Origin: Candidatus Heimdallarchaeota archaeon
GTDB taxonomy: Archaea > Asgardarchaeota > Heimdallarchaeia > Heimdallarchaeales > Heimdallarchaeaceae
Direction: 5' to 3'
DNA: 64,000 nt
NCBI GenBank assembly: GCA_019057815.1
Contig: JAHLWR010000007.1
Coordinates: forward strand, 1-64,000
Below the pieces are notes generated by a model. The model worked only from the letters and a program-made list of their open reading frames with translations, made no database searches and was not told the DNA's origin. Shown piece after piece: positions 1-64,000 of this stretch. How positions within the stretch are numbered: position 1 is the first letter of the stretch; every line of letters begins with the position of its first letter. A program made the translations under genes and the position numbers.

Positions 1-2500
1 TCTTTTCAACGGTATCTTCAAATGGTTCTAGAACTTGTATTTCTTCTATCGCAAATCTTACTAATGATACGATATTTGTTAGTAACTTCTTTGGACCTAC
101 TCCTCTTACCTTCGCTTTTTCTAATTGTTTGTATGCTTGCCATAACCTCTCTGTTGTCAGATTATAAGGTGGCGATTGGATTGCTTCTGCTAGTTCTTTT
201 ATATTTTTATATGTTAATTGCCTACTTCCATATGATTTGCTATATATTATTTGTAATGCTTCTATCTCATCTTTCTTTTCTTCTAAAAATTCTTTAAAAT
301 TCTGCACTATTGATTGAGCTTGTTCTATTGTAAATCCTGTTGCTATCACTTTATCTCTGCTTATGTCGTCTATTATCTGTTCCTTTCTCTTTTTTGTATC
401 TATCAATTTATTTCTCAAATCAGGATTATCAAAAGGTGCACAGGCTATATTTATTAGCTCTTTCTTAATTTCTAATATTTGTTCTTCTGTTGGAATTTCA
501 CTTTCATATCTCTCCCTAGCCTTTTCTTGTAATTTGTCCGGATCAATAACGTCAAGTAAATCATTAACCATACTTTGTAGGTTTTTGTCAGAAATGTTTT
601 CTATTGCTTCAATTTCTTCCTTTTCTAACTGTCTATTTAGTCTTGCTAATCTTCCAGCTAAACTGCTTATTCTGTCATCATCTCTTTGACCTAAAGCAAT
701 CTGTAGAAGTAAATTATCAAATGAAATACTCTTTTTTCTCTCCAGTGGTTGAGTGTCTGTTTTGTCATTCTCTGTTACTCCTACAGCGTCTACTATTACA
801 AAATGCGTTTTATGATATGCATCGGCTGTAACAGATCGCAAGTCATTAGAGTCTATAGTTCTTGTTCCTCTCCCTTTCATTTGGTCAAAGTAAATTCGTG
901 ATTTAACATCTCTCATGAAAAGCAAACATTCTAGTGGTCGAATGTCTGTTCCAGTGGAGATCATATCAACTGTTACAGCTATTCTAGGGTTAGGAGAATT
1001 GCGAAATTCTTTGATTAATGTTTCTGGTCTATTGCTTCTATAAGTAATCTTTTTGCAAAATTCGTTTCCTTTTGCAAACTCTTCTCTAATTATGTGAACT
1101 ATGTCTTCTGCATGCGAATCACTTTTGGAAAAAACAACAGTTTTTGGAACATTTGTTCTTCTTGGAAAGATTTCTGTGAATAATTTCTCTTTGAATGTTC
1201 TAATAATCGTTCTTATCTGATCTTTTGAAACTACCTCTCTATCAAGCTGTTTTGCACTATATTCTATATCTTCATCTATTTGCTCCCACCTTTTTTCTCT
1301 TGTTAGTCTGTCTCTTTTGGAAATGATGTGACCAGCAGAAATAGTACTCCCTGCTTTAGTTATCTGCGTTCTTATCTGATAAACTTCATAACCTACATTG
1401 ACATTATCCGCTACAGCTCTCTCATGATTGTATTCCATAACCAGATTCTGATTGAAGAAGGCATAAGTGTGACTTGCTGGAGTAGCAGTTAAACCTATAA
1501 TAAATGCGTCAAAATACTCCAATACTTGTCTCCATTTGTTGTAAATTGACCTATGACATTCATCGACAATAACAAAATCGTAAGATTCTATAGGAATAAA
1601 AGTATTGTAACTCACTTCTACTGGTCTTTCATCTCCAACTGAAAAATGAAATAGTGACTCTTCTTCCAAATTACCTTCAAACTCTTCCTCTCCTTTGAGC
1701 ATAGAAAACAGTCTCTGAATGGTAGTAATTGTTACTTTACAAACATCATCTATAACATTAGATGATAGTAGTTGAACATTATACAAATCGGTAAATTTCC
1801 TTCCATCATCAGGAGTAACATATTGTTGAAATTCTCGAAGAGTTTGACGACCTAGATTTCTTCTATCAACTAAGAAGAGAACCCTTTTCGCTCCTGCGAA
1901 TTTTATCAATCTGTAAATCGAACTAACAGCTGTATATGTCTTTCCACTCCCTGTTGCCATCTGGATTAAAGCTCTTGGTCGTGCTTCAGAGAAAGATTGT
2001 TCCAGATTTCCAATTGCTTCAACCTGACATTTTCTTAGCCCTTCAGTTATCAATTCAGGCATGTTCTGCAATCTTTTTCTAAGTGTTTCTTTTTCTGCAA
2101 GAATTTTCTCTAACTCTTGTGGTTGGTGAAAACTGAAAACCAATCTAGACCTTGGGTTAGGGTCACGAAGATCTCTAAAAAATGTTTCATATCCTGTAGT
2201 TTCATATGCAAATGGAAGAGGGTTTATATGTTCAATGTTGTCAGGAACAGCATTTAGATATTTGTCTGATTGTTCAGCAACCCCACTTAAAGTAACGCCA
2301 GCTTTTTTTGCTTCTACTACACCTATAGCTTGACGATTGATAAAAAGTAAATAATCTGCATAACCAGATTTAAGAGGGAATTCTCTAACAGCTATACCTA
2401 TACCTGCACTAGGATTAATCTCTCTATAATTCTGTACTTTCCACCCAGCTTTTTCCAATTGTATATCTATGAGTTTCCGAGCTCTCTTCTCTGGTTCCAT
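1..2500 (-). CDS. hsdR: Type I restriction enzyme R subunit (EcoAI/EcoEI-like); 3' end runs off the window
   Basis: Manual translation from ATG at 2500: MEPEKRARKLIDIQLEKAGW..GYADYLLF..VVEAKK (nuclease), MATGSGKT (Walker A), IVDECHRS, GLTATP, QMKGRGTR. Same frame still reads as HsdR at positions 1-300. Absent from the ORF track because no stop lies in the window. Confidence 0.95.
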   Translation of the reverse strand, partial: MEPEKRARKLIDIQLEKAGWKVQNYREINPSAGIGIAVREFPLKSGYADYLLFINRQAIGVVEAKKAGVTLSGVAEQSDKYLNAVPDNIEHINPLPFAYETTGYETFFRDLRDPNPRSRLVFSFHQPQELEKILAEKETLRKRLQNMPELITEGLRKCQVEAIGNLEQSFSEARPRALIQMATGSGKTYTAVSSIYRLIKFAGAKRVLFLVDRRNLGRQTLREFQQYVTPDDGRKFTDLYNVQLLSSNVIDDVCKVTITTIQRLFSMLKGEEEFEGNLEEESLFHFSVGDERPVEVSYNTFIPIESYDFVIVDECHRSIYNKWRQVLEYFDAFIIGLTATPASHTYAFFNQNLVMEYNHERAVADNVNVGYEVYQIRTQITKAGSTISAGHIISKRDRLTREKRWEQIDEDIEYSAKQLDREVVSKDQIRTIIRTFKEKLFTEIFPRRTNVPKTVVFSKSDSHAEDIVHIIREEFAKGNEFCKKITYRSNRPETLIKEFRNSPNPRIAVTVDMISTGTDIRPLECLLFMRDVKSRIYFDQMKGRGTRTIDSNDLRSVTADAYHKTHFVIVDAVGVTENDKTDTQPLERKKSISFDNLLLQIALGQRDDDRISSLAGRLARLNRQLEKEEIEAIENISDKNLQSMVNDLLDVIDPDKLQEKARERYESEIPTEEQILEIKKELINIACAPFDNPDLRNKLIDTKKRKEQIIDDISRDKVIATGFTIEQAQSIVQNFKEFLEEKKDEIEALQIIYSKSYGSRQLTYKNIKELAEAIQSPPYNLTTERLWQAYKQLEKAKVRGVGPKKLLTNIVSLVRFAIEEIQVLEPFEDTVEK

Positions 2501-2734
2501 AGCTCCACACTCTTAACTTAAGAGTAGATAACATTCCAAATTAAAAAACTTGTGCTATTACATGTTGGAATATTTTTCCTTTTGTATTTCGTTAAGAAAT
2601 GCTTTGCATTTAATTTGGGCATGTGTATGATTTCAACAAAATATGCATAATAGAATAGAAAACAGTATTAAATCATTATTTCTAGTCAAATAAGTTTATT
2701 AAGAATAATATGAAAGAATTACGGTTAATTCTTT

Positions 2735-3709
2735 ATGACTGAAAATGAATCTCAAAAACTATCTAAAAAAATTGGAAATTTAATAAAAAAAGAATGGAGA
2801 ATTATTATTGGCTCCATTCTCATGGCAGTAATCTTTTTCATAGTGTGGTATTTAAATCAAAAATTCCAACCTTTTGAAATATTTGAACTAGAATCAGAAG
2901 TGTTAGAATTAATTACAATAATAATTGGAGCAATTGGGGTTGTCGTGACAGCTATAATGTTTTTACTTGTTCTTATATATATAAGAAAAAGGAGGAAAAC
3001 CTTAACCAGAGAAGTTGAAAAGAAAAGAAAATACTATAAAACCTATTATAAAGAATTCGATATAATTGATCAACCAATCCAAGAAGAATTTAACAAACTG
3101 GAGACAATTCAAACAGATAAAAATCCAGAAGAAGCAAAAGCAGTTTTAGAGAGGATAGAAACAATCACCTTAAGAAACTGGTTTTTAGAAGAACAAAAAG
3201 AAGAACAGATTAGGTTGTTGAGTGGTTTAGAAAAACAGCTAGAAATCTTATCTAGAACTCATACTGAGTATAATAAAAGTATTTCACAGACTATAACAAT
3301 GATTCTAACCTTCTCCGCTCTAATGTTTGTAGTAATAGGACTTCTTTGGAATAAAGATGTTTTTATCCAAATGTCAATAGCTGTAAAAAGCGTCCTTGCC
3401 TTTTTCCTAGCCCTTGCAATAATTCCTTTGATAATCATTATGATGAAAACCTTTGGAGATATTTTTCCTTCAAAAGAAACTGTACCTACAAAATTTGCTT
3501 TAGAGAGTTTACAATTGGATATAAAGCAAAGAAAAACAACCAATGAGATAATATTTGACTTATATTCGAGCGAAATAAGAAAGCTAAATGATGAACATAA
3601 TAAAAGGAGAGGAAGATTAGTTAATATAAAGAGAATGATTATGTTTTATACCTTCGAATTGCTAATGGTAATGGTAGTGACGGTCTTTCTTTTTAGTGGA
3701 ATTGTGTAA
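2735..3709 (+). CDS. Multi-pass membrane protein, possible defence effector
   Basis: 324 aa, about 5 hydrophobic helices separated by a charged coiled region; next to hsdR. Confidence 0.6.
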   Translation: MTENESQKLSKKIGNLIKKEWRIIIGSILMAVIFFIVWYLNQKFQPFEIFELESEVLELITIIIGAIGVVVTAIMFLLVLIYIRKRRKTLTREVEKKRKYYKTYYKEFDIIDQPIQEEFNKLETIQTDKNPEEAKAVLERIETITLRNWFLEEQKEEQIRLLSGLEKQLEILSRTHTEYNKSISQTITMILTFSALMFVVIGLLWNKDVFIQMSIAVKSVLAFFLALAIIPLIIIMMKTFGDIFPSKETVPTKFALESLQLDIKQRKTTNEIIFDLYSSEIRKLNDEHNKRRGRLVNIKRMIMFYTFELLMVMVVTVFLFSGIV

Positions 3710-3785
3710 AAGAGAATATAACAATTTCAGATAGAAATATTTCACATTTATATATTATTTTAAGAATATCTAGTATAGATAGATC

Positions 3786-4352
3786 ATGTTTGCAAAACAT
3801 AAAACGAAAGTAGCTGTTTCATTAATCATTTTCTTCTTTATATCAGGAATAGCTGTTTCTACAAGCGTATATTTTAGAGGATTGAGAAGAGGATATAACC
3901 AAGCAGTTGAAGATCTAAAAACACCCTATTTTGAAAACTGGGTATTTTTCCAAAATGAGAGCATAACAAAAAATATTTTCCCTAGTATTGGTTTTGAATT
4001 AAACTTTAGTAATGATATAACTGATCTAGAAATCAACACTTCTATTATGATATGGGAACCATCGGAGATATATTATTTAATGAATATATATGCTACTTCA
4101 GGGAATTTAACTGAATTTGGGTTTAAAATATTCTTTAACGATGCTGTATATATCATCTATCGGAAAAGAACAACACGCTATTATGAAGATGTGTATAATA
4201 CTAACGAAGGATTACCACTATTAGTCAACAGAGAGGACTATCCAGAAGGAATTTTTTATCCAAGAAGTTACATTAATTTTGTAGGATTTGAAGACGTTAA
4301 ACTAATTAAGATAACAATGATTGTGATTAGTGAAGTAAATGTCTATTATTAA
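3786..4352 (+). CDS. Hypothetical membrane-anchored/exported protein
   Basis: N-terminal hydrophobic helix followed by a beta-rich region. Confidence 0.6.
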   Translation: MFAKHKTKVAVSLIIFFFISGIAVSTSVYFRGLRRGYNQAVEDLKTPYFENWVFFQNESITKNIFPSIGFELNFSNDITDLEINTSIMIWEPSEIYYLMNIYATSGNLTEFGFKIFFNDAVYIIYRKRTTRYYEDVYNTNEGLPLLVNREDYPEGIFYPRSYINFVGFEDVKLIKITMIVISEVNVYY

Positions 4353-4383
4353 GAATAAAATGAAAAAAGAGAGATGAAATATT

Positions 4384-4736
4384 GTGATTACTGATCAAAA
4401 GAAAGAATGGTATAAAACACTAAAAATACTGGGAATAGCTTTTGGAATCTGTACTATTTTAGTTAGTATTGCACTAATATCTTTAGCAGTAAAAGGATTA
4501 ATAAACGAAATCGATTGGAGTTTATACACACAAATTAGCTATATAGGTCTTACAATTGTTCCTCCTCTTGTAGTTTATCCATTTTATTCAGTATTAATTG
4601 GAAGGTCTAATAGGAAAAAAAAATTATAGAGAGAAAAGAACCAAAGATATTTAGGTATTTTTTCATTTTTGGAGTTCTGGTGTATCTCTCAAGTGTTATT
4701 TTCATAACATTGGGAAGAACATCCATTCAAACATAA
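4384..4736 (+). CDS. Small membrane protein, probably frameshifted at an A9 tract
   Basis: ORF 4384-4629 has 2 TM helices and stops right after A9 (4615-4623). The shifted frame continues IIERKEPKIFRYFFIFGVLVYLSSVIFITLGRTSIQT* to 4736. Confidence 0.5.
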
Positions 4737-4758
4737 TATCTTCTCGGAAAATAAAAGG

Positions 4759-4960
4759 TTATTTAAGAATTTTTAATTTTTTAACAACTTGATTAACAGC
4801 ATCCATCCCCCATCAAGATAAACAGCTCCAAATAAAGCTTCAACATAGCTAGCTAGAATCTTATGGATCAATATCTGTATTATAACACTTATTAAGAGCA
4901 TTTTTACTAAATAACAACTTGCTTGGCATATCGTATAAAACCTATAAACTAACAGCAATT
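4759..4960 (-). pseudogene. RNase III C-terminal remnant
   Basis: KILASYVEALFGAVYLDGG matches the RNase III motif (LAD.FEALIGAIYLD.G). Frameshifts on both sides; N-terminal part absent. Confidence 0.7.
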
Positions 4961-4962
4961 CT

Positions 4963-6393
4963 TTAATATCCACTTCGTTCTGATTTAATCTTAAGTAATT
5001 CATCACGAGTAATGGGACGAGAACTTGCTTGAGCTCTCACATAAAATCGCATGTGATCTAAGTGATAGTATGGTTTTTCCTTTCCCTCAGGGACTATAAC
5101 AAGGTAAATGTGTTTATCGTCTCCAAGTTCAAAATGCATTATTTCATACTCCAAATCTGGCGGATCACACATTTTACCGACATAATCTGCAAGGCTTGTT
5201 TTGATTGTTTGAGGTTCTTTTTCTTCTCCTACATATTTAACACCATCATCTTCAACACCAACACAGATTATTCCATCATTTGTATTAGCGAATGCAATCA
5301 TTTCTTTTAACAGTGTAGCTTTATTAAATTCTCTCTTAAACTCTCTCTTTTGATCTTCTCCTACTTTTGTGAACTCCCTCAATTCCTCAAGATTATTTGG
5401 AGTTGTTATTCCTTCCAGTTTAATTGGACGCTGTCCTACAGATTGTTCTTGCAGATAGTAGGATGATCCTTGTTTTGATAAGACTACTTGTATTTGTTCA
5501 TAATCCTTATCAAGAACTATTTCATCAATCTCTTTATCTGTTGGAATTATTATCTCTTTATGCTCTCCTAAAAACCTACCACATCTGAGTAACATTTTAA
5601 GTACTAATGGCTTCCCAGTGTTGTTTATTACTTTAAATGAAAGTGTCTTTTTAGCAAGATGAAGCCACTCAATTTTTGCTTCATATAAAGGAAGCATGAT
5701 ATAAATATAGCTTTTACTGGGATGAAGACCAGGTGTATTGAAAAATGATTGGGAGAAACTAGAACTATTAAAATATGGATTATTTTCTGCAAAGAGAGGA
5801 AAAGGAAGATCACTCAAGTTAGATGATAGTTGCAAACTTATCTGATAAAAAGGCCAGTCAACATACTCATAGACATGAGATTCAAAATTCCAATCAACAT
5901 CTCTAATAACATCTACATAAAAATCTTGTTCTGCAAAATTAATAGACATTTCATTTTTTTCTTCTGCTTTGCTTTCTTTTAATTCTCCTTCTAGAGTGAG
6001 TTTTTTCAAGAGACTAGTAATATCTTCAAACTCCACATATTTTCTTATTAGCAAAACATTTCTTGTTTGAAATCCATAATCTGTAAGAGTTTCATCTGAA
6101 GAATAAGGATATAACCAAATAATATTTTCTTCTTCTTGGTAATTCTTTGGATGAGCATAAAAAACAGATGAAAAAAGTTTCCATTTTTTCTCATCTTCAT
6201 TTCCTTCCGAAATTAAAACAGCTCTCCATTCAATGCAACTATAATTGTATTCATATTCTTCTTTCCAATCGCTTAATCTTTTTATTAGATAAGCAAATTT
6301 TTTAATTTTTTCTCCTCTACTTTCTGGAAAGTACATCAACTTTATTAGAGTACTACTATCTAATAAGGTTTTTTTATAGCTGTACATTAACAA
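4963..6393 (-). CDS. Protein with C-terminal Schlafen/AlbA_2 domain
   Basis: GEDQKREFKRE..LKEMIAFANTNDGIICVGVEDDG..IVPEGKEKPYY..FYVR. Confidence 0.85.
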   Translation of the reverse strand: MLMYSYKKTLLDSSTLIKLMYFPESRGEKIKKFAYLIKRLSDWKEEYEYNYSCIEWRAVLISEGNEDEKKWKLFSSVFYAHPKNYQEEENIIWLYPYSSDETLTDYGFQTRNVLLIRKYVEFEDITSLLKKLTLEGELKESKAEEKNEMSINFAEQDFYVDVIRDVDWNFESHVYEYVDWPFYQISLQLSSNLSDLPFPLFAENNPYFNSSSFSQSFFNTPGLHPSKSYIYIMLPLYEAKIEWLHLAKKTLSFKVINNTGKPLVLKMLLRCGRFLGEHKEIIIPTDKEIDEIVLDKDYEQIQVVLSKQGSSYYLQEQSVGQRPIKLEGITTPNNLEELREFTKVGEDQKREFKREFNKATLLKEMIAFANTNDGIICVGVEDDGVKYVGEEKEPQTIKTSLADYVGKMCDPPDLEYEIMHFELGDDKHIYLVIVPEGKEKPYYHLDHMRFYVRAQASSRPITRDELLKIKSERSGY

Positions 6394-6491
6394 GTATAGT
6401 CAAATAAGAATAGAAATTACGAATGTTGCTCTAAACCTAACAAAAGAGTTCAGATAATTTAACTTATATAATAAAAAACTAATCGGAAATT

Positions 6492-8018
6492 ATGGATATA
6501 AATCCTGAAACGATTCTGAAGATACGCAAAAAATGGACAAAATACAGGTGGTATCCATTTTTTATTGCGATTATTTCTCTTATATGTGTTAGTATAGAAT
6601 CTAATGTGAGAAATATTGATAGAAAGGAAATTGTTTTTTATTTAATCACTATTGCGTCTGGTTATTTTATTATAGTTGTTACATTATCTGACCACTCAAT
6701 ATTTATCCCCTACCCTACAGATGAAGAGCGGATATTCAAATTTAGAAAAACTAATGTACTTATAGTTGATCCTTTTTTGGATTTAAATCCTAATAAAAAA
6801 GGAAAATTCAATAAAGAAAAAGAAAATTTTCAAGTGGACCATGTAGCTTGGAACGAATTAATGGATGTAGTAATCAGTAATTATCAAATGATTATATTAG
6901 ATATTGACGAAGATTTAATTATTTCATGGAATTTAGAAGAAAAAATAGCAGATTTAGAAAGAGATTTTTTAAAAGTATTAAGTAATAAGGGGACTATTAT
7001 TGTATTTTCTGGACACAGTACAATTAGAAAACGACCCAATCTAGCATTCGAAAAGCATTTTCCTAAACATGAATTGAATGTTTCATCGTTTTTTCCATTC
7101 ATTCCAACAAAGGATTATAATCCTCAAGAAGGTTCTCTTCGTGATTTTAATACTATGTCTGATGACCTTCAAGAATTATTTTTTAGTGAAGGTAAAATCA
7201 ATTTTCGGTGGTTCTGGACATTAGACAATGACGACTTTAGTGGAAATTGCAAAACACTTGCTTATAATACTCAAGGAGATATTATCTCTGGGATATTTTT
7301 TCATGAGAAGGGTTCTGTTTTTGTAATTCCTCGATCAGATGACAATCGCAAAATTATTAAAAACATACTAAGCAATGTTCTTCTGCTAGATAACATAGTT
7401 AACCATATATTGGAAACTGATGACATAGATTTTTCCAGAGAGGAAACCCCTCTATGGGTCGAAGATTATAATGTTCTCAGAAAAGAGAAACTTCTGCAAG
7501 AAATTCAACATAAAGAAGATCAAGTAAAGGATATTGAAAGAATCAAGAAACTACTCTATAGTAAAGGTAGAACATTGGAAAAAACTGTACGTATAGTTCT
7601 GGAATCTTTTGATTTTAGCAATTTCAGTAAAACAAAAGAGAAGGTAGATTTAATTTTTGAAGATGGAAGTGTAAGATTTGTTTCTGAAATTAAAGGTTTA
7701 GATAAAGTAACAAAACCTAAAAATGTTACACAACTATATAAATGGATTGAAAATGAAAGGCAAAAACAACCTCTAAAAGAAGTTAAGTTAAAGGGTTTGT
7801 TCATCTGTAATACTGAAAGAAAAAAGAGACCAGAAGAAAGAGAAAAACCTTTTCATAAGAATCTCATTCAAGAAGCTAAAGAAAATGGTTGGGGTCTTTT
7901 AACAACTTTGGAATTGTTTCATGCCTATGAGCTGTTTTGTGAGGGAGAGCTTTCAAGTGAGGACATAAAAAAATCAATGATTACACAAGTAGGTGTAATT
8001 GTCTTAACCAAAAAATAA
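6492..8018 (+). CDS. Membrane-anchored protein with C-terminal PD-(D/E)xK restriction-endonuclease-like domain
   Basis: 2 N-terminal TM helices, middle alpha/beta domain, coiled coil, then LEKTVR..VDLIF..SEIKG..QLYKW..GLFICN. Confidence 0.65.
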   Translation: MDINPETILKIRKKWTKYRWYPFFIAIISLICVSIESNVRNIDRKEIVFYLITIASGYFIIVVTLSDHSIFIPYPTDEERIFKFRKTNVLIVDPFLDLNPNKKGKFNKEKENFQVDHVAWNELMDVVISNYQMIILDIDEDLIISWNLEEKIADLERDFLKVLSNKGTIIVFSGHSTIRKRPNLAFEKHFPKHELNVSSFFPFIPTKDYNPQEGSLRDFNTMSDDLQELFFSEGKINFRWFWTLDNDDFSGNCKTLAYNTQGDIISGIFFHEKGSVFVIPRSDDNRKIIKNILSNVLLLDNIVNHILETDDIDFSREETPLWVEDYNVLRKEKLLQEIQHKEDQVKDIERIKKLLYSKGRTLEKTVRIVLESFDFSNFSKTKEKVDLIFEDGSVRFVSEIKGLDKVTKPKNVTQLYKWIENERQKQPLKEVKLKGLFICNTERKKRPEEREKPFHKNLIQEAKENGWGLLTTLELFHAYELFCEGELSSEDIKKSMITQVGVIVLTKK

Positions 8019-8083
8019 ATAACTAATTTCTCAGAATTCTTTTTGTCGGAAACTTGAGAATTTCCCGTTTTTAGACCCCAGTC

Positions 8084-8190
8084 TTATTTTTTTATTTCTC
8101 TTCACGTCTTACAGAATTTATCCTCTCTTCGTGATTGATCTCCACAATTTGAACAGAAAATGTTGGAGGGTGAGATAATTCTTAAACCTA
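8084..8190 (-). pseudogene. Zinc-ribbon C-terminal remnant
   Basis: Reads IFCSNCGDQSRREDKFCKT*REIKK; the expected fourth Cys is a TGA. Confidence 0.5.
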
Positions 8191-8279
8191 ATAAAATGTA
8201 TCAGAACAGTCCATAAATGCTTCTAATTCATCTGTAGAAAGCCAATATGCTTAAGACTTATGAGAGAAATAAGTATTAG

Positions 8280-9191
8280 ATGAGTAAAGTGGAACAGATA
8301 ACTAAAAGAAAGTTAATTATGGTTAAACAAATTTTCAATGAAGCTCTTTTTCATTCAGAAAGGAAGAGCAATTCAGCTTCTCGAATTCTAACGATCATTG
8401 GATTTGATTTAGCAGTGGAAACAATTCTTAAAACTGTATATAGCACACTTGAAGAAAAAAATAAACCTAAGGAGAACTTTCTTGCACTTGTAGAACAGGT
8501 AGAGAAAATTCTAAATCAAGAAGGTATAGGTTCAATTCCAAAAAGAAGAGAGATATTCTATGTTCACGAAATTAGGAACATTGCACAACATAAAGCAAGA
8601 TACCCAACTTCAAATGAAATAGATGAAGCTCGAATATATATTAGGGATTTTTTGAAGGATATAATTTCACAAGTTTGGAACATTAGTTTTTTCGAATTAA
8701 GTTTTATAGATTTTATAAGAAATGATGAAATTCGAAGATTACTAACAGATTCAGAACAAGAGCTTAGAAATAATAAATATATAGAATGTGTTAAGAAATC
8801 TGCATATGCCTTGGAGCTAACTCTCAGCAAAATAAGAGAAGACATTGTAGGCAATTCTCTTGATTTTACACGAGGAATATTTATGTTTGATAATAATAAT
8901 GAACCTTCAAATTGGCTTACTAACCAAACTGCTCTTCATGCATTCAGAAGAATGCAAAATAGTCTGTTATTTTCCTCTCTAGGACTTAATTATCTTGATT
9001 ATAGAAATTTCAAGAAAATTGCTGGAGACGTGCTTTTTAGTGTCACAGGAAAATACCTTCATATGGGATTCAAGGAAGATTTAACACAAGAGGACGCACA
9101 CTTTGTTTTAATGTACTCTATTGATACCATTAATAAGATAGAGGATTTGGTTGGAGATATAGAAGATCCTTTTGAGTTCAGGAGTTTTTAG
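8280..9191 (+). CDS. HEPN-domain protein (putative RNase/abortive infection)
   Basis: DLAVETILK helix and RNIAQH (RxxxxH) motif. Confidence 0.7.
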   Translation: MSKVEQITKRKLIMVKQIFNEALFHSERKSNSASRILTIIGFDLAVETILKTVYSTLEEKNKPKENFLALVEQVEKILNQEGIGSIPKRREIFYVHEIRNIAQHKARYPTSNEIDEARIYIRDFLKDIISQVWNISFFELSFIDFIRNDEIRRLLTDSEQELRNNKYIECVKKSAYALELTLSKIREDIVGNSLDFTRGIFMFDNNNEPSNWLTNQTALHAFRRMQNSLLFSSLGLNYLDYRNFKKIAGDVLFSVTGKYLHMGFKEDLTQEDAHFVLMYSIDTINKIEDLVGDIEDPFEFRSF

Positions 9192-9204
9192 AATCTACCT
9201 CCTA

Positions 9205-10617
9205 TTACCATGCTCCTTTTTTAGCACTTCTTTTTTTGTGCAGTTCGAACATATACTCTCTAATTTCCTTTGGAGTAAGCCATTTTGTAGATTCTCCTCT
9301 CCTCAATGGTATTTCATAGATTGATCTTCCCTTTCTATATAAATATGGACATCTTTCTTTATCAGCTAACAATGATACAATAAATAATTTCTTGTTTTCG
9401 TTATATGCCAATAATACAAATTCCTTTATTACAAAATCAATCCATGGATCACAGTTTGAATCGAGTGACTGCTGCAGATTATTCATGAAATCTTCAATTT
9501 TCGATTCACCTACTCCTTCGATTTGACCTTTTTTATTTACTCCTACAATTACTAATCCTTTCGATTGTGCATTTGCCATTCCTGTCATTTGCTTTCCTAT
9601 ATTTTTATAATGGTTTTCAGTCAGTTTTTCTTTTATTACACTTTTGAACTCAACTGTTTCATTTTCTTTTCCATCAATAAATCTTCTAATTTCAGATGTT
9701 GATAAATCATCCAGAACGATGAAATCCTCACTTTTAACAGAATATCTTATGGATTGACGATAATCTAGAATCCTTCCTCCTGGTTTTGGATTGTGAAAAT
9801 CACCATTAAAACCTGTGTTCAGAGTAGTTTGAAGATAGAATTTAACATTAGCAATATTATGCTTAAAAACTTCTTTTACACTGTTTGATTCAAAAATTAC
9901 TTCTCTCATCTCTTCTTTTCCATTAGTAAATTCAACATTCAAAACCCCAAATGGTTTCTCAATTTCTTTCTTAACCATGTTTTGAATCTCTATTTCTGCA
10001 ATGTTCCTGAGATACTCAAAACGCTTTATATACCATTCAAAATGTGATAGATCAACTATTAACGGATAACATACTCCTCGAGTAGAAGTGTCTTGTGTAA
10101 ACATTGTGTCTTTGTGTTTGAAAATACTTTTTGCAGCTGTTATAACGTCTGAATAACCAATATTACTTGCTGTAGAAAATTCTTTATCTTCAAAAATAAA
10201 ACCTTCTGCTTTTACTTGTAATCTATAACATGGCATATACATTCCAATATTTCCATATCTATCCTTAACCTTCAAGTTTTCTTCAAAAGGACGTTGTTCT
10301 GATTTTAAAGTATAAATTAAACCATCTGGATAGGTTATTTTTATCTCCCTATTCTCCAAATCGACTTCTAGGTTTTGAATGATATCTCTTACTTCTTCCA
10401 CTTTTAGTTTGATTCTTTCAAATATGAAATTGTCATTTTTGCTATAGTCTTCTATTTCTTTATCTTCAGCTAAGGATGACTTTGGATAAATGTAAGCAAA
10501 TAAATGCTTCTTTTCTTCTTCATCAATTAAAACACATCTATCCATTACAAAGTGATCATATCTATCTTTCCACAACTCCCAGAAATTGAAGAATTCTCCC
10601 TGATTATCTCTTTGCAT
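9205..10617 (-). CDS. Protein with C-terminal Schlafen/AlbA_2 domain
   Basis: ENETVEFKS..MTGMANAQSKGLVIVGVNKKG..PYLY..LRRGEST. Confidence 0.85.
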   Translation of the reverse strand: MQRDNQGEFFNFWELWKDRYDHFVMDRCVLIDEEEKKHLFAYIYPKSSLAEDKEIEDYSKNDNFIFERIKLKVEEVRDIIQNLEVDLENREIKITYPDGLIYTLKSEQRPFEENLKVKDRYGNIGMYMPCYRLQVKAEGFIFEDKEFSTASNIGYSDVITAAKSIFKHKDTMFTQDTSTRGVCYPLIVDLSHFEWYIKRFEYLRNIAEIEIQNMVKKEIEKPFGVLNVEFTNGKEEMREVIFESNSVKEVFKHNIANVKFYLQTTLNTGFNGDFHNPKPGGRILDYRQSIRYSVKSEDFIVLDDLSTSEIRRFIDGKENETVEFKSVIKEKLTENHYKNIGKQMTGMANAQSKGLVIVGVNKKGQIEGVGESKIEDFMNNLQQSLDSNCDPWIDFVIKEFVLLAYNENKKLFIVSLLADKERCPYLYRKGRSIYEIPLRRGESTKWLTPKEIREYMFELHKKRSAKKGAW

Positions 10618-10685
10618 AGATAATATGTAATTATTAAATTATTAAATTTTTTTCTTGGTCTTTCTATACTTTCTTCCTTCTTTCT

Positions 10686-11153
10686 TTATTTCCATTTGTG
10701 GCTTTCTTCTTTACACAGACTGTTTTCATTTAGTAAACCTAATTTGATATATATTTCCACTGCTTTTCTCTCTATCAGTTTTTCTTCTATTTCTTCTCTT
10801 AGCATTTTTAATGTTTCTTCCGGTATCTCATCCAATTCTTGTTTTATCTCCCCTCTCAATCCTTCTAACACTCTTTGACTTATTTTCCCTAATATGTACT
10901 CATATGGTATTATCACCGCTATCATTCCTATTGTTGTTCCTATTGTCATCACTACTCCCACCACTCTAGCTATTACTATCACTATTGCTAGAATTGTTCC
11001 CTCTTCATTTAACCAAAATGCTACTACTGTCACTGCTACACTTATTAATACATATAATCCCCATTGCCCTATCTCTGTCCAATGAAAGAACTTTCCTTCC
11101 CTTTTATTCATCCTTTTTACGTATTCTCTCGCTATCTCTATGTCGCTTTTCAC
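10686..11153 (-). CDS. Hypothetical 2-TM protein (strongly purine-rich coding strand)
   Basis: 155 aa ORF with two hydrophobic helices; abuts the upstream ORF. Confidence 0.55.
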   Translation of the reverse strand: MKSDIEIAREYVKRMNKREGKFFHWTEIGQWGLYVLISVAVTVVAFWLNEEGTILAIVIVIARVVGVVMTIGTTIGMIAVIIPYEYILGKISQRVLEGLRGEIKQELDEIPEETLKMLREEIEEKLIERKAVEIYIKLGLLNENSLCKEESHKWK

Positions 11154-11471
11154 TTAACTCATCCCTTCCGTCAGTATTTTCCCTACTGCCCTTGTCGTCA
11201 TCATGAACGTTTTCTTCAATTCCTCTTGCTCATATATCAGTTCATGTAAATTCTTTAGCGATATCTCTCTCTTGTTCTCATCTACTATCTTTATCTCTAT
11301 CCCCCATCCCCTTCCTTCCCTTGTTTCTTCTTCTAATTGTTCCTTTTGTTCTTCTATGAACCTTGCTAATATTTTTTCTAGTCTTTCACTGTTTATTACC
11401 TTGTATTTTGCTATCTCTATACTCTTCTCTTCTTTTCCCCCATATAGTTTCAGTATCATTCCCCACGTCAT
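11154..11471 (-). CDS. Hypothetical protein
   Basis: 105 aa E/K/I-rich ORF coupled to the downstream ORF. Confidence 0.5.
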   Translation of the reverse strand: MTWGMILKLYGGKEEKSIEIAKYKVINSERLEKILARFIEEQKEQLEEETREGRGWGIEIKIVDENKREISLKNLHELIYEQEELKKTFMMTTRAVGKILTEGMS

Positions 11472-11581
11472 TTCTTTTCTATCTTTTTATCTCTCATTTC
11501 CTTTTTATACTCGGCTAGTTTTCCCTACATCTAAACTGCATTTTTCTCTATTCCCTAATATTTTTATTACCTTTTTTCTTT

Positions 11582-11788
11582 TACATTCTTACTGAAACTC
11601 TCAAATCTTTCTAAGCTACTATCAATGGTCTAACCATTGAACCTGTTTGGATCCCTAAAACAGCTGTCAATAAAGAAAGCTACACTGTTAAAGATTGGAG
11701 GGTTAAACTCTTCAAAGAAGGAAAGACTGAATGGAAGAAAGAGAAGAAAAAGATAGTACAGACGAATTTATCTTCTTTCGCTGAATAA
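11582..11788 (+). pseudogene. Small virus/MGE-like protein remnant with C-terminal PIP box
   Basis: YILTETLKSF*ATINGLTIEPVWIPKTAVNKESYTVKDW..KKIVQTNLSSFAE*. In-frame TAA at 11612; resembles ETxKA..WIPKS small phage proteins. Confidence 0.5.
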
Positions 11789-11806
11789 TATATCAGAATC
11801 TACCTA

Positions 11807-12622
11807 ATGACAATCTATTTATCAAATAAGAAAAAGTACCAAACTAGAATGTCAATAGGAAATTCCAAATCAGAAATAATGCCAGATAAATATGATTTTT
11901 ATCGTAAACTTATGCAAGTTACACTAGAAAATACAAATCAATTGAGGAAAGATGCATTATTATTACGAGAAAAACTTTCTTTTGGTCATGCATATTCTCT
12001 AGCTATTTTAGGTTTTGAAGAATTAGCAAAATGCTGGTTTGTTTTCGGCTTATTCATCGGAGAATATCAGGAAAAAGATGAACTTGTTTTAGATATTACT
12101 AGTAATCATCTAACAAAGCAAGAGTTAGGATGGCTAATTATCGCTGAGTTAGTTTTAATGGATTGGTTTGAACAGACTGAATTTAAATCAGAAATTCAGG
12201 AAATTGCGAAACAAGTAAGGAAGGGTGAAATCAGTCTCGAATCATACACTAAGAAGTATTTGAAGTATGCAGATATTGAAAGTAAATCATCTGATGTTGC
12301 TAAGAGAGTTATGGAATTAAAGGAAATTCTTGAGAAACTTGAATCTGATAATAAATTTATGGTAAGAAGAAAGAATGAGGGATTTTATGTTGATTTTGAC
12401 TTGAAAAAAAGAAAGATTACAAGCTCTCCAGACAAATTCATTCTAGATGACATACAATTTATTGATACTTTCAATGGTTTCTATCTCTATACTGAAGAAA
12501 TTTTGCGATCTATAGTAGATAATCTTAAACGTAAAAGCATCCAAGAAGGATTAAAGAACATGAGAACCTTCTTCGGGCAATTTAGAGATTATTTTGAAAA
12601 ACAAGAAAAGGACAGTAATTAG
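11807..12622 (+). CDS. AbiV-family abortive infection protein
   Basis: LRKDALLL..GHAYSLAILGFEELAK..NHLTKQ..KNEGFYVD. Confidence 0.8.
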   Translation: MTIYLSNKKKYQTRMSIGNSKSEIMPDKYDFYRKLMQVTLENTNQLRKDALLLREKLSFGHAYSLAILGFEELAKCWFVFGLFIGEYQEKDELVLDITSNHLTKQELGWLIIAELVLMDWFEQTEFKSEIQEIAKQVRKGEISLESYTKKYLKYADIESKSSDVAKRVMELKEILEKLESDNKFMVRRKNEGFYVDFDLKKRKITSSPDKFILDDIQFIDTFNGFYLYTEEILRSIVDNLKRKSIQEGLKNMRTFFGQFRDYFEKQEKDSN

Positions 12623-12635
12623 AATTTATCCTCTC

Positions 12636-13589
12636 TTAGTTATTATTCTCCGCGATCTGGACAGTATCCTCTCCCATCTCGTCTGTTGAAATAGTCGTTT
12701 TCTCAGGGAATTTAGTATAGATCGCTTTTATTATCCCCATGTTAAATAACATCGCACCCCCTAGCGCTAAATAGACAAATATAACCCCAACCCATATCCA
12801 TGATATATAGTCCTCTATATAGACATTCCCAAACACTTCTACAAAGGTATTGAAAAGGCAATGTGCTATCATTCCTGGTACTAAACTTTTAGTTTTTATA
12901 AATAGATAACCATATACTATCCCACTGAAAAAAGTTTGCATTACTTGAAACTGTACTCCAATCACGTGGTAGAATATGTCTGAATCACTATAATAGATTG
13001 AATTTATCAGATTAGCATTATGGAAAAACCCAAACAATAACGCGCTTATTAATATTGACTCTTTTTCCGAGTATTTTTTTAGTAATAATGTTATTGTTAT
13101 TCCTCTAAATAACACTTCTTCCCATATTCCTGGTATCACCGAAATATAGATTTCTGACCTTGGTCCAAGTATTACTTTTATATCCCATTCAAATGCTACA
13201 GTGTGTAACTGTTCTGATATTAATGACCCTACCAGTACACACGTTAACTCCACTCCAGCTATTAATATCCCTATCCCTATTATTCTTATTAGAGGTTTTA
13301 TTTTTGTTATCCTTATCGCTTTTAGAAACTCCTCGTATCCCTTGTTTTTTCCTTGTATTTTCATTACATCAGGTACAATTATCATTAACAGTAATGCTAA
13401 AAGAGCAAATGTTATTAAGAATATTATATAATAATTATCAAACAAATACTCTACATTTCTCAACCCATAATGTACTAGAAATACTATCGCTATATATAAT
13501 ATGATTAACAAAATTATTGTTATCCAGATATTTTTTCCAAAAAAACTCTCCTTGTATTCTTCTTTATTTTTCATTTCCACTTTTTGCAT
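12636..13589 (-). CDS. CPBP/CAAX (Abi) intramembrane glutamic protease
   Basis: WEEVLFRG, FGFFH and AHCLFN motifs; multiple TM helices. Confidence 0.9.
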   Translation of the reverse strand: MQKVEMKNKEEYKESFFGKNIWITIILLIILYIAIVFLVHYGLRNVEYLFDNYYIIFLITFALLALLLMIIVPDVMKIQGKNKGYEEFLKAIRITKIKPLIRIIGIGILIAGVELTCVLVGSLISEQLHTVAFEWDIKVILGPRSEIYISVIPGIWEEVLFRGITITLLLKKYSEKESILISALLFGFFHNANLINSIYYSDSDIFYHVIGVQFQVMQTFFSGIVYGYLFIKTKSLVPGMIAHCLFNTFVEVFGNVYIEDYISWIWVGVIFVYLALGGAMLFNMGIIKAIYTKFPEKTTISTDEMGEDTVQIAENNN

Positions 13590-13701
13590 TCACTCTCTTC
13601 CTCTTTATTCCCTTGCTTTTTTTCTATTCTTTTCTATTGTTTTTTTCTCACTAATAAATCTTATATGTAGTATTTATAGAGGGAGACTTTCACACTTGAG
13701 G

Positions 13702-13748
13702 AGAAGGAGAAGTGTCAACTACTGACACTCCCCAAAATTTCTCCTTCT
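13702..13748. repeat. Interrupted inverted repeat (hairpin)
   Basis: AGAAGGAGAA(13702-11) pairs with TTCTCCTTCT(13739-48); AGTGTCA(13711-17) pairs with TGACACT(13723-29). Confidence 0.5.
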
Positions 13749-14668
13749 GGTGATTCACTGACTAGCTCCGTCAAAAAGAAGTCTAAAGTTTGTTTTTTCT
13801 TTTCTTTTAATACTCTCACCATACATTTTATTTCACATTCTGGACATGCTGATATGCATGCTTTTCCTTCGTATAATTTTCCTGCTGTTCTCCATCTTGC
13901 GTTCTTTTTTCCTGTCATATAACTTTGATATGGTTTATATCTTTCCCTTTCCACTTCTTCCCACATTGAATTCTTTCTTCTTGTTTTTTCTGTTTTTCTC
14001 AATATTCTTGCTGGTTGTTCCAATGTTTGTATTTTCCCTCTCATCAATTCTCCTTGTTTCTCCCATCTTTCGTCTTTTTCTTTGAATGCAAACGTTACTA
14101 CCCTTAAAGCTACTTTCCCTCCTTTCTCCTGATATTCTTCTGCTAGTTTTACCCTTTCTCTTAACTCCTCTTTTTCATCTACTGCCGATACTGTTATGTT
14201 TAGTATCGTCTCCCTTCTTATCATTCTCTCTATTTGTCTCTCTGTTGGTCTTTTCCACATCCTTGTTATTATTACCGGTGTCTTTCCCTTCTCTGCTACT
14301 ATTTCCGCACATCTTGTTGTTAGTTCCCAATCCCAGCTTGGTGCTCCGTCTACTCCTATCCTTATCCATCTCTCTTTACACTTTTTCAGATCCTTTCTCA
14401 ATAGCTCTTCTTTCAATATCATTTTTACTGGTTTTCCGAATATTTTCTTGTATCTTCTCACTGCTTCTTCTGAATAGCAATCCCACCTACATCTTGGATA
14501 TTCTTGGTTCTTGTATGCTGGACATCCTCTCACCGTATCCAAGCAATTCCCTCCTTTTTGTATCTGCTTCCTTCCCCATTCCTTCTCTTTGTGGTTTGCT
14601 TTTGTTGTCTTGTTCGTCCCTTTCAATCTTATTGGTATTTCTTTATATTCTTCTTTTTCTCTTATCAC
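13715..14668 (-). CDS. Divergent radical-SAM-like protein of phage/MGE type
   Basis: LDTVRGC..RCRWDCYS Cys cluster, RIGVDGAPSWDW, ITRMW, ITVSAVD, C-terminal CxxxCxxCxxxC. Confidence 0.55.
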   Translation of the reverse strand: MIREKEEYKEIPIRLKGTNKTTKANHKEKEWGRKQIQKGGNCLDTVRGCPAYKNQEYPRCRWDCYSEEAVRRYKKIFGKPVKMILKEELLRKDLKKCKERWIRIGVDGAPSWDWELTTRCAEIVAEKGKTPVIITRMWKRPTERQIERMIRRETILNITVSAVDEKEELRERVKLAEEYQEKGGKVALRVVTFAFKEKDERWEKQGELMRGKIQTLEQPARILRKTEKTRRKNSMWEEVERERYKPYQSYMTGKKNARWRTAGKLYEGKACISACPECEIKCMVRVLKEKKKQTLDFFLTELVSESPEGEILGSVSS

Positions 14669-14669
14669 T

Positions 14670-15374
14670 TTACTCCCTCCTTCTGGTGTTCTTCTTGATG
14701 TAAATGATTAGGTTCTCTTTGTAATAGCTTCTTAACTTCTCTATTGCTTCCTCTATCTCTTCTTCTGAATTATTCATTATTTGATGTTCTGACTCTATGA
14801 ATTCTTCGTATGTCATCCCTCTTTTTGCTTCTATCTCTTCTGCTAGTCTTTCTCTGTTTAGTATCACTGTTTTTCCTTTGATTTCTATCGCATTGTAAAA
14901 CGGTATCGAGTCTACTTTTAGCTCATCACATATCTCTTCTATTATTTTGTTGCTCATCTTCCTCCCTCCTCTATCTAATTCCATTATCTCCTGTATCTCT
15001 ATCATTTCTATAGCTTTCCTTGCTATTATCTCCTTATTTATCTCTATTTCTTCTCCCTCTTGATCTACTATTCTTATTCTGAAACTCTCCCACTCTTCAA
15101 ATATGCTCGAATATCTTTCTGGGTTTCTTTCTACTTCTTGCATATACTCTATATATTTCTCTGCTAGTTCCTTTATCCCTCTTATCTTCTCTCTTCTTCT
15201 CTCGTATGTTTTTGTTCTTGCTTCTGTTCTTCCATATGGGTTCATCATATAATCTTGTTCCTCTTCTACTCTCTTGTTTGTATAACTTACCCATATAATA
15301 GCAAATGAGGGGTTTTTTTCTATTTTTTTGCTTTCTTGTTTGTTTTTTTCTTTTTGACCTTCTTCTACTGTCAC
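14670..15374 (-). CDS. Hypothetical protein
   Basis: 234 aa E/I/K/R-rich ORF; GGTGA upstream; coupled to the downstream gene. Confidence 0.5.
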   Translation of the reverse strand: MTVEEGQKEKNKQESKKIEKNPSFAIIWVSYTNKRVEEEQDYMMNPYGRTEARTKTYERRREKIRGIKELAEKYIEYMQEVERNPERYSSIFEEWESFRIRIVDQEGEEIEINKEIIARKAIEMIEIQEIMELDRGGRKMSNKIIEEICDELKVDSIPFYNAIEIKGKTVILNRERLAEEIEAKRGMTYEEFIESEHQIMNNSEEEIEEAIEKLRSYYKENLIIYIKKNTRRRE

Positions 15375-16153
15375 CTTGAATCACCATGTAAACATATACC
15401 TTTGTACACTTAAACTTTCAGTGTCAAAACCGTCTATAGACCATTGAAAGTATTCTATTCTTTATCTTAGCCCTTTTTTCTTCTTAGCTAATTCTTATTA
15501 ATCCTCTATTCTTCTTCTCTCTTGGAGTTAGTTTCTTTACTGTCTGAATCACCAATTCATGACAAAACTAACTCCATTTTCTATCTAAGAAAACTTAACA
15601 TATATTCCGCATTTAGTTTTAAAGATTTTATTGAAAATAACTTTGAATTTGTAATAAATGAAAAAATTAGAATTTTTGATATATTATTTTTTAAACCAAG
15701 TATAGTCTTCTTTGTTTTTATTTCTCTGAACTCTCTATTTCTGTATCAAAAAAAATTTGCCCGTTGTTAGAATTTTCCAAACCCCTTAGTAATGTTCATT
15801 ATTTTTCGATTCTCTAACCATTTCTATAGCCATTTCACCTTGTTCTTTCTCTTTTCCTTTCTCTAATAATTCCATAGTCTAACATAATATCCGACAAAAC
15901 AACTAATATTTATACTTGCGAATTAACTCTTCTTAGTCTTTTCGTATGCACTAACACCTTAGTTGTTTCTGACTAACGACTAGGTACATTAGAAGTCGTC
16001 TCTAACATACGATAACACTAATAATTACTTGTTCTACACTTTCTAATTACTCAATAGCTTTTCTTCTAGAATAGTTCAACAGTTTAGTCGTATTTTTTCC
16101 TCGACAAATAGATTCCCTTATAAAACTATCTGTTGACCTTTTTTCAGAGTAGA

Positions 16154-17407
16154 ATGTCGGCTCAATCAGCTCCTAATTTTGATCTATGTGTTGTATGTAA
16201 AACTTCTAGATTGCTTTGTGGTGAGAAAACTTGCCTTTTACTCAAAAAATGGTTCTCAAATGCGCATATGGTTGAACCTAAAATTACTAAGTTAGATGAT
16301 TCTTTTGCTCCTCCAGCTTTTTTTGTAGGATATGTTGGATACCCTAGAATTAATGCAGGTCCTATGATTACAGCTGATAGGATTTCTTCTGAATTAATAG
16401 ATAATGCTGAAGCTTGGGTAGACAAAACACAGGAAGAAATCGTACAAATGCGCTTATCACTTTTCAGAACACATTCTAGAATAGATGTTAAAAAACCTTT
16501 AGAATCTGATATAATTCAGAGAAGTCATGAAGTTCTATTAGGTGTAAAATCAGTAGATGTTGAGATTGAATTAGAAAAACCTATTATCCCTCGTATTCTC
16601 TTGAATGAAAGAACTGCTCCAAGTGGCCCTATTGCTCCTATAAGAAAACTAACAGTTAATGAAAATCAAACTCCACTGAAACCTTTGGAAAAAGCTTTCT
16701 ATGATACAGATCTGAAAGCAGGTGAAGCTGTGGGAATATTAGGTAAAGAAAAAATCAATACAAATATTCTTACAAGAGTGTTTTCAGCTGGAATGTTAGG
16801 CGTAGAAAAAAACAGAAAATTAGTTCCTACTCGTTGGAGTATAACAGCCGTAGATCAGATATTATCAAAGCAGAACATCACAAAGATAAAGAATTTCCAA
16901 GAATTAGGAGAATACAGAATTTTCAAAAGTTACTTTTTTGGCAACCGTTTTGCAATTATTTTTACTCCAGATGTCTGGAGTTTTGAATTAATTGAAGCAT
17001 GGTTTTCAGGTTCTTATATGAATCCATCAATCAAAGATGTAGGAGTACAGGATCATGAGCTTTACAAAGGAAGAACGTCATATGCACATAACACAGCAGG
17101 TGGATACTACGCCTCTAGATTAGGAGTAACAGAATATTTGACGAAAATTCAAAGGCAAGCTCAAATAATGATCTTTAGGGAAATTGATCAAAGTTATAGA
17201 TTCCCATTGGGAGTTTGGGTAGTTAGACAAGGAGTAAGACTTGCGCTCGCAAATAAATATGAGATAATTGATACGATTGAAAAAGCAATTCTGAGAGCTA
17301 AAACATTTTCTCAGCTAAAATATCCTCTGAATTATTGGAAAAACAAATCTGAACTCTACAAATTCCATAAAAATCAAACAAAACTGGATAAGTTCCTAAA
17401 AATGTGA
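16154..17407 (+). CDS. nre: Nre family archaeal DNA repair protein
   Basis: CVVCKTSRLLCGEKTC, PPAFFVGYVGYP, RKLVPTRWSITAVD, GGYYASRL, PLGVWVVR, C-terminal PIP box QTKLDKFL. Confidence 0.92.
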   Translation: MSAQSAPNFDLCVVCKTSRLLCGEKTCLLLKKWFSNAHMVEPKITKLDDSFAPPAFFVGYVGYPRINAGPMITADRISSELIDNAEAWVDKTQEEIVQMRLSLFRTHSRIDVKKPLESDIIQRSHEVLLGVKSVDVEIELEKPIIPRILLNERTAPSGPIAPIRKLTVNENQTPLKPLEKAFYDTDLKAGEAVGILGKEKINTNILTRVFSAGMLGVEKNRKLVPTRWSITAVDQILSKQNITKIKNFQELGEYRIFKSYFFGNRFAIIFTPDVWSFELIEAWFSGSYMNPSIKDVGVQDHELYKGRTSYAHNTAGGYYASRLGVTEYLTKIQRQAQIMIFREIDQSYRFPLGVWVVRQGVRLALANKYEIIDTIEKAILRAKTFSQLKYPLNYWKNKSELYKFHKNQTKLDKFLKM

Positions 17408-17425
17408 GATTCTGTCTAATATGCA
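17398..17425 (+). repeat. 28-bp direct repeat, copy 1 (includes the nre stop codon)
   Basis: AAAAATGTGAGATTCTGTCTAATATGCA; 27/28 identical to 19047-19074. Confidence 0.85.
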
Positions 17426-17548
17426 AGGTGAATTCTACAAATAATTACCTTCCTTTCCAGACATGTCTGAACAATTTCCTAGTCTATTAAGTGTACAAAG
17501 AACTCAAAGAGTAGATAAGTAAATATATGAATAAAAGCTTGATATAAG

Positions 17549-18913
17549 ATGATTATTTACATGATGCGAGACACAAAAAATAGAAAATTAATAATAGAAG
17601 AGAAAAAAGAATTTGATTCTATAACAATCAAAGTTTTGCATGTGGATGATGAAGAAGATTTCTTGGAACTCACAAAAATATATTTAGAAAAAATCAGTAA
17701 TCAAAAGTTGCATGTTGAATATATCTCCTCTCCTGAGGAAGTTTTAGAACATCTAAAAACACATAATTATGATGTGCTAATTTCAGATTACCAAATGCCT
17801 ACGATTGATGGTCTTGAATTAATCGAGCAGTTACGGAATCAAGATAATGATATTCCTTTCATAATATTTACCGGTAAAGGTCGGGAAGAAGTGGCAATAA
17901 GAGCATTGAACTTAGGTGCTGATTATTATATAAAGAAAGGAACAGATTCTAAAAGCCAGTATACAGAATTAGTTCACTTAATTAATCGAGTTGTTAAAGA
18001 AAAGACTTTAGAGAAAGAACTCTATAGAAGCCAAGAACGTTTTAAAGCATTTTTTGATTATTCAGGAATGGGAATTGCTTTTAAAAATTTACAGAGAGAG
18101 ATACTACAAGTAAACAAAACACTACAGGACATGTTAAATTATGAAGAAGAAGAGCTTCTTAATCTGAGTATTTCTGAAATTTCTCATCATGAAGATATAC
18201 AAAAAGACAAGGAATTATTCAACGAGCTTATTGAAGGGAAAAGTGACAAATATTCAATAATAAAGCGTTGTATAAAAAAGAATGGTGAAATAATTTGGTT
18301 TAAAACAACTGTAACTCTTGTTCCTGATTCTACAGGTCAAAAAACACTAATTATTAATATATTTGAGGATATAACAGAAAAAATTGAGAAGAATTTAGAA
18401 ATAAAGAGATTTAATAGAGTGCGAAAAGTGATAATTGAGAGTAATAATGCTCTTTTTCAAGCAAATGATTTAATAGTATTTTTAAACGAAATATGTAAAA
18501 TAATCATAACAATAGGGGGGTATCATTTAGCTTGGATTGGTCTTGCTGAAAATGAAGAAACAAAGATTGTTCACCCAATAGCTCAAGTTGGTTTCGACGC
18601 AGGATATCTCGATACAGTAAAAATCACTTGGGATAATACAGTTTATGGACAAGGTCCAACTGGAACTGCAATAAGAACAGGAGAAATAGTAATCAATAGA
18701 GAAACTGCTACAGAACCTACATATAGGCCTTGGAGAACTGATGCACTTAAGAGAGGATATGCTTCTTCAATTGCATTACCTTTGACATCAAAAGAAAAAA
18801 TTATTGGTGCCTTAAATATTTATTCAAAAGAAAAAAACGTTTTTAACAAAGAGGAAGTTGATCTTTTAAGAAACCTTTCCAATTGCATAAGCTATGGAAT
18901 AATGAAACTGTAG
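17549..18913 (+). CDS. REC-PAS-GAF signalling protein without output domain
   Basis: VLHVDDEE..ISDYQMP..FTGKG..YYIKKG receiver, then PAS, then GAF (GQGPTGTAIRTG..SSIALPL..GALNIYS). Confidence 0.9.
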   Translation: MIIYMMRDTKNRKLIIEEKKEFDSITIKVLHVDDEEDFLELTKIYLEKISNQKLHVEYISSPEEVLEHLKTHNYDVLISDYQMPTIDGLELIEQLRNQDNDIPFIIFTGKGREEVAIRALNLGADYYIKKGTDSKSQYTELVHLINRVVKEKTLEKELYRSQERFKAFFDYSGMGIAFKNLQREILQVNKTLQDMLNYEEEELLNLSISEISHHEDIQKDKELFNELIEGKSDKYSIIKRCIKKNGEIIWFKTTVTLVPDSTGQKTLIINIFEDITEKIEKNLEIKRFNRVRKVIIESNNALFQANDLIVFLNEICKIIITIGGYHLAWIGLAENEETKIVHPIAQVGFDAGYLDTVKITWDNTVYGQGPTGTAIRTGEIVINRETATEPTYRPWRTDALKRGYASSIALPLTSKEKIIGALNIYSKEKNVFNKEEVDLLRNLSNCISYGIMKL

Positions 18914-19046
18914 ATATATTCTAGTATAAACAAAAAAAAGAAATATAGTTCTTTATTCCTCAAAGATACTTAGAAATAGATTCTCAAACTTGACAATATC
19001 TTGGTGTTATTGTGCGTTTCGTCAGAAACATCATAAAAAGAAATAG

Positions 19047-19074
19047 AAAAATGTGAGATTCTGTCTAAGATGCA
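19047..19074 (+). repeat. 28-bp direct repeat, copy 2
   Basis: AAAAATGTGAGATTCTGTCTAAGATGCA. Confidence 0.85.
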
Positions 19075-19087
19075 GATGCTAACTGCG

Positions 19088-19168
19088 TTTGCAATTTATG
19101 CAAATGCTAACATTTAAATACGCCCCTAAACTAATAGAGTTAGAGTTTGCGAAAAATGCAAAGGGTGA
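19088..19168 (+). promoter_or_regulatory. Promoter of ABC operon: TATA box flanked by two TTTGCR-N5-TGCAAA palindromes, then SD
   Basis: TTTGCAatttaTGCAAA 19088-19104; TTTAAATA 19113-19120; TTTGCGaaaaaTGCAAA 19146-19162; GGTGA 19164-68; ATG 19173. Confidence 0.65.
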
Positions 19169-19172
19169 ACTT

Positions 19173-20243
19173 ATGATTACAGATAAAAATACTGATGAAA
19201 TTGTTATAAGCCTTAGAAATTTAACAAAGAGGTTTAGGAACTTTACCGCAGTTTCTAATATTTCCCTTGATATCAAAAAAGGTGAAATCGTTGGTTTTCT
19301 TGGTCCAAATGGTGCAGGGAAAACCACCACCATGAAAATGATAGCACGTTTATTAATCCCTGAAGAAGGAGAGATTTGGATCCGAGGAAATGGAGTGCTT
19401 CAATTACTGACTGGAAGAAACAAAGATTATTTGTTAGACGAAGTGGGATTTTTGATTGAGAATCCTGCTTTTTACAAACACATGACCCCTCGTCAAATTC
19501 TATCTTATTTTGCAGAATTAAAGGGGTATCCTAAACAAAAGATTTCGTCTAGGGTTAAAGAAGTCGTTGAAATGATGGGACTGTCTGAATGGATTGATAA
19601 GAAACTAGGAACATTTTCTAAAGGTATGCGCCAAAAAATAGGTATTGTTTCAGCGATTGTTCATGACCCAACAATAATCGTATTAGATGAGCCACAAACA
19701 GGCCTTGACCCTAAAGCGAGAAAAGAAGTTCGTGACTTTTTAAAGAACTTGAAATCTCAAGGAAAAACGATTTTTTTGAGCAGTCATTTACTCTATGAAG
19801 TAGGTGAGATAGCTGATCGGATTGGTATAATTTACCATGGGAAGCTTATTGCTTTTGATACTATAGAGAATCTTGAACAGCTCGCTCAGAAAAGTGTTTT
19901 GCATTTAGAATTATTCTCTTTACCGGAAAATATTGATCAAAAAATTGTTCAATTAATAAATATTGTAGAACCCTTAACTGGATTAGATAATGTTTCTCAG
20001 AGTGTTACATATAATCACGATTTAAAAGTTTTTGAAGTTCTTTTTAATGGAAATCCTAAGAATCAATTAGAAATTTTTAAAGCTCTTTCTGAGAGCGGTA
20101 TAGATATTATTGGTTGTGCTGTACCTCGAACCAACCTTTTAGAGGATTTATATTTGAATTATATTTCTCAAGATGAAGAGTTAAGAGCTAATCGACAAAA
20201 TATACCTTCAAATATAGTTGAAATGGAGGATATGTCGAATTAA
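19173..20243 (+). CDS. ABC-2 type transporter ATP-binding protein
   Basis: GPNGAGKTT, FSKGMRQK, LDEP, SSH. Start moved to the SD-preceded ATG. Confidence 0.95.
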   Translation: MITDKNTDEIVISLRNLTKRFRNFTAVSNISLDIKKGEIVGFLGPNGAGKTTTMKMIARLLIPEEGEIWIRGNGVLQLLTGRNKDYLLDEVGFLIENPAFYKHMTPRQILSYFAELKGYPKQKISSRVKEVVEMMGLSEWIDKKLGTFSKGMRQKIGIVSAIVHDPTIIVLDEPQTGLDPKARKEVRDFLKNLKSQGKTIFLSSHLLYEVGEIADRIGIIYHGKLIAFDTIENLEQLAQKSVLHLELFSLPENIDQKIVQLINIVEPLTGLDNVSQSVTYNHDLKVFEVLFNGNPKNQLEIFKALSESGIDIIGCAVPRTNLLEDLYLNYISQDEELRANRQNIPSNIVEMEDMSN

Positions 20244-20253
20244 GGTGAATAAA

Positions 20254-21135
20254 ATGGTTACAAAACAAATAGAATCTAATGGTTTAGAAATTACGAGATC
20301 AAGAACTGGTTTAAAACGAAGCGCAATACAAATCAAAGCAACGATTATTTTTGAATGGCGTCGAAATTTGAAAAATTTAATAATAATGCTCTGCGTAGCT
20401 ACAGCAATTTATGTTCTTACTCTAGTAATTAACCTTATCCTAGAATATAGAACAGGTGAAAGTCCTGAAGATCTTGTAGATTATATCAAATCATTTCTTT
20501 TTATGATTGATTTTCTTATACTGATAATAGCTGCAACTTTCGGGGGGTCAATTATCGCAGAAGATTATCATAGTCAAACTGGAAATTTAGTGTTTCCTAA
20601 AATTACAAAAGCTCGTCTTCTAACGGGTCGTGTTATAGCTAGATATTTGTATTCTGCTTTAACTGTGATATTCTTCTACATGCTTGTTATAATTACCACT
20701 CTAATAAAATATGGGTCAGTATCAGAACTTGTGTGGGTATCAATGGTTTGGTCACTGCTGTATACTTTTCTAGTGTTATCATTTGTGGTTCTCTTTAGTA
20801 GTTTTATGAAAAGCACTTCTGCTACTTTAATCACAAGCATTCTTTTGATATTGATAGTATTCAATTTAGCTAACACAATCCTAATGTTTACAGGTGTAGA
20901 AATTGAGCCATTCTTTATACTAACTTACTATGCTTCTATCATAACTCAAAGTTTTGCTATGCCAACGACAAGGTTTGCAGAAATGTCCTTGGGTCATCCA
21001 GGGGGCGATGGTCCGACATTCATGAGCTGGATAACACCAAGTATAGAAGGTGCTATTGTCGGAATGCTCATCTATTCAGCTATACTGTTAATAGCATCAT
21101 ACTTGTTCTTCAGGAGGAGACAGCAAAAACAATAA
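20254..21135 (+). CDS. ABC-2 transporter permease
   Basis: 6 TM helices, GSIIAED motif; follows the ATPase. Confidence 0.85.
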   Translation: MVTKQIESNGLEITRSRTGLKRSAIQIKATIIFEWRRNLKNLIIMLCVATAIYVLTLVINLILEYRTGESPEDLVDYIKSFLFMIDFLILIIAATFGGSIIAEDYHSQTGNLVFPKITKARLLTGRVIARYLYSALTVIFFYMLVIITTLIKYGSVSELVWVSMVWSLLYTFLVLSFVVLFSSFMKSTSATLITSILLILIVFNLANTILMFTGVEIEPFFILTYYASIITQSFAMPTTRFAEMSLGHPGGDGPTFMSWITPSIEGAIVGMLIYSAILLIASYLFFRRRQQKQ

Positions 21136-21141
21136 AATCAT

Positions 21142-21161
21142 TTAGAAGTTTCGACTTCTAA
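21142..21161 (+). terminator. Hairpin with TTCG loop followed by a T-rich tract
   Basis: TTAGAAGT-TTCG-ACTTCTAA then TATTTTTCTTTTT. Confidence 0.45.
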
Positions 21162-21214
21162 TATTTTTCTTTTTAGATAAAATTAATAAATGGAAAAATA
21201 CGTGTTGAAGTGAA

Positions 21215-22144
21215 ATGGATCAGTCTAAAACTGACTTAAGAATAAGTTGGCAAATGTATAAATCTAATTATAAAGCTTTTATAGCTACAGAGCTTTTTGC
21301 TATTTTCGCATTCTTTCTGATAAACGCAACATTGATGATTATATTAGTGGTAATTTATGCGTTTTCACCTAATCTAGAAGTATCCAATATCTTTGTTGAT
21401 TTAACAAACAAATTTGGAACATCACATATTTTACGCGCTGTCACAGCGTCTATTAGTTTCTTAGTTATGGTAGGTTTTCTTAATTGTCAGTATGGTCTTT
21501 CATATGATATTTTTTCATCTGGTGATATGTTTGCTGAATTTAAAAGCTCTTTTACATACTTCAAGCGTCATTGGTGGCAATATATTATTCTTATATTCGT
21601 TACTGGATTAGGTATGTTTGTACCAAACAGAAATGTAGAAAATGATCCTCCAAGATTTTTAGAGAATGTAAACATTTTTGCACTTCAAATAGCTCGATTC
21701 ATTGTTTTACTTGTTTTTCTGATTTTATTCAGCAGTACATTACCAAGCGTAACAGCACAGGGAAGTTTAATTAAAAGTTTCACTGAATCTTTGAGAATTG
21801 TCCGTAAAAATACAAAAAGATTGGTTAAAACCTGGAGCATCTATTTTCTAATATTCTTTGCTCCCTTAATGGTTTTTTCTATAACCCTAACTGCAGTTTT
21901 TCCTTATATTGAGGGAACATTCTGGATTCCATTGTTTTATAGTATAATACTAGCGATTTATCTTGTCATCTTTTTTGTTGGTTTCCCAATGATGTCTTTA
22001 ATCTCTACGCGAATTTATAATGATGTCGATTTTAAGAGAGAAAAGCCTTTTGTACAACAATCAAACTTCTCTAAAGCTACAAAACAGAAACAAAATGCTT
22101 CAAAAATCAGTCTTGAGGAAGTATCGGAAGATAAGGCGGGATAA
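21215..22144 (+). CDS. Integral membrane protein
   Basis: About 6 TM helices, in the ABC operon. Confidence 0.75.
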   Translation: MDQSKTDLRISWQMYKSNYKAFIATELFAIFAFFLINATLMIILVVIYAFSPNLEVSNIFVDLTNKFGTSHILRAVTASISFLVMVGFLNCQYGLSYDIFSSGDMFAEFKSSFTYFKRHWWQYIILIFVTGLGMFVPNRNVENDPPRFLENVNIFALQIARFIVLLVFLILFSSTLPSVTAQGSLIKSFTESLRIVRKNTKRLVKTWSIYFLIFFAPLMVFSITLTAVFPYIEGTFWIPLFYSIILAIYLVIFFVGFPMMSLISTRIYNDVDFKREKPFVQQSNFSKATKQKQNASKISLEEVSEDKAG

Positions 22145-22145
22145 A

Positions 22146-22469
22146 ATGCGATACAAAAGCGATTCTGTAACTACTGATCAGGTTCAGATTAAAGAAGAAA
22201 TCGATGTCACAGATCCTGCTGTTATCCCAATAATTTTCCATGAGAAAAAAAGTTTAATCCTTCAACTACTTATAAAAAAAGAGATGACTATAATAGATCT
22301 GAAAAAAACTATAAAAATGAACCCAGGAACGATTAAACGTCATATAAATGATTTGTTGAAATATAATTTAGTTTTTGTTTCCCGAACAGAGAAAAATGAA
22401 TTCAGTATAATAATGAAATATTATAGAGCTTCTGCTAAAAGATTTAACTTTGAAATTTCTTGGCCTTAA
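22146..22469 (+). CDS. ArsR-like winged-helix regulator
   Basis: ILQLLIKKEMTIIDL..NPGTIKRHINDLLKYNLV..KYYRA. Confidence 0.85.
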   Translation: MRYKSDSVTTDQVQIKEEIDVTDPAVIPIIFHEKKSLILQLLIKKEMTIIDLKKTIKMNPGTIKRHINDLLKYNLVFVSRTEKNEFSIIMKYYRASAKRFNFEISWP

Positions 22470-22534
22470 CAATTAACAATATTGTTATTCTTCAATTGAG
22501 AATCTTTTAATAATTGTGCTCTCTTTTCTGAAAT

Positions 22535-23935
22535 ATGCTCAACAGGGAAGTACTTATTGATGGTTTATCGGAAGGAGAAAAACTAGGAGCAGAATATGTT
22601 GAACTAAGGTACCAGGACAAGTATCTGGCAAATTTCCAATATAGAGACGGTGAGTTCGTTAATACAACGGGTTCAAGAGAAGGTGTATGTGTTAGAGCAC
22701 TTGTTGATGGTAGCTGGGCTCTAGCGAGTACCAATAAAACTGAAAGAGATGAAATTATTCGAACTGTTCAAAAAGCAGTTAAGCTTGCCAGAGGTTCTGC
22801 TCCATCAAAAGAAAAGAAAATTTCATTGGCTGAGGTTGATATAGTAGAAGATAAAGTTATATCCCCTCGAAAAATAGATTTGAGAGATATTTCTGTTGAT
22901 GAAAAAATTCAAAAGATTAGTGAAGCAGCTAAAAAAGCTCAAGATTTTCCATTAGTAAAGAGTTTAACTATAAATTATAATGAAATTGTTGATAAAAGGA
23001 TAGTAGTCACAAACGAAGGGACACGTGTGGAATGGGAAGACATGAAACCCACTCTCACTGCTATGGCTGTGGCTATAGATGAAGGAAAAATGGCTACAGG
23101 ATATGTTTCCTGGGGTCACACATGTGGAGCAGAGTTCTTTGATTGGCATCCTATCGATGATATGGTCGAAAAAGCTTCAAACAAAGCATCAAAACTCACC
23201 AAAGCTACTCTACCACCAGCGGGTGTCCAAAGTATCTTACTCGACCCTCAATTAGTAGGAGTTCTAGCACATGAAGCAATTGGACATACTGCTGAAGCAG
23301 ATTTAGTTGTTGCAGGATCGTTCACCCAAGGAAAAATAGGTAAAAAAGTTTGTGATGAGAGAATCACCTTAGTAGATGTTCCATTCAAAGAAGGATCGAA
23401 ATGGATGGGAGCAGGATGGTTGCCTTACGATGATGAGGGTGTAAAAGGTAGAGAGACAAAAATAGTCACAAATGGTATTATGACAGAATATATGACTAAT
23501 AGAGCTTTCGCTTTTGAATTAGAAATGGAACCCAGTGGTAATGCGAGAGCTTATACTTTTGCAGATGAACCTATTGTCAGGATGCGTAATACATTCATCG
23601 AACCTGGAGATATGAGCCTTGAAGAACTAAGTGAAGCTATAGGTGATGGTTATGTCTTAAAATCTCTAATGAATGGACAAGCTGACAGTTCAAGTGAATT
23701 TATGTTTGGTGTTGTTGAAGCTTTTGCTATAAAAAATGGTGAGATTACAGATGAGATATTTCAAGGTCCAGTTTTTACTGGAAACGCTTTTGAAGTTCTG
23801 AGTAACATTATTGGTGTTGGAAAGGATTTTGACATCAACCTTGGTAGTGGTTTCTGCGGAAAAGAACAACCTGCTAAAGTTGATGCTGGAGGACCACACA
23901 TAGCTGTCAAAGCTATGTTAGCTGGAGGCAATTAA
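22535..23935 (+). CDS. tldD: TldD metalloprotease
   Basis: HEAIGHTAEAD, YDDEG, RMRNT, GFCGK. Confidence 0.95.
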   Translation: MLNREVLIDGLSEGEKLGAEYVELRYQDKYLANFQYRDGEFVNTTGSREGVCVRALVDGSWALASTNKTERDEIIRTVQKAVKLARGSAPSKEKKISLAEVDIVEDKVISPRKIDLRDISVDEKIQKISEAAKKAQDFPLVKSLTINYNEIVDKRIVVTNEGTRVEWEDMKPTLTAMAVAIDEGKMATGYVSWGHTCGAEFFDWHPIDDMVEKASNKASKLTKATLPPAGVQSILLDPQLVGVLAHEAIGHTAEADLVVAGSFTQGKIGKKVCDERITLVDVPFKEGSKWMGAGWLPYDDEGVKGRETKIVTNGIMTEYMTNRAFAFELEMEPSGNARAYTFADEPIVRMRNTFIEPGDMSLEELSEAIGDGYVLKSLMNGQADSSSEFMFGVVEAFAIKNGEITDEIFQGPVFTGNAFEVLSNIIGVGKDFDINLGSGFCGKEQPAKVDAGGPHIAVKAMLAGGN

Positions 23936-23936
23936 A

Positions 23937-25325
23937 ATGTCAGATATAGAATTAACACCTGAATATTTGCTCTCTCTATCATCGAAAATTTCAGACTTTG
24001 CTACTTCTAAAGATATTCACGCAGCTGAAGTTATGTTTATTGATTCTAGAAAGATTCAGATAATGTGTTCAGGTCAGTCTATTAGTACAGCTCGAGAAAC
24101 TTCTGAATTAGGATTTGCTGTAAGAGTATTAAGAAATAATACAGAAGGATTTTCTTATACTAACAAACATGATGTCGACTCCTTAAAACAATGTGCAACA
24201 GAAGCAATAAAAATGGCTGGAGTATCTCCCCCTAAACCTGGATCGAGGTTTTCCCTACCTGCAGACTATGCTGAGATTGAGGGGATATTTAGCAAAAATT
24301 TAGCAGATACAACAATTGATGAAATAATTATCTATGCAAATGAAATCCTAAAGCCATTTCAAGAATCTCCAATCGATATTAAAACTGAGTTGAGTACAAT
24401 CCTAATATCCGAGACAGGTGTAGGTATAGTAAACTCTCTGGGAGTAGAAGGTTTTTACAAGACAAATGCGATGAATGGAGGTTTTATGGCTATCGCAAGA
24501 GAAGGAGAAAAAGTTGGTTCTCTTGTAACGGATGACTTTTTCACTAGAGATCCTTCAACAATAGATTTCAGGAGATTTGGAAAGGATCTGTGTGAAAGGG
24601 CAGTAAGAAATATAAGAGCTGAAAAAGCTACCGGGATAGAATCAGATATTGTGGTTTTTGAACCAAATGCTGTTTTCAACCCAATATATCTTACAATGAC
24701 ATTGGCTTTAGCTGCCGATAAAGTGCAACGAAATCAATCCATGTGGAAAGATAAACTAGCTGATACTATTGCAGTAAAGGAGCTTGAATTTGTAGATGAT
24801 CCTCTCACAAAAGAAGCAGGAACAGGTGCAAGAGTATTTGATGATGAAGGGGTTCCGACCCAAAAAACTGATTTAATCAAAGATGGAGTGCTAGAGAATT
24901 TCATTTTTGATGAACTAACTGCAAGTAGAGCTCAAACAGTATCAACGGGGAATTCCTATAGAGGTCAAGGAGGTACTAGCTTTATGAATCCACCCAATTT
25001 CATATTTACAAATGGTGGTATGATCTCACCTGGAAAGCAGACTCCTGAAGAGCTAATTGAAGATATAAAAACGGGTATAACCTTTGAATATTTCGCAGGT
25101 TCTATCACTATTGAAAACGGTGTTTTCAGTGGAGTTGCTAAAGGAGCTCAATTAATAAAGAATGGTTCTATTGAAAAACCTTTGACCAATGTAACTATTT
25201 CTGGTAATGTCTTTGATGTATTAAACAACATTGAAGGTTTCGGAAATGACTTAAAACTTGTAAATGCAATGATGAGAACTCCTTCAATCAGAGTAAAGGG
25301 AATAACAATAAGCACTCAAAAATAA
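23937..25325 (+). CDS. pmbA: PmbA/TldE protein
   Basis: FDDEGVPT, STGNS, ISGNVFDVL; lacks HExxH; coupled to tldD. Confidence 0.9.
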   Translation: MSDIELTPEYLLSLSSKISDFATSKDIHAAEVMFIDSRKIQIMCSGQSISTARETSELGFAVRVLRNNTEGFSYTNKHDVDSLKQCATEAIKMAGVSPPKPGSRFSLPADYAEIEGIFSKNLADTTIDEIIIYANEILKPFQESPIDIKTELSTILISETGVGIVNSLGVEGFYKTNAMNGGFMAIAREGEKVGSLVTDDFFTRDPSTIDFRRFGKDLCERAVRNIRAEKATGIESDIVVFEPNAVFNPIYLTMTLALAADKVQRNQSMWKDKLADTIAVKELEFVDDPLTKEAGTGARVFDDEGVPTQKTDLIKDGVLENFIFDELTASRAQTVSTGNSYRGQGGTSFMNPPNFIFTNGGMISPGKQTPEELIEDIKTGITFEYFAGSITIENGVFSGVAKGAQLIKNGSIEKPLTNVTISGNVFDVLNNIEGFGNDLKLVNAMMRTPSIRVKGITISTQK

Positions 25326-25431
25326 CCTATGTGATTAACAAGGAAAGAAAATGGTCTGAGTTTTTCTTTACTATTTTATAATGAGATAAGATAATAGATT
25401 TTATATATATCCACCTTAAAAATAAAAACCC

Positions 25432-26934
25432 ATGCTTGAAACAGTACTTGTAGCTAATCGAGGAGAAATAGCTGTAAGAATCATTAGAGCTTGTAAAATC
25501 CTCAATATTAAGACTATTGCCCTTTTTACAGATGATGATGCTTTATCACTTTCTGTTAAGCTAGCTGACGAAGCCTATTCACTTGGCTCTGGTACTGTTG
25601 AAGAAACTTATCTTAATATACCAAAAATAGTAGATTTAGCCTCTGAAGCTGGAGCTGATGCAATTCATCCAGGCTATGGATTTTTAAGCGAAAATTCAAC
25701 TTTTTCACTCGAAATTAACAAGAAGGGTCTAATCTTCATTGGACCATCTCCAGAAATTTTGCAATCTTTAGGAGACAAAGTAGAAGCTAGAAAACTTGCA
25801 AAGAAGAGTGGTATTCCAATTATTCCTGGATCTGATGGTTATATCTCTTCCCTTGATGATGCAGAGAAAGTAGCAGAAGAAATTGGATATCCTATTATTA
25901 TAAAAGCAGTTTTTGGAGGTGGGGGAAGAGGGATGGAAATTGTTAAGTCAAATGAAAGTCTTGAAGTAGCATTAATGGGTTGTCAAGCAATAGCTGAAAA
26001 TTTCTTCGGAAGCAAAGAAGTTTTCATAGAAAAATACATTTCATCTCCAAAACACATTGAAATTCAATTTCTGGCTGATAATTACGATAATGTTATTCAT
26101 TTAGGTGACAGAGAGTGCTCGATTCAGCGCTCGCATCAAAAAATCATAGAGGAAGCTCCATCATTCTTGTCAACACAAAAAAGAATGGAAATGGGCTCTG
26201 ATGTCTGTAAATTGATTTCTAATATTTCTTATAGAAATGCTGGAACAGTTGAATTTCTTTGGAAAGAGGATAAGATTTACTTTAATGAAATAAATCCCAG
26301 AATTCAAGTTGAGCACCCTATTACAGAAATGATTACTGGTGTAGATCTAGTTGTTCAACAAATAAGAATTGCTAGAAATGAAGAATTGCAATTTAAACAA
26401 AAAGATATTAATTTCAAAGGACATGCGATAGAATATAGAATTAATGCAGAAGACCCTCTTCAATCCTACTTACCTCAAACAGGAGTAGTAGACGAGTTGC
26501 TTGTACCAGGAGGGCATAATGTTAGATTTGACTCCTTTTTATACCCATCTTGCAAAATCCCAGCATCTTATGATTCTCTAATTGGAAAACTAATAATCTG
26601 GGGTAACAATCGGCAAGAAGCTATTGAGAGATCAATGATGGCATTAAAGGAACTTACTATCTCAGGAGTGACAACAAATATTTCTCTACATCAAGCTATT
26701 TTAGAAACTAAGGAATTCGTTAATCGGGAAGTTAACACAGATTTCCTTGAAAAAGCGCGAATTAAGGATATTTTGAATCATTTTGAAAAAATGAAACTAG
26801 TTGCGACTATTTCAGCTTACTATAAGAATAAAGAGAACCAAAAATCATCTGCAATCATTCAAAAGAAAAATCAGCAAGCAGTTAACCGTTGGGGATTACA
26901 AAGCAAAGTTGAGCAACAAAGAAACTACCCTTGA
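25432..26934 (+). CDS. accC: Biotin carboxylase subunit of acyl-CoA carboxylase
   Basis: VANRGEIAVR, HPGYGFLSEN, GGGGRGM, RECSIQR, EINPRIQVEH, RINAED. Confidence 0.95.
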   Translation: MLETVLVANRGEIAVRIIRACKILNIKTIALFTDDDALSLSVKLADEAYSLGSGTVEETYLNIPKIVDLASEAGADAIHPGYGFLSENSTFSLEINKKGLIFIGPSPEILQSLGDKVEARKLAKKSGIPIIPGSDGYISSLDDAEKVAEEIGYPIIIKAVFGGGGRGMEIVKSNESLEVALMGCQAIAENFFGSKEVFIEKYISSPKHIEIQFLADNYDNVIHLGDRECSIQRSHQKIIEEAPSFLSTQKRMEMGSDVCKLISNISYRNAGTVEFLWKEDKIYFNEINPRIQVEHPITEMITGVDLVVQQIRIARNEELQFKQKDINFKGHAIEYRINAEDPLQSYLPQTGVVDELLVPGGHNVRFDSFLYPSCKIPASYDSLIGKLIIWGNNRQEAIERSMMALKELTISGVTTNISLHQAILETKEFVNREVNTDFLEKARIKDILNHFEKMKLVATISAYYKNKENQKSSAIIQKKNQQAVNRWGLQSKVEQQRNYP

Positions 26935-26958
26935 TGAAGCAACCAGGATGTAACTAAG

Positions 26959-27432
26959 TTGAAAAAGAAGGTAAGATTTCAAGGGAGAGAATATATCATC
27001 GAACAACTGGCAAATGGTGATATTATTGTAAACAAAGAGAGATTTTCTCCTGTTGTTTCCAATATTGGAAATCTCTACAAAGTAACAGTAAGTGATCATT
27101 ATTTTACCATCGAGTTTAAGAATCAAAAGATATATGTTGATGGAGAAGAAGTTTCAGTAGAAGTAAAACCTCATATTCCCGTAGTTTCAAGGAAAATGTC
27201 AGAAAGAGAGCATAGAACGGTAAAAATAGAAGCTCCTATACCAGGAAAAATCGTCCAAATATTAGTGAAAAAAGGGGACAAAATTGCCAAAGACCAAGAA
27301 TTGATTATACTTGAAGCTATGAAAATGAGAAACAGGATTTTAGCAACACAGAGTGGTGAAATTTCTGAAATAAAAGTAAAAGAAGGGGATATGGTCAAAC
27401 AAGACCAGATATTATTAATAATAGAAGGATGA
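26959..27432 (+). CDS. Biotin carboxyl carrier protein
   Basis: APIPGKI..LEAMKM biotinylation motif. Confidence 0.95.
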   Translation: MKKKVRFQGREYIIEQLANGDIIVNKERFSPVVSNIGNLYKVTVSDHYFTIEFKNQKIYVDGEEVSVEVKPHIPVVSRKMSEREHRTVKIEAPIPGKIVQILVKKGDKIAKDQELIILEAMKMRNRILATQSGEISEIKVKEGDMVKQDQILLIIEG

Positions 27433-27439
27433 AGACAGA

Positions 27440-28237
27440 TTACATATCAATCATTTCAATATTTTTTCTCTTCAAATTTGTTTCTAGAAATGTAAGGAAT
27501 ATTCTTTTCATTTCTTCCAAATGTTCATTTCTAGTAAAGTTATGATTAGCTTTTTCTATAACATAAAATTCTTTTTTGATTTCATTTGACACCTTTGAAT
27601 ATAGTTCTTTAAATCCAGCAATTGGTAGAATTTCATCATTATCTCCAACTACAAAACAGATAGGACATTTGATATTTTTAATTAGTTTTTTGGGGTTGTA
27701 ATGCATAGTTTGCGTTTTAAATCCTTTTTTCAAGTCTATAACTGGAAATCGCATTTGTTCATTTCTGACCCATATCTTTGTTAAATCCTCAAAAGCAATA
27801 GTTTTTGGAATCACTTCAGTATCAAAAACTGGAGATCTTACTACTAAACACTTAATTCTCGTATCTCGTGCTGCGTGACTAATCGCCATTGCACCTCCGA
27901 AACTTTCACCAAACAAAGCAATTCTAGAAGGATCAATTTCTGGAAGATGAAGGAGTTCAGTAATAATTGTATTAATGTTTAAATGAGAATTGTAAAAATC
28001 AAAAAATCCAGTACTATTTCTAACTCCTTGATAATCAAAAGAGAAAAAAGCATAAGATTTATTCACGAAGTCTTTGGCAAATCTTTTTTCATCTTTTTCA
28101 GGGGGAAAACCAGGCATACCATTACAATGGATTACCAAAGGAAACTGCCCTTCAGTTGAGGGAGTATATAGAATACAATTGACTCTTTCTCTTCCACATC
28201 TAATACTATACTTCTTTTTCCTCATCATTTTTATCAT
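27440..28237 (-). CDS. Alpha/beta-fold hydrolase (candidate thioesterase/acyltransferase)
   Basis: GESFGG nucleophile elbow, GDNDE, ANHNF; overlaps the megasynthase stop. Confidence 0.85.
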   Translation of the reverse strand: MIKMMRKKKYSIRCGRERVNCILYTPSTEGQFPLVIHCNGMPGFPPEKDEKRFAKDFVNKSYAFFSFDYQGVRNSTGFFDFYNSHLNINTIITELLHLPEIDPSRIALFGESFGGAMAISHAARDTRIKCLVVRSPVFDTEVIPKTIAFEDLTKIWVRNEQMRFPVIDLKKGFKTQTMHYNPKKLIKNIKCPICFVVGDNDEILPIAGFKELYSKVSNEIKKEFYVIEKANHNFTRNEHLEEMKRIFLTFLETNLKRKNIEMIDM

Positions 28238-31200
28238 CCTGTTTTATTTCACATACACTGATAGAATACTCTCCAACAAGCTTGTTTTCAATAATAAAGG
28301 AGTTACTCTTTTGTTTGAGTGAATCTTTCACTTTTGATACGAAGTCAACACTGAATTCTTTCTCTTTTCCACCACTTGATAGTTCTATATCGTGCAATTT
28401 CATATTCAATCCTTCACCTAATGCTTTTGTTACAGCTTCCTTGACAGTCCAATATTGAGTTCCAAGAACTTTGTCACCAGAAATGTTTTCCCTCTCATTT
28501 TCTGTGAATGCTTCTTCGTAGAAAGAAGGCTTTCTTTCCTCAATCTTTTCAATATCAATTCCAATAGGATCTTTAGATATTGTAGCTATTGCATACTTTC
28601 CTGAATGACTTATAGAAAGATTCCAATCACTTCTCTTCTTATCTTTTCGTGAATAAAGGAAGGGTTGTCCTTTTACTTGTTTTTTGATTTCGATTTCTTT
28701 ATAATCCTCAAATTCAGACACAGTAGAATATAGCTCTTTTGCTGCTAAAACACCAGCAATATACTCAATTTTTCTTTTCTGATTAGCTATTCGAGAGTAT
28801 CTAGATTTTTCATGAGCAACTAGCCATGATTCAACAAAATTAGGTTCTTTCTCGTATAATGCTGCAATTGTGGAAATAGGAACAATTCTTACTTTCTTTT
28901 CTGAAAATTGAGAATTTATCTGATAATATTCAGAGATTTCTTCAATCTTATTTTTAATGGATTCTTCAAGATCTAGTGGAATTCTTGTGTGAATCATACC
29001 TAATTTATCGAGTATGATAATAACATTTCCTTCTTTATCAGTAATCCAGACATTGAAATAACTTGTTGTTTTATCTGATTTTACAAATTCAGCTTTAGCA
29101 TAGGCAGGTGAGGATTCATTGAGAATCGTGAGTTTCTTTATGGTTGAAGGCAGAGAAAATTGCTTGTTGATAATTAGATCATAAAGACCTGCAGTTTGTA
29201 GAGCTGCTTCAACTGCTAGTGGACTAATCTCTAATTGTTGATCTTTATTCTTGAATAAAGGAAATTGTGGAATTGAAATCTTAGCAAGAACTATATTATT
29301 CTTGATTTCTTGCAATTCATCAATCACTTGGAAACTCTTTCGGTGAAAGTACATATCGTATATATCACTCTTTGTGAGTAAAGATGTTTTTCTTTCAAGG
29401 ATTTTCAGTTGTTTTACTTTAGGTAGTTTCTTCGATTCCTTTATAGATGCCACAAAATGTTCCTTTTCTATAGTTTTAGCATTTTTAACCTTTGGCGTAA
29501 AGAGTGTTTTGACAGAAAAATGTCCTCGTTCTGGATTGTATTCAACAAGAATTTCCTTATCTTCCTTTTTCTTTTGTTTAATAGCTAGATTAAATCCTAT
29601 ATCGTTGAACTCGTTAGGTTTACTTTTATTAATAATCTTGAACATCTCTGCAAATGTTTCAAGTCCCATAACTCCAGGGAATATAGGAATATTTTGTATC
29701 TGATGATCTTGCAAGAACAAATCATTTTGGAAGGATAAGATTCTATTTCCAACTATTTTTCCTTCCTTTTGATAAGTAGTATCTATCATAGGAAAATCAT
29801 TTTGTACTATCTTATCTGTCACAGGAAAATCGTCTGAAGGTGGTTTTGCAATCTCTTGCTCGTTTTCTGTCATAAATCCCAGTTTACCTGCAACAATTAC
29901 TTCGTTGTCAATGTCTTTTTCAAGAAGTTCTACAAACTTTTTTGTACCTTCTTTGGGAGGTATAGGTGTTATTCCAACTGATTGCAATATATCAAGTATA
30001 GATCCTTTTGTAGCCATTCCAATATCAGCCCAAGCAGACCAGTTAATAGCTAAAGAAGGTATTCCCTTCTGGCTTAGCATCCAACACATTCTTGATAGGT
30101 ACCCATTTGCAAATGAATAGTCGATTTGCCCTGTATTTCCGAATCTTCCAGCTATTGATGAAAAACAAATAACTCTTTTTAGTTGAGTTTGATCAATATT
30201 ATTAAGTACATTCCATATTCCTTCAACTTTTACAGAAACAATTACTCTTGATTTCTCAATCTTTTTCTTCTTGAATGACTTAGATTCCTCCAACCCTGCT
30301 GCATGAACTAATACTGTTATTGGTATGTCAAAGTCTTCTTTCACTTGTTCTAAAGCTTCTTTTATAGAGTTAACATTCCTAACATCTACAGAATAGAAGT
30401 TGGCTTCAATATCTTGTTCATAAAGATATAGCATGTTCTTTGCAACTTCAATTTGACTCAAGAATCTTTGCCATTCCCGTTCTAGAATAACAGGTGTTAC
30501 TTTTTCATGTTTACTTTGCAGTTCTACTTTCAATTCTTGCTTTTTTACTTTTAATATTTCATCAGAGTACCAAACAACTTCATCCATGTCTTCTGGTAAC
30601 CTTTCAATACCAAACAGGGCTAATTTAGGTTTAGATTTCTGGCACAATCTCTTAATGCACTCAAAAGTGATTCCTCTTCCTCCTCCAAGTACAAGAATCA
30701 AGTCTTCATTTGTAATTTGATTTTTCTCTGTAATAGTGTTAAGGTCTAGTTTTTGAATATTTTGTAATGTGAATCGCTTAGAATCTTTGTACGCTATTTC
30801 TTTATAATCATCCCAGTATTCTAGTTCAAGCAGTATTTTTTTAATAGATGATGAATAAATGTGTTTTACTTTAATATCAAATTCAAAACCTAATGTTTTC
30901 ACGAAACCTGAAATTCCCCCTGAAACAGGTACTGCATTTCCATAAAGACCGAACATCTCTTCTGTAGATATAATTGCTATTTTTAATTTCGGAGATATTT
31001 CCAAGGCTTGGAAGAGTAGGAATAATTGCTCGAAATATTGTTGATCAACAAGTCCTGCTGAGGATGCAAGGCTTGGTGGAGTTAATAGGATTAAATCATA
31101 ATCTCTTTTCTCTACTTCATCCAATTTGTAATTTAGAATATCTACTGAATTATATCTACAATTTTGTTGGTTTAGCTCTTTTAACAACTCTTTTGTAATA

Positions 31201-34200
31201 TTAGAGCTTAAATCTATAACTAATATTTCAGATGATGTTAGTTGAACAACCTCAGCAGTTTCTTTATCTAATGAAATCTGAACAGGAGATACTTCTCTTG
31301 CACTAATTTCACTTTCTAAAGACTCTTCTTTCGTTTCTATTATAACTTCCTCTGGTGTTTGGGTTATGACAGTAAGATTTGCATCAACAAATTTTCTTAT
31401 ATCAGTTATTGTTCTAATATCTCCAATGTTTTCATCCTCAGAGATTTCAAAACCAAATACATTTCTAACCTCACCAAAAATCTCCACTTGTTTGATTGTA
31501 TCAATACCTAAATCCTCTTCGAGATCCATCTCTAAATCTATGTCATTTGGTTCATAACCAGTTATTTTTGATATAATTTTTACGATTTCTATATTGATAT
31601 TTGATGATTCTTGTTTTTCCTCTATTACTTCAGTCGTTACTTCCACCGTTACTTCAGTCGTTAAAACTTGTTTGTCACCTTGAAGATGAGTGTTAACGTA
31701 TCCTACAATTTCCTTTACTGTTCGGTATTCCGCTAAACTTAAATCTTCAGATGTTTTTATGGTGAATTTATCTCTAATTTCACCAAAAATCTCCACTTGT
31801 TTGATTGTATCAATTCCTAAGTCTTCTTCGAGATCCATCTCTAGATCTATAACATCAGGTTCATAACCAGTTATTTTGGATATGATGTTTACAATTTCTA
31901 CGTCGATATTAGATGATTCTTGCTTTTTCTCAATGTCTTTAATTGGTAGAATTACTTTCTCATTTCCGAGATTTTCATTTACAAAAGTTGCAATATCCTC
32001 TACAGTTCGATATTCTGCTAAACTTAAATCTTCAGACATTTCCATATTGAATTTATCTCTAATTTCACCAAAAATCTCTGCTTGTTTGATCGTATCAATG
32101 CCTAAATCTTCTTCGAGATCCATTTCCACTTCAATAGAATCAGTATCATAACCTGTTGTTTTAGAAATGATAGTAATTATATCTGTCATAACTTGTTGAT
32201 TAGCAACTTGCATTGTAATTGGTTTTGGTTTAATTGCGATAACTTCAGCACTAGAAGGATGGGAAACAGTTTTTAATCTCAACACACGTCCCTCAAGATG
32301 AAGCTGAGTCTTGTTTCCACCAAGAGAGCTCAACCAATTATCATATTCTTTAGATATGAATCTATCTTTGTAACTGTTAAGTCTAAACAGAGCAAAGGCT
32401 AGTTGAGATCCAAAACCAGCTGCAAACTTTAGTGCATATTTTTTCCTTTCTTCTTCTCCTTTCGAGAATTTAAATTTAGTAAATGCAGGATCTATTTCTT
32501 TTAGATTAGCGATAGGGGGTAATTTTCCTTTTTCCATGGATTTGATAGCAATACACTCTTCTAATCCTGCACCCATAGCATGCCCTGTAAACCCTTTTGT
32601 GTTGATGATAGTCATATCATATGCATCCTTTCCAAAAACACGTTCTAGAGTTACAATCTCTGCTTCAGCTGAACCTCCTCTTGCTGGAGTGTATGTTTCA
32701 TGTGAAACAAACATGCCATTCTTAGCTATTTCTTTTCGTGAAATGTTGTGTACATCCTCCATTTTGACAACAAACTTTTCCATTTCTTTGTAAATTTGAT
32801 CAACATCAAGTCTAGATCCGTGAAAAGCATTATTGGAGAAAAATGTACCAAGAAGGTCTACAATTGGTTTAACTCCTCTTTTCACAAACGATTCAGAGCT
32901 TTCAATTATTAGACCAGCAGCAGCTGCTCCTATTAATAAACCATGTCTATTTTTCCCAAAAGGTAGAGCTGCTTCTTCAACTTTTGCCTTTGTTGAAACA
33001 CCTCCTGCAGCTAAAAATCCTGCACCTATCCATGGTAGAAGATCTGGACTCGATGCATTATCTCCAGCAATGACAATAACTCTTTTACATCTTCCATTCC
33101 TTATCCAGTCTTCAGCTACTCCAATAGCTTGTGTCGTTGAAGCGCATGCTGAATTTATTTGAGTATTTGGTCCCTTAGCTTTGATCAATTGTGCGAATTG
33201 AGAATGACCCATTGACAATATCTTGTATATAAAATCTCTACTAAACTGTCTTTTATTATCATTGTTAGTTATATATTGAAGATTTTCGTTATACCATTTT
33301 CTTAACTCTTCTTTAATTTGTACATTACTAATTTCACTACTTAATAGATTTAAAACTGTCTCGATTTCTTTTCTATTTTTTTCTTCAAAAACAGAAATAA
33401 AGTGATTAGAAATTTCCTTAATGAGATTGTTATAACCAGGAAAAGCTGAAGCGAAGATGATTCCTGTATCTTCACGTAAATCCTCTGGTAGAGCCCAATC
33501 TCCTTGTATCACTTTACCTGTCGTTGTCATTATTTCTGTTTTTACTAGTGGAATTCCCGCATCTCTTAATGCCTCATAACCAGCACCAATAGCCAGTTGA
33601 AAAGTTGAATCAAGAGCGTTTAGAAGTTTTGGATTGATATTATAATCTTTTTCAAGATCAAAACTACCAAGTTGTCCTGCTAAACTAATAACTTTGGATA
33701 TGTCATCTATATTCTCGAAAGTAGCATTACCATCAGGTGATTTTACCAATCGGATGATGTTCTTATCTAGGATTTTTTGTTTTGTCTGATAATCAACCGC
33801 ATCAATAAGATTTTCTCCTGAAAGTATGCGGTCAATATTCTGATCATCAAAAACTCTATTTGTTTTGCCTGGTATTCCTATCCCAACACCAGTAATACCT
33901 ATTAAACCTGTATTAATTTTAAGAGCCTTATGCTTTTTCAATAAATCTAGAGATTCTCTATATTTTGTATCATATAAATCGAAACTTTGCATGAAGAAGG
34001 ATTTGATTAGGTTTTTGTGCTCTCTTAAATAATCACTGAAATAAGGATTAGAAGAAAGTTCTTTAAATTCAATATCATCTTCCAGAATTCCAAATGCTGA
34101 TATCTGATCCCTTTCAACGCTTATTTCTACTTTGGCTTTCTTCTGTTGATTAACTATCTCGAGTATTTTCTTCACAGTTCTATTTGTTTTTTCAATTTCA

Positions 34201-37200
34201 CTTTCTTTTGGTGATAGTAAAGAGAAGAAATGAACATTTGTTTGTTCTTTTAATATATCTTGAGCAAAATTGGCTAACGCTCGTCTAGGTCCAACTTCAA
34301 CAAAAATTCTTCCTCCATCTTCTTGCATGTTTCTAATTTCATCTATCCATTTTACTGAAGAACTGATTTGTTGAAGAAGTAAAGATCTAATTTCTTCGGG
34401 ATTTTCAGAGTGTTTCTTCCCTGTAACATTACAATAAACTGGAATAGAAGGTTTGTTGTAATCTAAAGATGAAAGAAGATTTTCCAACCCTTTCTCAGCT
34501 TCTTTAACAATTTTTGAATGAAAAGCTGTTGAAACGTTTAACTTTTTCGCATTTATCCCTTTTAGTGAGAACAATTCAATAGCTTTGTCTATACCTCTTT
34601 CTTCTCCACTAATTACAGTTTGTGTAGTTGAATTATAGTTAGCAATCGTCACATAAAAATCAGAAATACTATCTACTACTTCTCTCACTTCCTGAGCAGA
34701 TGCAAATATAGCAGCCATTGCGCCTTTTATTCTTTCTGCAGCTGTTCCCATAGCTCTTCCACGTGCTATAACAGCCTTTAAACCATCTTGAAAAGTTATG
34801 ACATCCGCTGCAACAAGAGCAGAATATTCACCAAGACTATGTCCAGCAACTTTCGAAGGCAATATTCCTTTTTCTTTAAGCAATTCAAATAGAGCTATTT
34901 CTACTACAAACAATGCTGGTTGCGTATACTTGGTATCTCTAAGTCTTGCTTCATTTTCATCTTTTGACAGATGTTCAGACCCAAATAGAATTTCTTTTAA
35001 ATTAAATTGACCAAAATTCTGACAAATTTTTTCCGCACTATTGATTACATTCTTAACAGAACTAAGTTCATCATAAAGTTCGTTTATCATCCCTAAATAT
35101 TGACTTCCTTGTCCTGTAAATAAGAAACAGATTTGACCTGTTTTCATATCTTGTTTCCTATCCAGTTGTGGAGAGAGTATCTGGGAAGCTTCAAGCTGTA
35201 TTATTTTTTCTTCTGTAAAATAGCTAACCTTCTTTGGTGAATACTCTTCAAGGATTGTATGGTAATTAGCTCCTCCAAATCCAAATGCTGAAACTCCAGC
35301 TCTTCTAATAGGAACATTTTCAATTTTCCATTCTTTTAATTCAGTATTAATATAAAGTAAAGACTTTTCCCAATTAATGTTTGGATTCAATTCATTTACA
35401 TTAACAGAAGGAAGAAGTTTCTTCTTGTATAAAGCCAATACAGTCTTGATAAGAGAAGCAATACCTGCAGCACTTTTCATATGTCCTATTTGACTTTTAA
35501 TGGAACCAACAGCTATTTTCTTAGTTCTTTTAGATTTTGAAAATATATCCTCTAGAACAAGCAATTCAGCTTGATCTCCAACTATTGTTGAAGTACCATG
35601 AGCTTCAATATAATCTATATCATTAAGAGTTATCTTAGCTTTCTTGATAGCCATTAAAATAGCTTGTTTTTGACCTTCTGGGTTAGGTGCAGTAATACCT
35701 TTACCTTTTCCATCAGAAGAGGAGCCTATACTTGAGATAATAGAATAGATTTTGTCTCCATCTTTAAGAGCATCTGATAATCTTTTCAAAACCATAAAAC
35801 CTGCGCCCTCTCCCATAACGAAACCATCAGCTTTTGCGTCAAAAGGTCTAGAGCCTGTAGCAGATAATGTTCTGATTTTACTGAATTTAACATATGAAGT
35901 TATATCCATCGACCTATCTGCGCCACCTACAAGCACAACATCATAGTTTTTAGCTAAAAGACCATTTACAGCAGTATCAACAGCAGCAATACTTGAAGCA
36001 CACGCAGCATCTGTAGTCATTGACTTGCCTGTAAGATTGAAAACATTTGCAATTCGTCCTGCTATAATATTTGAAAGCTCACCAGGCATGGTATCTTCTG
36101 TTATTTCAGGATATTTATCCAAATAAGATTTCTTCAAATCGCTCAAAAATGTATCTTGTTTTTCATCATCAAGATTCTGAAAGATTGGATTATTTCTTAT
36201 TTCTTTAACTACTTCTGGAAAGAATAATCGTTTATTATTATTTCTTTGGTTTTCCCCTCCAAGAGCGTTTCCAATAATAGTAGCAATATTCAGTCTTATT
36301 TTCCCGTTAGTTGGGATACCAGCATCTTCTAGAGCTTGTTTTGAAGCATCTAAAGACCATTTTTGAACAAAATCCATTCTATCAGCTATAGTAGGAGGAA
36401 TCCTATATTTAATCGAATTAAATTTAAACTTCTTAACAAAAGCTCCGATTTTTGTGTAAGTTTTATCAGTGGCTTCAATATTTTTATCAAAAAAGATTGC
36501 TGGATCCCATCTATCTTTAGGAATCTCGGAAATAGAATAGCGTTTTGTTATAAGATTGTTCCAGAATTCGTCTATATTCAAAGCATCAGGAAACACACAG
36601 CCCAATCCTACAATGGCAATCCTTTCAACGGTTTCTAACTCTAAGACTGGTTCTTGAACTGGACTAGTTTTAACATCTAAATCAGGTAATGATAAAATGT
36701 TGAAAACCTGTTTTGCGTACTCTTCCCCCCCTTCAATAACATTATAGTGTATATCTGATATTCTATTTACATTCCTTTTAATGGTAACAATATCTCCTGT
36801 CATAAAACAACCAAGTTCTTCTTGATCATTTTCAGAGACAGATATGAATTGAGTTGTTGAAATAGAACCTGGTGTATGGTCTGTATTCCACTTTTCTGCT
36901 TTTGAAGCTATTCTTAGAGCTCCTAAGTTGTCTTTTTCATATAGCTCTTTTCTTTCCGCTATTCTCAGTCCTACTTTTACTCTAGACAACTCTTTTTCTA
37001 GAGTAGATTCCACAAAAGGAGATGAAGCAACTCTTGCTCTTGTATTAACAGAAGCACCAATAACTTTAGTCTGCTTTGTGTTAAGCAAAATTTCCTGATA
37101 CTTTGCGGATAGAGCTCTTGTTGAAACAATCTCTTCTGTTAGCAAATAAGCTGTTCCCATTTGAATACCAGGATTGATAAGGTCTAGATGTTTTCCTATC

Positions 37201-38759
37201 ATTCCAGCAACCATTACTGTGCTTAATGAATCGCTAATACCTCCAGCGAAAATAAGATTTAGTTTTTGCTTTATTTGACTCCTCTGGGTATCAAGATATT
37301 CCAATATCTTTTCCCATAAAATGAAGGAAGTTGCAATTCCTATATGACCCCCACACTCTGATCCCTCAAGAACTAGGTTGTCTAATTCATTCTTAATTGC
37401 TTCTTTGAACATTGATAGAGCTGGAGTGTGAAAAAGAGTTTTGAAACCTAATTGTGCCACTTTTAATGCTAAATCTATGGTTCCTGCAGCGATTAATACA
37501 TAATCTGGTTTGTATTCTTGCATTATTTCAAGCTGATCTTCCCTTCTTTCTTTTATTGCTTCTAAACCTATTATTCCACAACCATAACGAATATTTTGCA
37601 ATTTAGAGTCTGAAGTTTCAAATAACTCTTTAACTTCTTCCTTTAGCAATCCACCTAGAGCAATTATAGGTAGAGCTCCATTATTAGAAATTTTGTTTGC
37701 AAAATCAACATTATCTGAAATATTAGCCATTGGTCCTTGAATAACAGGAATTTCAATACCAAAGTGTTTTGTGAAGTCAGAATTTTTACTAAAAGGCCAA
37801 TCTGCTTTAACATTTATTATTTGAGATCCAATAATTGAATATAAACCATGTAAGAATCCTTCAAGATTTCCAAATTTATCTTTAATATATTGAGCAAAAC
37901 CTATTCCACAATCTAAAGGTAAAAATGCATCCTTTATTTCTTCTTCTTGAAAGAATCTATGCCCTATTGACATCTTTTTTATTTTGTTAAAGAATTGCTC
38001 TTCATCTAGTTGAGATAGTTGATTTTTCTCAATCTCCTTGACGTTTCGAATACTCCTATTAGCAATTTTTCCAGCTAAACGATATTTAGTGTTAAATGAT
38101 TCACCAACAATATATGAATCATTTTCATCTAAATCTTCCAAGTATTTTTTAATATTATCATCTAATGGACACTCAGGAAGCAAATAAAGCTGACTCTCAT
38201 AAACAATTCCTAATGAACCACCTATTAGAGCAGATATAGCGTTATAAACACCAAAACCTCCTTGGATAATAAAAGGATAGCCAGCTTCATAGAAAGATTG
38301 AATCTGAATAAAGGACGTTGTTTCACCTATCAAACCTCCAGATTCTTTACCTTTTACCAAAAAGAAATCTGCCCAATGATCCTTATTTTTAGCGTCATGT
38401 AAGCTTATAACTTCTGCAATAACATATTTGCACTTTTCACGTACATCTTGAATATCAATGTCCTCTATTTGTAATCCAATTATAACTATCGGGATTTTAC
38501 CAATCTCATCTAAATGAATTAATTGGTTTTTGGATGAAACTCTAATGCCCCACAAATTGTTCCTTGGGATATTATTATAACATCTAGTCAGAATTTCCTT
38601 AATGTTTCCCTCTTTAAGATTCTCTAAATCGATAAGTCCTACTCCACCTTGTTTAGAAAGATCTATTGCTAATTGTGGATCGACTAATCCTTTAGGTGAA
38701 TAACCCCATATGGGAAATTTTAGATCTAGTTGTTTTTTTAGCTCTTCAGTCTTTTTCAT
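28206..38759 (-). CDS. Iterative type I PKS / Pfa-like fatty acid megasynthase: ER-like, ER, KS, AT, KS, ACPx3, KR, DH, PPTase
   Basis: FMN TIM barrels (KGKESGG; PVIQGPM, EGSECGGH, FAGGI, QMGTAYL); KS1 DAACASS/EAHGTST/GHMKSAAG; AT GQGSQY/GHSLG/AFHS; KS2 NSACAS/SHETYT/GHAMGAG; 3x DLGIDTIKQ; KR GGGRG/YSFAN; DH DHQIQNIPIFPG; PPTase SISHS/GIDIE/WTVKEAVTKA. Confidence 0.95.
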   Translation of the reverse strand: MKKTEELKKQLDLKFPIWGYSPKGLVDPQLAIDLSKQGGVGLIDLENLKEGNIKEILTRCYNNIPRNNLWGIRVSSKNQLIHLDEIGKIPIVIIGLQIEDIDIQDVREKCKYVIAEVISLHDAKNKDHWADFFLVKGKESGGLIGETTSFIQIQSFYEAGYPFIIQGGFGVYNAISALIGGSLGIVYESQLYLLPECPLDDNIKKYLEDLDENDSYIVGESFNTKYRLAGKIANRSIRNVKEIEKNQLSQLDEEQFFNKIKKMSIGHRFFQEEEIKDAFLPLDCGIGFAQYIKDKFGNLEGFLHGLYSIIGSQIINVKADWPFSKNSDFTKHFGIEIPVIQGPMANISDNVDFANKISNNGALPIIALGGLLKEEVKELFETSDSKLQNIRYGCGIIGLEAIKERREDQLEIMQEYKPDYVLIAAGTIDLALKVAQLGFKTLFHTPALSMFKEAIKNELDNLVLEGSECGGHIGIATSFILWEKILEYLDTQRSQIKQKLNLIFAGGISDSLSTVMVAGMIGKHLDLINPGIQMGTAYLLTEEIVSTRALSAKYQEILLNTKQTKVIGASVNTRARVASSPFVESTLEKELSRVKVGLRIAERKELYEKDNLGALRIASKAEKWNTDHTPGSISTTQFISVSENDQEELGCFMTGDIVTIKRNVNRISDIHYNVIEGGEEYAKQVFNILSLPDLDVKTSPVQEPVLELETVERIAIVGLGCVFPDALNIDEFWNNLITKRYSISEIPKDRWDPAIFFDKNIEATDKTYTKIGAFVKKFKFNSIKYRIPPTIADRMDFVQKWSLDASKQALEDAGIPTNGKIRLNIATIIGNALGGENQRNNNKRLFFPEVVKEIRNNPIFQNLDDEKQDTFLSDLKKSYLDKYPEITEDTMPGELSNIIAGRIANVFNLTGKSMTTDAACASSIAAVDTAVNGLLAKNYDVVLVGGADRSMDITSYVKFSKIRTLSATGSRPFDAKADGFVMGEGAGFMVLKRLSDALKDGDKIYSIISSIGSSSDGKGKGITAPNPEGQKQAILMAIKKAKITLNDIDYIEAHGTSTIVGDQAELLVLEDIFSKSKRTKKIAVGSIKSQIGHMKSAAGIASLIKTVLALYKKKLLPSVNVNELNPNINWEKSLLYINTELKEWKIENVPIRRAGVSAFGFGGANYHTILEEYSPKKVSYFTEEKIIQLEASQILSPQLDRKQDMKTGQICFLFTGQGSQYLGMINELYDELSSVKNVINSAEKICQNFGQFNLKEILFGSEHLSKDENEARLRDTKYTQPALFVVEIALFELLKEKGILPSKVAGHSLGEYSALVAADVITFQDGLKAVIARGRAMGTAAERIKGAMAAIFASAQEVREVVDSISDFYVTIANYNSTTQTVISGEERGIDKAIELFSLKGINAKKLNVSTAFHSKIVKEAEKGLENLLSSLDYNKPSIPVYCNVTGKKHSENPEEIRSLLLQQISSSVKWIDEIRNMQEDGGRIFVEVGPRRALANFAQDILKEQTNVHFFSLLSPKESEIEKTNRTVKKILEIVNQQKKAKVEISVERDQISAFGILEDDIEFKELSSNPYFSDYLREHKNLIKSFFMQSFDLYDTKYRESLDLLKKHKALKINTGLIGITGVGIGIPGKTNRVFDDQNIDRILSGENLIDAVDYQTKQKILDKNIIRLVKSPDGNATFENIDDISKVISLAGQLGSFDLEKDYNINPKLLNALDSTFQLAIGAGYEALRDAGIPLVKTEIMTTTGKVIQGDWALPEDLREDTGIIFASAFPGYNNLIKEISNHFISVFEEKNRKEIETVLNLLSSEISNVQIKEELRKWYNENLQYITNNDNKRQFSRDFIYKILSMGHSQFAQLIKAKGPNTQINSACASTTQAIGVAEDWIRNGRCKRVIVIAGDNASSPDLLPWIGAGFLAAGGVSTKAKVEEAALPFGKNRHGLLIGAAAAGLIIESSESFVKRGVKPIVDLLGTFFSNNAFHGSRLDVDQIYKEMEKFVVKMEDVHNISRKEIAKNGMFVSHETYTPARGGSAEAEIVTLERVFGKDAYDMTIINTKGFTGHAMGAGLEECIAIKSMEKGKLPPIANLKEIDPAFTKFKFSKGEEERKKYALKFAAGFGSQLAFALFRLNSYKDRFISKEYDNWLSSLGGNKTQLHLEGRVLRLKTVSHPSSAEVIAIKPKPITMQVANQQVMTDIITIISKTTGYDTDSIEVEMDLEEDLGIDTIKQAEIFGEIRDKFNMEMSEDLSLAEYRTVEDIATFVNENLGNEKVILPIKDIEKKQESSNIDVEIVNIISKITGYEPDVIDLEMDLEEDLGIDTIKQVEIFGEIRDKFTIKTSEDLSLAEYRTVKEIVGYVNTHLQGDKQVLTTEVTVEVTTEVIEEKQESSNINIEIVKIISKITGYEPNDIDLEMDLEEDLGIDTIKQVEIFGEVRNVFGFEISEDENIGDIRTITDIRKFVDANLTVITQTPEEVIIETKEESLESEISAREVSPVQISLDKETAEVVQLTSSEILVIDLSSNITKELLKELNQQNCRYNSVDILNYKLDEVEKRDYDLILLTPPSLASSAGLVDQQYFEQLFLLFQALEISPKLKIAIISTEEMFGLYGNAVPVSGGISGFVKTLGFEFDIKVKHIYSSSIKKILLELEYWDDYKEIAYKDSKRFTLQNIQKLDLNTITEKNQITNEDLILVLGGGRGITFECIKRLCQKSKPKLALFGIERLPEDMDEVVWYSDEILKVKKQELKVELQSKHEKVTPVILEREWQRFLSQIEVAKNMLYLYEQDIEANFYSVDVRNVNSIKEALEQVKEDFDIPITVLVHAAGLEESKSFKKKKIEKSRVIVSVKVEGIWNVLNNIDQTQLKRVICFSSIAGRFGNTGQIDYSFANGYLSRMCWMLSQKGIPSLAINWSAWADIGMATKGSILDILQSVGITPIPPKEGTKKFVELLEKDIDNEVIVAGKLGFMTENEQEIAKPPSDDFPVTDKIVQNDFPMIDTTYQKEGKIVGNRILSFQNDLFLQDHQIQNIPIFPGVMGLETFAEMFKIINKSKPNEFNDIGFNLAIKQKKKEDKEILVEYNPERGHFSVKTLFTPKVKNAKTIEKEHFVASIKESKKLPKVKQLKILERKTSLLTKSDIYDMYFHRKSFQVIDELQEIKNNIVLAKISIPQFPLFKNKDQQLEISPLAVEAALQTAGLYDLIINKQFSLPSTIKKLTILNESSPAYAKAEFVKSDKTTSYFNVWITDKEGNVIIILDKLGMIHTRIPLDLEESIKNKIEEISEYYQINSQFSEKKVRIVPISTIAALYEKEPNFVESWLVAHEKSRYSRIANQKRKIEYIAGVLAAKELYSTVSEFEDYKEIEIKKQVKGQPFLYSRKDKKRSDWNLSISHSGKYAIATISKDPIGIDIEKIEERKPSFYEEAFTENERENISGDKVLGTQYWTVKEAVTKALGEGLNMKLHDIELSSGGKEKEFSVDFVSKVKDSLKQKSNSFIIENKLVGEYSISVCEIKQDDKNDEEKEV

Positions 38760-38769
38760 ATTAACACCT

Positions 38770-40347
38770 CTAAACTGGCATTATACCGTGCTTTCGACTA
38801 GGGGTTTTTTCTCTTTTATTCTGAAGCATCTGAAGTGCAGCAGATATTTCTCTCCTAGTTTCCTCTGGAAGAATCACTTTATCGACATAACCCAACTCTG
38901 CTGCTTTGTAAGGATTAGCGAATTCATTCTTGTAATCAGTAATGAAATCTAATAAAACAGCTTCTGGATTTTCAGAAGTCTTCAATTTCTTACGATGTAG
39001 TATTTTACATGCACCTTCTGCACCCATAACAGCAATTTCAGCTGTAGGCCAAGCTAGATTGATATCACAACCTAGATGCTTTGAGCTCATAACTATGTAA
39101 GCTCCACCGTAAGCTTTTCGAATAATTACTGAAATCTTTGGAATTGTTGCTTCTGAGTATGCATAAAGAAGCTTAGCACCATGTCGTATAATCCCATTGT
39201 GTTCTTGTTTTACTCCAGGCATAAAACCTGGAACATCTACAAATGTTATAATAGGCAAATTAAATGAATCGCAAAAACGTATAAAACGAGCAGCTTTATC
39301 TGAAGCGTGAGAATCTATTGCACCACCTAAAAACAGCGGTTGATTAGCTATTAAGCCTATAGAACTACCATTTAGCTTACCAAAACCAATAATCATGTTT
39401 TTAGCCCAATTACTTTGAAGTTCAAAAAATGATTCAGAGTCAACAGTAGTTTCAATTATCTCTTTCATATTATAGGGATCATTTTCCTTCTTAGGGATAA
39501 TTTTTGATTGATTTTTTTGATTTACAGCAGATATTTTTCCTTCAGAACTTGGAGGTTCATCTAAATTATTTGAAGGAATATAAGAGAGTAATTTTTTTGT
39601 CAAATCAAGTGTTTCTTCTTCAGTTTCACCAACTTGATGACACACACCTGATTGAGAACTATGTACATCACTTCCTCCTAATTCATAGAAAGTAACATCT
39701 TCTCCTGTAACAGCTTTTACAACTTCTGGTCCTGTTACAAACATGAAAGAACTAGTTTGATTCATTAAAATAAAATCAGTTAATGCTGGTGAATATACCG
39801 CCCCACCAGCACAAGGACCCAGAACAACAGAAATTTGAGGTATAACTCCTGAAGCTTTTACATTTCTATAAAATATATCACCATATCCCGCTAAGGAATC
39901 TATACCTTCTTGAATTCTTGCACCTCCAGAATCTAAAATCCCAATCACAGGACAACCGGTTTTAAACGCTAAATCCATTATTTTACAAATCTTTTTAGCG
40001 TGAGCGTTTCCAAGACTTCCTCCAAAAACTGTAAAATCTTGGCTATACAAAAAGACTTGCCTCCCAGAAATTGTACCATAACCAATAACTACGCCATCCC
40101 CAATAGGACGATCTTTTTGCATACCAAATCCAGATTTCTGATGGACTACAAACTCATCTATCTCAACAAAAGAATCCTCATCAATAAGTAAATCTATTCT
40201 TTCTCTGGCAGTAAGTTTACCTTTATTGTGTTGACTCAAAATTTTGTCTTTTCCCCCGCCAACCTTACTTTTTTCTCTTAGTAAAGCCAACTTTCTAAAC
40301 TCGGAATCACTATCTGAAGGTACGATATTATTTGCTCTCTTTGGCAT
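38770..40347 (-). CDS. pccB: Acyl-CoA carboxylase carboxyltransferase subunit (PccB-type)
   Basis: GKLTARERI, QDFTVFGGS, DSGGARIQEG, GPCAGGAVYSP, DVPGF, RKAYGGAY, RKHG. Confidence 0.95.
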   Translation of the reverse strand: MPKRANNIVPSDSDSEFRKLALLREKSKVGGGKDKILSQHNKGKLTARERIDLLIDEDSFVEIDEFVVHQKSGFGMQKDRPIGDGVVIGYGTISGRQVFLYSQDFTVFGGSLGNAHAKKICKIMDLAFKTGCPVIGILDSGGARIQEGIDSLAGYGDIFYRNVKASGVIPQISVVLGPCAGGAVYSPALTDFILMNQTSSFMFVTGPEVVKAVTGEDVTFYELGGSDVHSSQSGVCHQVGETEEETLDLTKKLLSYIPSNNLDEPPSSEGKISAVNQKNQSKIIPKKENDPYNMKEIIETTVDSESFFELQSNWAKNMIIGFGKLNGSSIGLIANQPLFLGGAIDSHASDKAARFIRFCDSFNLPIITFVDVPGFMPGVKQEHNGIIRHGAKLLYAYSEATIPKISVIIRKAYGGAYIVMSSKHLGCDINLAWPTAEIAVMGAEGACKILHRKKLKTSENPEAVLLDFITDYKNEFANPYKAAELGYVDKVILPEETRREISAALQMLQNKREKTPSRKHGIMPV

Positions 40348-40404
40348 TGCTTGTATTAAAATAAACAGTCAATAAAAAGAATATTCTCTTTCTATGACTA
40401 TATA

Positions 40405-50304: not shown

Positions 50305-51051
50305 TCAATCAAATTTTACGTTTTTACTCTTCAAATCTATTTCAATTAAAACTTCATTTTCTATAATTTTTGCAGGTTTTCCTAATGTTGGCAATAATGA
50401 TGAACTAATAACTAGAGCTGTAGAACTTTCGTATAATTTCATTTTATAATAATTCGGATGACTCTTATGGAACACACCCACCCATACTTTTTCTGGTGAA
50501 GCTAGTACAAAATTAGCTCCAGAATAATCCCAACCATCTAAAGTTGCTTCAACTATTTTCCTATTCAATGTCCAATTATTCTTTTTCATTCCTGTTAAGA
50601 GTGAAAAGAAAAATAGTTCTGAATCTGTTGACCCTTCAAGGTGAAATACTTCTTCATCATACTTTTCGATTTGATTTTTTATTGTACCATTATGTGCAAA
50701 AACAAATTCCTTGTTACTATTGTGCCAATAAAAAGGATGATTGTTGTGAACATTAACTTCTATACCTGGAGATGCTCGTCTGGCATGTAAAAGAAGAAAT
50801 TTAGAGCGTAAATTTATCCATTCATCTATTGGAGCATTTTGAAAAATCGGTTCTACGAAGCAATGAGTCGCAAAGTGACCTTTTTCATAAAATGCATATC
50901 CGAAACCATCAGCATGATTATATGATTTGTCTTGATTGTGCTCATGTAAGTCTCTTTTTATCCCTTCAGGATAATCAGCACAAGAATCCAAAAAATCCTT
51001 ATAAACACTTTTTTTCAATGGTTTCCCAATTTGTACTAAGATTCTGCACAT
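50305..51051 (-). CDS. Class II glutamine amidotransferase (EgtC/YafJ-like)
   Basis: MCR N-terminus, HADGFG, HARRAS, NNHPF, FAHNG, TDSE. Confidence 0.92.
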   Translation of the reverse strand: MCRILVQIGKPLKKSVYKDFLDSCADYPEGIKRDLHEHNQDKSYNHADGFGYAFYEKGHFATHCFVEPIFQNAPIDEWINLRSKFLLLHARRASPGIEVNVHNNHPFYWHNSNKEFVFAHNGTIKNQIEKYDEEVFHLEGSTDSELFFFSLLTGMKKNNWTLNRKIVEATLDGWDYSGANFVLASPEKVWVGVFHKSHPNYYKMKLYESSTALVISSSLLPTLGKPAKIIENEVLIEIDLKSKNVKFD

Positions 51052-51116
51052 TAACTTCCATTACGGTTATTTTAATCCCTATATTTCTTTTTTTCCCTAA
51101 GAAGGTTATTATTCAT

Positions 51117-52469
51117 CTATCTTTGAATTAAATGGGTTTTCGTTACTAAATCTTTCTTTTTCACAAAGAATCCAATTACAATAGCAGAGATGAAAGCTAA
51201 AATGGTTGTGACTATCATAATCACTTGAATACCAAAAACTTCTACATTCCCAAACGTCCATGTGTGGGGTGCAAAAAGATCATACATGATTCCACCTAGT
51301 AATGGTCCGAAGATTGCACCTATATTATGAAACATCTGTACATTTCCAAATTCTAACCCTCTTTTTTCAGCTTCAACTAAATCTGCTTGCAATGCCCTGA
51401 AGGCAGGCATGTTGGTTTGTTGTACCATTTGTCTTACTATAAAAAGTGATAATAATGCAAAAGATGCCATCTTGAACCCAAGGAAGAAAAGAAGCGAACC
51501 TGATAACACAGCTGTAACTATAACTACAGCTTTTTTATTGGTTTTATCGCTAAGATATCCCCCAATAGGACTAAATATTACTCCTGCTATCCCAGCTATT
51601 CCAAAAACAATTCCAATATATTCTTCTGATAGATAATAATACTCATTTAAGAAAAGTGCTAGTACTGGAAAAATCATTGAGAATCCGAAACCGTTGGAGA
51701 AAGCCATTACAAATATAGCTCTAAGGCTTCCTGTTCTTTCTCTCCAAAATGAGGGTTTAAGGAAACTAGGAATATTTAACCTAATAGATGCAGAAGATTT
51801 GATTACTTCCTTGATTGCTATCCATATTTCTTTCAAAGACATTTTTGCTGTACCTGTCTTAGGATCTACAACTAACAGATTAAAGATTACAAAAGATAAG
51901 GATGTTAAAGCTCCCATGAGGAAGAAAGTTACCTGAAAAGCAGCAATTTCAGAATTAACTATCAATCTAGAAAGACTCAACAAGCCACTACCTAGAAAAG
52001 GACCGATTGACCATCCAAGTGTCATCGAAAGAATAAACCATCCGAGATTTCTCCCTCTCGTATTTTCCTCTGAAATATCAACAACTGTTGACTCAGCTAC
52101 AGGCCACACTAAGGCTGATGCGACACCTTGTAGGAATCTGACTGTGAAAAGAGACCAAAAAGCAGTAGCTAGACCGAAACCAAAAGTTAAGATTGCATAC
52201 ATTGCGAAACCGACAACCATAATAGGTTTCCGACCAGCCTTATCGCTTAATTTACCAAAAAAGGGGGCTAGAAAAGCTCTAGAAATCATCATTGCCGATG
52301 TTAGTAAGCCAATTTGTGTTACAACACCAATCCTCACAAAACCCCAGTCCCACTCGTAAAAAAACAATCTAGCATACAATGAAAGGAAAGGCAAAATAGC
52401 TCCAAACCCTAAGTTAACCACAAAACTAGATAACATTAAACCCATTAGAGTTTGAGTCTGTTTTCGCAT
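51117..52469 (-). CDS. MFS transporter
   Basis: GKLSDKAGRK motif A, 12 TM helices. Confidence 0.93.
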   Translation of the reverse strand: MRKQTQTLMGLMLSSFVVNLGFGAILPFLSLYARLFFYEWDWGFVRIGVVTQIGLLTSAMMISRAFLAPFFGKLSDKAGRKPIMVVGFAMYAILTFGFGLATAFWSLFTVRFLQGVASALVWPVAESTVVDISEENTRGRNLGWFILSMTLGWSIGPFLGSGLLSLSRLIVNSEIAAFQVTFFLMGALTSLSFVIFNLLVVDPKTGTAKMSLKEIWIAIKEVIKSSASIRLNIPSFLKPSFWRERTGSLRAIFVMAFSNGFGFSMIFPVLALFLNEYYYLSEEYIGIVFGIAGIAGVIFSPIGGYLSDKTNKKAVVIVTAVLSGSLLFFLGFKMASFALLSLFIVRQMVQQTNMPAFRALQADLVEAEKRGLEFGNVQMFHNIGAIFGPLLGGIMYDLFAPHTWTFGNVEVFGIQVIMIVTTILAFISAIVIGFFVKKKDLVTKTHLIQR

Positions 52470-52639
52470 TTAATCTTCGTTTAAAATTTTATTTAAAAAT
52501 ATGTTCATAAGAAAAAAATGTTTTTGCATTAGAGAAAATCCTTACTTTTCATTTATTTCTCTTTGTTTATACAATTGTTTTACACGCTGAAAATATTCTT
52601 TACCTCAACATTTTTGAATAAGTGTACAAATGTGCGTTT

Positions 52640-53935
52640 ATGACAAATCTTGGATTCACGCACGTAAAGGATGTGTCTCCCAATCTTGAAGAAGTGCAAC
52701 TTAGAGGTTGGGTTTATAGAATAAGAAAAATGAAAGGTAAGATTTTCGTGGTATTACGAGATTCAACTGGTATAATGCAATGTGTTGGATCTGTCGACAA
52801 ACTTTCTGAAGAAGCTTGGTTAGATTTGAACAACTCAGCTATTGAAAACACCATTTCTGTTAAAGGTGTTCCTAAAGAAGATAACCGTGCAGTGAATAAT
52901 GTTGAGCTTCATCTTGATGATTACAATCTTATGCACAGAGGGGAAATGTTTCCTACAGCGAAAGATCAATCTAAAGAATTCTGGCTCGATTATAGACATT
53001 TGTGGCTTCGTACAACAAGAGCTACGCACATTATGAAAGTGAAAGCTTCGGTTCTTAGAGCTTCAAGAGAGTGGTTCTTTGAAAACGACTTTCATGAAAC
53101 TACACCACCGATAATATCAACAGGAGCTGTCGAAGGTGGATCTACCCTTTTCAATTTCAAGTATTTCGAACACGATGCTTGTCTCAGCCAAAGTGCTCAA
53201 TTATATTTAGAAGCCTTAATCTTTGGTCTAGAAAAAGTTTATGCCATTACACCTAGTTTCAGAGCTGAAAAAATGAGGACTAGGAGACATATTAATGAGT
53301 TTTGGCATATAGAAGGAGAAGAAGCTTTTGTAGATTTCTACGAAAACATGAAGATTCAAGAAGAATTAGTATCATACATTGTTCATTATGTTCTTGATAA
53401 CAATAAATATGAGCTAAAAGAACTAAAAAGAGATACTTCTATCCTTGAGGAAATAAAAACACCATTCAAGAAAATCACCTACGAAGAAGCTGTTAATCTG
53501 CTTAACGAAGATGGTTTTACCTTGACTATTAATGACGACATTAAAACTGAAGAAGAAAGGCATTTATCCAACAAATTTGGGGAACTATTCTTTATAACTC
53601 TCGCTCCATCTCATCATAAACCATTTTACACTAAAGAATATGAGAAAGACCCTAAATGGGTTTATTCTGCTGATTTAGTCGCACCTGAAGGTTATGGTGA
53701 AATGATTACAGGGGGACAAAGAGAGGACATACTAGATGTTTTAGTGAAGAGAATTAAAGCTGAAGGTTTTGAACCTGAGAATTATGGCTGGTACCTTGAT
53801 CTTAGAAGATATGGTTCAGCTCCCCATTCAGGCTTTGGATTAGGAGCAGAACGTCTAACATGGTGGATCTGTGGGTTGGAAGATATTCAAGACACTTGTG
53901 CATTCCCCAGAACACGAAATAGGGTATATCCTTAG
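52640..53935 (+). CDS. asnS: Asparagine-tRNA ligase
   Basis: OB fold (LRGWV..LRDSTG), YRHLWLR, LSQSAQLYLE, SFRAEK..RRH..EFW, WYLDLRRYG, GFGLGAER. Confidence 0.93.
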   Translation: MTNLGFTHVKDVSPNLEEVQLRGWVYRIRKMKGKIFVVLRDSTGIMQCVGSVDKLSEEAWLDLNNSAIENTISVKGVPKEDNRAVNNVELHLDDYNLMHRGEMFPTAKDQSKEFWLDYRHLWLRTTRATHIMKVKASVLRASREWFFENDFHETTPPIISTGAVEGGSTLFNFKYFEHDACLSQSAQLYLEALIFGLEKVYAITPSFRAEKMRTRRHINEFWHIEGEEAFVDFYENMKIQEELVSYIVHYVLDNNKYELKELKRDTSILEEIKTPFKKITYEEAVNLLNEDGFTLTINDDIKTEEERHLSNKFGELFFITLAPSHHKPFYTKEYEKDPKWVYSADLVAPEGYGEMITGGQREDILDVLVKRIKAEGFEPENYGWYLDLRRYGSAPHSGFGLGAERLTWWICGLEDIQDTCAFPRTRNRVYP

Positions 53936-53958
53936 AGAACTAAATTCAAGAATCTGAT

Positions 53959-54957
53959 CTAATTATCAAGTTTTTTTCTTCTTTTTTCAATGAAATTTAT
54001 CCATACTTGCATTGCACTGTTTCCTCTATTTCCCCATAAAAAATATGGTATAGCCAGTAAGGTTCTATCGTTACTATCTTTTACTCTAATATTAGAAAAA
54101 CTATCAAATAATCTGCTCTTTTCGGTTTCAAGTGAAGAGTTTTTCTTTATTGTTGCATTAGGAATACATGCACTTGGGTTATCTATGCTCTCAAAACAAT
54201 ATACAATTGGTCCTCTTGAAAAAGCTATTTTATTTAGATTAGTTTTAACTTTGCGATGTGAATAGTTCATTTTTACCGAAACGGGAAAATCAATTTCTAG
54301 TTTATTTGTTTCGATTAAATCATCTTGTATTTTGAAGTAATATGACTTATAAGGTGAATATCCTGAAGCTGTTTGGTTATCCTTACTTAGCTGGGTCTTT
54401 ATTTCTATAATTCTGTCATTTACTTTAATTGAAGGATTTGAAGTCCATGAAGGGATTCTTAAGTACAAGTTCTTTTCCTTAAAACCTTCAAAAGAAATAG
54501 AAATATTCGTTTTACCATAATAAGGGATTTCAGTGTCCATTTTGCATGAAATTCTTTTTTTATTTTTTTCATCTACTGTAATTGTTGTTTCGTTTCCTAT
54601 ATATTGATGAATCCATAGAGAGTTCTCATTATAGCTATAAATTAACCTTCCAAGCTTTGCTAATGTTCTGGAGATGTTTGAAGGGCAACAAGCAGTTTTG
54701 TACCACTCTTTTCTTTCAAGATTTCCATTAGTCTCCAAAGGATTTTGATAGAAATAGGATTTCCCATCTAATGACATACTTACATTAAGGGCATTATATA
54801 ACTGCCATTCAATTAAATCAGCGTATTTAGCATCTCCTGTATTTAGAAGCATCTCAAAACTCCACAATATCGAACTTATAGCTGCGCAAGTCTCACAATA
54901 TGCAGATTTGTTATCCAACTCATAATCTTTGCCAAAACCCTCTATTATAGGGTCAAC
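53959..54957 (-). pseudogene. GH127 (beta-L-arabinofuranosidase-like) C-terminal half, 5' truncated
   Basis: EGFGKDYEL..AYCETCAA..YFYQNPL..ACCPSN..LRIPSW..RGPIVYC..IPYFLWGNRG. Homology stops at about 54955 where GGIGS is expected. Confidence 0.8.
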
Positions 54958-56011
54958 AGATAGCTTTATAAGGGAATCTTTTAGTCGAAGGGAAAATTCG
55001 ACTGAATTGTTGAACCCTCCAAACATTCTTAAATTCGAAATGACAAAACCTAAAAAATATTCTATCGGTATGTCCATAGTGGTATATGATGAAACGGGTT
55101 GGAACGTTAAACACTCTATCCTCAATAATGAAGTCGTTGATTGTATAAATGGATCAAATATTATTGAATCTTATATAATTACAAGTATAGTGGAAATATC
55201 AACATTTAATATCTCATCTGAACAAATGGGGTTAGGATATACAGAAAATCTAGATTATTCTGTTTCTATAGTCAATCCTCTGTTTATAGATAACACAATT
55301 GTAATGAATTATATATCTGAAAATTGGACCTTTTTGTGTTCTAATATCTATATTGAAGATATTAATGGTAAAGAAATCAACGATAATAGTGAAGTTGAAG
55401 TTTATTTTATAGATAAATATAGTTATGAAATCGTAGATGTTTTTACTTTGAAATATTTAATAGATATTTATTGGAATGGTAACTATAGTCTTCAACATCT
55501 CCATGAGAGTGAGATTATAGTAAAAATAATCGCTTTTGGAGAACAACAATATGGATCATTAGTTGTAGGTAATATAACTATACAACATCAATTAGTTGTT
55601 GAACAACCTACAATAAATAAAATAGGTGTAGATGTGTTTAATATAAGTGTAGGAGCTACATATTCTAAGTTGAATGAAAGGAATATTTTCACTCAAAATG
55701 TTTATGCATCTATTGTGTTATACAGATTAAAGGGTGATTTTATAAATAGTTTTGATATAGAACATTGCCTCCACCAAGATATGTGGGTAATATCTCTAAA
55801 TTTTAGCTCTTATCCAGAAGGAGAGTATTATGTTAAGGCAAATTTTTATTATATTGGAAAGATAGTTATCTCTCTTTCATCATTGACCTTTATTATTGGA
55901 GAGACAGAATCTACAACATCATTTACAAGTTTAAATGTTTTCTGGGGTGTTTTTGTTCTTTTATCATTAGAGGTAGTTATATTTATTGTTAAAAAACATA
56001 ATAAAATATAA
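54950..56011 (+). pseudogene. C-terminal part of a surface protein (Ig-like region + TM anchor), 5' truncated
   Basis: Beta-rich, Thr/Ser linker, TM, KKHNKI tail; no signal peptide; begins at the GH127 breakpoint. Confidence 0.55.
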
Positions 56012-56025
56012 CAATTTTTTTCAAA

Positions 56026-56877
56026 CTATGTTCTTTTTACGTCCCTTTTTATATCTGAATAATAATCTAAAAAAAGTTCTTTAAGGCCTTTAGGTAAATT
56101 TTTATCAAGTAAAAGTTTTTTGGATATAGTTTTTCCATTCCATTTTAAAGTACCAGATTTATAGAAGAATCCACTTTCACATCCATATCCATCGTAAGGA
56201 CAAAGGTTATTATCAAAAAGACATATATCCTCTAAAGTAGGACATTTAGCTAAAGGTGCTAAATCTATAGTTTTTAGATTGTTGGAATGGATGTTAATTT
56301 CGGATAAACTTGAGCATCCTTCCAGAGGTTTTAAGTCTATGGTTTGAAGTTTATTTTCATAGATCCTAACATACCTAAAAGAGGTACTATGAGATATAGA
56401 AGGTAAGGTGATTTTAGTTAATAGGTTATGATCAAAAAAAATTCCCAGTAAGTTTGGGCAATTGCTTAGGGGGGTACAATCTACATTAGTAAGTTGATTC
56501 CAATTGAGATAGATGTGTTTTAGTGTAGGATGATTTTCGAAAGGGCTTAAATCAATACTAGTTAATTTGTTATTTGACAGGTCAATCTTTTCCAATGCTG
56601 GACATTTAGATAGGGGTTTTAAATCAATACTAGTTAATTTGTTTTCTGAAAGGTTAATCTCTTTTAAATTAGGACTGTTGGCTAAAGGTTGAAGATTGAT
56701 ACTTTTTAAATAATTATAAGAGAATTTCATAGATATTACTTTTTTACTCTCCTTAAAACCACTAAAATCGACACTATCCAGTTGTTTGTTATAATAATCT
56801 AAATGGTAAGGATTATATCCACACTCAAATCTTTCAACTTTTTTACCTTTTATTTTAGACAACTTTAAATCATCCAT
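56026..56877 (-). CDS. Leucine-rich repeat protein
   Basis: About 7 repeats of LxxIxLxxNxLxxIDLxPLxxCxx. Confidence 0.92.
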   Translation of the reverse strand: MDDLKLSKIKGKKVERFECGYNPYHLDYYNKQLDSVDFSGFKESKKVISMKFSYNYLKSINLQPLANSPNLKEINLSENKLTSIDLKPLSKCPALEKIDLSNNKLTSIDLSPFENHPTLKHIYLNWNQLTNVDCTPLSNCPNLLGIFFDHNLLTKITLPSISHSTSFRYVRIYENKLQTIDLKPLEGCSSLSEINIHSNNLKTIDLAPLAKCPTLEDICLFDNNLCPYDGYGCESGFFYKSGTLKWNGKTISKKLLLDKNLPKGLKELFLDYYSDIKRDVKRT

Positions 56878-57215
56878 TTTATTCTTAATATAATATTAGT
56901 ATTTTGTGATAAAAACCTATCTAAACATTCGTTCGAGGATTTTGTGTTTTTTAATTTGTAAAATATCAATGAATCTAGAGTTTTTTAGCGATGGTTTTGG
57001 TGTTATTGTGATTTTTAACTTTTTGTTTATCAGAATTGTTATAAAAACAATGTTGATTACTTTAGATTATGGTAATATTAAACATAAGAGATTCTTTTTC
57101 CTAAATGTGCAAATAATCTTGGATATTGACAGAATGATGAGACAATTATTAAATTATAATTAAAAAAGTGTAAGAAAAAAAAAGAAGAAGTATAGATTAG
57201 GTTTAAAGATAATAA

Positions 57216-58752
57216 TCAAGTGTTTTTTTGACCAAAAAATCCTCCACGTGCCCATGAATCAACATATCTCCTAATAAAATAAGCCCAATTATTATCTTTA
57301 TCTATTTTATAAGGTCCTTGATCATTTACATTTTCATACTTGTGTGCTTGTTTATAGGGTTTGTGAAAAGACAGCATAGCCCTCTCAAATTGTCCGAAAA
57401 GTTCAGGATAACGGTTATTGAAACTTAAAGCTTCAGGAACAAGATAACGTAAATTTTCTAGGATATTAAAAATCTTCAAACTAGTAATTTTTGGATTTGT
57501 TACCAAATTTATTTCTATCTTAAACGTTTTTGATCCTGGGTTTGTTTCCACAAGTTTAATATCTATAGCTCGTAAGTCTGTAGGTCTTATACTAGGTGGT
57601 ATATATGTTGATTTTCTATCTTTAATAAATGAACAATAATCGTCTAATTTTTCAATCATACCTATAATTTCTACGGTGTCAATAATTTCTTGGTCAGATA
57701 TTCCTTTTAAAGATAGATAAAATCTCGTCGGACTACTTTTACACGGTGAATCATTTCGAAGGCCTTTAAAAACTAACTCTAAAGCATCTCTAGCGGTTGT
57801 TAAACCTAGTCCCCTTCCGTTATCAAGAGAGTTAATAAGGTTCATTAAAGCGAAATCTTTGAAATTTTTATTTGAGTCAAAAGCAGTTGTAGGCCATACT
57901 ACTTCCGAAGTACCTATTATATTTCCGCCTAATTTTTCAATAAGGGATAATAAAGTGTTTCGTTCACATCTAATCCCATCCTCCCCTATGCTAAAAACTC
58001 TTTTTCCTTCCTTTCCTTTTTCTACGAAGAAAATTTTAACACTTGCACCACTTTCTAGTATTACCATCATGTCTTTTTTTAATGCAATTTTGAGATAGTC
58101 ATTACCTTCAAAATGGGCGTCAATGCGGTCATATAGTATTTTTCTAGCATCTATTAACTTATCAGCGTTAATATTCTCTTTTATGTTATTAACAAAATCA
58201 ACGTTGTTTTTTTTGTTTATCGCATCTCTGAAATCTTTATAGAAATAGTTCTGTTTAAGGCATTCGTAATAAGTTTCTCTAATGTGTGTGTGTAGAAGAT
58301 TGAGCCTATTGGGTCTGAACCTTGAATTATAAGGTTGGTATTTTTTTATTATATCTCTTAGGGAAACACTAGGGTCTTTAATATCTTTATGTATATAGCG
58401 TGTATGAATATCAGTTATCAAAGAGCTTTGAAAGTAATCTATAGCGTCAGCAGCATTTGTACGATAACGCCAAGGATCAGTTTCTTCACCTAGTAGATTT
58501 GCCTCTTTGAGTCTTATATATGCTCCGTCACCCCCCATAACAACTTTCCTAGCGTTAGTATTTTCTTTGAAGGCATTAGTTAAGAAATCCATATGTTTAT
58601 CATAAAGACTAATAGCATCATCAAGGTCTAATATAGATGAGTCCATAACATTACAGTGTTTGTAACCAAGATAAAAAGGATTGAAGATTCTTTCATACAC
58701 TTCTGTTTCGGTATCAATATCAAACTTGGGAGTGATTTTAGTATACTGGTTT
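57216..58752 (-). CDS. Unknown protein, probably a 5'-truncated C-terminal fragment
   Basis: Frame open from a TAA near 58755 (NQYTKITPKFDID..) with no ATG or promoter space. Confidence 0.5.
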
Positions 58753-58771
58753 TACTATAATAACGAAGCCC

Positions 58772-59971
58772 GTGGAACCAGAAGAAAATGGGATGTTAAT
58801 CATAAATGCTACTCTCAATACACCTATGAACAGATATGTTATTCTTTTGGGAATAGATGATTTTAATTCAAATAAAACATTTGATGAAGGCATTGATCTT
58901 ACGGATACTCACTTTTGCATACTTATATGGTATGAACACTTGCGTAGAACTTTTGGGATTCCAGATGATAATTTCACAATACTAACAGATAGAGATCCTG
59001 AAAATTCGTGTCTTGATGGAGATACAAATTCTATACAAGGTGTGGATTATTCCTCTTCTCGCTATACCAAACTCCTTACTAATTCATCAACTCAAGCTGC
59101 AACTCGAAATAACACATTGGATGCGCTTGAAGATATACTATGGGACAAAGCTGGAGAGAATGATAGTGTAATAATGTGTTTTATCACTCATGGAAAAGAT
59201 ACCGAAAATGATTTCAGTTTCACCCTTTTAGAGCCTGAGGTGGGTGGAACATGTGAGAAATTGAATGATACTGATATATCAAATATTATAGCTGATAATC
59301 GGTGTGAAACTGGAAAAATTTTCATTTATACACATGCTTGCCATGGAGGAAAACTAGGTGAAATCCTAATGAATAACACAAAGAAAGAGCGTATTTATGT
59401 TACCACAGGATGTGTAGCAGAAGGAATAGTATTAGAGAGATGGCTAAATACATTTCTAGGTAAAGTCTGGATGACTGGGTCTTCACATCCCTATATGAAT
59501 AGACCAACAGTTGCTATGGAGGCTGTTTTTCAAGAAGCAATCTACGAATTTTATTCTCAAATTATGATCAAAATATCCTATTCCTATCTTTATCATATCA
59601 ATAATCCTTCAGAGAGAATTTACTCCTACGTAACTAATGGAATATCATATCATGGTTGGAATGAAAAAGAGTTTATTTCAAACATCCCTGACGAGTATAA
59701 TTACCAGAATGGTTACAGATTCAATTGCTCAACTTTCGCTCTTAATAATGATACTAAGGAATATTATTTCTGCCTTTGGGATAATTGTACAAACAAATAT
59801 ATCTATTTCTTTGATAATTATACACGCTTTGTGGAGCTAGCAGCAGAAAAAGACTATAGTATTAAAACTAATCCAAATATAAGGATTACAGCTATTGATA
59901 TTCATGGATGGGAACACCTTATGCCTTGTGAGTATGATGGTAAACTCTTTAATTACTTCTATCATGGGTGA
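58772..59971 (+). CDS. Caspase/clan CD cysteine peptidase domain protein
   Basis: RYVILLGIDDF, ATRNN..AL, CFITHG (His), HACHGG (Cys). Confidence 0.75.
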   Translation: MEPEENGMLIINATLNTPMNRYVILLGIDDFNSNKTFDEGIDLTDTHFCILIWYEHLRRTFGIPDDNFTILTDRDPENSCLDGDTNSIQGVDYSSSRYTKLLTNSSTQAATRNNTLDALEDILWDKAGENDSVIMCFITHGKDTENDFSFTLLEPEVGGTCEKLNDTDISNIIADNRCETGKIFIYTHACHGGKLGEILMNNTKKERIYVTTGCVAEGIVLERWLNTFLGKVWMTGSSHPYMNRPTVAMEAVFQEAIYEFYSQIMIKISYSYLYHINNPSERIYSYVTNGISYHGWNEKEFISNIPDEYNYQNGYRFNCSTFALNNDTKEYYFCLWDNCTNKYIYFFDNYTRFVELAAEKDYSIKTNPNIRITAIDIHGWEHLMPCEYDGKLFNYFYHG

Positions 59972-60131
59972 AATATCATGTTTGCCTACTCTAATGAACT
60001 TCTTACAGAACAAAATGAAGTTAAGAATCAATAAATAAACATTTTAGAGATTAAAAATATAACAAAAGAAAAGAAAACATAGATAAATGTTTAAAAAGAA
60101 ATATTAACAGTAAAGTAGCTGAGTGAACTAA

Positions 60132-62102
60132 ATGAAAAAGCTAATATTTCAACAAATTGTAATAGCTAAAATCGCGCTAATTGCTATGATAATACTTGTA
60201 GGAACTTCTATCTTTATGCCTACGTTTACTCCTTCTTTTTGTAGATCCGAACCATCATTAGTGAAACTCCTCTTAACTCCTCATGATCCAATTCGTATAA
60301 CCTCTGATAGCGAATTAGAAGTTTTTAATGGTTCAGGAACTGCTGAAGATCCTTACATCATTGAAGGATACAATATTACGTCATTAGCAGAATGTGGTAT
60401 CTTTATTATAGGGACAACTAAGTTTTTCAGCATATCTAATTGCTATATTGATGCTAAAACAGTAGGTATCGATCTTTATTATGTTGCTCCTGGAACAGCT
60501 ACTGTAATAAATAACACCTGTGTCAACAATGATGTAGTTGGTATCGCATTAGTGAATGTTGGTTATGCATCTATAACAAATAATACTTGTATTAACAATG
60601 GAAATGGATTAATTATTCATGAAAATTCTAATGCTGTAAATGTAAATAATAATGATTTTAGCAATAACGAGGGTGAGGGCATTTCGATTAGAGATTCGGA
60701 TTCGTTAACAATTACAAACAATATTTGTAATAATAATAAGATGAAAGGTATTTATGCTTACGATTCTGATTCCTCAACTTTCGTTAATAACACATGCAAC
60801 TTCAACTTCAACGATGATGGCATTCGTCTTCATGAATCTGATTCTTCAACTATCGCAAATAATACCTGCAACTTTAACGATGATGGCATTTGTCTTTATG
60901 AATCTGATTCTTCAACTATCGCAAATAATACCTGCAACAATAATAAAAAGGGCATCTCAGTGTATGATTCTAGATTTTCAATTGTATCCAATAACACTTG
61001 CAATTTTAACGAATATGCCATTCTCATTGTATATGATTCATATCATCCCACTCTTCCTTATCCTGGGTATGCTACGGTTAGAGATAACATCTGCTCAAAT
61101 AACGACTTTGGAATATGGTTAGATGACGCTGATGATTCAGTTTTAACAGGTAATCGATGTTCTGAAAACAATAAAGGGATCTATCTACTGCACTCAAGTT
61201 ATTCAACTGTAACTAATAACACATGTAACGATAATGACCAAGGACTTATTTTGGATAATTCTGGTGTTATCCCCGTCGTTAATAATAGTTTTTATAATAA
61301 CAATAGAAGTATTGTTATTTATAATAGTGGGTCTACAACCCTTACCAATAATACCATGATCAAAGGAGGGTTAGCTGTCTGGGATAATTCATGTCCAGGT
61401 TATCTTTCTCAAAAATTTACCAAAGACAGTAACTGGGTCAATGGTCGCCCTGTAGGTTACTTTACTAACCTCAATGATCTTTCGTTTAACACCTCAGTCT
61501 ATGGTCAACTCTTTTTTATTAACTGCAAGGATATAACCGTGAGTAACCAAAACTTCACTGATGTTACTACTGGAATACTCTTAGCTTATAGTGACTCTTG
61601 TAGAGTCGAAAACTCTCTCTTTGCTGAAAATGTCTGGGGAACTTATTTAGACCATACTCTTTCTACCACACTTACTAACAACTCTTACAAAAATAACAAC
61701 TACGGAGTTTTTCTGCGGGATTCTGACTCTAATATTCTCACTTATAACCACTTTGAAGAAAATGAGCAATATGGAGTTTACTTGGATTCTGCATCCTCTA
61801 ATAATCTTATTCACCACAATGCTTTCATCGACAACAACCCCGAAGGTACTAGTCAAGCTTATGATGGAGGTACGGATAACCTTTGGTATGAGAAGCGAAA
61901 AGGTAACTACTGGTCAGACTATGAAAAAGGAGATTACTTGATTGATGGAATAGCTAACTCTACTGATCGTCATCCTCTAACTGATATTCCTACCGCTTCA
62001 ACTCCTCTATCCTCAGTTTTTATAGTGGGTGTTATTATCCTCGCTTGTATAGTTTCATTAAGGAGTAGCGTTAGAAAGAAGAAGAAAACAACAAAACTAT
62101 AA
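60132..62102 (+). CDS. NosD-like parallel beta-helix surface protein
   Basis: Signal peptide, PHDPI..GSGTAEDPYIIEG, many NNTC rungs, GNYWSD, TM+RKKKK. Confidence 0.88.
   Translation: MKKLIFQQIVIAKIALIAMIILVGTSIFMPTFTPSFCRSEPSLVKLLLTPHDPIRITSDSELEVFNGSGTAEDPYIIEGYNITSLAECGIFIIGTTKFFSISNCYIDAKTVGIDLYYVAPGTATVINNTCVNNDVVGIALVNVGYASITNNTCINNGNGLIIHENSNAVNVNNNDFSNNEGEGISIRDSDSLTITNNICNNNKMKGIYAYDSDSSTFVNNTCNFNFNDDGIRLHESDSSTIANNTCNFNDDGICLYESDSSTIANNTCNNNKKGISVYDSRFSIVSNNTCNFNEYAILIVYDSYHPTLPYPGYATVRDNICSNNDFGIWLDDADDSVLTGNRCSENNKGIYLLHSSYSTVTNNTCNDNDQGLILDNSGVIPVVNNSFYNNNRSIVIYNSGSTTLTNNTMIKGGLAVWDNSCPGYLSQKFTKDSNWVNGRPVGYFTNLNDLSFNTSVYGQLFFINCKDITVSNQNFTDVTTGILLAYSDSCRVENSLFAENVWGTYLDHTLSTTLTNNSYKNNNYGVFLRDSDSNILTYNHFEENEQYGVYLDSASSNNLIHHNAFIDNNPEGTSQAYDGGTDNLWYEKRKGNYWSDYEKGDYLIDGIANSTDRHPLTDIPTASTPLSSVFIVGVIILACIVSLRSSVRKKKKTTKL
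60810..60938 (+). repeat. 66-bp in-frame tandem duplication
   Basis: ACGATGATGGCATT(C/T)GTCTT(C/T)ATGAATCTGATTCTTCAACTATCGCAAATAATACCTGCAAC twice. Confidence 0.85.
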
Positions 62103-62379
62103 TAATAAATTAAAGTGTTTTTTCTTCTTTTTCGCCCTCTTTTCCATTCCAAATAGATTAGTGTCAAAACAATGCTACAACAATTTTGTCCTCAAAGGAT
62201 TATAGGGCACCCAAACACGATATAATATCTTCCTATCTTCAAAAAAACCAATAAAGAAAGACTTTAGATGTGATTCACTTATATCTATTGTCTCATATAT
62301 TAAGGATGTAAAAAAGAGGAAGAGTTGAAGGGCATGTTCCTGTTATGACTACGTTTCCATTCTGTTTCTAACAGCTGTT

Positions 62380-63990
62380 CTATTTCTTTGTCTTCTTTGA
62401 GATAATCCTTGCGAGTAATAAAGGAAATACTAACATTAGTAGAGTAAATATAAAATATATTTGAGTTTCATCTGTATAATACTCAACAAGTTCATCAAGT
62501 GGGTATAAGTCAATTGAATTCGCAGCACTATCAATGGAATAAGAACCTTCTCCTGACCAATCCGACCAGTAGTTTCCTTCAAGTGTTTCAGTATCATACC
62601 AATAGTTATTAGCTCCATCATCTCTTGCTTGAGAAGTTCCAACTAGAAAATTGTCTACAAAGGTATTATGGTGAATAAGATTATTATCAGAGCCATACTC
62701 TAAGAAAATCCCATATCCTTCATTTTCTTGTAGAAGATTGTAAGTAACGACACAAGAAACAGAATAGGAAAGATAGATACCATTACCATAACCGTTATTG
62801 TTGTAGTTACACGTGTTGTTGACCACTATCGAACTATCAGAAAACCAAAGCCAGATGCCATGGTTGTTATTGTTATTGCACGTATTGTTATTGCACGTAT
62901 TGTTAATGACAGTAGAACTAACAGAATACCAAAGCCTGATACCATGGACGTTGTTGTTGCACGTGCTGTTGGTAACAGTAGAACTAACAGAAGAGGAAAG
63001 ATAGATGCCGTCCCAGTTGTTGCTGCACGTGTTGTTAATAATAACTGAATATGTACAGGAGTAGAGAAATAGACCTATTGTAGCGTTATTTAATATTTGG
63101 TCACGTACTGTAACATTAGTACAATTGACTAATATCAGCTGCCCATAAACTGGTTCAGCAATTATCGTAGAGTCAAGATTGATGTAAAAACCTATTATTT
63201 CACCATTCACCCAATTATTTTCAACAGTATTATATGATATGTAAGCATCAATGGTATCTTCGTCTATATATAAACCACAATTGGTAAAAGTGTTATTTGC
63301 AACCGTTGAACTCCCAGAATTCCCAAGCCAGATGCCATTGGCATTATTGTTGCTGCACGTATTATTCGCGACAGTAGAACTACCAGAAGAGGAAAGCCTG
63401 ATGCCATCCCCATTGTGGTTGTTGCACGTATTATTTGCGACAGTAGAACTACCAGAATCTCCAAGATAGATGCCATGATAATTATTGTTACATGTGTTGT
63501 TAGTAACAGTAGAATTATCAGAATAATCAAGCAAGATACCTTGGTCATTGTTGCTGCACGTGTTGTTTGCAACAGTAGAACTACCAGAACCCCAAAGATA
63601 GATGCCGTAGCCAGCGACATTGTTGCTGCACGTGTTGTTAATGACAATTGCTGTTCCATCAGCAACATCATCAATATAAATGCCACAGACTTCTGCATCA
63701 ACATAGCAATTACGAATAACGAAATGTTTCGTTGTGTAAGCAATATAAATACCGCTAAAAGCTGTTGTTGAAATGTTATAACCTTCAATAAGATAAGGAC
63801 CTTCTTCCGTTCCTGTTCCTGGAAAAAACTCAAAATCGCTATCGCTTATTATTTCAATAGGATCATGAGGTGTCAACTCTAACGAATTAGGTCTATAACT
63901 ATTCTCTTCAGCAGTTATTTGTACATTGACATTCAATGCGTAGATTGACAATGTCAGTATTAATAGAATTAATATTGTTCTCTTTTTCAT
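62380..63990 (-). CDS. NosD-like parallel beta-helix surface protein
   Basis: Signal peptide, SSTVANNTC repeats, GNYWSDW, TM+KKTKK. Confidence 0.88.
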   Translation of the reverse strand: MKKRTILILLILTLSIYALNVNVQITAEENSYRPNSLELTPHDPIEIISDSDFEFFPGTGTEEGPYLIEGYNISTTAFSGIYIAYTTKHFVIRNCYVDAEVCGIYIDDVADGTAIVINNTCSNNVAGYGIYLWGSGSSTVANNTCSNNDQGILLDYSDNSTVTNNTCNNNYHGIYLGDSGSSTVANNTCNNHNGDGIRLSSSGSSTVANNTCSNNNANGIWLGNSGSSTVANNTFTNCGLYIDEDTIDAYISYNTVENNWVNGEIIGFYINLDSTIIAEPVYGQLILVNCTNVTVRDQILNNATIGLFLYSCTYSVIINNTCSNNWDGIYLSSSVSSTVTNSTCNNNVHGIRLWYSVSSTVINNTCNNNTCNNNNNHGIWLWFSDSSIVVNNTCNYNNNGYGNGIYLSYSVSCVVTYNLLQENEGYGIFLEYGSDNNLIHHNTFVDNFLVGTSQARDDGANNYWYDTETLEGNYWSDWSGEGSYSIDSAANSIDLYPLDELVEYYTDETQIYFIFTLLMLVFPLLLARIISKKTKK

Positions 63991-64000
63991 AAAGTCACAC

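What the first reader, a model, noticed from the sequence alone, without database searches (positions are those of the whole stretch)
31380..32190. All three ACP domains have Thr at the phosphopantetheine site (DLGIDTIKQ)
Seen: the three carriers read LGIDTIKQAEI, LGIDTIKQVEI and LGIDTIKQVEI (codons ACG, ACA, ACA), against the PfaA consensus LGIDSIKRVEI. No other carrier protein is in the cluster. Established: PPTases modify a Ser. Inference: conservation of Thr across diverged copies in an otherwise intact enzyme implies Thr-phosphopantetheinylation by the fused PPTase, or a non-standard carrier chemistry. I recall similar GIDT carriers in some bacterial Pfa-like proteins, so this may define a class.
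Basis: partly seen in the sequence, partly recalled or inferred. Interest (0 to 1): 0.85.

Follow-up and report, generated by a model that had tools for sequence, protein, structure and literature searches.

The report
Threonine-type acyl carrier domains, Asgard megasynthase
All three carrier domains of a giant self-contained fatty-acid/polyketide synthase in a Heimdall-type Asgard archaeon have threonine where studied carrier proteins have the serine that holds the phosphopantetheine arm. The same swap is fixed across a very large bacterial and archaeal enzyme family, which points to an unmeasured threonine-linked form of this textbook cofactor attachment.

Summary
The minus-strand gene 28206-38759 (3517 aa) reads ER-KS-AT-KS2-ACPx3-KR-DH-PPTase. 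Its ACPs carry T2223 (ACG), T2318 (ACA) and T2421 (ACA) in DLGIDTIKQ[AV]EI, aligned on the phosphopantetheine Ser of solved ACPs.

This is not local decay:
- Among 659 carrier domains of relatives the site is Thr 612, Ser 42, other 5.
- In 80 relatives picked by KS2 similarity alone it is Thr 214, Ser 9, other 5.
- No other column of the domain has Ser above 27%.

Ser replaces Thr several independent times, sometimes beside Thr in one array. Thr is coupled to Gln at +3.

The genome's only PPTase is fused to this protein, with its catalytic residues invariant. The only other ACP-like ORF has Lys at the site. A complex model puts T2421 against the PPTase catalytic Glu (0.69 against 0.01 for the best control).

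Best reading (about 0.65): the fused Sfp-type PPTase attaches phosphopantetheine to Thr. This has not been measured. I found no paper describing it.

This scan has noted the same feature in at least 64 other genomes.

The parts
28206..38759 (-). Megasynthase gene, 3517 aa: ER(NMO/PfaD-like)-KS1-AT-KS2-ACP1-ACP2-ACP3-KR-DH-PPTase
   Evidence: ORF list and translation. Pfam domains. Best NCBIfam match is TIGR02813 PfaA at 891 bits, below its cut-off of 1010. Catalytic residues are invariant in 40 orthologues.
31959..32213 (-). ACP1 (residues 2183-2267); Thr2223 codon ACG at 32091-32093
   Evidence: HMM domain bounds, codon, aligned to the Ppant Ser of solved ACPs.
31677..31928 (-). ACP2 (residues 2278-2361); Thr2318 codon ACA at 31806-31808
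31368..31619 (-). ACP3 (residues 2381-2464); Thr2421 codon ACA at 31497-31499
   Evidence: T2421 is invariant in 40 Asgard orthologues. In the complex model it touches PPTase E3441.
28209..28886 (-). Fused Sfp-type PPTase domain (residues 3292-3517): SISHS (H3385), GIDIE (D3402, E3404), WTVKEAVTK (K3440, E3441, K3445)
   Evidence: PF01648 and PF22624. PDB hits to AcpS, Sfp and human AASDHPPT. It is the only PF01648 hit in the genome. Its catalytic residues are 100% conserved in 78 Thr-only relatives.
35397..36626 (-). KS1 (residues 712-1121), Cys920/His1054/His1093
34221..35126 (-). Acyltransferase (residues 1212-1513), GHSLG Ser1308, Arg1333, AFHS His1414
32340..33842 (-). KS2, the family-defining second ketosynthase-like domain (residues about 1640-2140), which keeps Cys1872/His2020/His2060
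   Evidence: It was used as the ACP-independent probe and as the tree marker.
30024..30695 (-). Ketoreductase (residues 2689-2912), Ser2868/Tyr2881/Asn2885
28920..29771 (-). PKS-type dehydratase (from residue 2997), His3019
36660..38759 (-). N-terminal FMN-type enoyl reductase region (NMO/FabK/PfaD-like, residues about 1-700)
   Evidence: PF03060; TIGR03151 FabK-like.
38770..40347 (-). Carboxyltransferase, 10 bp upstream and co-oriented; likely malonyl-CoA supply
   Evidence: PF01039, 631 bits.
27440..28237 (-). Alpha/beta-hydrolase that overlaps the synthase 3' end by 32 bp; candidate release enzyme
25432..27432 (+). Biotin carboxylase (25432-26934) and biotin carboxyl carrier protein (26959-27432)
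40405..41205 (+). Biotin-protein ligase family gene, divergent from the carboxyltransferase
   Evidence: PF03099.

Best explanation
The three tandem ACP domains are working carriers. Their prosthetic arm is attached to the hydroxyl of Thr (T2223, T2318, T2421) instead of Ser. The C-terminal Sfp-type PPTase of the same polypeptide transfers 4'-phosphopantetheine from CoA onto that Thr. In this reading E3441 of the W-T-x-K-E-A motif acts as the base, and D3402 and E3404 hold Mg2+. The holo-ACPs then serve an iterative, fully reducing Pfa-like synthase (KS, AT, KS2, KR, DH, ER). That synthase is fed malonyl-CoA by the adjacent biotin carboxylase system and is probably unloaded by the overlapping alpha/beta-hydrolase.

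Shown here: the Thr sits at the canonical site. Thr is fixed family-wide and exchanges only with Ser. There is no alternative carrier or alternative PPTase substrate in this genome. All catalytic residues are intact.

Inferred: the covalent Thr-O-phosphopantetheine link itself, the role of the Gln at +3, and the product.
For: 1. Site identity. The Thr aligns on the Ppant Ser of PigH and AcpM.
2. Family-wide fixation. Of 659 HMM-detected carrier domains, 612 have Thr, 42 Ser and 5 another residue. In the 80 proteins retrieved by KS2 similarity only, the counts are Thr 214, Ser 9, other 5.
The Thr cases use all four Thr codons and span Acidobacteriota, Chloroflexota, Actinomycetota, Elusimicrobiota, Myxococcota, Desulfobacterota, Gemmatimonadota and others.
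4. The Thr motif is in 60 of 400 genomes of the phylum and 26 of 30 of the window's family, with 0 hits for the reversed control pattern.
5. Essentially only hydroxyl residues are tolerated. On a KS2 tree of 196 members, 187 are all-Thr, 7 mixed and 2 all-Ser, needing at least 7 changes. The nearest relative, P0067, reads Ser-Thr-Ser.
6. No column of the domain has Ser above 27%, so there is no alternative conserved Ser.
7. The only PF01648 PPTase in this 95%-complete genome is the fused one. The only other PP-binding-like ORF has Lys at the site in all four orthologues read.
8. PPTase catalytic residues are invariant.
9. Complex model of PPTase, ACP3, CoA and Mg: ipSAE 0.69 against 0.01 for the best of 3 controls. 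That mark was reached by 58 of 80 solved complexes and 2 of 110 mismatched pairs. The runs share at least 92% of contacts and the partner pLDDT is at least 74. T2421 touches E3441. Solved PPTase-carrier complexes exist, so this pass shows likeness to them, not proof.
Against: No measurement of the modification exists for any member.

In E. coli, ACP S36T 'cannot be post-translationally modified by 4'-PP' (PMC3340395). So at least AcpS-type enzymes reject Thr.

The fused PPTase shows no visible active-site change that would explain acceptance of a secondary alcohol. It is unchanged in the all-Ser relative P0313.

Some bacterial members have no dedicated PPTase nearby. One Myxococcales genome has a single PPTase for everything, which requires dual Ser/Thr specificity.

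The first protein search was biased by 5-residue words in the motif; the KS2-based set corrects for this.
Confidence: 0.65

Rival explanations
1. The Thr carriers are never phosphopantetheinylated. They act as structural or docking domains, and the synthase works on CoA thioesters or on a carrier supplied in trans.
For: E. coli S36T ACP is not modified (PMC3340395). Some bacterial members have no PPTase nearby. An 80-aa ACP homologue exists elsewhere in the genome.
Against: The 80-aa protein has Lys at the Ser position, and its neighbouring Ser is not conserved. A fused PPTase with invariant catalytic residues would then have no substrate in this genome. A ten-residue motif above 93% conserved, with only Thr or Ser at the site across more than 650 domains, is the pattern of an active attachment site. 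Decayed copies with other residues at the site are single copies, always beside Thr copies.
Confidence: 0.12
2. Thr carries a different group or chemistry than 4'-phosphopantetheine. Examples would be another CoA-derived arm, or a direct O-acyl (oxoester) intermediate, installed by the fused transferase or by the AT.
For: The Thr-Gln(+3) coupling shows that the local chemistry differs from Ser carriers. No literature on Thr-Ppant was found.
Against: The transferase has fully canonical Sfp-type CoA/Mg motifs. KS1 and KS2 keep Cys-His-His triads suited to thioester chemistry. Ser and Thr copies coexist in one array, served by one PPTase.
Confidence: 0.1
3. Phosphopantetheine is attached, but to another hydroxyl of the domain. 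Candidates are the 99%-conserved Thr of the TGY motif or the Thr before helix IV.
For: Two other columns are conserved hydroxyl positions: T 99%, and T 87% with S 9%.
Against: Both are ordinary structural positions of ACPs and lie away from the helix-II N-terminus. The complex model places the canonical site, T2421, at the catalytic Glu. Ser substitutions with accompanying loss of Gln(+3) occur at the canonical column.
Confidence: 0.03

Closest known systems
'Type R' secondary-lipid (Pfa-like) synthase clusters of Shulse & Allen 2011 (PMC3098273): Koribacter, Solibacter, Elusimicrobium, Roseiflexus
   Same: Core order KS-MAT-CLF-ACP(3-6)-KR with an associated PPTase, and in some cases an acetyl-CoA carboxylase gene in the cluster. 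Elusimicrobium minutum and Acidobacteriota loci carry the same DLGIDTVKQ Thr motif.
   Different: Here ER, DH and PPTase are fused into the same polypeptide, and the host is an Asgard archaeon. The paper never mentions threonine (0 occurrences), and the product of Type R is unknown.
Tandem ACP domains of PfaA-type PUFA synthases with their PPTase PfaE (NCBIfam TIGR02813)
   Same: Tandem ACP repeats after KS-AT, an LGID-x-IK-x-x-EI helix-II motif, an FMN-type ER, and a need for an Sfp-type PPTase. TIGR02813 is the best NCBIfam hit.
   Different: The score of 891 is below the cut-off of 1010. The motif has Thr and Gln (DTIKQ) where PfaA has Ser and Arg (DSIKR). It is one polypeptide rather than PfaA-E. 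KS2 keeps its Cys.
Sfp-type (group II) PPTases acting on Ser of carrier proteins (Sfp 1QR0/4MRT, human AASDHPPT 2CG5)
   Same: Two-lobed PF22624 + PF01648 fold, with the GxDxE and W-x-x-KEA-x-x-K motifs. The predicted docking is on ACP helix II.
   Different: The presumed acceptor is a secondary alcohol (Thr). The enzyme is fused to its synthase, as in fungal FAS.
E. coli ACP S36T mutant
   Same: It is the same substitution at the same position.
   Different: In E. coli it blocks modification by AcpS and kills function (PMC3340395). Here Thr is the conserved natural state of a large family.

Membership tests
Carrier protein domain (Pfam PF00550 PP-binding) | Sequence match to the four-helix carrier profile above the gathering score | tested here: met
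   93.1 bits against a cut-off of 20.8, in three stretches. PDB ACP hits have E-values down to 2e-9.
Carrier protein domain (Pfam PF00550 PP-binding) | Conserved Ser at the N-terminus of helix II (DSL/GxDS) as the Ppant attachment site | tested here: not met
   Thr is at the aligned position in all three copies.
Carrier protein domain (Pfam PF00550 PP-binding) | Covalent 4'-phosphopantetheine on the domain | not testable with these tools
   Needs mass spectrometry. The only indirect support is.
PfaA, polyketide-type PUFA synthase (NCBIfam TIGR02813) | Whole-protein score at or above the curated cut-off | tested here: not met
   891.3 bits against a cut-off of 1010.1.
PfaA, polyketide-type PUFA synthase (NCBIfam TIGR02813) | Tandem ACPs with the LGIDSIKRVEI motif | tested here: not met
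   The ACPs are tandem, but the motif is LGIDTIKQ[AV]EI.
'Type R' secondary lipid synthase (Shulse & Allen 2011) | KS-MAT-CLF-ACP(3-6)-KR protein with an associated PPTase | tested here: met
   The domain order KS-AT-KS2-ACPx3-KR is present and the PPTase is fused. ER and DH are extra domains. The description is taken from PMC3098273.
'Type R' secondary lipid synthase (Shulse & Allen 2011) | Placement by KS phylogeny with the named Type R organisms | not tested
   The reference sequences of Koribacter, Solibacter and Roseiflexus were not in hand. An Elusimicrobium minutum locus (L118) shares the Thr motif.
Sfp-type PPTase (PF01648 + PF22624) | Profile matches above cut-off, plus the Mg/CoA motifs GxDxE and WxxKEAxxK | tested here: met
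   65.2 and 32.8 bits. D3402, E3404, K3440, E3441 and K3445 are invariant.

The most novel reading that the evidence does not exclude
O-(4'-phosphopantetheinyl)-threonine is a natural and widespread cofactor linkage. It is specified by the carrier motif D-L-G-[IV]-D-T-[VI]-K-Q and used by thousands of Pfa-like lipid synthases in about ten bacterial phyla and in Asgard and other archaea. Ordinary-looking Sfp-type PPTases accept both Ser and Thr. The coupled Gln at +3 adapts the carrier to the secondary alcohol.
Probability: 0.6. Interest if true: 0.85.

Novelty: new variant of a known kind. Interest (0 to 1): 0.75.

Why it matters
The rule 'phosphopantetheine is attached to a conserved serine' underlies textbooks, PROSITE and Pfam site annotation, genome-mining tools and carrier-protein engineering. 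In E. coli the Ser-to-Thr mutant is the standard dead control.

A large natural family with Thr at that site would do several things if it is modified:
- It would add a new protein-cofactor linkage.
- It would change how carriers are called active or inactive in genome mining.
- It would offer an orthogonal carrier/PPTase pair for engineering.
- It would bear on whether Asgard archaea, which have no other ACP or PPTase, make ACP-dependent fatty-acid-type lipids. That question is relevant to the archaeal-bacterial 'lipid divide' and to eukaryogenesis.

If Thr is not modified, thousands of intact megasynthases would need a carrier-independent mechanism, which would be equally surprising.

Tried and rejected
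Gene neighbourhoods of the database proteins could therefore not be read. PPTase positions were obtained through the genome search on five loci instead.
- The search of protein representatives with KS1-AT returned only multi-modular PKSs ranked by summed score.
- The first DNA pattern for the collection scan had too few specified bases.
- Literature searches for the motif strings, for Asgard with ACP/PPTase, and for six phrasings of Thr phosphopantetheinylation found nothing relevant. The library holds open-access papers and preprints only. The id I recalled for the 2014 PPTase review was not held.
- Local decay or pseudogene is rejected.
- 'A stand-alone Ser-ACP does the job' is rejected, because that ORF has Lys at the site.
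- 'Thr is tied to the fused PPTase clade' is rejected.
- A search for a Thr-specific signature in the PPTase found none. There is only one all-Ser comparator, so this test is weak.
Full report
**What is there**

Window 28206-38759 (minus strand) is a single 3517-aa ORF. Pfam gives the following domains:
- an N-terminal NMO/FabK/PfaD-type enoyl reductase
- KS1
- AT
- a second KS-like domain (KS2)
- three PP-binding domains
- KR
- a PKS-type DH
- a C-terminal Sfp-type PPTase (PF22624 + PF01648)

The flanking genes are a carboxyltransferase (10 bp upstream, same strand), an alpha/beta-hydrolase that overlaps the 3' end by 32 bp, a biotin carboxylase, a BCCP and a biotin ligase. The best NCBIfam match is PfaA (TIGR02813), but at 891 bits it is below the cut-off of 1010.

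The nearest relatives are Heimdall-, Loki-, Thor- and Hod-type Asgard proteins. A genome labelled 'same family' has the same coordinates as Ca. Heimdallarchaeum aukensis CP084166. The host is therefore an Asgard archaeon of that family.

**The observation**

The three carriers read DLGIDTIKQAEI, DLGIDTIKQVEI and DLGIDTIKQVEI. The Thr residues are T2223 (ACG, 32091-32093), T2318 (ACA, 31806-31808) and T2421 (ACA, 31497-31499). The copies share only 68-76% of their DNA and 51-64% of their protein sequence. phmmer against all PDB chains aligns the Thr on the phosphopantetheine Ser of PigH and AcpM.

**Is it local decay?**

No. Five lines of evidence agree.

1. A profile built from the window's ACPs finds 659 carrier domains in the family proteins collected here. 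The site is Thr in 612, Ser in 42 and another residue in 5.
2. The first protein search used words from the ACP region and could favour the motif. I therefore repeated retrieval with the KS2 domain only (3529 proteins at E <= 1e-10). In the 80 proteins found only by that search, the site is Thr 214, Ser 9, other 5.
3. A degenerate DNA pattern for E-[AED]-D-L-G-[IV]-D-x-[IVM]-K-Q, with x free to be Thr, Ser, Arg, Cys or Trp, was scanned over one genome per prokaryotic species. All four Thr codons occur. The hosts include Acidobacteriota, Chloroflexota, Actinomycetota, Elusimicrobiota (including E. minutum), Myxococcota, Desulfobacterota (including Desulfocicer vacuolatum DSM 3385), Gemmatimonadota, Rhodothermales, KSB1, Spirochaetota and Heimdall archaea.
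4. In the window's phylum the Thr pattern occurs in 60 of 400 genomes and in 26 of 30 of its own family. The reversed control pattern gave no hit.
5. The motif D-L-G-I-D-T-x-K-Q-x-E is above 93% conserved at nine positions.

**Only hydroxyl residues are tolerated**

On a KS2 tree of 196 family members, 187 are all-Thr, 7 are mixed and 2 are all-Ser (one clade). At least 7 changes of state are needed (FastTree, so the topology is approximate).

Genuine Ser copies inside the Thr-type context occur in:
- P0313 (all five copies)
- P0034 (four copies)
- P0067 and P0116 (Ser-Thr-Ser; P0067 is the window's nearest relative at 68% KS2 identity)
- P0010 (last copy)
- P0341 (first copy)

Most other non-Thr/non-Ser cases belong to a short, divergent ACP-like domain that follows the array in some homologues.

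No other column of the domain has Ser above 27%. The two other conserved hydroxyls are the Thr of the TGY motif and the Thr before helix IV, both ordinary structural positions. So if an arm is attached, the canonical column is the only sensible site, and Thr and Ser are interchangeable there.

One detail emerged from these counts: Thr is tightly coupled to Gln at +3. The counts are T,Q 608; T,non-Q 4; S,Q 4; S,non-Q 14. These counts are not phylogenetically independent, but several separate Ser lineages have lost the Gln.

**Is there another carrier, or another use for the PPTase?**

In this 95%-complete genome, PF01648 finds only the fused PPTase. PF00550 finds only the three ACPs and one marginal 80-aa ORF on another contig. 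PF14573 finds nothing.

The 80-aa ORF is a real ACP homologue (E = 4e-8 to PDB 2kwl). However, it aligns Lys, not Ser, on the attachment position. The motifs are DLDMSK in this genome and in G011, and DLGLDK and DLGLTK in two further orthologues. The Ser at -1 is therefore not conserved. That removes the rival 'a stand-alone Ser-ACP does the job'.

All catalytic residues of the synthase are invariant in 40 Asgard orthologues:
- KS1: C920, H1054, H1093
- AT: S1308, R1333, H1414
- KS2: C1872, H2020, H2060
- KR: S2868, Y2881, N2885
- DH: H3019
- PPTase: D3402, E3404, K3440, E3441, K3445

The PPTase core is 100% conserved in 78 Thr-only relatives. A conserved PPTase whose only possible substrates are Thr carriers is the strongest indirect argument that Thr is modified.

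**Docking model**

A complex model of PPTase 3292-3517 with ACP3 2378-2466, with CoA and Mg riding along, scored ipSAE 0.69 against 0.01 for the best of three controls. The mark was reached by 58 of 80 solved complexes and 2 of 110 mismatched pairs. The runs share at least 92% of their contacts, and the partner pLDDT is at least 74.

In the model T2421 touches E3441, the Glu of the KEA motif. I2422 touches E3404 and W3437. Solved PPTase-carrier complexes exist, so this pass shows that the pair resembles them. It does not show that Thr is transferred to.

**What argues against**

- Nobody has measured the modification.
- E. coli ACP S36T 'cannot be post-translationally modified by 4'-PP' (PMC3340395).
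- The fused PPTase has no visible Thr-specific change. It is the same in the all-Ser P0313 and in the mixed P0067 and P0341.
- Thr carriers are not tied to a fused PPTase. The PPTase is fused in a Myxococcota genome and in H. aukensis (which also has a second PPTase 2.5 kb downstream). It is adjacent in an Acidobacteriaceae genome. In a Desulfobacula genome it is remote, about 0.4 and 2.7 Mb away. In a Myxococcales chromosome it is remote, and it is the only PPTase in the genome.

The last two points require natural Sfp-type PPTases that accept both Ser and Thr. The mixed Ser/Thr arrays require the same.

**Comparison with the known**

The closest described system is the 'Type R' secondary-lipid synthase of Shulse & Allen 2011 (KS-MAT-CLF-ACP3-6-KR plus a PPTase, sometimes with an ACC gene). 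Its product is unknown, and that paper does not mention threonine.

PfaA-type PUFA synthases share the tandem ACPs and the helix-II motif, but with Ser and Arg (DSIKR) in place of Thr and Gln.

No paper in the searchable library holds the motif strings or any of six phrasings of Thr phosphopantetheinylation. That library covers open-access papers and preprints only. From my own memory I also know of no report of this linkage.

**Earlier notes of this scan**

After forming this reading I looked up the scan's notes. The same feature has been noted in at least 64 other genomes. Follow-ups reached the same verdict and the same closest-known system.

- the Lys at the site of the only other ACP-like ORF
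- the Thr-Gln(+3) coupling
- the unchanged PPTase core in Ser-only and mixed relatives
- the contact of T2421 with the catalytic Glu in the model

**Verdict**

It is a class feature of a very large, uncharacterised Pfa-like synthase family. The most likely mechanism is Thr-O-phosphopantetheinylation by the fused PPTase (about 0.65). The rivals are:
- unmodified carriers (0.12)
- another group or chemistry on Thr (0.10)
- another attachment residue (0.03)

I class it as a new variant of a known kind. Interest is high because a simple mass-spectrometry experiment would settle a textbook-level question.

Noticed in passing
L004:1477-1716 (+) = G000 contig C2:14844-15083 (outside the window): An 80-aa ACP homologue (PF00550 21.1 bits; E = 4e-8 to PDB 2kwl) lies beside a luciferase-like oxidoreductase. 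It has a conserved Lys where ACPs have the Ppant Ser (DLDMSK, DLGLDK, DLGLTK in orthologues). It was found in 24 of 30 other genomes of the window's family and not in the other families of the class with this query.
   Followed up: partly
window 31368-32213 and homologues P0002-P0350: Thr at the attachment site is coupled to Gln three residues later (T,Q 608; T,non-Q 4; S,Q 4; S,non-Q 14). Ser copies tend to carry A, T, I, V or R there.
   Followed up: partly
window 32340-33842 (-): The second KS-like domain keeps an invariant Cys-His-His triad (C1872, H2020, H2060 in 40 orthologues). The chain-length-factor domains of PUFA synthases lack the Cys. Two active ketosynthases may therefore share one AT.
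   Followed up: no
homologues P0300, P0302, P0303, P0308, P0310, P0311, P0314 (after their tandem ACPs): A short, divergent ACP-like domain follows the Thr-type array in some archaeal relatives (motifs such as GIDKSQ, GIESPQ, GLDGTT, GLDSST). It looks like a different domain type rather than a decayed carrier.
   Followed up: no
genomes G064-G077 of family f5 (same class as the window's genome): In 11 of 22 genomes that lack the Thr-KQ motif there are small stand-alone PPTases (open frames of 162-206 aa). Some genomes of family f7 have one in addition to the fused PPTase. Their substrate is unknown.
   Followed up: no
L024 / G014 (Ca. Heimdallarchaeum aukensis CP084166) 495224-498129: This genome has the fused PPTase plus a second PPTase frame of 208 aa about 2.5 kb downstream, with an identical PF01648 score. 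This may be a recent duplication.
   Followed up: no
window 27440-28237 (-) and 25432-27432 (+), 38770-41205: The alpha/beta-hydrolase overlaps the synthase stop by 32 bp and is a candidate release enzyme. A complete biotin-dependent carboxylase set (BC, BCCP, CT) plus a biotin ligase surrounds the synthase. The locus looks self-sufficient for malonyl-CoA supply.
   Followed up: partly
window 22535-25325 (+): Tandem TldD/PmbA-family metallopeptidase genes lie just upstream of the biotin carboxylase. No link to the synthase is evident.
   Followed up: no
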